From Geosiphon pyriformis uo1 (lineage: Eukaryota > Fungi > Glomeromycota), in NCBI GenBank assembly GCA_016748015.1, contig JAAOMT010000197.1, positions 96,388-160,387 of the forward strand: a stretch of DNA of 64,000 bases. Direction: 5' to 3'. Under the pieces are notes generated by a model. It did not search any database, had not been told where the DNA came from, and saw only the letters and a list, made by a program, of their open reading frames with translations. Shown here in pieces: positions 1 through 64,000 of this stretch. Both the position numbers and the translations under genes were made by a program. Within the stretch, counting starts at the first letter, position 1, and every line of letters begins with the position of its first letter.

Positions 1-3000
1 TGAACTCACTTGAGCCAATGGTTTTCCAGCTTAGCCTTGGATGTTAGTCATTAATGACCCCTTTGTCACAGAATCAAGGAGTGAATATAGTAATGAGTAA
101 GAGTTCAGGTGTGGCCACTGATAATGAGACTATTGCAGGAGTAGTGGTTTTTAATTCTTTAGTTATTTCTAAAATGAAAGAAATTCTGAACAATTTTTCA
201 ATTATAGTTATGGGTCTTTCAACCAAAATAGACAATACTGGTTTGGTTCCTGCTATTCATCTTTCTCAATGATAGATCTGGTTTGGAAATTTGTAACATG
301 CAATATTTGTGATATCAATGTCTCTGCCAAGCAGAAAGATGTTGTTTGTTGGCATGTGGAATCTGGAAGTATGGTTTCTATTATTATGAAAACAAAGTTG
401 AGGTCTAATATTAGGCTCTGAATTATAAACAAGTTTGATGGAATGAGAATATTTTCTTCTAAGTTGGACAAAAGATTTCTTGGTGTTGGAGTGATGATCA
501 TTATAAACAATTCTCTTACACATTATGTTGCTAAGGTTGAAAAAATTCTTGGTCATCTTATTTCTGTTTAGCTCCTTTTTAAGAGCAAGCTGTCTGTAGT
601 AATTTTGGGCTTATATATTGGTGTGTCTGCTAAGGCCAGATTCAGCCAAGCCTGTGAAATCAACTTTTTCATTGCCAAAGCTGTTAATTCCTCCACATTT
701 GTGGTATTAAGTGGAGATTTCAATAAAAATAGATCTAGGAAAAATGTTAGTTTTAAGTTCTACTTGGATTTGGAATTGGTCAATTCCTTTAGTGATCATT
801 TTTTGGTTAAAGCTTCTATTTGAGACAATTTACAGAGTGCCAAAAAAGTTATCGACTACATTTTTGTAAATGAAAGTTTGTTGTCTGCAATAGCCAGTCA
901 TAATGTTATTTTTGTCTCTGATTTTTTTGATACTGATCATAATGCTGTTTTGGTTTCAGTTGGTTTGGGTGGTCTCTTAGATGTCCAGCTCAATAGTGTT
1001 TATATACAGGCTAATAAGGATAGATAGAAGTTCAAAATCAAGAATACAGATGCTAATAAGTGGTCTCACTTTAGGGAATACTCATTAGGCAGGTTCTTGG
1101 AAAATATAGATGTGTTTAATGATGTAAAGGATAATAAAAATTTAGATGCTATGTGGAAAATCCTTAAAAAGGTGGTTATAAGCTCAACAGATAGTGTGTT
1201 TTCTAGGCACTGGTTTAGTGTATTCAATTGTCAGAAAAATAAGCAGTCTTTGAAGTTCTTTAAGCTGGAATTGCTAGTGGCCAAGTTGATAAAGTGTTTG
1301 AACTCAGGTCGGGAATTAAAAGTCATTTGTCTCTTTAATGTGTGGTCTACTCTCGATAATAAGGAGGCCTCTAAAGCATGCACAATGTTTGATTGTAGTA
1401 AAAACAAAGATAGCATTTTACAACACCTGTTAGGAGTCAAAAAAGTGTACCAAAAGTCCAAATATTATAAATCTAGATGGCCAGAAACATTTCAATTAGG
1501 AATACAATAAACAAATACATGGAAAACTTTAACTTCAATAAAGAACATATAATCAAAAGTGTTTTGGAATGGCCATTTAGAAAGGTGGTGCTGGACTATT
1601 TAATAGTGGATGATAAGTTGATTTTGAAACCTAAAGAAGTGAAATCCTCTGTTGATGTTATTATGGAAGAATGGACAAGGAAATAAGTTGCTCTCAATTC
1701 TCTACCTGTTTATTAATCTAATTAATATGCCCTCTTGACTTATGTCAATAATGATGTGTTTTCAAATATTATGAATGTAATTAGATTGGATGAATTTCTC
1801 TTGGTGGTCAAAAAACTGTCTGATAGAAAAGCTGCTAGCATTTTTGGTATTTCTAATAAGCTTTGGAAGCATAGAGATGCTCAAGTTCTGGGTGGTTTGC
1901 TAGACATTTTTAATGTGTATTTAGGGTTGGGTGCAGTTTTTTTAGAATGGAGACAGGCCTGGATTTCTATGATACCAAAGCCATATAATTAGGAAGGAAC
2001 ACTTATCAATATCAAGCCTATAGTATTAGTTGAAACAGCCAGAAAGATACTGTCTAAGGTACTTTCTGACAGAATATTTCTGGCTTGCTATAAGTTTAAT
2101 GTTCTTTGTGGAGATAATTTCTTAGTTTTGAAAAGTACATCTACTCAAACTCCTATTTTTACTATTGGCTTTATTATTGAGGATGCACTTGAAAAGAACA
2201 GAGAGTTGTGGCTGGTACTTTAAGATATGCAAAAGGCTTATAACTCAGTAGGGTGGTCCCATTTGTGGAATAGTTTAATTAAGATTAAGATATGTCCCCA
2301 TTTTATTGAATTTTTTGGAAACATACACAATAATAAGACCAACTGGGTAATAACAGACTTTAGTCATACTGATAGATATACTGTTCATGATAGATTGAAT
2401 TAAGGAGAGGTTTTTTTGCCATTGCTGTGGAGGATATTTTACAATCCTCTGTTTTGTGAAGTCAAAGAGCATGAACAATTATGTGGTTATAGGTTGGATT
2501 CAAAATTTTTTACTAGGACCAGTAGAGCTGATCCCAAGAGTGGCAGAACTTCTTTTTTTACAGCTGGTGCCTTTGTAGATAACACTATTTGGATTGGAAA
2601 TTGCCTGGCAGCTGCACAATATATTTTGAACATTGCAAGTAAATTTTTTTTAATTAATGACATTGCTATTAACACAAACAAAACAGTTACTATTCCTATT
2701 AATCAAGGAGCCAGGAAGGTTTCACTGTCAATCAGTGGTTCTAGAATTTTCATTGCCAAGAAGGGTGTGTTCTATTGATATTTAAAGATTTTTCTTTCTA
2801 TGGATGGTCTATCAAAACCAAGTTTGGCCAAAGCTTATTCAGATATCAAGTTCTTTTCAAATGTGGTTTTAAGGAAGGCTATTACTAAGAAGCAGTTTTT
2901 GTATTTGGTTTCTGCTGTTTTACCAGCCCATAATTGGTTATAGACTGCAGTTCAGTTGTGTTTCCAATAGTGTATATAAGAAGTGGAACAAAATATTGAG

Positions 3001-3445
3001 GAAGAGATTAAAGCTCAAGGCCAATCTGTCCAAGAATTTTCCAAATAAGACTATATATCATCCAGAACTATATGGTTTAAGGACTTTTGAACAGATGCTG
3101 ACTGAGAATCTTTTGGCTGGCTTAGTTGTGTTTGCTAATACTGGTGAAATCCTCAGTGAATTATTTAAGCACAGAGCCATGAAGTTGCAGGCCACTAGCT
3201 AGATGCTCTGGCACTCTCTTTGAGTTCCAATTAAGTTGTTGATTGATCTCACAAATTGTTTTTTGGCTGGTGTAACATGTGCTCTCAAATTGTGTAACCT
3301 ATTATTGGGTGGTGATCTGTCTGATGTTTTTCAGGCCAAAAATAGTATTGCAGTCTTGGATGTGCTCAGTTTTGAGTCTTATTTGTGTGTGGCAAAATCT
3401 CTTAAAAGATACAGTGTTGTGTTTGTTAATTAGTTTTTGGACCGC

Positions 3446-4373
3446 TGTTACTCATAAAATATAGGAAGTATATTAGCATATAAATTAGCCAATCATAGGT
3501 AGACATAGTAAATGTGGAATTCCAGGATTCCTCTCAGAGGAATTGCAGGATTCCAGAAATTGCAGGATTCTCACACAAGGAATTACAAGATTCCAGAATT
3601 CCAGGATTCCTCTCAAAGGAATTGCAGAATTCCAAGAATTCCAGGATTCCTGACATGAAGAATTGAGGAATTGAGGAATCTCAAATACGTATATATAACA
3701 GTAGTATCAGAAGTTAGAAAATTAGTCAATGGGACTTAGAGTCAATTGATTCGCAGAGTCAATTAGACTCATAGAATCAATTAAACTCACAAAATCATAA
3801 TTATTAAATACCCTTCCTTCAAAAGATAGAATACTATAACTTGAAGTGAAATTGCTCCCATATTAATGAAATTATCCATTATCTTCAAATCCATGTTATT
3901 ATCCACTACTTAACCTGCTGGCACAATAGCTCTTGATTACGGCTATTGACAGGACACTTATTTCTTATTTTATTTTCTTATTTCTTTATTTTCTTTTATT
4001 TTCTTTATTTTATTTTATTTTCTTTTGTTGTTTACTAAATTGATTAAAAGGATTAAGCACTGAGTTATTGACATCATGGATAGCCTGGTAAAAGACCCAG
4101 AAATAAGAGTAGAATTATATATTATCGGATAGCTTACCAGAAGAGCACGACTGCCAGAATAAATCCGGCCATCAAGCTGAGAAAGAAATTGGGAAAACAA
4201 CTTGAGAATACAACCACTATTAACCTTATTGAATCTCTGTCCATTATACAAAGGACTCAACCAAAATCTTCAGATAACAATACCTTCAGATATTACCAAC
4301 AACATTATATCAATTGAGCACCAAGTTACAGGTTTGTTATTTGATTTGAGACCCCAAATAATCACCTGTAACA
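3446..4373 (+). mobile_element. Solo LTR, Gypsy family A (928 bp), inserted in LINE ORF2
   Basis: Ends TGTTAC...GTAACA. Flanks CCGC/CTAC; removing the insert restores LINE codons TTG GAC CGC CAT GGT. Homologous to LTRs at 15454, 24487 and 61127. Confidence 0.9.
3515..3680. repeat. U3 tandem array of GGAATTCC/GGATTCC-type near-palindromic units
   Basis: Repeated ggaattccaggattcc and gaattgcaggattc units; same array at ~25150-25320 and, inverted, at ~61740-61903. Confidence 0.8.
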
Positions 4374-6025
4374 CTACCATGGTACATATTTTACATAGAA
4401 TACTTTTTACAAGTGAAAAAAACTGGACCCTAGAGCCCTAGTTTCTATCTGGTTTGTTTCATTGGTCAAATTTATCAGTAGGAGTGGATTGTCAAATAGT
4501 ATGCTATTGTCTTATTGTTTAGCTCTTGCTGACTCTTCTTGTGACTTTGATTATGTTAATAAGTGTTTGCTTAATTCTGGGTTGGGTTCTGTAACCATCT
4601 ATACAGATAGTTCTGTTAAAAATTTAGGTTTGTTGGGTGTTTGTGGTGGTGCCGCTGTCTACTTTTCAGATGTAAACACTGGTGTTGAGGTTAAGATAGA
4701 TGGGTTGCTGTCCTCAACTTTGGTAAAGCTGCAGGCCATTGTACTTGTTTTGGAGTGTGTGCTTGCTTATTGGTCTATTAATTTGTTTACTGACAGCCAA
4801 GCTTTGCTTGACTTGTGCAACTCTGACAGTGGTGTGTCTGGTCTTGACTTTTGTGACAAATGCTGGATCAAAAAGGAATATATTTGCCATGTTATTTCTA
4901 GAAAGGGCTTGTCAATTACTTAAAATAAAGTCAAAGGTTATTTTAGTGTTGTTGGAAACAAATGTGCCGATTTCTATGCTGATGCTACTGTCATTTCTAA
5001 GTCCTTTCTGTTTCTTGTGGTTCTTTATTGCTTTCTCAAGGTTGAAAGTAGACCTGTCTTTGGAAATGCTTATCATGTTGCCAAAAAGTTGTTTAATGCT
5101 GTTCACTCTGTTGGTTGGAAGGCCAAATATATTGGTAGCTTTGTTAGTGCAAATCTCTATGACTGTTTTGATAAGACCAGAACCTTTTGTGTTTGGCATC
5201 CTGATGGCAAGATCAAATTTGACTACACCAGTACTGTGTTGGCGACACTTTGGTTATACTTTATAAAGGTGCTTCACTATTGCTTGTCAGTGGCCAAAAG
5301 GAAAAAAATGTATAATCTGAATTATCCGAGTATTGCCTACATTTGGTGTGGTTTGGTAGAGAACTCTGATCATGTGTTTTCTTGCACTCATGATGCCAAT
5401 GTTCAGAAAATCTTATTGTCTAATACTACTTTGGAATAGAATGTATTGCTGGAAGTCTTGGCCAATGGGAATGCAGTTGCTGATTCACTATATGAAACTG
5501 CATCTTCCATCAACTTATTTACAGTGCTGGCTAAAGGTTTTGTGTTGAAAAGTTGGGTGGCTAACATAGTAGGCCATTTGGGTGCTGGTTTTGGTAAAGG
5601 TGCAATAGTTATCAATTTTATTTATCATTTTGCTAAGAGTTACAGATCAGCTATTTAGATGCCAATGACTAAGTTAAGATTCTATTATGAAAAACATAAT
5701 CTTTTGTTGTATAATGGTTCTTCTTTTTCTTCAGTGTTGAGTCTGTTTTCCTTGTAATCTGCTGGGACAATCTGGGATTTCAGTTTCAGATTGGGTATTC
5801 ACATGTGCTTTGAGTTGTATTTATGTCTAACCAAATTAAACTTTGGTTTCTTGAGTGATTTTTCTGTAATGGGAATTTTGGATGTGTAATGCTGCCTTGA
5901 TTGGTCCAAGTGACTGGTTATGTGTAAAAAAAACATGAATCATACTTAATTTAAATTCTGTTTAATCTATGTACTTAAGTAGTGGTTGGATTGTATTTAT
6001 AAAACCTTAAATAAAATAAAAAATA

Positions 6026-7320
6026 ATACTATTAAATATAATTATTAAAAGATTAATTTTAATGCTAAAATAATTAATTTTTTGTTAATTTTTAATATTA
6101 TTTAGTATTATATTATTTTAATATAATATTTTAATTTTTATATGGTTTTTAAATTTATTAATAAAATTATTATTAATTTATATTTGTATATAATAAAGAC
6201 TTTATATAAAAAATTGTTTAATAATTAAAAAATATTTTTATAATACAACTTATTTAAATGTTTTATATATATTATTATTAAGAATTTTAGTTTTTATTTA
6301 ATATTGTTATTATTAATTTATTATTAAATTTTTAATTTATAAAAACTGTTAAATTTTTAATAATTAATTTATTTTTAAAGTATTTTTTTATATTTTTTTA
6401 TATTTATACTATTAGTTTTATAATAAAATAACTAATTTTATATTAATTATTTTGTGTAATTATTTTATAGTAAAAATCAATTTTTTTTACAAAAATTTGT
6501 AAATTTTAAGACAAGAATAATTATAAAAAAATTTATTACTATTTTATTATTATTATTATTATTAACATTTTATGAATGAGACCTAAATGCCATTTTTTAA
6601 AGTAGATTTTATTTAATTGATTTGTTATAATTAATTTATTATTTTATAATTTACACTTTTTTTTTGTTAATATTTTAGCAATTAAGATATATTTTGGCAA
6701 ACTATAAGTTATTTTTATAAATTATTAAATATTTTGGTAAATTATTAAATATTGTAAATTTTTAAATATTTTTACAAATTTTTTAATAATAAAAAATTCT
6801 TAAATTACAGTTTTATTTACAATATAAATGTGGTTATTTGCTAAAATTTGTTAAATAAATATATATTTATTTAATAATTTTTAATTTATGTAAATTTATT
6901 TTTATTTTTAATTTTGATAATATATATAATAATATACAAAAACTTTATGTTTAAAAAATAATTTATTAAAACCATTTTAATTTTTGGCAACATAAAAAAT
7001 ATAATATTAAAATTGAATAATTTTTTGTAATTAATTATAAAAAACATATTTAATTATTGAATTCTAAACTTAAAATTAAACAAAAATAATAAATTTTTAT
7101 ATATTAATAAATTTATACTTATTAATATAATATAAATGCTTAAAATTAAAAAAAAAGATTTAAGTTTTGGTTTAAAACAATAATATTTGTTTTTATTAAA
7201 ATAATTATATAGCATAATTTTAATTAATTAAATAATTAATTATATATATAATAATAATTTATATTTAATTTAAAATACTTAATTATATTATATTAAATAG
7301 TAATTAAATTACTTATTATT
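6026..7320. other. Extremely AT-rich spacer between two LINE 3' tails
   Basis: Almost no G/C and no ORF of 60 aa or more; probably an end-stage decayed repeat (inference). Confidence 0.6.
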
Positions 7321-7401
7321 ATTTTTTATTAAATATTTAACAAGTGAAGTCCAACTACTATCTAGTACATAAAACCAAATTAAGTGGCTTAAACTAAATA
7401 C

Positions 7402-9801
7402 TATTACAGTTCAAAAATTTAATAGGAATTATAAATAATATAAATTAGTCAATCATAAAATAGCACAGCAACAATTTATAAAAAGAAATGATTTACAAAT
7501 AACAGCAAACACTATTTTACAATAGCAGCAAGCACTATTGTACAAAAGCAGCAAGCACTATTTTACAATAGCAGCAAGCACTATTTAGAAATAATGAAAA
7601 TAGAGTATTATAAGACATTATTTTATAAAACAATAATTATATATATATACAATAGTTTTTAATGATGAAAAAAAAAACAGCTTCAAATTGAAGCAACAAA
7701 TATCTAAATAAAATCTTATTCAAAAAAAATTAATAAAAAAATAATAAATTGAATAAACATCACAATTATGAGATTAACAATAAAATTTACATATCCTTTT
7801 TAGCAAATAAAACTATCATTTCATCTCTGAACTCTTTAGAAGAATAATTCCTGATCAAAATTATTCACGTGGTTATTAATTAAATTGAAAAAGCTTTATT
7901 ATATACTTATGGAAATTATGAAAAGATTATTAATATTCTGTGTTTTTAAATTAAAGAAACACATCAGGCAATTGCAAAAATAGCCTCAGAAAAGACCCTA
8001 AACAGCAAGTAAATTTCAGATTAGCCTCTGGAAAGAAGTACACAACATACAAAGACAACTAGAATTAAAGAGAAGACTTATATTACAACATCAAGAGAAA
8101 ACCTTCAGTACATCATCATTAATATCCAACACATAAAATTGAGGAACTCACAAAAAACTGATTGCAATTAAAACAGGAGATCAACAATTAAAATATACCA
8201 AAAAAACACTTCCATAACATTTGGTGAATCCTATAAGAAAAGGAAATTAAAAAAAACTAATAATTAACAATAATTCATTGCTAAAAAGAAGGAAAACCAA
8301 AGTGGTGACAAAAACTCCTAATCTCACTGTTGTTAAATTTTGTCATGCCCTTTATTTACAATATTAAAGTGATTTTGGATTACCAAAAAAGTGTTGTCCA
8401 GCTGAAAACGCCCTTACCTATTACATTAATACCAGAATAAATTATCACATAGGAAGAAAAGAAGAACCAAACAATACAAAATATCAATTATATAGAGAAT
8501 TATCTCAATTTACTACAAAAAAAACAACAGTATTAGCTGTGACTATTGTTTAAATTCATCATGAAATTGAGCAATATGCCAACAAAAATTACCCAATATT
8601 CACAAAAAACACCAGAGAATGCATCCACAATCCAGAAATTAATCACAAAGAAAATCAGTAAAAATCATGAATTCACCCATCAATTAAAGTATTTGATAAA
8701 GCAACAATTCAACAATTAGAAAGTTTTATTGAAAAAACTAACATTACATTCCATTCAAAAAGCAGTTTACAGAATTTTCAAAGCATTTGAAAATTGTCAC
8801 AAAATATTACTGAATCCAACCATGAACATAATAACAACCAACAGTATTGAACAACTTATCAACTCACAATTTCAAGAATTACAACAACAAGTTAATAATA
8901 CAGTATTAGACTACTATAGCAACATAGAAATCAATGAAGAAATTAACTTCAATTTCGACAGAGCTCAATCTTGAAGAAGGGGATAATATTACAGTTCAAG
9001 AATTTAATAAGAATTATAAATAATATAAATTAGCCAATCATGAAATAGCACAGCAACAATTTATAAAAAAATGATTTACAAATAACAGCAAGCACTATTT
9101 TACAATAGCAGCAAGTACTATTATGCAAAAACAGCAAGCATTATTTCACAATAGCAGCAAATACTATTTAGAAATAATGGAAATAGAGTATTACAAGATG
9201 TTATTTTGTAAAACAATAAATATATATATATATAATAGTTTTTAATAATGAAAAAAAAACAGCTTTAACTCGAAGCAACAAATATTTAAATAAAATCTTA
9301 TTCAAAAAGAATTAATAAAAAAATAATAAATTGAATAAGCATCACAATTACGAGATTAACAATAAAATTTACATATCCTTTCTAATGAATAAAACTATCA
9401 TTCCATCTTTGAAACCTTTAGAAGAATAATCTCTGATCAAGATTATTCACATGGTTACTAATTAAATTGAAAAAGCTTTATTATATACTTAGGAAAATTG
9501 TAAAAAGGCCATTATTATTCTGTGTTTTTAAATTAGAGAAACACATCAAACAATTGCAAGGATAGCCTCAGAGAAGACCTCAAACAGCAGATAGATTTCA
9601 GATTAGCCTTTGAAAAGAAGTACACAACATATAAAAACAATGAGAATTAAAGAAAAGACTTATATCACAACATCAAAAGAAAACCTTCAGTATATTATCA
9701 TTAATATTTAACACATAAAATCGAGGAACTCATAAAAGACTGATTGCAATTAAAATGGGAGATTAACAATTAAAATATACCAAGAAAACACTTCTGTAAT
9801 A
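7402..9801 (+). mobile_element. Non-autonomous LTR element, family C: LTRs 7402-8219 and 8987-9801, 767-bp internal region
   Basis: Two ~815-bp direct repeats (TATTAC...TAACA/GTAATA). PBS TTTGGTGAATCC at 8220; PPT GAAGAAGGGGATAA at 8973-8986; TSD ATAC/ATAT; no pol. AGCAGCAAGCACTATT repeats in U3. Confidence 0.9.
8729..8974 (+). pseudogene. C-terminal remnant of the extra 3' ORF (ORF3) in the family C element
   Basis: AVYRIFKAF...TTNSIEQL..QFQELQQQV..FDRAQS aligns by eye with 61988-62329 (ARAIYQIHTAF...TSNQLGKI..QFEKLQTQI..FDRAQY). Confidence 0.7.
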
Positions 9802-9879
9802 ATATAGTTCACACTTTTATTATATGTGACCAGCCACTTAAGCCAGACAAAATAACACTAAATATCCATACTAATATAT

Positions 9880-12800
9880 ATATCTCCACCAAAACCAGAA
9901 AAAAAAGAGCACTATGTACATCTATTAAAACTAATTACAAAAAATTCTACTATACCAAACAACCAAATTACTTTATTTAATAACATAAACATTATACAGC
10001 AAGATAAATCTGAAATTATGCCACTATTTTTGATTAATCTAGCCTTTTTTATGTCCACTTTATGCTTTAATCTTATAAATCATATTTTTGTCTAATATAA
10101 TTCTATTAAATGTTTCATATATTCAACAAAAACAGAAGCTGCTTTTACTTTCTTATTAAAAATTGTAATAGCTTCAACATATCAGTTTTTTAGCACAAAT
10201 TTCTTGCAAATTGCTATTTATAAATTCATATTTAATAAACACTAAAAAAGTATATATAAAACAGCAAAAGAAAACAAGCAGCAAGTATTTACTAAAGAAA
10301 TTTATTTCTTAGAAGTTTTTACCAAAATATCTTCTTAAATACTGCTATTTTTAGCACAAGTAAAAACATAGTTAGATAATTTTACCTTATTATACAGCAA
10401 ACACAGTACATCAAAATATATCTTATTATATAATCTCTTTCTAACTGCTACCAGTAATTGCCTATACACAGTTTTCATTAAGTATGTGCACAAATTTACA
10501 GACTTTCTATTAATAAATCTAAAAAGCATATATGAATTAAAATGCCAGACTCTTGCAGTAGCCAGTTAATTCATTTTTTTAATCAATATACTTGGAATTA
10601 CATTATACTTAAAACTAGTCTTTTATCAAGCATAACAAACAGATCTGTATAATTACAAACAAAATAATAAGTATTATCAGAGACAGCCATATTTTCAGCC
10701 ACCAAAAAAAATTCTTGAATTCTAATTGGCAGAGAAAAAAAAAATAGACAGTCTTATCTGCTATTATATTAGCTTAAATATTGTTTGGAATATCTAAATG
10801 ACTTTTAACTTTTATTTATATAACAGAAAGATTTTTTTTCTTAATAAGATTAGCCATATGTTTTTTCTCTATTTAACACTAATTACAGAAGTTTAGTATA
10901 ATAAATAAAACTTTAGAAACACATGCATTAATAGTAAATTAGCTATTTAAATATAAAATTACTGTATAAAAAAATAAAACACACTCCAAAAACAATATAA
11001 CAATCTGTAATTCAGTTATTATAAAGAATAAAAAACCATGCATTTTAACACCAACATCTGTATTCAAAACTAGAAAGTATACAATTATCTCACTAGTAAC
11101 TTCAGCAAAACCATCATATTTCAAAGAACTGTCTATGTAAACTTTAATAAAATCAAACCAAATCTCAAGCAAGCTCTTCTACATATCAAGGAACTCTTTA
11201 GACTTTAAAATATTCAAACCAAATAAACCACTAATATTAGCAGAATTAATCACTAAAGAATCCTTATTAACCAAAAATTCAGATACTAATTTGAACCAAT
11301 AAAACACAGGATCTTTTAGATCCAATCTTTTTTATTAGCAAAAAGTTTTTCAACTTATTACATTCTTTTTTTTATTTAAAAATCTGTTATCAAAAGCAAC
11401 TTCAAATTGTTTTAAAGAAAAAACAAAGCTATAATACAGAAATTTTCCCAAAATATCTGACATTAAAAATTTACTAGAATCATAAAATATATTAGACAAA
11501 TTATTCCCCAAAGATAGATTATTGTTCAGAAAAATTCTCATCACTCCAGCCAAAAAATTGTTTATTAGACTAACATGCAACTTAACAAGAAACTGCAAAG
11601 AGTTCAAAAAAAACTATTTCAAAATCTGCAAATCCAAAAACCTATGTTCAAACAAATGCCCAAAAATGCCCAATGCATTAAAAAAGACAATTAAAAAAGC
11701 CATTTTTTTTGGACTGTATTTGCTTAAAGAGCTTTAGTCTATACAAGAATGAATAATGCAAAATTTTACTGAAAAAATTATGTGGCAAACTGGCCTTGGC
11801 CTTAAAACTTTTTCTGATTATTATATTTTACTTATAACATATACTTGACAAAACAAAATTAAACTATAACTGATAATTAACTATAGACTACAAAACAGTC
11901 AAAACCAAATAAGAAAATTGTTTATCTGTAATTGTTTTTCTTAATATTACATTAAAAAAAACCTGACATCAGCATAAGCTTGAGTTAAATTAAGTTTAAA
12001 AAAACTTTTAGTTAACAAAAAAAATTCCTAGATATCTGTGTAATTCACTTTTTTTGCAATTAAAATTAGCAAACTATTAATTATTAATGAGACAATTTTA
12101 ACACCCTAATTGATTGGAATAGCCACTGTTTTTTCATTATTAATTAAGATGTTATTGACATCAAAAAATTTACTAACAATGTTTAAAATATACTGAATAG
12201 AAGCTTGACTACTTTTAATTCAAATTATGTTATTAACAAAGACATTAGCAACAAAAAATAATGTTTTTCTCTTAACAGTCTTAATTTTGCCAGTTTTGGT
12301 CACAAACTTTGTATTAATTTGGTATTTATACAAGTGTTCATGTTTTTTAATTTTACACAAAAGTTGATCATAGAAAATTTTTCAAAGAAGAAAAAAAAAA
12401 ACTTTATCTTAATCCAACTTATTATATACTCTGTAATTATTTGAAAGTTCAAAGTCAGTTATTATTCTATTAATTCAAAATAATACAAAATAACACAATA
12501 ATGTGAAATAGCACAAAATAACTAATTATAACATAGAATAATTAGTTATAGTATAAAAAAATAAAGCAACAACAAAAATAGCAAGCAATAGCTAGTAATA
12601 ATAAGTAATTAAAAAGCAATCTTGTAAAAATATGTATAAAAATAAATAGTTTTAGCAATAAAAAAAGAACAAAGAAACAGAAAAAATAGTTAAATAGAAA
12701 ATATATACTTTATTAATATCTACTAGATTTATTTTATCTATATATCTATATTATCTTAAATAAAAAAAAACATTTAAAACCAAAAATTACTTATTTATAA

Positions 12801-15400
12801 TTTCCAAATTTCATGTTTAAACCAAATTACTTATTTTCTTACCTTTGTTCTTGGTCAGATGCTTTAAGCATAAAAATACCTTGAACAAATAACGACTTGG
12901 ACCAATTGTTTTTGATCACAATAATTAACAATATTAATTTTTTTCTTTAATTTTATTTTATTTTTTATTTTTATTTTATTTTTTTATTTTTTTGTAAAGT
13001 GACAACATAAAAAAATCAGCTGTTTAAGAATAAACTTTGTGATAATTTGGTAAAAAAAAAAAGCTTTTCTTAAGATTGAATATTACATTATCTTGTTAAC
13101 TTATCAGAAGAACAAAAAGACACTACCAGATTTTAGTAACTATATTTAACTAGTTTGAAGAAAATAGCTCATATATACAAGTTGTAATACTGCAAAACTA
13201 TATTTCTGTGTCTTATAACCAAAAAACTCTATTGGTAAATTCATATTCATTATAAGACTTTTAAAACTGATAACACTAATATATTGTATAAGCCTACAAA
13301 AAAATCTTTAAGCTTCTCTTATCTAAATTTAAAGCACCAAACATTATTATTATATTCCACCAAATTTATTTATAATACTACACATCTTAATGCACTGCAA
13401 ACTAGTTCTTAGATAATACTATTCTATTGAATTATAAGCCTTGTACATATCTTGTAAAACCAACCAAAGTTCTCTATTCTTTTTTAATATGTTTTTAATA
13501 ACTAAACCAACAGCAAAAATAAGTAATTGAGTTGAAATACCTTTTAATACAAAAAAGTTATTATCACAAAAAATATTAAATTTGCTATATACTAAGGATA
13601 TTCAATCAAAAAAAATCTTTAACAAAATCTTCTTAAGTATAATAGACTAGATATTTATTAAAACACTATTCTATTTATAAGATTTGAGGATTATTGAAAC
13701 CTATGCTTTCTTTCAAAAAACTAGAATTATATCCAAAATCAGACACAAATTTAGCAACTTCAAAAGATATTTCAACATCTTATTATTGTAATGTTTTCAT
13801 AGTTTATTTGGAATTCTTAATAATTTAATGGCATTACTATCCAGTAAAATATTAACCACCAAAGCCAGTTTTTCTATATCAATCTCTTTTATTACACTAG
13901 AAAAAACATTATAATTAATATAATCCAAAGACATATATTGATAAGACCAAAGTTCAAGTAATCTTAAAAATATAAACTATTTTTTCATTTACTTTTTTAT
14001 GGTTTTATCAATTCTAAGCTTTACTTTATTAAGCTTTACAACCAATTTATTTTCAACTACCAAGTAATTCAAAACAACTTTGTAAAAAGGCTGTTTTAAA
14101 ACACTTTTTATTATTCTCTCTTTGTTAAAGCAGAAATCTTCTATATGTTGTTTAATTGTATTCTAAATAGCCATGTTTTTAGATCTCTTAAATTCAAAAT
14201 ACTTAGATTTCTAATACTTTTTTCTGATCATTAACAAATGCTTAATAATGTTTATTGAACACATATTATTAAGAATTATATTAACAATTTTAGATATTTT
14301 AATACTATTAATAATTAACCAAACTTTAACAAGATAATCAACTGCCAATAAATTTTTAAAGCCTTATTTTTTTACAATTTTAGCAATAAACAGCTCTAAT
14401 TTGAGAAATTTTAACAATTATTTGTTTTTCAAATAATTATATATATTATACCAATATTTAAAAAACATTATATTAGCAAATTGTACCATAATCTCTTTTA
14501 ATACTTTCCATATTGTATCTAAATTACCACAAGACTCTGTCTTCTTGAATACATTTGACACTACTAGCAACTTATTAGAAAAACATTTCTTAAATTATAT
14601 CTATTTGGCTTTATTTGCATTTTTTATCTTAAACTTTCATTAATTTCTATTAACTTATTTATAAATACTATTAAGTTAAATATTCAGAAAACCACCCAAA
14701 CCAACTAAGATTGAAACTGTCTTGTAATCTATATCAAAAAATTTTAACATAATATTAATCTTATAGTCTATAACAGTAGAAGTCAGGTTTTTATTCACAA
14801 ATATAAAATCTAAAACTTTCTCAATACTTTTAAAATTGTTCTATGTAGATACTTTGGCTAATGAATGTTTATTGAATATATTAACCAAACTCAGATCTAA
14901 ATAAAACTTGAAACTCACATTTTTTTCAATTCATTTTCATTAAAATTTTTATTCAAGATTATGAAAGTATTGAAATTAACTGTTTTGACAATAAAAAAAT
15001 TAATTTTTAATGTCTGCTCGAATTTAATTCTAAAAAAAACATCTGTATACAACTTCAAAATTGTTATTAAGAATTTATTTTTAAACAAAAAATGAATTAA
15101 AACAATTCTGCTCAAAATTTTATTAATTTTTAAGATATGTTAAGCCAAAAAATTGTTTATAATTATAGCTATTTCAGTGCCAAAAAAACTTTTATTCAGA
15201 CCAGATGTAAAGATTTGCACTTTTTTAAACCTATTTACTATCCAAAGCCTAATATTAGACTTCAATTTAGTTTTTATAATAATAAAAATCATTTTATTCA
15301 AATTTATATGCCACTAAACCATATCTATTTGCTTAACAGAAACATTAATACCTTTAATATTACATATAACAATCTTTTACATGAGATCAGTTATTATTAA
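9880..15400 (-). pseudogene. LINE ORF2 remnant (APE-RT-RNase H), heavily mutated
   Basis: Fragments 10335-10529, 10939-11172, 11350-11607 and 14915-15115 are homologous to the + strand LINE ORF2. Confidence 0.8.
12471..13343 (+). mobile_element. Probable solo LTR of a fourth family inserted in the LINE RT (boundaries approximate)
   Basis: ~870 bp of non-LINE sequence interrupting RT. Has short AATAGC-like repeats, a TATA-like run and a T-rich tract like the other LTRs; ends ..AACA; candidate TSD CTAT/TTAT. Confidence 0.55.
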
Positions 15401-16339
15401 AAAAAAGTATTTAAACCCAAACTTTTGTTATCCACTTTGGCTAGCAAACCCATTGTTATTTATAAAATATAGAAATTATATATTAGTATACAAATTAGCT
15501 AATTAAAATAAGACACAATAAAGTAGAATTCCAGGATTTTTGGCTAGAGAATTAAGAAATTAAAGAAATCTTATATAACAAAATTTATGTATATATAGCA
15601 GTAGCATTAAAAAAAAACAGAATTTTTAGTTTAGAATCTTCAGTTCCAATTTTCTATTTATCTCTTTATATGATAGTATTCTATGACTTAAAATGGAAAA
15701 CATAAATATATCAATAAAATACTTGTTAAATATTACAATCCATCTTTTCACTATTAACAATTTATATTGGTAGTTACTAATACTTAACTACATTGAACCA
15801 ATAGCTCTTGATCATGGCTATTAATGAGATACTAACTCTTTCTTGCCTTGGCTTCTCTCTTTATTTCTCTTTTTATTATTTTTATTATTTTTATTATTTT
15901 TTTTTCTGTTTATTGTGAATTTACTAATTGATTAAAAGATTAATGTACAGAGTACTGACATCAGGATATAGCATTGGTAAAAGATCCAGAAATAAAAGTA
16001 GACACTCAAGATTGAGGATAGCTTACCAGAAAATATTGGCCATCAAGCTAAGAAAAAAATTGATAGAATATAGATATTCTGAAAAGTAACAGACAACAAA
16101 GCACACCAACTTGAGGGTTGAGAAAACTAGAAACATTATACTAAGATATCAACATTGAATCTCTGTTTATTATACAAAAAACTTAACCAAAATCTTCAGA
16201 TACCAACACCATTATATCAATTGAGCACTAAGTTATAGGTTTGTTATTTGTTTCCTGATCCCAAATAATCACCTGTAATATTTGATGCTCCTTATAAAGT
16301 ATAATCCTACAGAGAACCAGCACCAACTACAAATACTCA

Positions 16340-19300
16340 AAAGTGGCAGAATTTGAAAAAAGAGAAATAAACCATCTAAGATTCACCAAATCTTTATTTT
16401 AAAATTATTGTCAATATTTAGGATTAACCAACAACCAACTATTAGCAGAATCAGTCTTTAACTTCTATGTTAATGAAAGAATTAAATATTTCTTAAGAGA
16501 ATCAGTAAATACAGAATCAGCAAGAGGAAATTTCTACAGTGAATTAATTCAATATACTAACTTATAAGTAAATCACAACTTCATACCAATTATCATTGAA
16601 ATCAACCAAGAAATTAAAAATTACACCCAATAAACATTTTCTATTACCTATGCAGAAAAAGGCAAGAGAAAACTACAAACACCAGCAGAAACACTAAAAA
16701 AAATACAACTACTTACTTAAAAGAAACCAAGAGTAGTTTCTTTTATTCATCTATTATATCACTATACACTAAGAAGCATTATCAACATAACATCAGCAGA
16801 TGCATTTACATTAACTGCAAGAACACTATTAGTAAGAATAACATTTCAAAGCAACCAAAAAAAAGCTAATTTATTTAGAATTTGCAGCAATTATTTTGAG
16901 AAATTCAAATCACAATCATCAATATCATCAGGATTTTGATTACTGTTATTCCAACCAGATTTCGGAACCACTAGTCCTTGAGAAATAATGGAATCAGAAA
17001 AAGAAAAAGATAAGAATTAGGAATTTAATTATCAAAACCCAATCCCAAAAAACCTGGAAATTCAAATTTCGATTGTTTCAACTTAGCAAAACCTAAACAA
17101 TCCAAACAATGTCCCTATTGTTTATCAAAACTTATTTCCAGTGATTATAATAAATCCATTACCAGTTGTACCAATCAGCAAACAGCAACAACAACAGCCA
17201 TAACCATCATCTTAACAACAACTTTAACAGCAACTACAACCATAACAACAATTATTCTTAGCACTAATAGCATATGTACCAATTACAAAACTCGAGAAAT
17301 TTATTAGCAAAGAAAACAATGTGCAAGTATAACTCAATGATATGAAAAAAGTCATTGCAGCCAATAGATGAAACAATACCAGAACATTAAAGATGATCTT
17401 ATATTTTCTTTAGAATATTGTTAATTCATGATATTAAAGTCTAATCCAGAAACCTCAAGACTTCAATGCATTCAAAATTGAATTTTTGAGATATTTTAGT
17501 AATAATAATAGTATCAATTGTTTAGCAAATACTTTTATAATCATTAAACAAAGAAAAACTGAAGCAGTCACTACTTACTTAAGACACTTTCATAGAAGTC
17601 TATGCCAAATACAAGCAATTAATGCAAACTACTTTACTGTACCACAAATTTTGAATCAATTTATTTGTGGCTTATACAGTAGTCTCTTACAACATGTACA
17701 TTTAATGCACCCACAAACATTTCAGAATGTCATTATTCATATCAGAGATTTCAAATCAGCTAAACTCAAAGCTAACCATGTCCAAGCTGTAAATCTAGTA
17801 ATGAACAGATTATTTGACTTGGATTCTATACTGAAATAATTCAGTGAGTCAATCAACCAAAAAATAGAAAGATACTTAGCTAACAACAATCAAACAATAT
17901 ATCAACTACCACAATATTGTGACAATTCCAAAACCTCTAACCAGTACCAAAATCAGTTGTATCTTATATCATTATTAAATTAACAATTGTGGCAACAAAA
18001 GACACATATCTGCCACAATTGTGGTAAACAAAGTTATATTAGAGTTGACTATTACACTCGAATTAATAATCAACAATTGGAAAATCAACATTAAAATTCT
18101 GATCACTGATTTCAAACTCAGAATTACCAGCCAAATCAAGACCTGTATCAATCTTATTACACTTCAATAATGCAACAAGCAATATATTCACTACCAATTT
18201 ACCAGTCTCCAGTATCAGTAATATATCAACCACAGCCACAGATTATATATTAACCCCAATAATTCTCAACACTACCACAAAACTCAGCTTAAATATCTGA
18301 AAATTCAGGACCAAGAATCACTCACACTTAACAAAACTGGTGATTGGCAATAATAATACATCAACTAATCTCCAGCTTATTACAACTGCTATTAGAATCA
18401 CATCAGCAGAGTTCAAGAACTGGGTACAACCAAAACCCAAATTCCCAAAACTATTTAAGTCTTCTGATTATCCCAAAAAACGCCAAACTCAGTAAACAGA
18501 AATCCAATTAAACCCAACTACTCACCAACAACATATCTTTAGCAACTATTACTGAAAACAAATCACTTACCACTATTTTTTTTTTCAAACTAGAGGAACC
18601 AATTGAAATGCTGCTATTTAGTAAAACCATTCTGAAATCAAAACCTATTACTGCAATGTATACAGATATTAAAGTTAATGATCAGTTTATCAAACTGATT
18701 TTAGACAGTAGATTAGCTGGCAGCATTATCACATGACAACTCATGGACCAATTAGGTTGCCAAGTTGATCACACTGTCAATGCCAAGATCATTACTACTA
18801 ATAAAACAACAAAAATGCTCATTAATGAAATTGATGACTTCTCATTTAAAATCAATGACATTATCACATCCATAAAGGTTCTCATCATAAAAGCCACATA
18901 ATACCAAGCATTAGTTGAAAATGACTGGCTGTTCAAGACCAATGCCATTCTTAACTGGACCATGTAAGAGCTCCAGCTCAGTTAAAATGGCCAACAAATT
19001 CAGGTACCTGCTATTTGCAACTATTTTAAGACAAATACCACTCAACTACCACCACTAATTGAATTTAAAAAAGAAGAAAAGAAACTTATCTAAGAAGCCT
19101 ACCAAGTCTCATGGGCTAACACCAACCACAACAATCTACTATCAGTATCTACATGAAAAAAAAAGAAAAAAAAAGAAAAAAAAGAACTCCAAGCAACCAC
19201 CTCCATATATACATTATATATTATTATCACTCAACTACAGCCAAGTTATTGTCAACCCAAGCTAATTTACATTGATTATGGCAAAAAATTGTCAACAATG

Positions 19301-22300
19301 AGTACATGTTATAGTAATAATGAGAAATGGCCAATAGCCACAAAATACTACTACTGTCCATGCATTCTTAAACACTTTAGATAACCAAAAAAACAAGAAA
19401 AATAGGACAACAAATCATGCCTTGCTTGTAAAGAAATTTTTTTAGATAAAGAAATATGAAACAACATTCCTGGTCATAGAAAAATATGCAACAAATTGTG
19501 TTAATACATGATTCTAATCAGTAATTGGGTAAAAAAAGAAATGCCCATAGACACTGTCTAAAGAAAAACTGTAAAATGTTTGAATAATTGTTCACACAAT
19601 GATGATAAAATATGGAAAATAACAATTGCCAAAATTAAAGGTACAACACCAAAAGAAATTAAAATAATCAAAAACAACTTACCAGAATTAGAAGAAATTA
19701 TTTGGGTCCCAAATTTCAATATTATCCTCAACATGATAGATTCTGAACAATTTTATAAATACTACTAAGAATTAGCACTCACTAGAGAGGAACAAGAGCA
19801 ATATTTAGAACAACTAAACATCTGACTTTATGACTACTGTTTAATATCATGTAACTTTTAGTATTGTAATAATTGTGACTTTATTTACAATCTACTACCA
19901 TAAATAATCTATTCAATTCCCAAAAAAAAAGAGCCAATTGGCAAGTGTGCAGCAGAATTGGAATCAAAATTCATTTTAATTCAAACTCTAACAATAACAA
20001 TGATAATAATGGTTTCAGTTTCATTCAATATGACAATGACAACAGCAAAGATTTAAACTTTGATTCAAACTTAAAACAATATATTGTGCTTTCCAATCTT
20101 TCAAAGGAGCAAGAACTCAAATGGTTCAGTAATAACAATAAAAGTATTATGCCAGAATGTGCACATAATATTAATACAGAATTTGATCTTAAATATCCTG
20201 GAAAAGATGCTATCAAATTGGAACCATATTCATGCACTTGTATTAATCTGAAAGTAGTACTGGAAATTCCAGTAACCACAATAGTTCAACTAGCATTTAG
20301 AAGTAGTTTAGCAAAAAAAAGAATTAACATTAAAGGAGGAATAATTGATGCAGGATATGTAGGAAATATTATTGTAATACTACAAAATAACTTGGAAAAA
20401 AAATATTATTGAACCAAATAAAAAAATAGCACAGGCAATATTCTTACCTCTGATAAAAATAGCTTAATTAGTGTTAGTAGAAACAAGAAAAAAATTAGAG
20501 ATCACAGCCAAAGAGAAAAATAGATTCAGATCCATGGATAAAATAGATATATTAGTTAATATGATAGAGAAAAAAATTGTTGACAAGAGAGAAATTATCT
20601 CCACTCATCAATTAATTTTTATTCTATCATATAACCAGTATTTAGTAGTTATTGAGAAAAAAGTAAGAAATTAATCCCAAATTTTTGAAACAAAAGCCAC
20701 TATTTGTAAATCAAGAGAGATTACTATTATTAATCTCTATATACTGGCTAAAAACCACAAACATATCAAAATTTTCATCTACAATACAACTGGAAATCTC
20801 ATCAAAATACCAAAAGGAATCACTATTGGATACTTAAGTATTGAAGTTGAAGACCAACTACCAAGCATCATTTTAGATTTTCCACAACTATGTAGATATA
20901 TGGATATTATATCATAAGCAATATATGGATAAAAAGAATGTAATTTGCTTTAATTAAAACAATTAAAACAAATGAACTTGAGAAATCTAGACCCACTTTA
21001 ATAAATGCAACTCAAGATATTGCTTAACAATTTTATTGACATTTTTGCCAGTGAAAATGAATTTAGCAGAATCAATATTATCTAGCACCAAATCAAAACT
21101 GGAGATACAATGCTAATTAAACAAAAAGCATATAAAGTACCATTAGCAAACCATAAAATCATCTAACAAGAAATCAACCAGATATTAAACAATGGGTTAA
21201 TTCAACCATTAATGAGTCCATGATTATTACCAGTGGTACTAGTCCATAAGAAGAATAGAAAAATATGCTTTTGTGTGGATTATAAAAAACTCAATAGTGT
21301 TACTTGTGGAAACAGCTATTTGACTTTATAGATTTAGGAATTATTTGATGCTTTTGGAGGAAAAAAATGATTCTCAACATTAAATCTAAACAGTGGTTAC
21401 TGACAAGTGGCCATAAAACCAGAAAACAAAAAAAAACTGCATTCATCACAAGAGAAGAAAATTTTGAATTTAAAGTAATGCCATTTGATTTAACCAATGC
21501 ACCAGCCATCTTTCAACAGCTCATAGAAATTGTTTATATGAGACTATTATGGAAATTAATAGTTATGTATCTAGATAACACTAATGTGTTCTCAAAAACA
21601 TTTGATAATTATCTTTATTATTTACAACAGGTGTTTAAGAGATTAAGAAAAACTGAATTAAAATTAAATGCAACCAAATGTTTCTTTGACAAAACAGAAC
21701 TGAAATTCTTGGAACATGTTGTAAGTAAGGATGGCATTAAAACAGATTCAGATAAGATTAAGATAGTAAAAAACTTTCCAGTATCAATAAACTTGATAGA
21801 ACTATAAACATTCTTGGAATTTGCTAGATATTACTATTGCTTTATTCAGAATTTCTCTAAACTGGCTCAACCATTCTACCAACTCCAAACTAAAAATGTG
21901 AAATATGAATAGACTGAAGCTCAATAAGAAGCTTTTAACATTCTAAAAAGAAAGCTCATTTAAGCACTAGTATTGATCTATTCAGATCACAGCAAATTAT
22001 TCATTATTACTACTAATGCATCTGGTCAAGTATTGGAAACTGTACTATCTCAGAGAAAACTGAATAAATGAAAACATCCAGTAGCATATGTCAGCTAAAG
22101 CTTAAGTTCAGCAGAAAAAAATTATAGAACACTAGTACTGGAATACTTGGCAATCTATTGGGCAGTTATTAAATAGAAAGAGTATTTAAGCCAAAAGTTT
22201 GAAGTATACACTGATTACAAAAGATTAACATCAATTCAGAAGCAAAAATTTGGAGATGACCACTATGTCAAATAAAAAATAAAACTTTTACTATTTAAAT

Positions 22301-23790
22301 ATACAGTACATTATAAAAAAGGGAAAAAAAATAGAAATGTTGATAATTTATTGCAAATAAGACAAATCTAAGAACATTTCAATCCAAAAATATAAAAAAA
22401 AATGAATACACAAAAATATCAACAACTCCAACATTATATTAATACTCAGCAGTTTAAGAAAAAATTATCTCAAAAGAAATAAAACAACATAAAACAACAA
22501 TCAAAATATTTTATTACTTACCAAAATATATTATATTAAAAAAACAGAAAAGATCCAGATCAACCATTCAGAGTAATTACAGAACCAAAGAGAAAAACAA
22601 TACTATATAACATGCATTCAGATCCAACAGCAAGACATTTTCATAAAAAAGCAACCATAGAAAGAATCAGAAAAAGATATTATTGGCCATCAATATATCC
22701 AGACATTATTCAATATGTTTAAAATTGTAATGTTTGTCAGAAAAGAGAAGAAACAAAATCCAATAAACTATTAAGACCAATTAAAGTAAGACAACCATTT
22801 GATAAAATTGGAATTGACTTAATCAGACCATTAACAATAACCAGCAAAGGCAATTATTATATAGTAGTAACCATGAATTATCTCACAAAATGATCAAAAG
22901 CAAAAGCAATTCAAAAAGCAGATGCAGAATTTGTAACTGAATTTTTTTACCAAAATTTGATTTGTTAACACAGATGTCCAAAAAAATTGTTATCAGATTA
23001 AGAAACTTATTTTGTAAACAGAACATTAACAAAATTAAGCCAAAAATCTGGAATCAGAAGACTATTATTATTATTATATTATTTATAAACAAATGATCTA
23101 GTGGAAAGATTCAACAGAACATTGTGTAAAGCAATTGCCAAAATCAGTTAAAAAAATCAGAACAAATAAAATTTGTATATACTATTTATACTATTTGCTT
23201 ATTAGATAATAAAGCAAAATACTACACAAACAACACTATTTGAATTTGTTTATAGTAAAACAGCAACATTAACAGTTGAGATAGAAGTCAATATGTATTC
23301 AATTAAATTAATAACAGAAGTCAACTTCCAAAAAATATTGCTAAGAAGAACATATAAACTAATAAAAACATTGGAAAACAAAAGATAAAAAACAGCTAAT
23401 AACATTCAAAGATCACAAGAAAAACAAAAAAAATAACATGATAACCAATTATCAGATAAGCCAGTTGAATTCAAAATTGAAAACAAAGTACTTTTACATT
23501 ATACCAAAGCAAAAAAACAATGAAGTAGAAAATTTGATTCCAAATAGAATGGATTATTTTACATAGAAAAAATTCTAGGAAATAGAGCTTATAAATTAAA
23601 ATGGGACAACAAAATTTTAGTTAAAACAGCACATAGAGATTAACTGAAACTATATTATTATACAGCATTATTATTTACCAGTAATATTCCACAACTGGAA
23701 GTACAACAAATACTAATTTAACCAGATAAAATTTCATGAAATCTGGAATTAATCATAGTTATTAATACAAACATGTTAAATTGATCAAAC
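16340..23790 (+). pseudogene. gag (CCHC ~18010) - protease (LILDS ~18694) - Cys-rich insert - dUTPase (~20120-20560) - RT (YLDN 21568) - RNase H; integrase from ~22402
   Basis: Recognisable motifs in fragments 17486-17839, 19945-20412 (RSSLAK, GIIDAGYVGNI) and 21367-21807 (VMPFDLTNAPAIFQ). Integrase core DLIRPL...NDLVERFNRTL. Confidence 0.9.
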
Positions 23791-23817
23791 AGAATAGTAT
23801 ATAAAGACATAATAGAT

Positions 23818-24473
23818 ATGACCAAAAGCAACAATAAAAAGATGGAAATTACTAATAACATCTATTTATTCACACAACAACTATTTCAATTAATTCAACA
23901 AACAAACTTGAAAATCACAATTAACGAACAAATTATTTGGTACAAAGATAATAAAAAAAAAACCCAATATTAAATGAACAGAAAATTGGAAAACACTATA
24001 GACAAAATAATAGCAAAAGTAAAATTATCAATAAAAACATCAAAAACAGTTATATTATACCAAAAAGTAATCAAAAAAACTTGAAATTGGTGGTTATAAC
24101 AATTTCTAAAAAATTTTTGTTATTGTCACTTAGAACAAACCATAAATATTCAAAATTTGTACACTGACAAAACAAAATAGTTATTTGACACAACAATATT
24201 ATAACAACTAGAACAAATTGTGGGAAAAAACAATTTGTCTATACAGGCATAAACTATGTATTAACTATATATAGAATTTCAAGAATGACTAGCAATACTA
24301 CTTAATTCCACAATAGATACAGTTACTATCAATCAATTAGATAAAATGACTAATGCCCAATTCGAAAAATTACAAATCAAAATAACTCAAGTAATTTTCA
24401 AAAAAAAAGTTCAGAAGTTAATCAAAAAAGAAGAGTAGAAGAGATAAAAAAGCTTGATAAAGCTCAATATTAA
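23818..24473 (+). pseudogene. Extra 3' ORF (ORF3) of family A, decayed
   Basis: Homologous to 61988-62647; ends LDKAQY* just before the PPT. Confidence 0.75.
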
Positions 24474-24515
24474 AAGAAAAAAATAATGTTATTTATAGAA
24501 TATAGGAATTATATA

Positions 24516-25120
24516 TAGAAGGTGTTTAAAAGTTTCTGAACAAACTTTGGAGTAATATTTTACATGCTTAAATAATTAAAAAAATATGAGTTTATTACTA
24601 AATTAAATTAGTTAATTATTTAATTACACATTTTTTGTTTTTTAAACATGCATATATAATGTTTTTTTACAACATGCATAATTGATTTTATTTATACTTG
24701 TTTTTTTATAAAAATGAAATATAATATGCATATAAGATTTTTTTGTCATTTTTATTAAAATGAAATAGAAGCAAAAAAAAATTAATAATTGCTTAACATA
24801 ATACTATATGCTTATTACAACAGCATAACAAGAAATATTGTAATATTGTTAACATAGTCAATTGCAGCTTGACAACAGTTTCAGATACAATAAAATGATT
24901 TAAAGAAACTGGTTCAATTGATTCAAAACCTTGTTCAGGACGTTTATGTTTATTTATTTACCAAAAATATTGCTGACTTAAATGTTTAGTAACATTTAAT
25001 AGAAAAATTTAGAAAATTACTATAAAATTATAAATATGTTGTTTATTTTGTTTTATTTTATAAAAAAATAAATATTATTGTTAAATAAAATCTTGTTTAG
25101 AAACTTTTAAACATCTTTTA
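24516..25120 (+). mobile_element. Tc1/mariner-like internally deleted DNA transposon (605 bp) inside the 3' LTR
   Basis: 28-bp TIRs (TAGAAGGTGTTTAAAAGTTTCTGAACAA / TTGTTTAGAAACTTTTAAACATCTTTTA), TA TSD, absent from the sister 5' LTR. Remnant TIK*FKETGSIDSKPCSGR at ~24887 matches the Tc1 HTH-GRP linker. Confidence 0.9.
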
Positions 25121-26048
25121 TATTAGTATACAAATTAGTTGATTAGAATAAAATGCAGTAGAAATGAAATTTCAAGATTTTTCTTAGAGAAATCACAGAA
25201 TTTCAGAATTATAGGATTCCAATATAAAGAATTGCAAAATTCCAGAATTCCAGAATTTCTCTCAAAGAATTACAGAATTCTAAGAATTCCAGGATTTTTG
25301 GTTAAAAAATTGAGAAAATTAAAAAATCTTATATAACAAAATTTATATATATATAGCAGTAATATTAGAAGAAAAAAAACAAAATTCTTAGTTTAGAATC
25401 TTTAGTTTCAATTTTCTATTCATCTTTTTATACAATAGTATTCTATAACTTGAAATAGAAAACATAAAAATATCAATAAAATACTTGTTAAATATTACAA
25501 TCTATCTTCTCACTATTAACAATTCATGTTGGTAGTTATTAATACTTAACTACACTAAACCAATAGCTTTTGATCATGGCTATTGACAAGATACTAACTC
25601 TTTTTTGTCTTGGCTTCTCTTTTTATTTCTCTTTTCATTATTTTCATTATTTTTTTTATTTTTTATTTTCTGTTTATTGTGAATTTACTAATTAATTAAA
25701 AGATTAATGTATGAAGTATTAATGTCAGAATATAGCACTAATAAAAAACTCAGAAATAAGAGTAAATACTCAAAATTGAAAATAGCTTATCAAGAGATAC
25801 TGGCCATCAAGCTGAAAAAAAAATTGACAGAATATAGATATTCTAAAAAGTAATAAACAATAAAGCACACCAACTCAAAAATTGAGGAAATTAGAAATAT
25901 CATACTAAGATACTAACATTGAATCTCTGTCTATTATACAAAAGACTCAACCAAAATCTTCAAATATCAATATCATTATATCAATTAAACACCAAGTTAT
26001 GGATTTGTTATTTGTTTTTTGATTCCAAATAATTACCTGTAATATCAT

Positions 26049-27508
26049 AATTATATCTAATAAATTTTTTATTTTTTTTTCAAACTTTTTGACAACTAAT
26101 AAATTTAAAATCTCTGCTCTAACAACAGTCTTGCTACTAGTGACTGCACTTAAACTTTTATTCATTATTATATCTGCTTCTTAATTTGGTAATAAAAAAA
26201 TTATCAATGGTTGACATTCAGGATTAAACTAAAAAATTATTAACTCAAGTACATTTAATCTTTTAGCCAGCTTACTAATTTGCTCTATAAAATTGTTTAG
26301 ACTGTATTTAAGAGCAGCAAACCTATTACTTACTTTCAAAAAAACCAGTGAGAAAAGTTTAACATCTAAAAATAAACCAATACCAGAAGAAACCAAAGGT
26401 ACTATATAAGAAACAAAACCATTAACAATTTGAATCCAAGTTTTTTTACCAAATAAAACTGGCCAAGCAATTAGTGCCTGTTTTTTTTTATATATATTTG
26501 CCAAGCATATTTTATCTTGAAAATTGCCTATTTATTGTAATCACTTGAATTCTTATTTATTGAACACATACCAAAAACATAACCAAATTGTTTGTACTAA
26601 GCACAACAGACCAAAAAAAAACCAGCCCAGCACAAATTTACACTCTTAAAAACTGGAGTAAAATCAACAACAGCTTTTTTGGAAACTTCATCAGCAAAAC
26701 AAATAGCAGCACACTTGTTATACCTATATATGTTTGAATTACAACCAATAAAACAAGTTTTTTTATTATATAACATTAAAACTTTAGAAAGATTATGAAC
26801 AGTAGTGCCAACTGGCAAAGTATACAACAAAGCTTAATAAAAATCTTTGAATATCCATATTTGTTTATCATTGGCTACTAAAGCCACATACATAAAATTT
26901 TTTTTTATGAGAACTAATTACTTAAAAGCAATTAGACTAGTAATATTTAATAATTTAAACTCTACTATGATCTTTTGCCAAAAACCAATTAACTGTATTT
27001 TGATTGAAATTACCCTATTAATCTAAAAAAAACTGACTTTACAACCAATTTAAGAAGATTGACCAGAATTTTTTTAATAATTACTTTTCAATTTATATAG
27101 ATATTTGTTTTTCTTATATTATTATTAACCAAAATTTTTTTATTAAATACTAATTTTTTAGTCTTATGTAAACTCAATTCTAACATAAAAAATAATCTAA
27201 TAATTTCTGGAAATTTTAAAAAAATAGATGTTTTCTCAAAACCATTAACATAATAGAAAATTTTTTTCACAGTAATTAATTTATTATTATTAGTTTTGTT
27301 AGATACAACAAACAACTCAATATCTAATGTAAACAATTTTACTAGATTAAAACGCCATTTTTTCAATACACATAACCCAACTAATAGTAACTGCTTGGAG
27401 CCAACAAACTTAGAAGACAAAAGCATTAAATCATTATTATTATCATTTAATATATTAAAATAAAAAAGTTTTTGGAAAGTGGTCTAGGACATATGTTTAA
27501 GTACATGT
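26049..27508 (-). pseudogene. LINE ORF1 (gag-like) remnant; N-terminal part continues at 37413-37763
   Basis: Fragments 26229-26504, 26597-26830 and 27088-27426 lie upstream of the APE domain. ATGT TSD joins this segment to 37409 onward. Confidence 0.75.
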
Positions 27509-28559
27509 TGTTATCAGTAGAATTTTAGCTATTAATTAGCATGAAATTATCCTTATAATTCCTATTATTAATTAGCATATATTATTATAATTTCGATTAC
27601 CACTTATTATTTAATTAAATATCAAATATTATTACTCAATCAATAATCTAATTTGTACCATAGAAATTATGATGATTAAATTACACAATATCCTGAACCA
27701 TTTAATATAGTCAAAATTCGCCGAAATTAATGAAAATTGGCCGAAATAATCAATAATTCAGTAAAATAACTTGTAGTTTGCCAAAATGTATCTTTAGTTC
27801 ACCAAAATTGTAGCAAAAAGAAAAGTGCAAGTTCAAAGACTAGTATTACAACAAGTTGTATAAAAAAAAGCTTCTCTCTTCAAGAAAATGTATCTTCTTA
27901 CAGTATCTTAACATAGTATCTCACTTTAGATATCTTAATTAGAACAAATCACTTTTTCACATCTCAAATAAAAATTAAATATTTGAAAACCAAATCCTTA
28001 AATTATTACACTTGAAATTCTTTCAAACACAACTAACATTTCGAAATTGATTAGCTACCAATTTCAGTAAACTGTTAGTGACTCCAGGCCTGAATAGAAA
28101 ACGTTTTCCTTGACAGAATTCTATTTTTTTTACATTTTTTTTATTTTTCTGTTTTTTTCTTATCATAATTATTAAAGTAACCTACAGACAAGATTCCTGT
28201 AGAAGAATTGACTTTTATAGCAAAGTAACTACACATTTTTAGTAAGCTTTTAGATGAGCAATTCTTGGAAAAGAGTTGACATTTACTACAATGTAACTAC
28301 ACAAAGTAACTGGCACAGAATTGGTTATTCCACTTATAAATCCAACAGTTTAAATTATAGAAGATAATTTGAAAATAAATTCAGTTATTGGAAATTTAAC
28401 TGCTTCCAAAAAACGTGAAAGTAGCAACAAACAAACATTAACAACATTCAAAAAAAGAGACCAAAAACCTCTGATAATATTTGGTGCTCTTCCACGGAAA
28501 TAACACAGCAACAACAAATTCAAAGTGGTAATTACACCAGATACATCAACTCTAGAGTA

Positions 28560-31500
28560 TTATTAGTCAATTTACATTATTGCAAGCAAAGATTCAACAT
28601 TCCAGACGAAATTGAAATTGTTAAGAAGACACTTTACCAGTATATTGAAAATTGCATCAACAATTATTTTCTTAGAAATTACAACATTTCAGAAATTAGA
28701 AGCAACCTTTACAATAATTTAGTGCACTATTCACAATTGGAAACTAAAGACCTTAATAGTGAAACACTTGCCACCTACTTCCAAGAACTTAATTTTAACA
28801 TTATCAAGTATTGTAAAAAAACATATTTAATACAGTCCAAATACTCTATTGATTTTGAACCAAAGACAAAAACAAGCAACAAAGACAAACAAAAACTGAA
28901 ACAACATTCAAGTACCACCCCAAATACTCCAAAAACACCAAAGACAACTACCAAATACTTACAAACACCTAAACAAGAAACCAGTGTCAAATTACTATTT
29001 TCTATTACACTATTTCCAATTTTACTTGTTTAACCACAAACACCAAATTCACTACTTAATTGTTTCTCCAGACCAGAAAATTTTCAGTCATCTAGAAATT
29101 CTACTCAACAGCAGGAACCAATATCAACCAGCACTAATCTTCTTGATTACTTACAGGAAAATGAAAGTAATCATTCAAAGAACTTAGAAAGTGAAAAAAC
29201 TGAATCAGAACCAGAAGAAATTACAGAAAACAAAGAAGAAATAACAACTGCTTACATTGCAAAGATTCCAGAATTTACTGGTAAAGATAATGATACCAGC
29301 CCTCAAGAATGGCTTGATAAAGTTCAAAAAGCAGGAGATGTAAATAGTTGGAATACAGCAAGAATGCTTAAAGCAATTCCATACTTTTTTCAAGGAACTG
29401 CAGAAGAATGGTTTGAAAATTTAGAAGAATTATTTGAAAACTGGCAAGCATTCAAAAATGCTTTCTTACAACAATTTACTGATAACAACATCTCTATTAC
29501 TCTTCACAATCACTTTCGAAATATCAAACAAGAAACATCTGAAACTGTTATGACCTATTTTGGGAGATTCAACAAACTTTTTCAACAAATTCGACAATTG
29601 AAAACCAATAAATACTATTCCAATGCCCAGATTTTGGATCAGTTTATAGCAAGATTGAAAAACAAGTTAATTAAGAAAGTTTGCCCACATGCCCCAAAAG
29701 ACTTAGCAACAGCCATTAGACATGCAAAGAACTATGAAATGGCAATAGAAGAAACAAACCATACCAAACTTGTAAATTTTGCCATTAAAGAAACCAGCTT
29801 AACAGCTAAAGAAAAAATTGACCAACTTACAAAGAAGATTGAGAACTATTTCACTAACTAGCAGCAACAACCACAAAGATATTAGCCACCACAATAATGA
29901 AACCAAACCAACTACTCATTATCATTAAATAGTCAAAACCAAAGTTGTTATTATTGTAAGATTCCAGAACATTGGAAACAAGATTGCAGAAAACTACAAA
30001 GAGACCAACAAAACAAGAGTAATCAGCATTACTTTTTAGCACAGCAATCTTATTACCAGCCTCCATTACCAGCCTATTATTCTTCAAGACCCCAACAGCA
30101 GAACAACTACTATCAGTCTGCTTCACAGTAGCAATATCAACAACCTCTACCAATCCAACAGTATTAACAGCCACTCACACAACAATACCAAGTATTTGCT
30201 CAAAGATTGGTTCAACAAAACCAATTTACACCTCAAAATCAATTTCAGAATAACAACAACAGAATCAACTCAAACAACCAATTAGTTTCCTGAAATTCTG
30301 GTCAGCAAAGACCCAATTACTATCACACTTAACCCAGTTATCTCACAATGCTTGAAGAATCGGATTTTCAATAAACTGCACTTTCTGAAAGTGAAGTTGT
30401 AGCACCAAGATCAAACTTTTTTAACAATACTATTCCATCAGCCCAAATTGCCCAAAATGCCAACCTTTCAAATATATTTCCATTCGAATTTAAAGCAAAT
30501 AAATTACCATTTTTGCTTAGCAATACAGCAGTCAATGAACAAAAAGCAATCACAGCTATATATACAGAAGCTGAAGTAGAAGGAAAACCAATTCAGTTAA
30601 TCTTAGACAGTGAATTAGCTAAAAGTATTATTACCTACCAACTGATGTAACAACTTGGAAAAAATGTTGACAGACCAGCCCAAACTGTCATTGTTACAGC
30701 AGATAATATGAAAAAGACACCAATAGGAGAAATTGACAACTTCTTATTCACTATTGATGGAATTATCATTCCAGTCAAAGTTTTAATCATAGATGCATTA
30801 CAATACCAAGCTTTTGTCAAAAATGACTGGCTTCTTAAAACCAATGCAAATTTAGATTGAAAAACCCAGAAATTGAAGATTTCATATCAAAGACAATACA
30901 CTAGAGTACCTGCCACTTGTGGTACTTTTAATAAAAAATCTGAAAAAGCTCCAGTATTCGAATTTGAAAAAGAGAAAAAACTACCAATCATTGAAACTTT
31001 TATGGCTTTTGGATCAACATTCAGTTGGGCCAAGGAAACAGAACAAGAAATCTTTGAGGAGACCAGAAGATAGAATGTAGTTAGATATTCTACACCAGAA
31101 CCACAGAAACAACTACTCTACATCCCACTTAAATACAAAGATTGCAACAAAAAACTTTTATTAATAAGAACATGTATTTCTTCAAAAGAGAAATATGAAA
31201 CTCACACCTGCTACTTTTGCAAAGCATGTCATAGAGAACAATTTGAATATCCCAAAAGAAGTGAAAAATAGGACAACACTCTTTGCCTTACATGTGGAGA
31301 TATGTTATCAGAAGAATATAACTGGATTAATGTTGTAATAAGAGAAGAAATATGTAATCAAATCTGCTAATATGCTCTATCAATCTCGGAAAAAGTCAAA
31401 AGAGGAACACTTTTTGATGCAGCATACAACAGTGCTCTTAACAAACTTTATTACTATCTTCATAATACTGAAATGATCTTTGACTTAGCAATGGCTTTAA

Positions 31501-34500
31501 TTAATAAAGCCACACAAAAAGATGTCTGCCAAATAAAAAAAACAAAATACATTGAGTATACAATAAAATTAGCTGGATTTAACTATGAAGATGAAGTGGA
31601 AACATACCACCAAATTGCAAGTTATACTTATTTGACTCAAAAAGCTCAAATTCAACAATTAAAGCAGATAAACATTCAATTGTGTAAAGAATACATCATG
31701 TTTTGTGATAACAAATGGTGTCCAGAATGCTATGCACTTAGCATCCCCTTATCTAACAAAAATAACCAGGAAAAAATAAAGTTTGGAGAACTTAAGCCAG
31801 AAGAAAAAATTGCAACAACTTCAATTTATCTTACTAAAAACCAACTTGCTATACAATTCAAATACTTTAACAACAATGGAAAAGAAATAAAACCAGAAAA
31901 AGCCCACAAAATTGATGCAGGATATGACCTAAGATATTCTGACAAAGACACTTTGATTCTCCAACCAAAATCTTTAACCAAAATTAATCTCAAAATTGCT
32001 CTTGAAATATTACTAAGAACAATAGTTCAAATTGCTTCCCAATTATTATTGGCAAGCAAAGGAATCAATATTAGAGAAGGAGTCATAGATGCAGAATATA
32101 CTAGAGACATTACTATCATGTTACAAAATGAAACAGACAAACCATTCAGAATTGAACATGTTGAAAAAATTGTCTAAGCAATTTACATACTCTTAATCAA
32201 CATTTCAGATTTACAATCAGTTAACAACAGAAAACAATTGGGAAAAAGTGAAAAAAGAATACAAGATTTTGGTTCAACTAGATGATTTACAGTTTCAGTA
32301 AACATAGCTCTCAATGCACAGAATAAATCTTACCAGATTTTTCAACTTTTCCAACCAATTACTATTTCATCTTTTGAAGAACATCACAAAATTTACACTT
32401 GCTCAAAACCTACCACTATCCAACAAATCTTTGTATCTAATGAACAAATTTGTTTAAAGCATGAAATCTCAATTCCAAACGTTTATATTCTCAAAGGAAT
32501 GAAAAAATTTTGAGTTACATTTTACAACCCAATAATTATCTTATTGTCTTATTAAACAAATCAGAGATTAGAATCATATACAGTTATATCTTTCAAAATG
32601 AAAACCCTTAAATTGTCTCTAATTTTATTGAAATTGTAAGACATACTCTATTTTCAAATTCAAATATTATCTCTACTACTGAAAGCTACCATTTTTTGAA
32701 AGAAAAACTCTCTTAAATCAATATGGATCCCTTAAAACCCCAACAACAAAAACAATTGAAACAGCTAATAGCTGAATTTGCAGATATATTTGCAAAAGAC
32801 AACAATGACCTAAAAAAAACTGACATTGTTCAACATTAGATCCATACAGGAAATGTTCCACTAAAATGACAACAAGCCTATTGAGTTTCACTTGCTAGCT
32901 ACCAATTTATTAGAGAAGAGATCCAAAGAATGTTCAATAGCAGATTGATTCAACCATCAAAAAGTCTTTGGGCCTTATCAGTAGTTTTTGTTAAAAAAAA
33001 AAACGAAAAAATCAGATTTTGTGTAGATTATTGTTAGCTCAACAGCATGAGAATTGAAAATGTTTATCCACTTCTAAGAATTGACGACATACTAGATACT
33101 CTAAGAAAAGCCAAGTTTTTTTCAACTTTAGACTTGAAAAGTAAATACTGGCAAGTCAAAATGAACCCAAAAGATCGACCCAAAACAGCATTTACCACCC
33201 AAGGAAAAAATTATGAGTTCAATGTTATGTCTTTTGGATTTTGCAATACACCAGCAACATTCTAACAACTCATAGATATTGTATATGAAAGACTTTTATG
33301 GCAATTAGTAGTTGTCTATCTTGATAATACTGATGTGTACTTATCAAGTTTTAAGGCTCATCTCATCCACCTGTGAGAAGTTTTTTAATGATTATGAAAA
33401 GCAGGATTGAAATTGAACATTAAGAAGTGTCACTTTGGAAAAACAAGTTTAATCTTTCTTGAACATATTGTCAGCAAAAATAAAGTCAAACCAAATTCTG
33501 AAACAATTAGTGTTGTCAAAAACTTTCAAACTCCCAAAAATACCACAGAACTACAAGGATTTGTAGGATTAGCCTCTTACTATCAAAAATTCATTAAAAA
33601 ATTCTCAGAAATTACCAAACCACTCAATTATCTTACCAACAAAAACGTGTCATATCAATAGACTAAAGAACAGTAGAAAGTTTTTGAAACCCTCAAAACA
33701 AAATTGACAACAGCCTCAATTCTTGCTTATCCAGACTTTAACAAACAGTTTTAACTAGCTACTAATGTTTTACACATAGTATTTGGTATTATGCTATCAC
33801 AATTAGATGAAAATGACCAGGAGGAAGTCATTGCTTATGCTAGTAAAACACTCAAGCCTACAGAACTCAAATATGGCTCAACTGAATTAGAAACTGCTGC
33901 AGTTATTTGGGCTCTTAAACACTTTTAACAATACCTGAAAAATGAAAAATAATTTGACATCATAATTAACAATATTGGTTTTAAATGGCTCAATAAAAAG
34001 AAAACTAAACAAAGTGCCAAACAGTCTTAATGGAATAATTTCTTAGCAGACTACAAATATATTGTACACCACAAACCAGGAAAACTATACATTAATGTTG
34101 ATAGCCTCTTAAGAATGAGACAAAATTAACACCACCAATAAATCTACTACAACTTACTACTACCAACAAAACAACAAAACAACAATAGATTCAAGAAATT
34201 ACAACAACCTTAAAAACTATTTGGAGACTTTTATCATACCAGAAAATTGGTCTCCAAGTAAAAAACATCGATTACAACACCAATTCAAACAATATTTCAT
34301 ATATTATAACAAAATCTATTACAAAAATTGCAAAAACTCAAACCAACCACTCAGATTAGTACAGGAAAATAAAAAAGAAACAATCCTATACAACATGTAC
34401 ACAGATCCATCTTCAGCACACTTAAGAAGAGATGAAACACTTTAAAGAACTCTTGAATATTATTTTTGGCCTCACATGCAAAAAAACATTTAACAATATA

Positions 34501-35570
34501 TAGAATCTTGTGATAGTTGTCAAAGAAAAGAAAAAACTTGTCTCACAGAACCTTTAAATCCAATCAAAGTTGGACAACTTTTTGACAGAGTTGGAATTGA
34601 TTTAGTCGGACCATTATCTATTACAACCCAAGAAAATCGTTATATTAGAGTTGCAGTAGATTATCTTACCAAATGACCTGAAGTTAGAGCCATCCAAAAA
34701 ACAGATGCAAAATTAGTAGCAAATTTTATTTATGAAGACATTATTTGTAGACATAGATGCCCAATTGAACTTTTATCTGATCAAGGAACATATTTTGTAA
34801 ACAACTTGATACAATAAATTTGTGAACAATTCAATATTAAAAGACCACTATTATTACTTTATTACCCTCAAACAAATGGATTTGTAGAACATTTCAACAG
34901 AATATTATGTAAATCTTTAGCCAAAGTCTCAACAGATTTTGAGCAGAAATGGGATATCTTTATTCCATCAGTGTTACTAGCATACAGAACACTAAAACAA
35001 GATACTATAAAACACATACTATTTAATCTTACTTATGGAAAGACAGCAACATTACCAATTAATTTCACAGTGAAAACATACCCAGTACAACCAACCAATA
35101 AAGAAAACTTTCAAAAAACACTCCAAAGAAAAGTCTACACTCTTCTTAGTACATTGGAAGGAAAAAGACATATAGCAGCCACTTATATTGAACACTCTCA
35201 AGTCCAACAAAAAGAAAGACATGACAACAAATTGCCACCAGTTACCAACGAATTTAAAGTGGAAAATAAAGTTTTCTTACACAGAACTAAGACTGAAAAA
35301 CAATGGAGTAAAAAATTTGAACATAAATGGAATAGACCATTTTATATTTACGAAATTCTAGGCAATAGATCATACAAGTTAAAACTTGATAACAAAATAT
35401 TAGCAAAAATTGCACATAAAGATTGATTGAAACACTATTATTTCAAAAACAATCCTGAACCATTAATTTCACAAATTGGTACACATTTCTCTTTAATTAG
35501 TCCTGAAAATATTCCCCGAAATTTAGAACCAATAATTATAATAAAACAACAACAAAACTTGAACACTTAA
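28560..35570 (+). pseudogene. gag (CCHC ~29945) - PR (~30590) - Cys-rich insert - dUTPase (~31890-32290) - RT (YLDN 33317) - RH (stop 34127); integrase ~34185-35570
   Basis: Fragments 29364-29861 (gag), 31473-32177 (DAGYDL, GVIDAEY), 33047-33661 (RT), 34221-34445 and 34971-35426 (IN). Confidence 0.9.
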
Positions 35571-35747
35571 TTTAAAAATATTTTTTATAATAATCTTTTT
35601 AAAAAAAAAAACACAAAAACAAAAACAAAAATAGTAAAATAATTACAAGAAACATTCAAACCCAAAAACAAATAAAAACTCTATACACAAAAATAATTTT
35701 CTTTATTCTTTTTTCAAATTTTCTTTATTAATTAATCAATTTTTATC

Positions 35748-36455
35748 ATGATTATTTCCCGAAATATTCAACAAATATCCCAAAAATTAATGTTAGTCTT
35801 GAAAACACTTCTTAACTTATCCATAATGATTAATGAAAGTCAAATTAATTACACTCAGAAAGAAAGCACAACACCAGTAGTAAATAATTCTCAGAATTAT
35901 TACTCCTATAGAAGAAAAACAAAAAGTTACTCTGGAATTCAATTACCAAAACTTTTGAAGCAAACACTAAAAGAAAACTTTTTATTTGCTCTTATTGACA
36001 TTCCACCAAATGCCACAATCCAACAAAAACTTCTACTATTTTTCAATAAAGAGAACAATGAACATACTCTTATATATAGATATTTTCATATTGGAAAAAC
36101 ACTTTATGAACAGAAACTGAAACTTGAAGCAACCAACATTATTCCTGAGACTATACAAAAACAAATTCACAATATATTCAAGACAGCAGCTGAATCAACA
36201 AACACTTATTACAAACTTAGAGCAGCTTTTAGACTCTATGAGTTATTCAATACTTGTAAAAACATCCTACAAAATCTAATACTTCATCCAATAAAGATTC
36301 AATATATTGAAAAGCTCACAGAACTGAAATTTCAACAATTTTCAGACCAAATCACTTCAATTATTTTGGACCACTATCTTAATATTACAGATAATGCTTG
36401 GACTTTGATGGAGCTCAGTTTTAAGAAGAAAATTATTTTACCAGTAAAATTTTAG
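35748..36455 (+). CDS. Extra 3' ORF (ORF3) of family B, 235 aa, uninterrupted, function unknown; ends inside the 3' LTR
   Basis: ATG to TAG open while gag-pol is riddled with stops; near-identical protein at 46309-47016 (-). Confidence 0.7.
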   Translation: MIISRNIQQISQKLMLVLKTLLNLSIMINESQINYTQKESTTPVVNNSQNYYSYRRKTKSYSGIQLPKLLKQTLKENFLFALIDIPPNATIQQKLLLFFNKENNEHTLIYRYFHIGKTLYEQKLKLEATNIIPETIQKQIHNIFKTAAESTNTYYKLRAAFRLYELFNTCKNILQNLILHPIKIQYIEKLTELKFQQFSDQITSIILDHYLNITDNAWTLMELSFKKKIILPVKF

Positions 36456-37880
36456 CTATTAATTAGCATAAAATTACCCTCATAATTCCTATTATTAATT
36501 AGCATATATTATTATTATTTTGATTACCACTTATTATTTAATTAAATTATCAAATATCATTACTCAATCAATAATCCGATTTGTATAATAGAAATTAAGA
36601 TGATTAAATTACACAATACCCTAAACCATTTAATATAGTCAAAATTCGCCGAAATTAATGAAAATTGGCCGAAATAATCAATAATTCAGTAAAATAACTT
36701 GTAGTTTACCAAAATGTATTTTTAGTTTACCAAAATTATAGCAAAGAGAAAAGTGCAAGTTCAAAGATTAGCATTACAACAAGTTGTATAAAAGAAAAGC
36801 TTCTCTTTTCAAGAAAATGTATCTTCTCACAGTATCTTAACATAGTATCTCACTTTAGATATCTTAATTAGAACAAATTATCTTTTACACATTCAAATAA
36901 AAATTAAATATTTGAAAACCAAATCCTTAAATTATTACACTTGAAATTCTTTCAAACACAACTAACATTTCGAAATTGATTAGCTACCAATTTCAATAAA
37001 CTGTTAGTAATTCCAGGCCTGAATAGAAAACGTTTCTCTTGACAGAATTCTATTTCTTTTACATTTCTTTTATTTTTTCGTTCTTTTCTTATTATAATTA
37101 TTAAGGTAGCCTACAGACAAAATTCCTGTAGAAGAGTTGACTTTTACAGCAAAATAACTACACATTTTTAGTGAGCTTCCAGATGAGCAATTCCTTGAAA
37201 AGAGTTGACATTTACTACAACATAACTACACAAACTAACTGGCATGGAATTGGCCATTCTATTTATAAGCCCAGCAGTTTAAATTATAGAAGATAATTTG
37301 AAGATAAATTCAGTTATTAGAGGTTTAACTGCTTCCAGAAAACATGAAAGTAGCAACAGACAAACATTAACAACATTCAAGAAAAGAGACCAAAAACCTC
37401 TGATAACAATGTTTTTCTAGATATAATATTGTTTTTTATCTTATCAACTACTAAAACATCTGAATTAACATAGTTACTTTTCTCTGCAATTATATTTTTC
37501 ATGTTTTTTATATCCAACAGGCCACTTATACTGTTCACTTTACTACTTCAAGACTTCACAATCCTATTACTAGTACTATTGATATTAGTCAGGCCTAAAA
37601 AATTAGCAGACAAATTAACTATACTGATACTGGCTTCAGGTTTTTTTGGCTTTTTATAGGACATACTATAAAAATAAATACTATTAACCCACTTCTTTTT
37701 AATATTAGATCAGATCTTCAATTCAGCAGGACCAGAACCAAAACTATCAGCAATAAAGCTCATCAGTTTTATAACCACAAACAAAAATGTGTCTAAAGAA
37801 ATAACTAGAGAAGTAAAAAAGAAGAAAATAAGAAAAATTATTTATTTGGCAGTGTTTTGCTCTTATTGTGACCAGAAAAT

Positions 37881-39600
37881 TAACAAAAAAAGATTTTAAA
37901 ATTTTGTTTTTATAACAATTTACTTATTAAATTAAATAAAAAATTGATTAATTATATATTTTTATATATAATTTACATTTATAATAATTTTTTGTTATTA
38001 AATTAAGTAATCTAAATTAAGTATAAATTATGTACTATCTATATATAACTAACTATTTAAATTAATTAAAACAAATCTATTTTAATATTAATATTATTAT
38101 TAATATTCAAAAAAAATAAACACAATTTATATAAATCAAAACAAATATTTAAATTTTTAATAATTTCAAATATTTTATAATATTATTAAAAACAAAGATA
38201 ATAAATTAGTAATAATAAAAGACATATAACTATTATAAAATATTAAACTATTTTTTTTATAAGTGCTTTAAATTTAAATTGAATTAATCATATTTTTTTA
38301 TAATAAACTATTTTTAAATTATATATATTTTTTATTATTTTATTAACAATAAACTTAGTATTTTCAAAAATAGAAAAATTTTCAAATATTATTCTTTAAG
38401 AACAAAACTCTTATTTAAAATAATATATACTATAATATCTGATACATATATCAAAAACAATTAAAAAACACAAAATATTAATTAACAGAAATTTAATATA
38501 AATATCTATATTTTAACACATGATTTTAATAGATTATAATAAATAATAAATTTTATTTTACAAGAAAAAAATGATTCAAAAATTCAATTTTTTTACAATA
38601 TAATACAAAATACTAGAGTACTTTTTATTAAACAATTGCTTATAAATAGTAATAGATAAATAGTAATATAAAAATTTTATAAAATATGTACATAAATTAA
38701 CCATAGTTTTTACTTATATGTTTAGCTATTATATAAGAGTTAGAGTATCAAATTAAAAATAATTAAATCTAATTAATATTTTTAAGTAAGATTTTATCTA
38801 CAATTGTAATACCAAATTTAGTTTTTTATTATACACAATAAACAGATTTGAAAATATTTTAAATAAAATATTAAGTATTTTTAAAAACAATTATATTTTT
38901 AGTTTTGATATATTATTTATAGATTTAAACAAAAAACATAAAATTTAAATATACAATAATACTAATCAACTTGTTAACTGTCTTGTTTTTTATAATATTT
39001 GAATAATTTTTAATTTTTAATCAAATAACATTAATATTTTTTTTCTTAATAACATTTATAATATAATGTTTTTTTAATTAACACCAGTTATAAAAGTTAG
39101 ATATTATTAGATTTAATTCAAATATATAATATTAATACCAAATTAAAAATTAATTATTGGTATTTTTTTATTAATTTTTACAATAATTAAAAATTTTAAT
39201 ATTATAATATATAAATATTAATATATAAATTTTGTATTTAAACAATAAAAAATTTTAAATGTTAAAAACAAAATATAAATATAAAAATTTGTCAAAAATA
39301 CAAAAAAATATAGTTTTATTTAAGTTTTATAAGTTTAAAAAAACCAGCACATATAATTTTAAATTTAATTAATATTTTAAATTTACATAATAATATAATT
39401 TTAATTTAAATAATTAACAGATTAATTATTTTAACAATAAAATAAATAATAATAAAAATAAAGATTAATATTTTACTTTTAAAACATTAAAAAAACTTAT
39501 AAATTTATTTTTATAAATTTAAGTTAAAATTTTTAATATATGTTAATAAAAATAATGTTAAATAAAAAGTAAATAAATAAATTGGGTTAAAATCATTGTT
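37881..39600. other. Extremely AT-rich buffer between the TE stack and the gene island
   Basis: Very low G/C, no ORFs, abrupt switch to CpG-containing sequence at ~39700. Confidence 0.6.
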
Positions 39601-40095
39601 TTACAGATTTCATTCAATTAAATTAAGAAATTAGGTTTCAAAAATTTCATTAGTTAGTAATAACAAATAAGTCTACTTTTTACAAAGAAATGAACAACAT
39701 TATCAAAATTTATTTTGTGAACTTCCTACCAATCCTTTCTTAACAGAAACCAACCAGGTTTTCTTCTTACTCAAAGGCTTGCATTTTAAAAATGCATATC
39801 GTTCCTCCTGAATATTGTGACAGCATTTAATTTAAACTTCAGTCCGATTATTCCAAGTAACAGGAAGCTCGACGGGCCCTGAGGAACAGCACCTCTAGAA
39901 ATTGACTCAGTTTCACCAAAATTGAATAATTAAATAAAGGGATGAATAAAAGTATACCCACTGAGAAAACATGGATGAATTGCAATGTGACAGGCCGTAC
40001 TAACTAAGCATTTTGATCTCCCAGCTTAATCCATCAGTTTGGAGGAGACTTAAAAACAAAAAATAACCAATTCAAAATGAATTTACCTGTTCGCC

Positions 40096-41264
40096 CTACG
40101 CATTGGGAGATTTGTTTAGTTCGATATTGGTAGAGGCATCAGAAACTTTTTCCAATCGTTTTTTCCTTTTTTGTCGAAATCTTTCCTGTGCTTCTGCACC
40201 GCTCTTCAGTTTTTTGAGTTTTTTCTGATTCTCGATTATTGATGTCTCAGCCTGTTGAATCTTAAAATAAAGATCTTTGGCAACTTCTTCATCAATTGTC
40301 AGCTGAACAAGTTGTTTGTATTCTTCCACTTTGTTTTTAGCGTGTTCAATATCTTCGAGAGCTTGTTTTTGTGCTACCGCATTCTTAGAGGTTGGCATTG
40401 AAGCCATGATCGGTGTTTGACTGGTCGGTGAGGAAGAAATTATAGGTTCAGCAGGTTGGAGTGGAACGCTTACATTAACTAACACGATAAGTAGTTCATT
40501 AGTGGAGTTGATTGGGTCGGTTAGACCAACTCAAATGCATTACCTGTTTCGATCAAAAAGTTTTGCTGATTGGGTACTTCAAATGGTTCCAACATAGCTG
40601 AAACGTTAGATGTTTCATCCATTCGCTTCCTTCTCTTTTGCCGAAATCTTTCTTGAGCTTGTGCCCCACTTCTCAATCTTTTAAGTTTTTTCTGGTTCTC
40701 AATGATAGATGCCTCGGCCTGTTGAAGTTTTAGATAAAGATCTTTGACGAGATCTTCATCCGTTGTTAAACTAACCAGCTGCTTGTATTCTTCCACCCTT
40801 CTTTTGGCATCTTCAATGTCTTGAAGAGCTTGTTTTTGGGCAGCAGCGTTTTTTGATGTTGGCGTTGAAGGCGAATGGGAGGATTGAGTAATTTGATTCG
40901 TTGCCGAAGGAGTTATACTTACCACATGATCAATTGGGATGTTAAAACTCCCCGCCGCAGTCAGTGGCTGATTATCCGACTTTATAATGTCGATTAAATT
41001 CGTCACTTGAGAGCTGTTTACTTGAATATTAAGCAAAGTGTTTATTTCCTCATAAATCTTCTCTTTCTCTTGGTTTCGAACCAATATCCAAGCGCGGTTA
41101 GCGTCATCCAAGACTTTTTGTTTTGCAGGTCTCCATGTTTTTGCATTAACCATTTCTGCATAAGCAAAAGCATTGGCATAATAGTGATATAGGTTTGTGG
41201 GTTTCGGATAGAGATATGTTTTACTGTAGTTTGGTATTTCCAGAAAGGTATTTTGCTGCGACAT
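40096..41264 (-). CDS. Two-exon gene (41264-40544, 40478-40096; 367 aa): helical N-terminal domain plus two coiled-coil/basic repeats; putative nucleic-acid-binding protein
   Basis: 65-bp GT-AG intron 40479-40543 with ACTAAT branch joins the ORFs in frame (IET-V-NVSVP). Repeat PTSKNA.AQKQAL.DIE...KKLK.L.SGA.AQERFRQKR occurs twice. CpG retained. Confidence 0.8.
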
Positions 41265-41762
41265 ACTCCAACCTTTAAAATAATTAACTTACTATACACC
41301 AAATAATTAAAAAGCGGGAATTTTATCTTATTATGAGCTCTTACAACGCTCAAATAGCCCGGATGTTGAGAAGCCGAACAGAGCGGGGAGAAACTACGGC
41401 GCTAGACGAAGATTGTTTGTCAAATGTTTTTTTTGAAATGTAGTACATTTGCTACTCCGGGCAGCCTTTAGGTCAATTACGTCATATTCATCCAGGATAA
41501 AAATTTCCATTTTTAGAGCTATTTGCGAATGTTGCAGATGATCTACAGGAAAAATGTTTGAAAATTCATAAATTCTCCGGTGTCTCAAGTGTCGTGCTTA
41601 ATTTTTACTGCGTGGGAATTATATAAAAAGATACAAAATAATTGGTAAAACCACCTGCGGCATTGGAAACTGCGGTAAATTAGATTATAATTCCTTTCCG
41701 AGAAAAAAAGTATATAAAGAGGATGTCTTATTAAGGGAGATTCGTCTTTTGAAAATAAAAAA
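41265..41762. promoter_or_regulatory. Probable bidirectional promoter region
   Basis: ~500 bp between divergent ATGs; CpG-rich compared with the TE flanks. Confidence 0.55.
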
Positions 41763-43170
41763 ATGACGTCTTCAGAAGCATCCAAAAATCAATTTCCGCA
41801 TGATAGTCAACCTGATGATGATAATTTAGAAATTCCATTTACTAAACCTTCAGCTTGGAATGATCACGTAAAATATAATTCAATAGAAAACAGCACTAAT
41901 TCGAAACGCATAGAGCAGTATAAACACGAGAATTTAGTGAATCTTTGTGGTAATGTCCATTTTGAAATTTTGGATTTGAGAGCTTTAAATGATTATTTAA
42001 TAAAAAATCTGATCAAATTTTCGAAATTAAAAGAATGGGTCGTATCAGAAAAGGTTAATTTTTTGAAATTCCTGATGCCTTAATTGCTCCGAAAGGATTT
42101 TGGTATTAAAATCATCCATTTTTATTTTCCAATCCAGATTCATGGGTCAAACTTTTCATTCATAACTAATGGAACTGAAATTAAATGTGCCAGGAGAATG
42201 GATATCCTTGATGATAATGAATCCTTTTTTGGGTTTCAAGCAATTAAAGCAAAACTTCACGCTAATATATTTAAATTATGGAATGTAATGAAAATAAAGA
42301 ACCTCATTCGTGGTGAGAAGGTTATTGTCTATGGTGAAATTTTTGGCGGATTATACAGGCACCCAGATGTGAAACCTATCAAAGGTGCTTCGATTACTCA
42401 ATTCGGTATTGAATACTGTCCTCAGAACGAGTTTTTAGCTTTTGATGTATTCGATGGAACAGATATCCTGGATTTTGACGTTATGACCCAAGTTTTAGAA
42501 GACGCAGGGTTGCCTTTCCTTAAACCAATGGCTAGAGGTTCTTTTGATGAAGTCTTTAATTATAATCCCGATTTTATTACCACTATTCCCACTCTTTTTG
42601 GTCTACCACCCTTGCCCAATGTTAAAAATAGCAGAGCTGAAGGAGGTACAAACAAAATTAGACAAACTTTGTCCTCACATTAAAAACATAGAAATCTTAC
42701 TTTCAATTTGTATAGTGATTATTAGACCGGTTCTTCATCTTCGTACCCAGACCGGTTCACGGGTCATACTCAAAATCAAAACAAAGGACTTCGTGGAAAG
42801 AGTTAGAATGAAAAAGAAGGAATATATCAAGGAAACGAAAGAGATGCCAAAAAAGGCCTTCGAGATCTTCTATTCTCATCTGGAGACTTTTATCAACAAA
42901 AATCGCTTGACATCTGCTATTTCAAAAGAAGGTGCTTTGAATGACAGAAATATGAAAAAAATGGCAGAGCTAGTCTACCAAGATGCCTTGGAAGATCTTT
43001 TGAAAGAAGACGGGTGGCCTGAAAAATATGATGAGCTAAATGAGAAGACAAAAGGAATCATTGAGAAAAGAGCTATATCTGCTTCGACAAAAGTGATCCG
43101 AGAGTACTTGAATGAATTAGAAATTTTGAAAACATCAGGCCTATTGGAAGATTTAGATTTATCAGATTAA
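41763..43170 (+). CDS. RNA ligase 2 (T4 Rnl2/REL family), 4 exons: 41763-41949, 42034-42053, 42138-42645, 42716-43170; 389 aa
   Basis: Spliced motif I EWVVSEKIHGSNF, motif III VYGEIFGG, IIIa AFDV, IV AEGVIIRP, V ILKIK. Rnl2 C-domain INKNRLTSAISK...VYQDALED. Three GT-AG introns (84, 84, 70 bp) give 1170 nt in frame. Confidence 0.9.
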
Positions 43171-43425
43171 TTCTCTTTCTCTTGAATGAAAGCTAGGAAA
43201 GTAAATTATGAATTTTTAAGAAATTATACTTAATTAAGCCTTATATCCTTCTAAATAAAATACCGCAAGCTATTTAAACAAAGAAAGACTTTAGAAATTT
43301 GCTTTGTTTTAACAAACTTATCTGTTAAATTGTACACGAGTCAATAAAAGAGAAATAGTATATCGCTTAAACCAACCCGATTTAGGCTCATTGATGATGA
43401 ATGAATTAGCGCAATATTCCATGAA

Positions 43426-44449
43426 TTAAGCGGGAGCCCCATAAGCTTCTGGCAGTCTCTCTATCGTATATTTGCGTTTTGAAATATACATAATTGGTAT
43501 GCCTGGAATCTTGCGAATGCGTCGTTTCAAGTCGCGATCGCATGTGGCAACGATATAACATTTATGCTGAATACAAAAATTTTCAAGTAAGCATAAATTT
43601 GGTGACAAGTACAGATGTTATAAAATTACCTGTGTGGCCCGTTGGACAAGGCAATCATCGGCATATGACCCCTTATGCATACAAGGAAGTCTCTCGAAGC
43701 GAGGATCTCGCGCTACGCTATTAATCAAAAATGAGGCCAAAGGTATCATTTCATCCAATTGCATGATAAAATTCAAACCCGGTTTTCATAAATAAAGTCT
43801 ACCGTAATGCAATTCTGTATTTTGGTCCTAACTTTTCCAATTCAGCCATAACACAGTCAGTGATACAAGGAATACCTATAGCCCAAGCAAGATGTTTAGT
43901 TTCATTAAATTAGATGTTTTATAACCGAATGACACTGAATACAAACATTTAGCATATAAGCAATCCATCATAGCCTCAACAAGTTCCAACTTGTTTTGTA
44001 GCGAGAAATTGATGAAATTGGTGTCAATCAATATTTGATATGGTGGACCTAAAGCTTTATTGTGTCTGAAAAAAAGGGAGGAGGCAACTTGTGGCCTATA
44101 TTTTCACCAATAAAAACTTATAGTAAGTATAAGCTATCTTATGAAAAAACAGAGGTCATGTTAAACTTACACCTGTCGCACTGTGTTCTTTTCTTTTTCT
44201 TCTTTTTTCTTTTGTTGTTTTTCTTGTACCGCTTTCCTGAATGTTATAACAATAAATGGAGAAAAGGGTCTGGAATAAATTTGATTTGACAAGTAAAATA
44301 GCAGAGAAAATACTGACAGCCTAGCGTCGTTTGGGTTGAGCAAACGCTTGACTTGAGCAAACTTTCTGGTTCTCTTCGCTTTTCCCTGTGTATAACACAT
44401 GTCAATAAAACAAGTTGCTCGAAAGAAAGACTCTCGAAAAATTTACCAT
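43426..44449 (-). CDS. FCF1: rRNA-processing PIN endonuclease Fcf1/Utp24, 7 exons, 195 aa
   Basis: [71 protein letters not shown]. Exons 44449-44447, 44385-44318, 44236-44171, 44095-43947, 43875-43803, 43717-43630, 43566-43426 total 588 nt. Confidence 0.97.
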
Positions 44450-45354
44450 GCTTAACGGAGGTTGGAAGGAGAAACGATGGTGTACTCTAATTGAAATAGG
44501 GAAATAGAAAAATTTTGCCTATCAATAAATGCTTTATCAATCAGATTTATAATCGTGACCTTATTCTCTTCCCATGTATTACCTGCACACTCTTCAATTT
44601 TGTCCAAACTAACTTCCTAAATGCAGCCATTACCACCGTCAGTACCTCCGCTACTTCTACGCCCGTGTCTCTAGCGCAAAGCAAAAAGAGGGTCTCGGGC
44701 GACAAAAGCTTTCTCAATTTCCAAACTTGTCTTCATCTAGAGAATGCAAGAATGGCGAGCAGCTAAATACCATCCTCAAAAACAGCGATGGATGGGCTTG
44801 ACGAGAGTTTCTTTGGATACTTGATATTACTCTCAACATCTATTAATTGTTCAAATGTACAGGGAGTTGAAGAATGGTTTCACGAATTGCAGACCCGACA
44901 TGAGCATAATCAAGAAGAGAGAACATGTGTCGCAGCTGAATTAGCACAGCGAGTTGGAGTTTAAGAGCATCCCGAGACAGACGACGGCTCTATAAAACTT
45001 TCATTGGCCTCATGTAGCCAAAAAGAAGAAGTTTTTGTTGAAACGTTATAGGCTTCAGTAATTTATTTTCCGTAATGCCATTTGGCTTCAACACACCACT
45101 ACGATTGTTTAGGTTCGGCTGCTAATATCACGGATAAAACCCATTGATCAAGCGCTGACAGCAAGAGACAGAATTATTAGATGTAACACATAGCAAAAAG
45201 GCACTCGTGTTATTCACTCGCGAGTTTGACACAATCGTCATCCTGTCGTTTGAGGTGTCACACATGAGAAATCCTAAGATGAGAAAAATTACCTGAAAGA
45301 CCGTCCCGAAAATCCTCTGATGGCTACATTATCATTCCACCAACGTCTGATCGT
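44450..45354. other. CpG-retaining single-copy region: FCF1 upstream region and/or remnant of a gene disrupted by the adjacent LTR
   Basis: GC and CpG like the genes; splice-like signals on the - strand (donor 45292, acceptor 45155); no convincing long ORF. Confidence 0.4.
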
Positions 45355-46308
45355 TGTTACCGAAGGTTTTTTGGTCTCTTTTCTTGAATGTTGTTAATGT
45401 CTGTTTGTTGCTAATTTCACGTTTTCTGGAAGCAGTTAAACCTCCAATAACTGAATTTATCTTCAAATTATCTTCTATAATTTGAATTGCTGGGCTTATC
45501 AGTGGAATGGCCAATTCCGTGCCAGTTGCTTTGTGTAGTTACGTTGTAGTAAACGTCAACTCTTTCCCAGGAATTGTTCATCTGGAAGCTCACTAAAAAT
45601 GTGTAGTTACTTTGCTGTGAAAGTCAACTCTTCTACAAGAATCTCGTCTGTAGGCTACCCTAATAATTATGATAAGAAAAGAAAAGAAAAATAAAAGAAA
45701 TGTAAAAGAAATAGAATTGTGTCAAGGGAAACGTTTTCTATTCAGGCCTGGAGTTACTAACAGATTACTGAAATTGGTAGCTAATCAATTTCAAAATGTT
45801 AGTTGTGTTGAGGGAATTTCAAGTGTAATAATCAAAGGATTTGGTTTTCGAATATTTAATTTTTATTTGAGATGTGTAAAAGGTGATTTGTTCTAATTAA
45901 GATATCTAAAGTAAGATACTATAATAAGATACTATGAGAAGATACATTTTCTTGAAGAGAGAAGCTCTTCTTTTATACAACTTGTTGTAGTACTAGTCTT
46001 TGAACTTGCACTTTTCTCTTTGCTACAATTTTGGTGAACTAAAGATACATTTCGGCAAACTACAAGTTATTTCACTGAACTATTGATTATTTCGGCCAAT
46101 TTTCATTAATTTCGGCGAATTTTGACTATGTTAAATGGTTCAGGGTATTGTGTAATTTGATCATCATAATTTCTATGGTACAAATCGGATTATTGATTGA
46201 GTAATGATATTTGATAATTTGATTAAATAATAAGTGATAATCGAAATGATAATAATATATGCTAATTAATAATAGGAATTATGAGGGTAATTTCATGCTA
46301 ATTAATAG

Positions 46309-47016
46309 CTAAAATTCTACTGGTAACATAATCTCCTCCTCGAGACTGAGCTCCATCGAAGTCCAAGCACTATCTGTGATGTTAAGATAGTGGTCCAAAA
46401 TAATTGAAGTGATCTGGTCTGAAAATTGTTGAAATTTCAGTTCTGTGAGTTTGCCAATGTATTGAATTTTCATTGGTTGCAGTATTGGATTTTGTAGGAC
46501 ATTTTCGCAAGTGTTGAACAAATCATAGAGTCTAAAAGCTGCTTTAAGTTTGTAGCGAGTATTTGTTGGTCCAGCTGCTGTCTTGAATTCTTTGTGAATT
46601 TGTTTTTGTATAGCTTCAGGAGTGATGTGTGTTGCTTCAAGTTCCAGTTTTCGTTCATAAAGTGTTTTTCCAATGTGAAAATATTTATAGATAAGAGTAT
46701 GTTCATTGTTCTGTTCATTAAGAAATAGTAGAAGTTTTTGTTGGATTGTGGCATTTGGTGGAATGTTAATAGGAGCAAATAAAAGGTTTTCTTTTAGTGC
46801 TTGCTTCAAAAGTTCTGGTAATTAAATTCCAGAGTGATCTCTTGTTTTTCTTCTATAAAGATGATAATTCTGAGAATTATTTACTACTGGGATTGTGGTT
46901 TCTTTCTAAATGTAATTAATTTGACTTCCATTAATCATTATGGATAAATCAGGAAGTGTTTTCAAGACTAACATTAATTTTTGGGATATTTGTTGAATAT
47001 TTCGGGAAATAATCAT
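46309..47016 (-). pseudogene. ORF3 of family B copy 2; stop at ~46908, C-terminal 166 aa open
   Basis: Matches 35748-36455. Confidence 0.75.
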
Positions 47017-47176
47017 GATAAAATGTCTAATTAATAACAAAATTTGAAAAAAAATAAAGAAAATTATTTTTGGATATAGAATTTTTATTTGTTTTTAGGT
47101 TTGAATGTTTCTTGTAATTTTACTATTTTTGTTTTATGTTTTGTGTATTTAAAGAAGTTTTGTAAAAATGTTAAAT

Positions 47177-50100
47177 TAAGTGTTCAAGTTTGGTTGTTGT
47201 TTTATTATAACTATTGGTTCTAAATTTTAAGGAATATCTTTAAGATTAACTAAAGAGAAATGTGTACCAATTTGTGGAATTAATGGTTCAAAATTGTTTC
47301 TGAAATAATAGTGTTTTAATCAATCTCTATATGTAACTTTTGTTAGTACTTTGTCATTAAGTCTTAACTTGTATAATCTATTACCTAGAATTTCATGGAT
47401 ATAAAATAGTCTATTTTATTTGTTTTCAAATTTTCCACTCCATTGTTTTTCAGCCTTAGTTCTGTATAAAAGAACTTTATTTTCAACTTTAAATTCATTG
47501 GTAATTAGTGGTAGTTTGTTGTCATGCCTTTTTTTTTGTTAAGCTTAGGAGTGTTTAATATGAGTTGCTGCTATTCATCTTTTTTTTTTCAGTGTATTAA
47601 GAAAAGTGTAGACTTTTCTTTGAAATGTTTCTTGGAAGTTTTTTTTATTAATTGGTTGTACTAGATATGTTTCTACTGTAAAATTAATTGGTAATATTGC
47701 TGTCTTTCTATAAGTAATATCAAATAATATGTGTTTTATAGTATCTTGTTTTAGTGTTTTGTATATTAGTAACACTGATGAAATAAAAATATCTCATTCC
47801 TGTTCAAAATTCATTGAGACTTTGGCTAAAAATTCACACAATGTTTTGTTAAAACATTCTACAAGTCTATTTGTTTGAGAGTGATAAAATGATGATAGAA
47901 GTTTTTTGACATTAAATCATTTACAAATTTTTTGTATTAGATTGTTCACAAAATGTGTTCCTTGATCAGATAAGAGTTTAATTGGGCATCTATGTCTACA
48001 AATAATGTTTTCATAGATGAAATTTGCTACTGATTTTGCATCTGTTCTTTGAATGACTCTAGTTTTAGACCATTTGGTGAGATAATCTACTGCAACTGCA
48101 ATATAACAATTTCTTTGGGTTGTGATAGATAATGGTTTAACTAAATCAATTCCAACTCTGTCAAAAGATTATTCAACTTTGATTGGATTTAAAGGTTCTG
48201 TGGGGTGAGTTCCTTCTCTTCTTTGACAACTACTATAAGATTCTACATATTGTCAAATATTTTTTTGCATGTGGGGCCAAAAATAATGTTCAAGAATTCT
48301 TTGAATTGTTCCATTTCTTCCCAAGTGTGCTGAAGAAGAATCTGTGTATATGTTGTATAGAATCTCTTCCCAAGTGTGCTGAAAAAGAATCTGTATGCAT
48401 GTTGTATAGAATTGTTTCTTTTTTATTTTTTTATACTAATTAGAGTAATTGGTTTGGGTTTTTGTGATTTTTATAATAGATTTTGTTATAATGTATAAAA
48501 TATTGTTTTAATTGGTGTTGTAATCAATGTTTTTCACTTGGAGACCAATTTTCTGGTATAGTAAGAGTCTCCAAATAGTTTTTGATATTGTTGTAATTTC
48601 TGGAATCTATTGTTATTTGGTTATTTTATTGATAGATTGGTAAGTTGTGGCGGAATTGTTGTTGGTATTAATCTTGTCTCATTTTTAAGAGGCTGTTAAC
48701 ATTAGTGTATAGTTTTTTTGGTTTGTGATGTACAATATATTTGTAGTCTACTAGGAAGTCATTCTATCAAGACTGTTTGGCACTTTGTTCAGCTTTCTTT
48801 TTATTAAGCTATTTAAGACCAATATTGTCAGTTATGATGTCAAATTTTTTCTATTCTTTAAATATTGTTGAAAGTGTTTGAGAGCCCAAATAATTGCAGC
48901 AGCTTTTAATTCAGTTGAGCCATACTTGAGTTCTGTTGGTTTGAGTGTTCTACTGGCATAGGCAATAACTTGTTTTTGGCCATTTTCATCCAATTGTGAT
49001 AAGATAGCACCAAATGCTATATGTAAAGCATCAGTGGTTAATTGGAACTATTTGTTGAAGTTTGAGTAAGCAAGAACTAGGGCTGTTGTTAGCTTTGTTT
49101 TAAGGGTTTCAAAAGCTTTCTGTTGTTTTTCTATCTATTGATATAACAGGTTTTTGTTGGTGAGATAATTGAATGGTTTGGCAATTTCTGAGAATTCTTT
49201 GATGAATTTTCGATAGTAGGAGGCTAATCCTACAAATCCTTATAGCTTTGTGGTATTTTTGGGAGTTTGAAAGTTTTTGACAGCACTGATTGTTTCAGAG
49301 TTTGGTTTGACTCCATCTTTGCTAACAATATGTCCAAAAAAAATTAAACTTGTTTTTCAAAGTAACATTTTTCAATGTTTAATTTCAATTCTGCTTTCTG
49401 TAACCATTGAAAAACTTCTCACATGTAAATAAGATGAGCTTCAAAACTTGGTAAGTACATATCAGTATTATCAAGATAGAAAACTACTAATTGTCATAAG
49501 AATTCTTCATATACAACATTCATGAATTGCTGGAATGTTGTTGGTGTATTACAAAGTCCAAAAAGCATAATATTGAACTCATAATTTTTTTTTTGAGTGG
49601 TAAATGCTGTTTTGGATCGATCTTTTGAGTCTATTTCGACTTGTCAATATCTACTTTTCAAGTTTAAAGTTGAAAAAAACTTGGCTTTTCCTAAAGCATC
49701 TAGCATGTCATCAATTCTTAAGAGAGAGTAAGCATCTTCAATTGTCACATTGTTTAGTTGGTAATAGTCAACACAAAATCTGATTTTTCCATTTTTTTTT
49801 TTAACCAAAACTACTGGTAAGGCCCATGAACTTTTTGATGGTTGAATCAATCCATTATTGAGCATTCTTTAGATCTTTTTTCTGATAAATTGGTGGCTAG
49901 TAGGTGGAACTTGATAGGCTTGTTGTTATTTTAATAGAGCATCTCCTGTATGGATTTGATGTTAAACAATATCAGCTTTTCCAAGATCATTATTGTCTTT
50001 TGCAAATATATCTGCAAATTCAGCTATTAGTTGTTTCAATTGTTTTTGTTATTGAAGTTCTAAGGGACCCATATTGATTTAAGAGAGTTTTTTTTTCAAA

Positions 50101-53100
50101 AGCTGATAGCTTTTAGTAGTAGGGATGATGTTTAAGTTGAGAAGTAGGTTATATCTTATAATTTCGATGAAATTGAAAACAATTTGAGGGTTTTTATTTT
50201 GGAAAATATTGCTGTATATGATTTCAATCTCTAATTTATTTAATAAGACAATAGAATAATTATTGGAGTTGTAGAATGTAACTCAAAATTTTTTCATTTC
50301 TTTGGGAATATAAACGTTTGAGATTGAGATTTCATGCTTTAAACAGATTTGTTTATTGGATTTAAAGATTTGTTGGATAGTGGTGGGTTTTGAGCAAGTG
50401 TAAATTTCGTGATGTTTTTCAAAAAGTGAAATAGTATTGGTTGGGGAAGTTAAAAAATCTGGTAAGATTCATTATGTGTATTGAGAGCTATGTTTACTGG
50501 AACTGTGAATTGTCCAGTTAAACCAAAATCTTGAGTTCTTCTTTTACTTTTTCCCAATTGTTCTCTGTTGTTAACTGATTGTAAATTCAAAATATTAATT
50601 AAGAGTAAGTAAATTGCTTGGGCAATCTTTTCAGCATGTTCAATCTTAAATGGTTTGTCTGTTTTATTCTATAACATAATAGTAATGTTTCCAGTATATT
50701 CTGTATCTATGACTTCTTCTCTGATATTGATTCTTTTGCTTGCCAATGATGATTGAGAAACAATTTGTACCATTGCTTCTGGTGGTATTTCAAAAGTAAT
50801 TTTGAGGTTGATTTTGGTTAAGGATTTTGGTTGAAGAACTAAAGTGTTTTTGCCAGAATATTTTAAGTCATATTCTGCATTAATTTCGTGGGCTTTTTCT
50901 GGTTTTATTCCTTGTCCATTGTTGTCAAAATATTTGAGTTGTAGGGCTGGTTAATTCTCAATAAAGTAGATTGGAGTTGTTGCAATTTCTTTTTCTGGCT
51001 CAAGTTCTCCAAACTCAATTTTCTTTTGGTCATCTTTGCTAAATAAGAAAATGCTAAGGGCATAGTATTTTGAACACTATTTATTATCACAAGACATGAT
51101 GTATTCTTCACATAATTAAATGTTTATTTGCTCCAATCATTGAATTTGAGCTTCTTGAGTTGAATAAGTGTAATTTGCAATTTGGTGATATGTTTTCACT
51201 TCATTTTCATAGTTGAATTCAGCTAATTCTATTGTGTATTCAATGTATTCAGCTTCTTTCATTTGGCAGACATCTTTTTGTGTGACTCCATTGATTAAAG
51301 CCATTGCTAAATCAAAAATCATTTCAGCATCATGAGGGTAGTGGTAGAGTTTATTGAGAATACTATTGTAAGCTGCATCAAAGGATGTTCCTCTTCTGAA
51401 TTTTTTCGAGATTGATAAAACATATTGGCAGGTTTAATCACATACTCCTCCTCTTATTGCAACATCAATCCAGTTTCATTCTTCTGATAACATATTTTCA
51501 CATGTGAGGCAAGGAGTGTTGTCTTATTTTCTACTTTTTTTAGAGTATTCAAATCATTTTTTATGGCATGTTTTACAAAAGTAGCAGATATGAGTTTTAT
51601 ATTTCTCTTCTGGGGAAATACATGCTCTAATTAATAAAAGTTTTTTTTTACAATCTTTGCATTTAAGTGGAATATAAGATGGTTGTTTCTGTGGTTCTGG
51701 TGTAGAGTATCTAACTACATTCTATACTTTGATCTCTTCAAAGATTTCTTGTTCTGTTTCTTCAGCCCAATTGGATGATGATTCAAAAGTCATAAAGATT
51801 TCAGTAATTGGTAGTTCTTTCTCCTCTTCAAATTCGAATACTGGGGTTTTTTCAGATTTTTTATTAAAAATATCACAAGTGGCAGGTACTCTGGTGTATT
51901 GTCCTTGGTATGAAATCTTCAATTTTTGGGTTTTCCAATCTAAATTTGTATTGGCTTTAAGAAACCAATCATTTCTGATAAGAGCTTGGTATTGTGGTGC
52001 ATCTATGACTAAAACTTTAACTGGAATGGTGATTCCATCAATGGTGAATGGAAAGTTGTCAATTTTTCTTATTGAGGTCTTTTTCATACTATCTGCAGTA
52101 ACAATAACCATTTGGGCTGGTCTGTTGACAGTTTGTTGGAGCTGTTGTATCAATTAGTAAGTGATAATACTTTCAGCTGATCCACTGTCTAGAATTAACT
52201 AAATTGGTTTTTCTTGAACTTCAGCTTTGGTATACATTGCTGTAATTGCTTTTTGTTTATTAACTGCTGCATTGCTAAGCAAGAATAGTGATTTATTTGC
52301 TTCAAATTCAAATGAGAATATGTCTGAAAGATTGGCATTTTGGGCAATTTGAGCTGATAGAATGGTATTGTTAAAAGAGTTTGATTTTGGTGCTGCAACT
52401 TTACTTTTAAAAAGTGCAATTTGTTGAAAATCTGATTCTTCAAGCATTGTGAAATAACTGGGTTGAGTATAGTAGTGATTGGGTCTTTGCTGACCAGAAT
52501 TTTGGGGAACCAATTGGTTGTTTGAATTGATTCTATTATTATTATTCTGAAATTGATTTTGAGGTGTGAATTGGTTATGTTGAACCAATCTTTGGGCTGG
52601 TACTTGATATTGTTATGTAGGTAGTTGTTAATACTATTAGATTGGTATAAGTTGTTAATATTACTGCTGTGGAGCAGACTGATAATAATTGTTCTGCTGT
52701 TGGAGTTTTAAAGAATAGTAGGCTGATGATAGAGGCTGATAAAGAGATTGCTGTGTTGAAGAATAATATTGATTACTCCTGTTTTGTTGGTCTCTTTGTA
52801 GTTTTCTGCAGTTTTGTTTTCAATGTCTTGAAATTCCACAGTAATAACAATTTTGGTTTTGACTGTTTGATAATGATGAGTAGTTGGTTTGGTTTTGTTG
52901 TTGTGATGGCTAATATCTTTGTGTTTGTTGTTGCTGTTGTTGATTGGTGAAATAGTTTTCAACCTTTTTTGTAAGTTGGTCAATCTTTTTTTCCACTGCT
53001 GAGCTGGTTTTTCCAATAGCAAGATTCACAAATTTGATATGATTTGCTTTTTCTATTGTTATTTCATAGTTCTTTGCATGTCTAATGACTGTTGTTAAAT

Positions 53101-54240
53101 CTTCTAAGACATATGGGTAAAATTTCTTGATTAATTTGTTTTTTAATTCTGCTATAAACTGATTCAAAATTTGAGCATTGAAATAATATTTATTGGTTTC
53201 CAATTGTCAAATTCATTGAAGAAGTTTGTTAAATCTCCCAAGATAGGTCATAACAGTTTTAGATGTTTCTTGTTTAATATTGTGAAAGCAATTGCAGAGA
53301 GTGATAGAGGTATTGTTGTCAGTAAATTGTTGTAAAAAAGCATCTTTGAATGCTTGCCAGTTTCCAAATGGTTCTTTTAAGTTTTCAAATCATTCTCCTG
53401 CAGTTTCTTGGAAAAAATATGGAATTGCTTTAAGCATTCTTGCTGCATTTCAACCATTTATATTTCCTGTTTTTTGAACTTTGTCAAGTCATTTTTGAGG
53501 GCTGGTATTATTATCTTTATCAGTAAATTCTGGAATTTTTGCAATATAAGCAGTTGCCATTTCTTTTTTGTTTTTTATAGTTTTTTCTTGTTCTGATTCA
53601 GTTTTTTCACTTTCCAAGTTTTCTGAATGATTACTTTCATTTTTTTGTAAGTAATCAATAATATTGGTGCTGGTTGATATTGGTTTCTACTGTTGAATAG
53701 GACTTTTAGATAACTGAAAATCTTCTGGTCTGGAGAAACAGGTAAGTGGTGAACTTGGTGTTTGTGATTAAGCAAGTAAAATTGGAAATAGTATAATAAA
53801 AAGTGGTAATTTGATACTGGTTTCTTGTTCAGGTGTTTGCAAGTGTTTAGCAGTTGTCTTTGGTGGTATTGAAGTGTTTAAAGTGGTTTTTGAATATTGT
53901 TTCACTTTTTGTTTGTCTTTGTTGCTTGTTTTTGTTTCTGATTTAAAGTCAAAAAAGTATTTGAATTATATTGGATATTTTTCTTTACAATACTGAATAA
54001 TGCTAAAGTTAAGTTCTTGAAAATAGGTGGCAAGTGTTTCACTGTTAAGGTTTTCAGTTCTCAATTGTGAATAGTGCAATAAATTATTGTAGAAGTGGTT
54101 TTTAACTTCTGAAATATTGTAGTTTCCAAAAAGATAATTGTTGATGCAGTTTTCAATGTATTGGTATACTGATTTCTTAACAACTTTAATTCTGTCTGAG
54201 ATGTTGAATCTTTGCTTACAGTGGGTGTAAATCAATTAAT
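47177..54240 (-). pseudogene. gag-PR-Cys-rich insert-dUTPase (~50510-50910)-RT-RH; integrase ~47177-48611
   Basis: Fragments 52910-53203, 51722-52153 (PR), 49644-49865 (RT) and 47575-47775 (IN). Confidence 0.9.
48316..48413. repeat. ~49-bp tandem duplication in the integrase zinc-binding region
   Basis: TCTTCCCAAGTGTGCTGAA..GAATCTGT..AT.TGTTGTATAGAAT occurs twice; single in copy 1 (~34385-34432). Confidence 0.85.
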
Positions 54241-55347
54241 AATACTCTAGAGTTGTTGTGTCTGGTGTGGTCACCACTTTGAAATTGTTATTGCTGTGTT
54301 ATTTCTGTAGAAGAGCACCAAATGTTACTGAAGGTTTTTTGGTCTTTTTTCTTAAATGTTGTTAATGTTTGTTTGTTGCTAATTTTATGTTTTCTGGAAG
54401 CAGTTAAACCTTTAATAACTGAATTTATCTTCAAATTATTTTCTATAATTTGAACTGCTAGGCTTATTAGTGGAATGGCCAATTCCGTGCCAGTTGCTTT
54501 GTGTAGTTACATTGTAGTAAATGTCAACTCTTTTCCAAAAATTGCTCATCTGAAAGCTCACTAAAAATGTGTAGTTACTTTGCTGTGAAAGTCAACTCTT
54601 TTACAGGAATTTTGTCTGTAGGCTACCCTAATAATTATGATAAGAAAAAAAAAAAAAAATAAAAAAAATGTAAAAAAATAGAATTGTGTCAAGGGAAACG
54701 TTTTCTATTCAGGCCTAGAGTTATTAACAGATTACTGAAATTGGTAGCTAATTAATTTCAAAATGTTAGTTGTGTTGAGGGAATTTCAAGTGTAATAATC
54801 AAAGGATTTGGTTTTCGAATATTTAATTTTTATTTGAGATGTGTAAAAGGTGATTTGTTTCAATTAAGATATCTAAAGTAAGATACTATGTTAAGATGCT
54901 ATGAGAAGATGAGAAAATAAATTTTCTTGAAGAGAAAAGCTCTTTTTTTATACAACTTGTTGTAGTACTATTCTTTGAACTTGCACTTTTCCCTTTGCTA
55001 TAATTTGGGTAAACTAAAGATATATTTCAGCAAACTACAAGTTATTTCACTGAACTATTGATTATTTCGGCCAATTTTCATTAATTTCGGCGAATTTTGA
55101 CTATGTTAAATGGTTCAGAGTATTGTATAATTTGATTATCTTAATTTCTAAGATACAAATTGGATTATTGATTGAGTAATGATATTTGATAATTTGATTA
55201 AATAATAAGTGATAATCAAAATAATAATAATATATGCTAATTAATAATAGGAATTATGAATGTAATTTCATGCTAATTAATAGTTAAAATTCTACTGGTA
55301 ACATTGTCAAAATTGAGAAATTATTGTCATCTAAAATGAGGCTTATC

Positions 55348-56431
55348 ATACAACTCAAATACTTTAACAACAATGGTTAAAGAATCAAGCCAGAAAAAGT
55401 CTACAATATAGATGCTGGATATAATTTACAATATTCAGGAAAAAATACTTTGGTCCTTCAACCAAAATCTTTAACAAAAATCAACTTTAGAATTGCTCTC
55501 AAAATTCTACCAGGAGCAATAGTCCAAATTGCTTCCGGATCATCCTTAGCCAGCAAAAAAATCAATGTCAGAGGAGGAGTTATAGATGCAAAATACACTG
55601 GAGATATTACTATTATGTTACAAAATGAAACAAACAAATCATTCAAGATTGAACATGTTAAAAAAATTGTTCAAGCAATTTATCTATCTTTAATTAACAT
55701 TTCGAATTTACAATTAGTTAACAACAGAAAATAATTAAGAAAAAGTAAAAAAGAAACTCAAAATTTTGATTTAACTGGATGATTTACAGTTTCAGTAAAC
55801 ATTACTTTTAATACACAAAGTAAATTTTACCAGATTTTACAACTTTTTCAACCAATTATCATTTCATCTTTTGGAGAATATCACGAAATCTATACTTGTT
55901 TAAAACCTATCACTAGTCAACAAATCTTTGAATCCAATGAACAAATCTGTTTGAAACATAAAATCTCAATTCTAAATGTTTATATACCAAAAAAAATGAA
56001 AAAATTTTGAGTTATATTTTACAATCCCAACAATTATTTCATTATTCTATTAAATAAATTAGAAATTGGAATCATATATAACAACATCTTTCAAGATGAA
56101 AATCCTTAAATTGTCTCTAATTTTATTGAAATTGTAAAACATATTTTACTTCCCAACTCAAACATCATTGCTATTACTGAAAACTACCTTTTTTTAGAAG
56201 AAAAATTTTTTCAAATCAACATGAATCTCTTAGAATCTCAATAACAAAAACAATTAAAACAGTTAATAGCTGAATTTGTTGATATATTTGCAAAAAACAA
56301 CAATAATCTTGGAAAAACTGATATTATTCAACATCAAATTTATACAGACAATGTTTCATTAAAATGTTAACAAGTTTATTGAGTACCATTTGCCAGCCAC
56401 TAATTTATTAAGAAAAAAGTCCGAAGAATAC
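55348..56431 (+). mobile_element. Internal fragment of family B (dUTPase to RT start), no LTR visible
   Basis: Matches ~31852-32932; ORF 55450-55734 is dUTPase (GGVIDAKYTGDI). Cut by the LTR at 56432. Confidence 0.85.
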
Positions 56432-59400
56432 TATTACAGGTAATTATTTGGTTTTAAAGCAAATAACAAACCTATAACTTAGTGCTCAATTGATATAATA
56501 ATGTTAATATCTGAAGGTTTTCGTAATCTGAAGATTTTGGTTGGTCTAAAGGTTTTGTTGTGGAGTTTTTTGTATAATGGACAGAGATTCAATTGTTGTC
56601 TTCTTAGTAGCTTCTTGGAATTACAATTCTGTTAAATTTCTTTTTCAGCATAGTGGCTGGTAATCTGGCAGAGATGCTCTTCTGGTAAGCTCTCCTTAAA
56701 TTCTCAATATTATACTCTTCCTTTGAGGTCTTTTACCAGGCTATCCTTGATGTCAATAATTCAGTGCTTTCTTTTTTTAGTCAATTAGTAAAACAAAAAG
56801 AAATAATAAAAAAAGAAAATAAAAAAAAAATAAAGAAATAAGCCAAGACAATGAGTATTAGTATTCTATTAATAGTTATGATCAAGAGCTATTGTTCTAG
56901 TGTGATTAAGTATTAATTACTATCAACATGAAGTGTTGATAGTAGAGAGTAGATTAAGATAATGAATAATTATTTATTGATATTTGTAAATAAAAGATTG
57001 CTTAAATTAAATCTAAACTAAAAGGTCTTCCTTTTTTTCTTCTAATGCTATCACTATATATACATAATTGATGTTTTACAAGATTGCTTATATTCTTGAG
57101 CAATATGCTATGATTTTTTAAGCAATGTGTCCTAATTTTTTAACATTACTCCACATTGCTGAGCAATGTGCTCATGTGTTAAATACTACTTTTTTATTGG
57201 TCTACTATTTTCTATATCTGTTTTTCTTTTTATGAGTAACATTATCTCTTCCTTTTAATATTGAGCTTCATCAAAATTCTCATTTTGAATTATGTCAAAT
57301 ACTTTTTTTCAAGTAGCATCTGTTCCACTCTACTCTTTATTTTTTCAATTTGTGAGTTGTTTATTCTTCCTCATTGGTTGATGGTTATTGTTTCCATGTT
57401 AAAGTATAACAATACTTCTGAGTAGTTTTGGAATATAGTATATAGTTGATAAATAGTCTTGATGTGTAGTGTCAAATTTGTTTTCTTTCCAATAATATCT
57501 TCAATGTTCCAGATTATCTTTTGATTGAAGATTCTCTTGGATTTGTCAAGATATAACTTCTGAATATCTATTTTTTGTCCCAATTGATAGTAGCAGTATG
57601 ATATTAGAAATTAGTCTATCTATTGGTTTTAATTTTCTTTTGCCAGTTTTTCTGTTGGAACTATAATGGTTATCTTTCCAAAAGTGTTCTTTATTTTTTC
57701 TACTATTTTATCTGACCAGTTTATTGACTGTTTCTGTGGTCACTGGTATAGTGTGTTTTTCCCTTTTTGTTTGGTGTTTTAATAACAGATTGTTTGGTTG
57801 TTAATGATAATTTCCATGTTTACTTGCTGTTAACTTAAAGCCTAAAACAATTGTTAAGCTAAAGTGTGAATATGGTCTGGTATTTCCATTTTTTTTTGGT
57901 GCTTTTGTCACATATATTGTGTCTTTATATACTTTTTTGGTTGTTTAATTTAACATGTTTGGTTCAATAATTATGATTGGTTTCAGGTCTCATGAAATCT
58001 CATTTGGTTAGACTAGTATTCTCTGTGCTTCTAATTGTGGAATATTACTAGTGAATGGTGACATTATATGATAATATGGTTTTATTCAATTACTATATAC
58101 TGTTTTGGCTAAGATTTTGTTGTTTTATCTTAATTTATAAGCTCTATTTCCTAGAATTTTTTCTATGTGAAATGGTCCGTCTCATTTGGGATCAAATTTT
58201 CCACTCTATTGTTTTTCCACTTTAATATAATATAGAAATACTTTGTCTCCAATCTTAAATTTAACTAGTTTATCTGTTAGTTGGTTATCATGTCTCTTTT
58301 TTTGTTTCTCTTGTGACTTTTAAATATTATCAGCTGCTTTTTGCCATTTGTTTTCCAGTGTCTTCATTAAGTCATATGTTCTTTTCAACAATGTTCTTTG
58401 AAAATTTTCTTCTGTTATTGGTTCTGTTGGATATGTTCTGACTTCTATCTTAACTGGTAAGATTGCTGTTCTACTATATACTAATTCAAATAGTGTTGTT
58501 TGTATAGTGTCTTGTTTCATTGTCCAATAAGTGAATAATATTGATAATATAAACAAATCTTATTCATCCTGGTTTTCTTGACTGATTTTGGCTATTGCTT
58601 TAAACAGTGTTTTGTTGAACCTTTCAACTAACCCATTTGTTTATGGATGATATGATGATGATAATAGTCTTTTCATCTTAAATCTTTGACTTAATTCTGT
58701 CAATATTCTATTTACAAAGTGAATTCTTTGATTTGATAATAGTTTTTTTGGACATCCGTGTTGACAGATCAAATCTTGATGAACAAATTCAGCAACAGAT
58801 TCTGCATTTGCTCTTTAAATGGATTTTGCTTTTGGCCATTTTGTGAGATAATTTATGGCTATTGCAATATATCTGTTTCCTCTGCTGGTTATTATTAATG
58901 GTTCAACTAAGTCAATTCCAATGTGATCAAATAGTTGTCTTATTTTAATTGGTTTTAATGGCTTACTTGGCCTTGTTTCTCCTTTTTTCTGACAAGTATT
59001 ACAATTTTAAACATATTGAATAGTGTCTGAATATATTAATGGCCAATAGTATCTTTTTCTGATTCTTTCCATAGTTGTTTCTTTGTAAAAATGTCCTGCT
59101 ATTGGATCTGAGTATATATTAAATAATATTGTTTTTTTCTTTAGTTTTGTAACTATTCTGGTTAGTTGATCTGGATTTCTTTTGTTTTTCTGGTAAAGTA
59201 TATTTTGATGGTTAATAAAATATTTTGATTGCTGTTTTATGTTGTTTTGTTCCTTTTGAGATAATTTTTCTTTGAACAATTGGGTATTTATATAATATTA
59301 GAGTGGTTGATATTTTTGTATATTCATCTTTTTGTTATATTTTTGGGTTGAAATGTTTTTAGATTTGTCTCATTTGTAACAGACCATCAGCATTTTTGTT

Positions 59401-61126
59401 TTCTTTTCCTTTTTTGTAATGTACTGTATAATTAAATGGTGAAAGTTCTATTTTCTATCTGATATAGTAATTGTCTGCAAATTCTTGCTTTTGGATTGAA
59501 GTTAATTCTTTATGATCAGTATACACATCAAATTTTTGACTCAAGTATTTTTTCCATTTAATAACAGCCCAATAGATAGCTAAGTGTTCCAATACTGGAG
59601 TTCTATAGTTTCTTTCAGCTGGATTTAAGCTTCTACTGATATAAGCTACTGGGTGTTTTTGTCCATTCAGTCCTTTCTGTAATAGTATCACTTCCAATGC
59701 TTGACCAAATGCATTAGTTGTAATTATGAATGGCTTGCTATGATCTGAATAGATCAATACTGGAGCTTAAATAAGCTTTCTTCTTAATGTATTAAAAGCT
59801 TTTTGCTAAGTTTCTGTCCATTCATATTTGGTGTTCTTTGTTTGGAGTTGGTATAGTAGTTAAGCTATTTTGGAAAAGTCTTTGATAAAGCATCAGTAGT
59901 ATTCAGCAAATTCCAAGAATGCTCTTAATTCTGTGAGATTATTTGGTACTGGAAAGTTTTTAATAATCTCAATCTTGTCTGGATCTGTTTTAATATCATT
60001 TTTGCTCACAACATGTCCCAAAAACTTTATTTCTGTTTTGCCAAAGAAGCATTTGTTGACATTTAATTTCAATTCTGCTTGTCTGAGTTTTTCGAATACT
60101 TATTGGAGATGATACAGATAATTATTGAATGTTTTGAAGAACACATTGATATTATCCAAGTATACAATTACAAATTTCCATAGCAGTCTAATATAGACAA
60201 TTTTCATGAGTTGTTGAAATGTGATAAGAGCATTTATCAAGCCAAATGGCATCACTTCAAATTCGAAATTTTATTCTTATGTTGTAAAAGCTGTTTTCTT
60301 TTTATCTTTTGGTTTCATGGCTACTTGCCAGTAACCACTGTCTAAGTCCAATGTTGAAAACCATTTTTTTCCTCCAAAAGTGTCAAACAATTCTTGGATT
60401 TTTGGAGTCAGGTAGCTATCTCTTTTGGTTACTCCATTTAGTTTTCAGTAATCTATACAAAAGTGGATTTTTTCATTTTTCTTATGGACTAGTACCATTG
60501 GTGATAACCATGGGCTCATTAATAGTTAAATTAACCTATTGTCAAGCATCCGATTGATTTCTTGACAAATGATTTTATGACTGGCTAATGGTACTCTGTA
60601 TGCTCTTTGTTTAATTGGCATTGTATCTTTAGTCTTAATCTAATACTGAATGATATTAGTATGGCCAAATTCGTTTTCACTGGCAAAAATGTTATTAAAG
60701 TTATTAAGTAACATCTTGAGCTGCATATGTTGAAATGAGTTTAAATTTTTCAAATTCATCTGTTCCAATTGTTCTGGTTGGAGTAGATAACATTTCCCTT
60801 GTTTGTATATTATTTGTAATGTGATATTCACATATCCACACAGTTGTGAAAAGTCTGGAATGGTGTTTGACAGTTGGTCTTCAATTTTGGTGGTTAAGTA
60901 TTCAATGGTGGTTCCTTCCAGTATCTTAATGGTATCTTCCATGTTGTTGTAAATAAGAATTTTGATGTGCCTGTAGTTCTTGGCTGGTATGTATAGATTA
61001 ATAAGTCCAATCTTTCCTGATTTATAAATAGTTGTTTTTGCTTCAAACATCTGAGCTTGACCTTTCATCTTTTTTTCTATAGTTAATATGTACTGGTCAT
61101 ATAGTAGAATAGAAATTGATAGATAG
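56432..61126 (-). mobile_element. 3' part of a Gypsy family A-related element (3' LTR 56432-57241, ORF3 ~57255-57913, IN, RT-RH), interrupted at 61127
   Basis: LTR ends, PPT AAAAGGAAGAGATAA, RH 59455-59757, IN 58320-59279, YLDN ~60151-60162. Confidence 0.9.
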
Positions 61127-64000
61127 TGTTACAGTAATTATTTGGGGTTTCAAGTCAAATAACAAATCTGTAACTTGGTGCTCAAAAGCTATTTGCATTG
61201 ATGATAAACTGAAGGTTTTGGGATTTGAAGGTTTTTCCAATGAGTTTTTTGTATAATGGACAGAGATTCAATAGTTGTTTTATCTGTAGCTTTCCAGACT
61301 CGCAAGTCTGTCAATTCTTTTCTCGGCTTGGTGGCTGGCAATCTTCTGGTAAGTAATCCATATCTTCTGTACATGTCCTACCCACTTGCAGGGGTCTTTT
61401 ACCAGGCAATTCTTGACATCAGTAATCAGCACTTTTTAATCAATTGGTTAGTACACAATAACAAAATCACAGAAAATAAAGAAAATAACAAAATAAAGAA
61501 ATATAAAGAAATAAGCCAAGGTGTTTGGTAGACTAGTATTCTGTCAATAGCCATGATCAAGAGCTATTGGTCCAGTGTGGTTAAGTATTAATTACTATCA
61601 ACATGAAGTGTTGATAGTGGATAGTGGATTGAGATATGAAATAATTATTTATTTGATGATTTTGTTTCTAGGCTAAGGATTTTGTGGTATCGATTCTGTC
61701 TTTTCTGTTTCTAACACTACTGTTATATATACATATTTGAGATTCCTCAATTCCTCAATTCTTCACGATGAGAATCCTGGAATTCTTGGAATTTTGTAAT
61801 TCCTTTAAGAGGAATCCTGGAATTCTGGAATCCTGTGATTCCTTGTCGGGGAATCTTGAAATTCCTGGAATCTTGCAATTTCTAAGAAGAATCCTGGAAT
61901 TCCATATTTACTACATCTACTTCTGATTGGCTAATAATTATACTAATATATTTTCTCTATTTCTATAAGTAACATTATTTCCTCCTTTTAATATTGAGCT
62001 CTGTCAAAATCCAACTCATTTAATTCCCTTTCTTGAAGTATTTCCTGGATTTTGTTTTCAAGAATTACTTGTGTTATTTGGGTCTGTAATTTTTCAAATT
62101 GAGTCTTGGTGATCTTTCCCAATTGATTACTGGTAACTCTATTTATTGTTTTGTTGAGTAATATTTCTGGTCTATCCTGAAATGCTGTGTGTATTTGGTA
62201 TATGGCTCGGGCCTGTGTGGATAAGTTGTTTTTTCCCACAAAATGTTTTAATTGTTGTAGTATTTTTTTGTCGAATAATTGCTTTGTTTTATCCATATAT
62301 AGATTCTGGATATTTATATGTTGTCCCAAGTAAAAATAACAATAGTTTCGTGGAAATTATTGTATCCACTAATTCCAAGTTTCTTTAGTCAACTCTTGAT
62401 ATAGTGACTTTTTTGTCAACTCTTTTATTGCTAATTTTACTTTTGCAATGATTTTGTCTACTGTATTTTCAGTTTTCTTCTGTGTTCTGAGTTGCAATGT
62501 CTTTCTAGTATCTTGATATCAAATGGTTTGTTGATTGATTGTAATCTCCATTTCCTGGTGTTGAATTAATTGAAAGAGTTGTTGTGCTAGTGAGTGAATG
62601 TTGTCTGTAATTTCTATTTTTCTGATATTTCCTGTCATGTCTATCATGTCTTTATATATTTTTTTTATGGATCAATTTAATGTGTTGTTGTTGATAATCA
62701 CGATTGGTTTCAGATCTCATGGAGTTTCATCTGGTTGGACTAGTATTCTCTGTACTCCTAATTGTGGAATATTACTGATAGATGGTAGTGTAATATTGTG
62801 GTATGGTTTCAGTCGATCTCTATGTGCTGCTTTGGTTAAAATTTTGTTATCCAGTCTTAATTTGTAAGCACCATTCCCTAGAATTTCTTCTATGTAAAAT
62901 GGTCCATTCCATTTGGGGTCAAATTTTCTACTCCATTGTTTTTCTGCTTTGGTATGATGTAAGAGTACTTTGTCTCCAATTTGAAATTCAACTGGTTTGT
63001 TTAGTAGTTGACTATTGTGTTTTTTTTTCTGTTTTTCTTTGTGACTTTTGAATATTATCAGCTGCTCTTTTTTGTTTATTTTCCAATGTTTCTATTAAGT
63101 CATATGTTTTTCTCAACAATGTTTCTTGAAAATTTTTTTCTGTTATTGGTTCAGCTAGATAGGTATTAATTTCTCTCTCTACTGGTAATGTTGCTGTTCT
63201 ACCATATACTAATTCAAATGGTGTTGCTTGTGTAGTATCTTGCTTCATTGTCCAATAAGCAAATAATACTGATGGTATGAACAAATCTCATTTGTCCTGG
63301 TTTTCTTGGCTGAGTTTGGCAATTGCTTCACACAATGTTCTGTTGAATCTTTTGACTAATTCATTGGTTTGTGGATGGTATGGTGATGATAGTGGTCTCT
63401 TAATTCCGAATCTTTGGCTCAATTCTGTTAATGTTCTGTTCACAAAATGAGTTCCTTGGTCTGATAATAATTTCTTTGGACATCCATGTCAACAAATTAA
63501 ATCTTGATAAATGAATTCGGCAATGGATTCTGCATCTGCTCTTTGAATTGCTTTCGCCTCTGGCCATTTAGTGAGATAATTCATGGCTACTGTTATATAT
63601 CTGTTTCCTCTGCTGGTGATTATTAATGGTCTGACTAAATCAATTCCAATCTGGTTGAATGGTTGTCCTACTTTGATTAGTCTTAATGGTTCACTGGGTC
63701 TTGTTCCTTTTTTTTGCTAACAAGCATCACAATTTTGAATATATTGAATGATATCTGGGTACATTGATGGCCAATAGTATCTCTTTCTGGTTCTTTCTAT
63801 GGTTGCTTTTTTGTAAAAATGTCCTGCTGTTGAATTTGAGTGCATGTTGAATAATATTGTCTCTTTTTCTGGCTCTGTAATTACTCTGGTTGGCTGATCT
63901 GAATTCCTTCTATTTTTCCAATAAAGTATATTTTGGTAAGTGATAAAATATTTTGATTGTTGTTTGATACTCTTTCATTCCATTTGAGATAAATTCTCCT
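61127..64000 (-). mobile_element. 3' part of a Gypsy family A copy (3' LTR 61127-61974, ORF3, integrase), nested in the previous element and running off the window
   Basis: TGTTAC/GTAACA ends, GGAATTCC array, PPT AAAAGGAGGAAATAA, integrase 63012-63284 and onward. Confidence 0.9.
61988..62647 (-). pseudogene. ORF3 of family A; C-terminal 113 aa open
   Basis: Ends ELDFDRAQY*; homologous to 23818-24473 and 57255-57913. Confidence 0.75.

Follow-up and report, generated by a model that had tools for sequence, protein, structure and literature searches.

The locus lies in B1, a Ty3/Gypsy LTR retrotransposon (27509-37408) within a 64,000-nucleotide stretch of Geosiphon pyriformis DNA (the window) that is AT-rich, has a CpG observed/expected ratio of 0.23 and is a pile of decayed retroelements. 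The LTRs of B1, about 970 bp long and 92.6% identical to each other, have TG...CA ends. The primer-binding site TGGTGCTC directly follows the 5' LTR, a polypurine tract (PPT) precedes the 3' LTR, and a 4-bp target duplication, ATGT, flanks the element on both sides (27505-27508/37409-37412). Between the LTRs we found the Ty3/Gypsy domain order of gag, protease (PR), reverse transcriptase (RT), RNase H (RH) and integrase (IN). Downstream of integrase, on the same strand, runs an open ATG-to-stop frame, ORF3, whose last codons cross the PPT and reach 20 nt into the 3' LTR (Table 1). When the region was shuffled, 0 of 5000 shuffles gave a frame as long. Between B1 and the related element B2, the ORF3 frame has no shared stop and the other two frames have many. 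The initial annotation called ORF3 the longest open frame in B1; this holds only from ATG to stop, and then by one codon (235 versus 234), whereas from stop to stop ORF3 ranks third (239 versus 275 and 268).

Several other features of the window deserve mention. A dUTPase domain lies between protease and RT at 31371-32177 (Pfam E 2e-9) and again at 19879-20412 and 55381-55734, with cysteine-rich motifs such as CxxxWCxxC upstream of these domains. The B1 gag (28480-29200, +) has a long N-terminal extension of more than 200 aa without a Pfam match. Decayed, mutually related elements at 1-6000 (+) and about 11770-15370 (-) are likely non-LTR retroelements, and a weak RNase H match falls among them at 4417-4923. 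Amid the repeats, a gene at 42084-43170 (+) encodes RNA ligase domains of the T4 Rnl2 type, with above-cut-off Pfam matches to PF09414 and PF18043; it is possibly a phage- or bacteria-like gene within a fungal genome. Two ORFs at 40096-41288 (-), without clear family, hold an internally repeated coiled-coil-like segment (40151-40403 versus 40618-40870, 76% at the DNA level).

Table 1. Features of the ORF3-bearing elements. Positions are those of the window, except for L001, a metagenome contig numbered on its own.
Feature	Position	Strand	Remarks
B1 5' LTR	27509..28479	+	begins TGTTA
B1 gag-protease-dUTPase-RT-RNase H	28480..34129	+	decayed; ends at TAA 34127-34129
B1 integrase	34185..35570	+	separate ORF; SH3-type tail
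B1 integrase-ORF3 spacer	35571..35747	+	177 nt, AT-rich; several B1/B2 indels
B1 ORF3	35748..36455	+	235 aa, ATG to stop, open
B1 AGCTCA motif and PPT	36411..36432	+	
B1 3' LTR	36436..37408	+	ends TAACA
B2 ORF3	46309..47016	-	element 45355-55303; 80% identical to B1; 2 stops
A1 ORF3	23818..24473	+	10 stops in 210 codons
A2 ORF3	57255..57904	-	stops and frameshift
A3 ORF3	61988..62647	-	219 codons; 3 stops
C ORF3, 3' remnant	8680..8974	+	frameshifted; pol-less element
RNase H-integrase junction, B1	34127-34185		
RNase H-integrase junction, A1	about 22330-22400		
RNase H-integrase junction, A2	about 59400-59330		
RNase H-integrase junction, L001	772-799		

The claim that every element carries a sense ORF or remnant downstream of integrase proved correct: about 220-235 codons follow all five integrase matches, and a remnant lies in element C. 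In tblastn searches with B1 ORF3, the closely similar B2 copy was joined by C (E 2e-10), A3 (2e-8), A2 (4e-6) and A1 (5e-4). A family HMM recovered the same six loci, with E-values from 1e-20 to 4e-103, and beyond them a single weak match (E 0.08), and the residue motif originally proposed as shared agrees with the conserved alignment columns. Most of the copies are broken, those of B2, A3 and A1 by stops and that of A2 by a frameshift. Element C (7398-9794) is a short non-autonomous derivative in which LTRs at 7398-8212 and 8983-9794 (815 bp) surround 770 bp. An ORF3 remnant is indeed kept there, but it comprises only the last ~95 codons, frameshifted and adjoining the PPT, so that its survival there does not speak for a function.

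AGCTCA followed by a PPT was found at six of six element ends (8961, 24460, 36411, 46353, 57268 and 62001) and at about 3090 in L001, with a search pattern derived from these same copies. In family B, ORF3 reads this stretch in a frame other than that used in A and C. Because the motif is kept at all ends although the ORF3 frame over it differs, it is likely a cis signal.

In these elements integrase is not in one frame with RT-RNase H, as is usual in Ty3/Gypsy. A TAA stands after the last RNase H motif, in the same or a neighbouring codon, in all five junctions examined (B1, B2, A1, A2 and L001), which cover three independent lineages. Integrase begins 24-57 nt further on (5/5 copies), past an A/C-rich spacer, with ATG as start codon in A1, A2 and L001; B1 and B2 have ATA there. 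Its frame relative to RNase H varies among copies and four spacers have a second stop, which argues against both read-through and random decay. The layout that follows from these junctions is gag-PR-dUTPase-RT-RH / IN / ORF3, in three cistrons. Comparison of B1 with B2, and the placement of two 1-bp indels, suggests that gag to RNase H was once one long frame. An earlier TGA in the integrase frame, common to A1-A3 and aligned with an Arg in B, may reflect decay. Near the integrase-ORF3 junction, A1-A3 conserve the motif TATATAAAGAC. In B2 a pyrimidine tract and AG lie immediately 5' of the ORF3 ATG; that AG is absent from B1 and L001.

Looking beyond the window, 184 of 387 candidates passed in a search for ORF3 homologues, and all of the at least 120 listed are G. 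pyriformis hypothetical proteins, as are the 17 homologues (from 154 candidates) found with family A. Searching 1.84 billion representatives with a profile yielded 105 matches, 27 of known source (24 from G. pyriformis, 3 metagenome proteins). We discarded one match as likely false, a protein of 2898 aa aligned in 8 short stretches (P0225). With metagenome members as query, 8 proteins were found among 3394 candidates. Intact ORF3 homologues occur in metagenome records, and L001 (the one contig recovered from 595 pattern matches) gives the order RT-RNase H, stop, integrase (one internal stop), a 316-nt spacer holding two short ORFs, an intact 230-aa ORF3, PPT and the start of an LTR. Between the window elements and L001, identity is 30% in ORF3 and 45-58% in integrase. 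Nine subfamily representatives are alignable over their full length and share 14-45% core identity (70% between the two B groups). In the ORF3 tree, which carries long-branch warnings, A, A2, C and a further family stand apart from B and the metagenome forms. Viral contigs searched with ORF3, integrase and the PPT motif gave no match, and phages gave a single match at E 0.4. Several fetched gene models fuse ORF3 pieces with integrase-tail, gag or dUTPase sequence and many terminate in a PPT/LTR-encoded tail, as expected for a gene inside elements.

To compare substitution rates we adopted LWL85/YN00, because Nei-Gojobori, which we set aside, gave dN/dS below 1 also in the LTR and in the wrong frames. 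In frame, the three family-A pairs gave dN/dS of 0.34-0.52 (LWL85 values 0.38, 0.52 and 0.40), which are upper bounds since they include neutral decay; off frame, LWL85 values were 1.25-3.26. Differences in these pairs are concentrated at third positions (p 1e-4 to 3e-3), and integrase of the same elements gave LWL85 values of 0.71 and 0.46. A ratio near 1, which would speak against an accessory gene, was thus not seen in family A. Between B1 and B2 there is no signal of selection (0.80 in frame, 0.66 and 1.38 off frame, 0.62-1.27 in the LTR control). The suspicion that ORF3 stays open for want of mutable codons was not borne out: at the rate of the window's pol, 4.2-5.2 stops would be expected per copy, and 0 (B1), 2 (B2), 3 (A3) and 10 (A1) were seen. 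We do not take the open frame of B1 as a sign of present-day selection. The probability of 0 stops is about 0.01 per copy, but that figure uses a rough stop rate, and among six copies B1 is the best. In the annotated B copies, mismatch is 0.078-0.087 at columns conserved across families versus 0.116-0.122 elsewhere (p 0.14 and 0.018). Taken together, the substitution patterns indicate that ORF3 was under past purifying selection while the elements were active and decayed after insertion, like pol. Selection in active elements followed by decay marks ORF3 as a gene of the element rather than of the host.

The predicted protein does not resemble env. The absence of a transmembrane stretch was confirmed, as judged by hydropathy, in 11 proteins with a highest 19-residue value of 0.57-1.43 and 1-3 Cys. 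ORF3 had no env, chromodomain or integrase-tail match in Pfam, NCBIfam, PHROG or PDB-sequence searches (best E in the last, 0.079 and 1.2). It is also physically separate from integrase, past a stop and a spacer; the SH3 match falls in integrase, which has no chromodomain match in Pfam. Two recurrent matches were taken as chance: NCBIfam FtsQ, with 21 of the 48 members and a best E of 6.7e-5, and phrog_23683, with 12 of 48 (E 0.002). The members concerned are nearly all or all of family B, and neither match extends to the first member, P0168. The closterovirus coat protein PF01785, a weak lead, reached an Atlas score of 0.91 with 138-139 shared features, under the guide of 170, and is absent from the Pfam results. 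With none of three contrary findings made (a match of the kinds just named, neutral evolution in family A, openness from few mutable codons), the view of ORF3 as an uncharacterised non-env accessory protein is supported. ORF3 is a true third gene of a fungal Ty3/Gypsy lineage, soluble and non-env.

For structure prediction, intact natural homologues stood in for a restored consensus ORF3. The AlphaFold model from a 48-sequence alignment (mean pLDDT 80.9, pTM 0.66) predicts an N-terminal alpha-beta-beta module at residues 7-38 (helix 7-20 and two strands), a flexible, disordered basic linker at 39-51, a helix at 52-66 and a helical core at 82-219 (pLDDT about 90) that includes a basic two-helix segment. 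Foldseek with this model gave nothing at E<=0.001 against PDB and viral sets; a family-B-only model was poor (pLDDT 44.5) and had no Foldseek match. In VIA-align the best Z was 4.7, none reaching 5 among 48,161 chains or among 988. Net charge is +2 to +8 in segment 126-160 in 12/12 proteins and +2 to +5 in the linker in 10 of the 11 proteins having one; the remaining segments are mostly acidic or close to neutral, and the intact metagenome proteins are acidic overall (pI 5.2-5.9). The conserved columns are hydrophobic or are G108, N145 and R155, so ORF3 is likely not an enzyme. Among D, E, H, C, K, R and S, only R155, the sole near-invariant charged residue (8/9 subfamilies), reaches 7/9 subfamilies, and no DEDDy- or GDSL-type catalytic set was found.

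In helix order, an 'IG' motif and the basic helix pair, ORF3 is similar to the ParB-type families HTH_ParB (PF17762), DUF1016_N (PF17761) and DUF3102 (PF11300), to which homology is putative, with profile probabilities of 0.3-7%. Against the ORF3 profile, DUF1016_N scored 7% in a 60-column match with the expected register, reduced to 1.9% and 13 columns with rebuilt larger profiles. DUF3102 scored 3.2%, also in the expected register, and HTH_ParB 0.3%, with 5 of 60 shuffles equally good; a NusB control gave 0.09% and a single YhcG sequence 0.1%. Block shuffles were beaten in 60/60 cases by DUF1016_N and in 59/60 by DUF3102, in tests uncorrected for our choice of these families by their motifs. 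Against each other, the three families score 39-91%. Spo0J (Z 4.2, rmsd 5.3, 93 aligned) and KorB (Z 3.6, rmsd 4.4, 89 aligned) each align with the whole core of the ORF3 model, within the tool's noise, and other folds likewise span the core. We regard the likeness to ParB-type helix-turn-helix (HTH) proteins as a weak lead, not an assignment. As an aside, DUF1016_N, and also DUF3102, resemble HTH domains of the ParB type, since the profiles match at 91%; the DUF1016_N model also matches a ParB gene and the HTH_ParB model a DUF1016 fragment (L076, L080). A literature search on DUF1016 and ParB returned ParB papers only.

Extra sense ORFs between pol and the 3' LTR are well known, as in the env-like aORFs of plants (PMC7264820) and the ORF3s of bdelloids (PMC5408684). 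As reported there, these resemble the window ORF3 in place, strand, retention in most copies and lineage specificity. They encode either env-like proteins with membrane helices or DEDDy or GDSL enzymes, whereas the ORF3 described here is fungal and soluble and has no catalytic set or family match. The TRP28 ORFs of Retand, whose function is not known, are likewise conserved, post-pol and proposed DNA-binding regulators, but are antisense and from plants (PMC11963269); no homology with ORF3 was detected in Pfam scans. Fungal Gypsy elements such as PosPlaTy3-5 share the dUTPase between PR and RT; the available text describes them as having one or two ORFs (gag, pol) and does not describe a separate integrase ORF, although in a figure legend some element is labelled with an 'add. 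ORF' whose function is unknown (PMC2864245). The fungal elements with extra ORFs in Additional file 1 of that paper may bear on the novelty of ORF3. Ginger1 resembles the window elements in a Gypsy-like integrase that is its own protein, a 4-bp CG-centred target duplication and TGTNR ends, but Ginger1 elements are described as DNA transposons with inverted repeats, whereas here the free integrase lies within an LTR retroelement (PMC2836005). Titles and abstracts in the literature searched describe neither this ORF3 family nor a Gypsy element whose integrase is encoded on its own, a feature that the initial annotation had missed. Both appear new within that literature.

What might ORF3 do? We place first, tentatively, a nucleic-acid-binding regulator, a trans-activator of the element's own expression. 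The soluble helical product would bind the element's own DNA, perhaps at the LTR or an internal promoter, and raise transcription in a genome that is depleted in CpG and likely methylated. Helices 126-160, the basic pair, would work as a helix-turn-helix that binds nucleic acid, the basic linker could be a nuclear import signal, and ORF3 and integrase might be made from subgenomic RNAs or via re-initiation. Foamy-virus Tas is an analogue for such a trans-activator. VANC, reported as a transposon anti-silencing protein (PMC13547354), is another, and DNA-binding or regulatory roles have been proposed for other post-pol ORFs (PMC11963269, PMC7264820). The basic patch cannot tell DNA from RNA binding, and the basic segments would suit RNA equally well. 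Next in our ranking, and possible though rather unlikely, is that ORF3 acts on RNA, exporting or stabilising unspliced genomic RNA like CERV, or promoting re-initiation in the manner of TAV. Both CERV of Cer1 (PMC10309623) and caulimovirus TAV/P6 (PMC5902531) are described as non-env accessory proteins enabling element RNA expression. Export of genomic RNA reportedly requires CERV, and TAV serves polycistronic RNA, driving re-initiation past long ORFs, helped where the stop and start codons lie near each other. A three-cistron element whose A/C-rich spacers are short (24-57 nt before integrase; 24 nt from the stop closing the integrase frame to ORF3 in A3) fits such a role, and the split integrase may need re-initiation aid. 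Counter to this, the likeness to CERV and TAV is one of analogy alone, and ORF3 has no sequence match to any described family. Integrase and ORF3 are also 177 nt apart in B1, and in L001 the 316-nt gap contains two short ORFs ahead of ORF3; such spacers suit a separate ORF3 transcript better than re-initiation.

Below this we rank a partner of integrase that brings it into particles or steers it to CpG sites in place of a chromodomain, which we consider unlikely. Being unfused to Gag-Pol, integrase would need another route into the particle, and its tail is SH3-type without a chromodomain match. The duplications ATGT/ATGT (B1) and ACAA/ACGA (B2; 55307-55304/45354-45351) are consistent with decayed CpG-centred sites. 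However, Ginger1 transposases, with a Gypsy-like integrase, are reported to pick CCGG/CCGT (PMC2836005), so that a CpG preference need not involve ORF3, and ORF3 diverges much faster than integrase, as the comparison with L001 shows. Rapid divergence around a conserved fold would suit a factor directed at the host, one that binds methylation or RNAi proteins as a counter-defence or helps particles move between the nuclei of coenocytic hyphae; Arabidopsis transposon accessory proteins are reported to have more predicted host contacts than core enzymes (PMC13547354). We find this role, last of the four, doubtful, and for spread in particular ORF3 lacks a membrane anchor. The idea of a host gene captured by the elements, or of a passive, non-functional frame, is largely refuted and very improbable. 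In its favour, copies decay after insertion, conserved columns are only modestly less mutated, and genomic context covers seven loci, six in the window and L001. Arguing against it are purifying selection, a constant position across subfamilies of such low identity, gene models that join ORF3 to element sequence and the failure of the homologue and profile searches to recognise a stand-alone host homologue.

These elements could belong to a three-cistron, 'complex' glomeromycotinan Gypsy lineage in which a ParB-type HTH regulator of bacterial or phage origin would govern the expression or delivery of free integrase, enabling multiplication in methylated repeats, with the integrase a living intermediate towards stand-alone integrases of the Ginger1/GIN type. 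We offer this broader picture as speculation that is unlikely to hold as a whole.

Non-env accessory genes of LTR retrotransposons have so far come chiefly from plants and animals, mostly without function. ORF3 adds a family from a fungus which, given its intact members in nature and a confidently modelled structure, is suited to binding and reporter assays, and at least 137 G. pyriformis 'hypothetical proteins' are now flagged as retroelement products. The conserved stop that frees integrase from Pol is a departure from the usual Gypsy layout and poses the question of how integrase is produced and packaged. LTR elements are reported to make up 41.2% of the G. pyriformis genome sequence (PMC11952901). 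Given this share and the retention of ORF3 across all these Gypsy families, ORF3 may help to explain the expansion of LTR elements in G. pyriformis.
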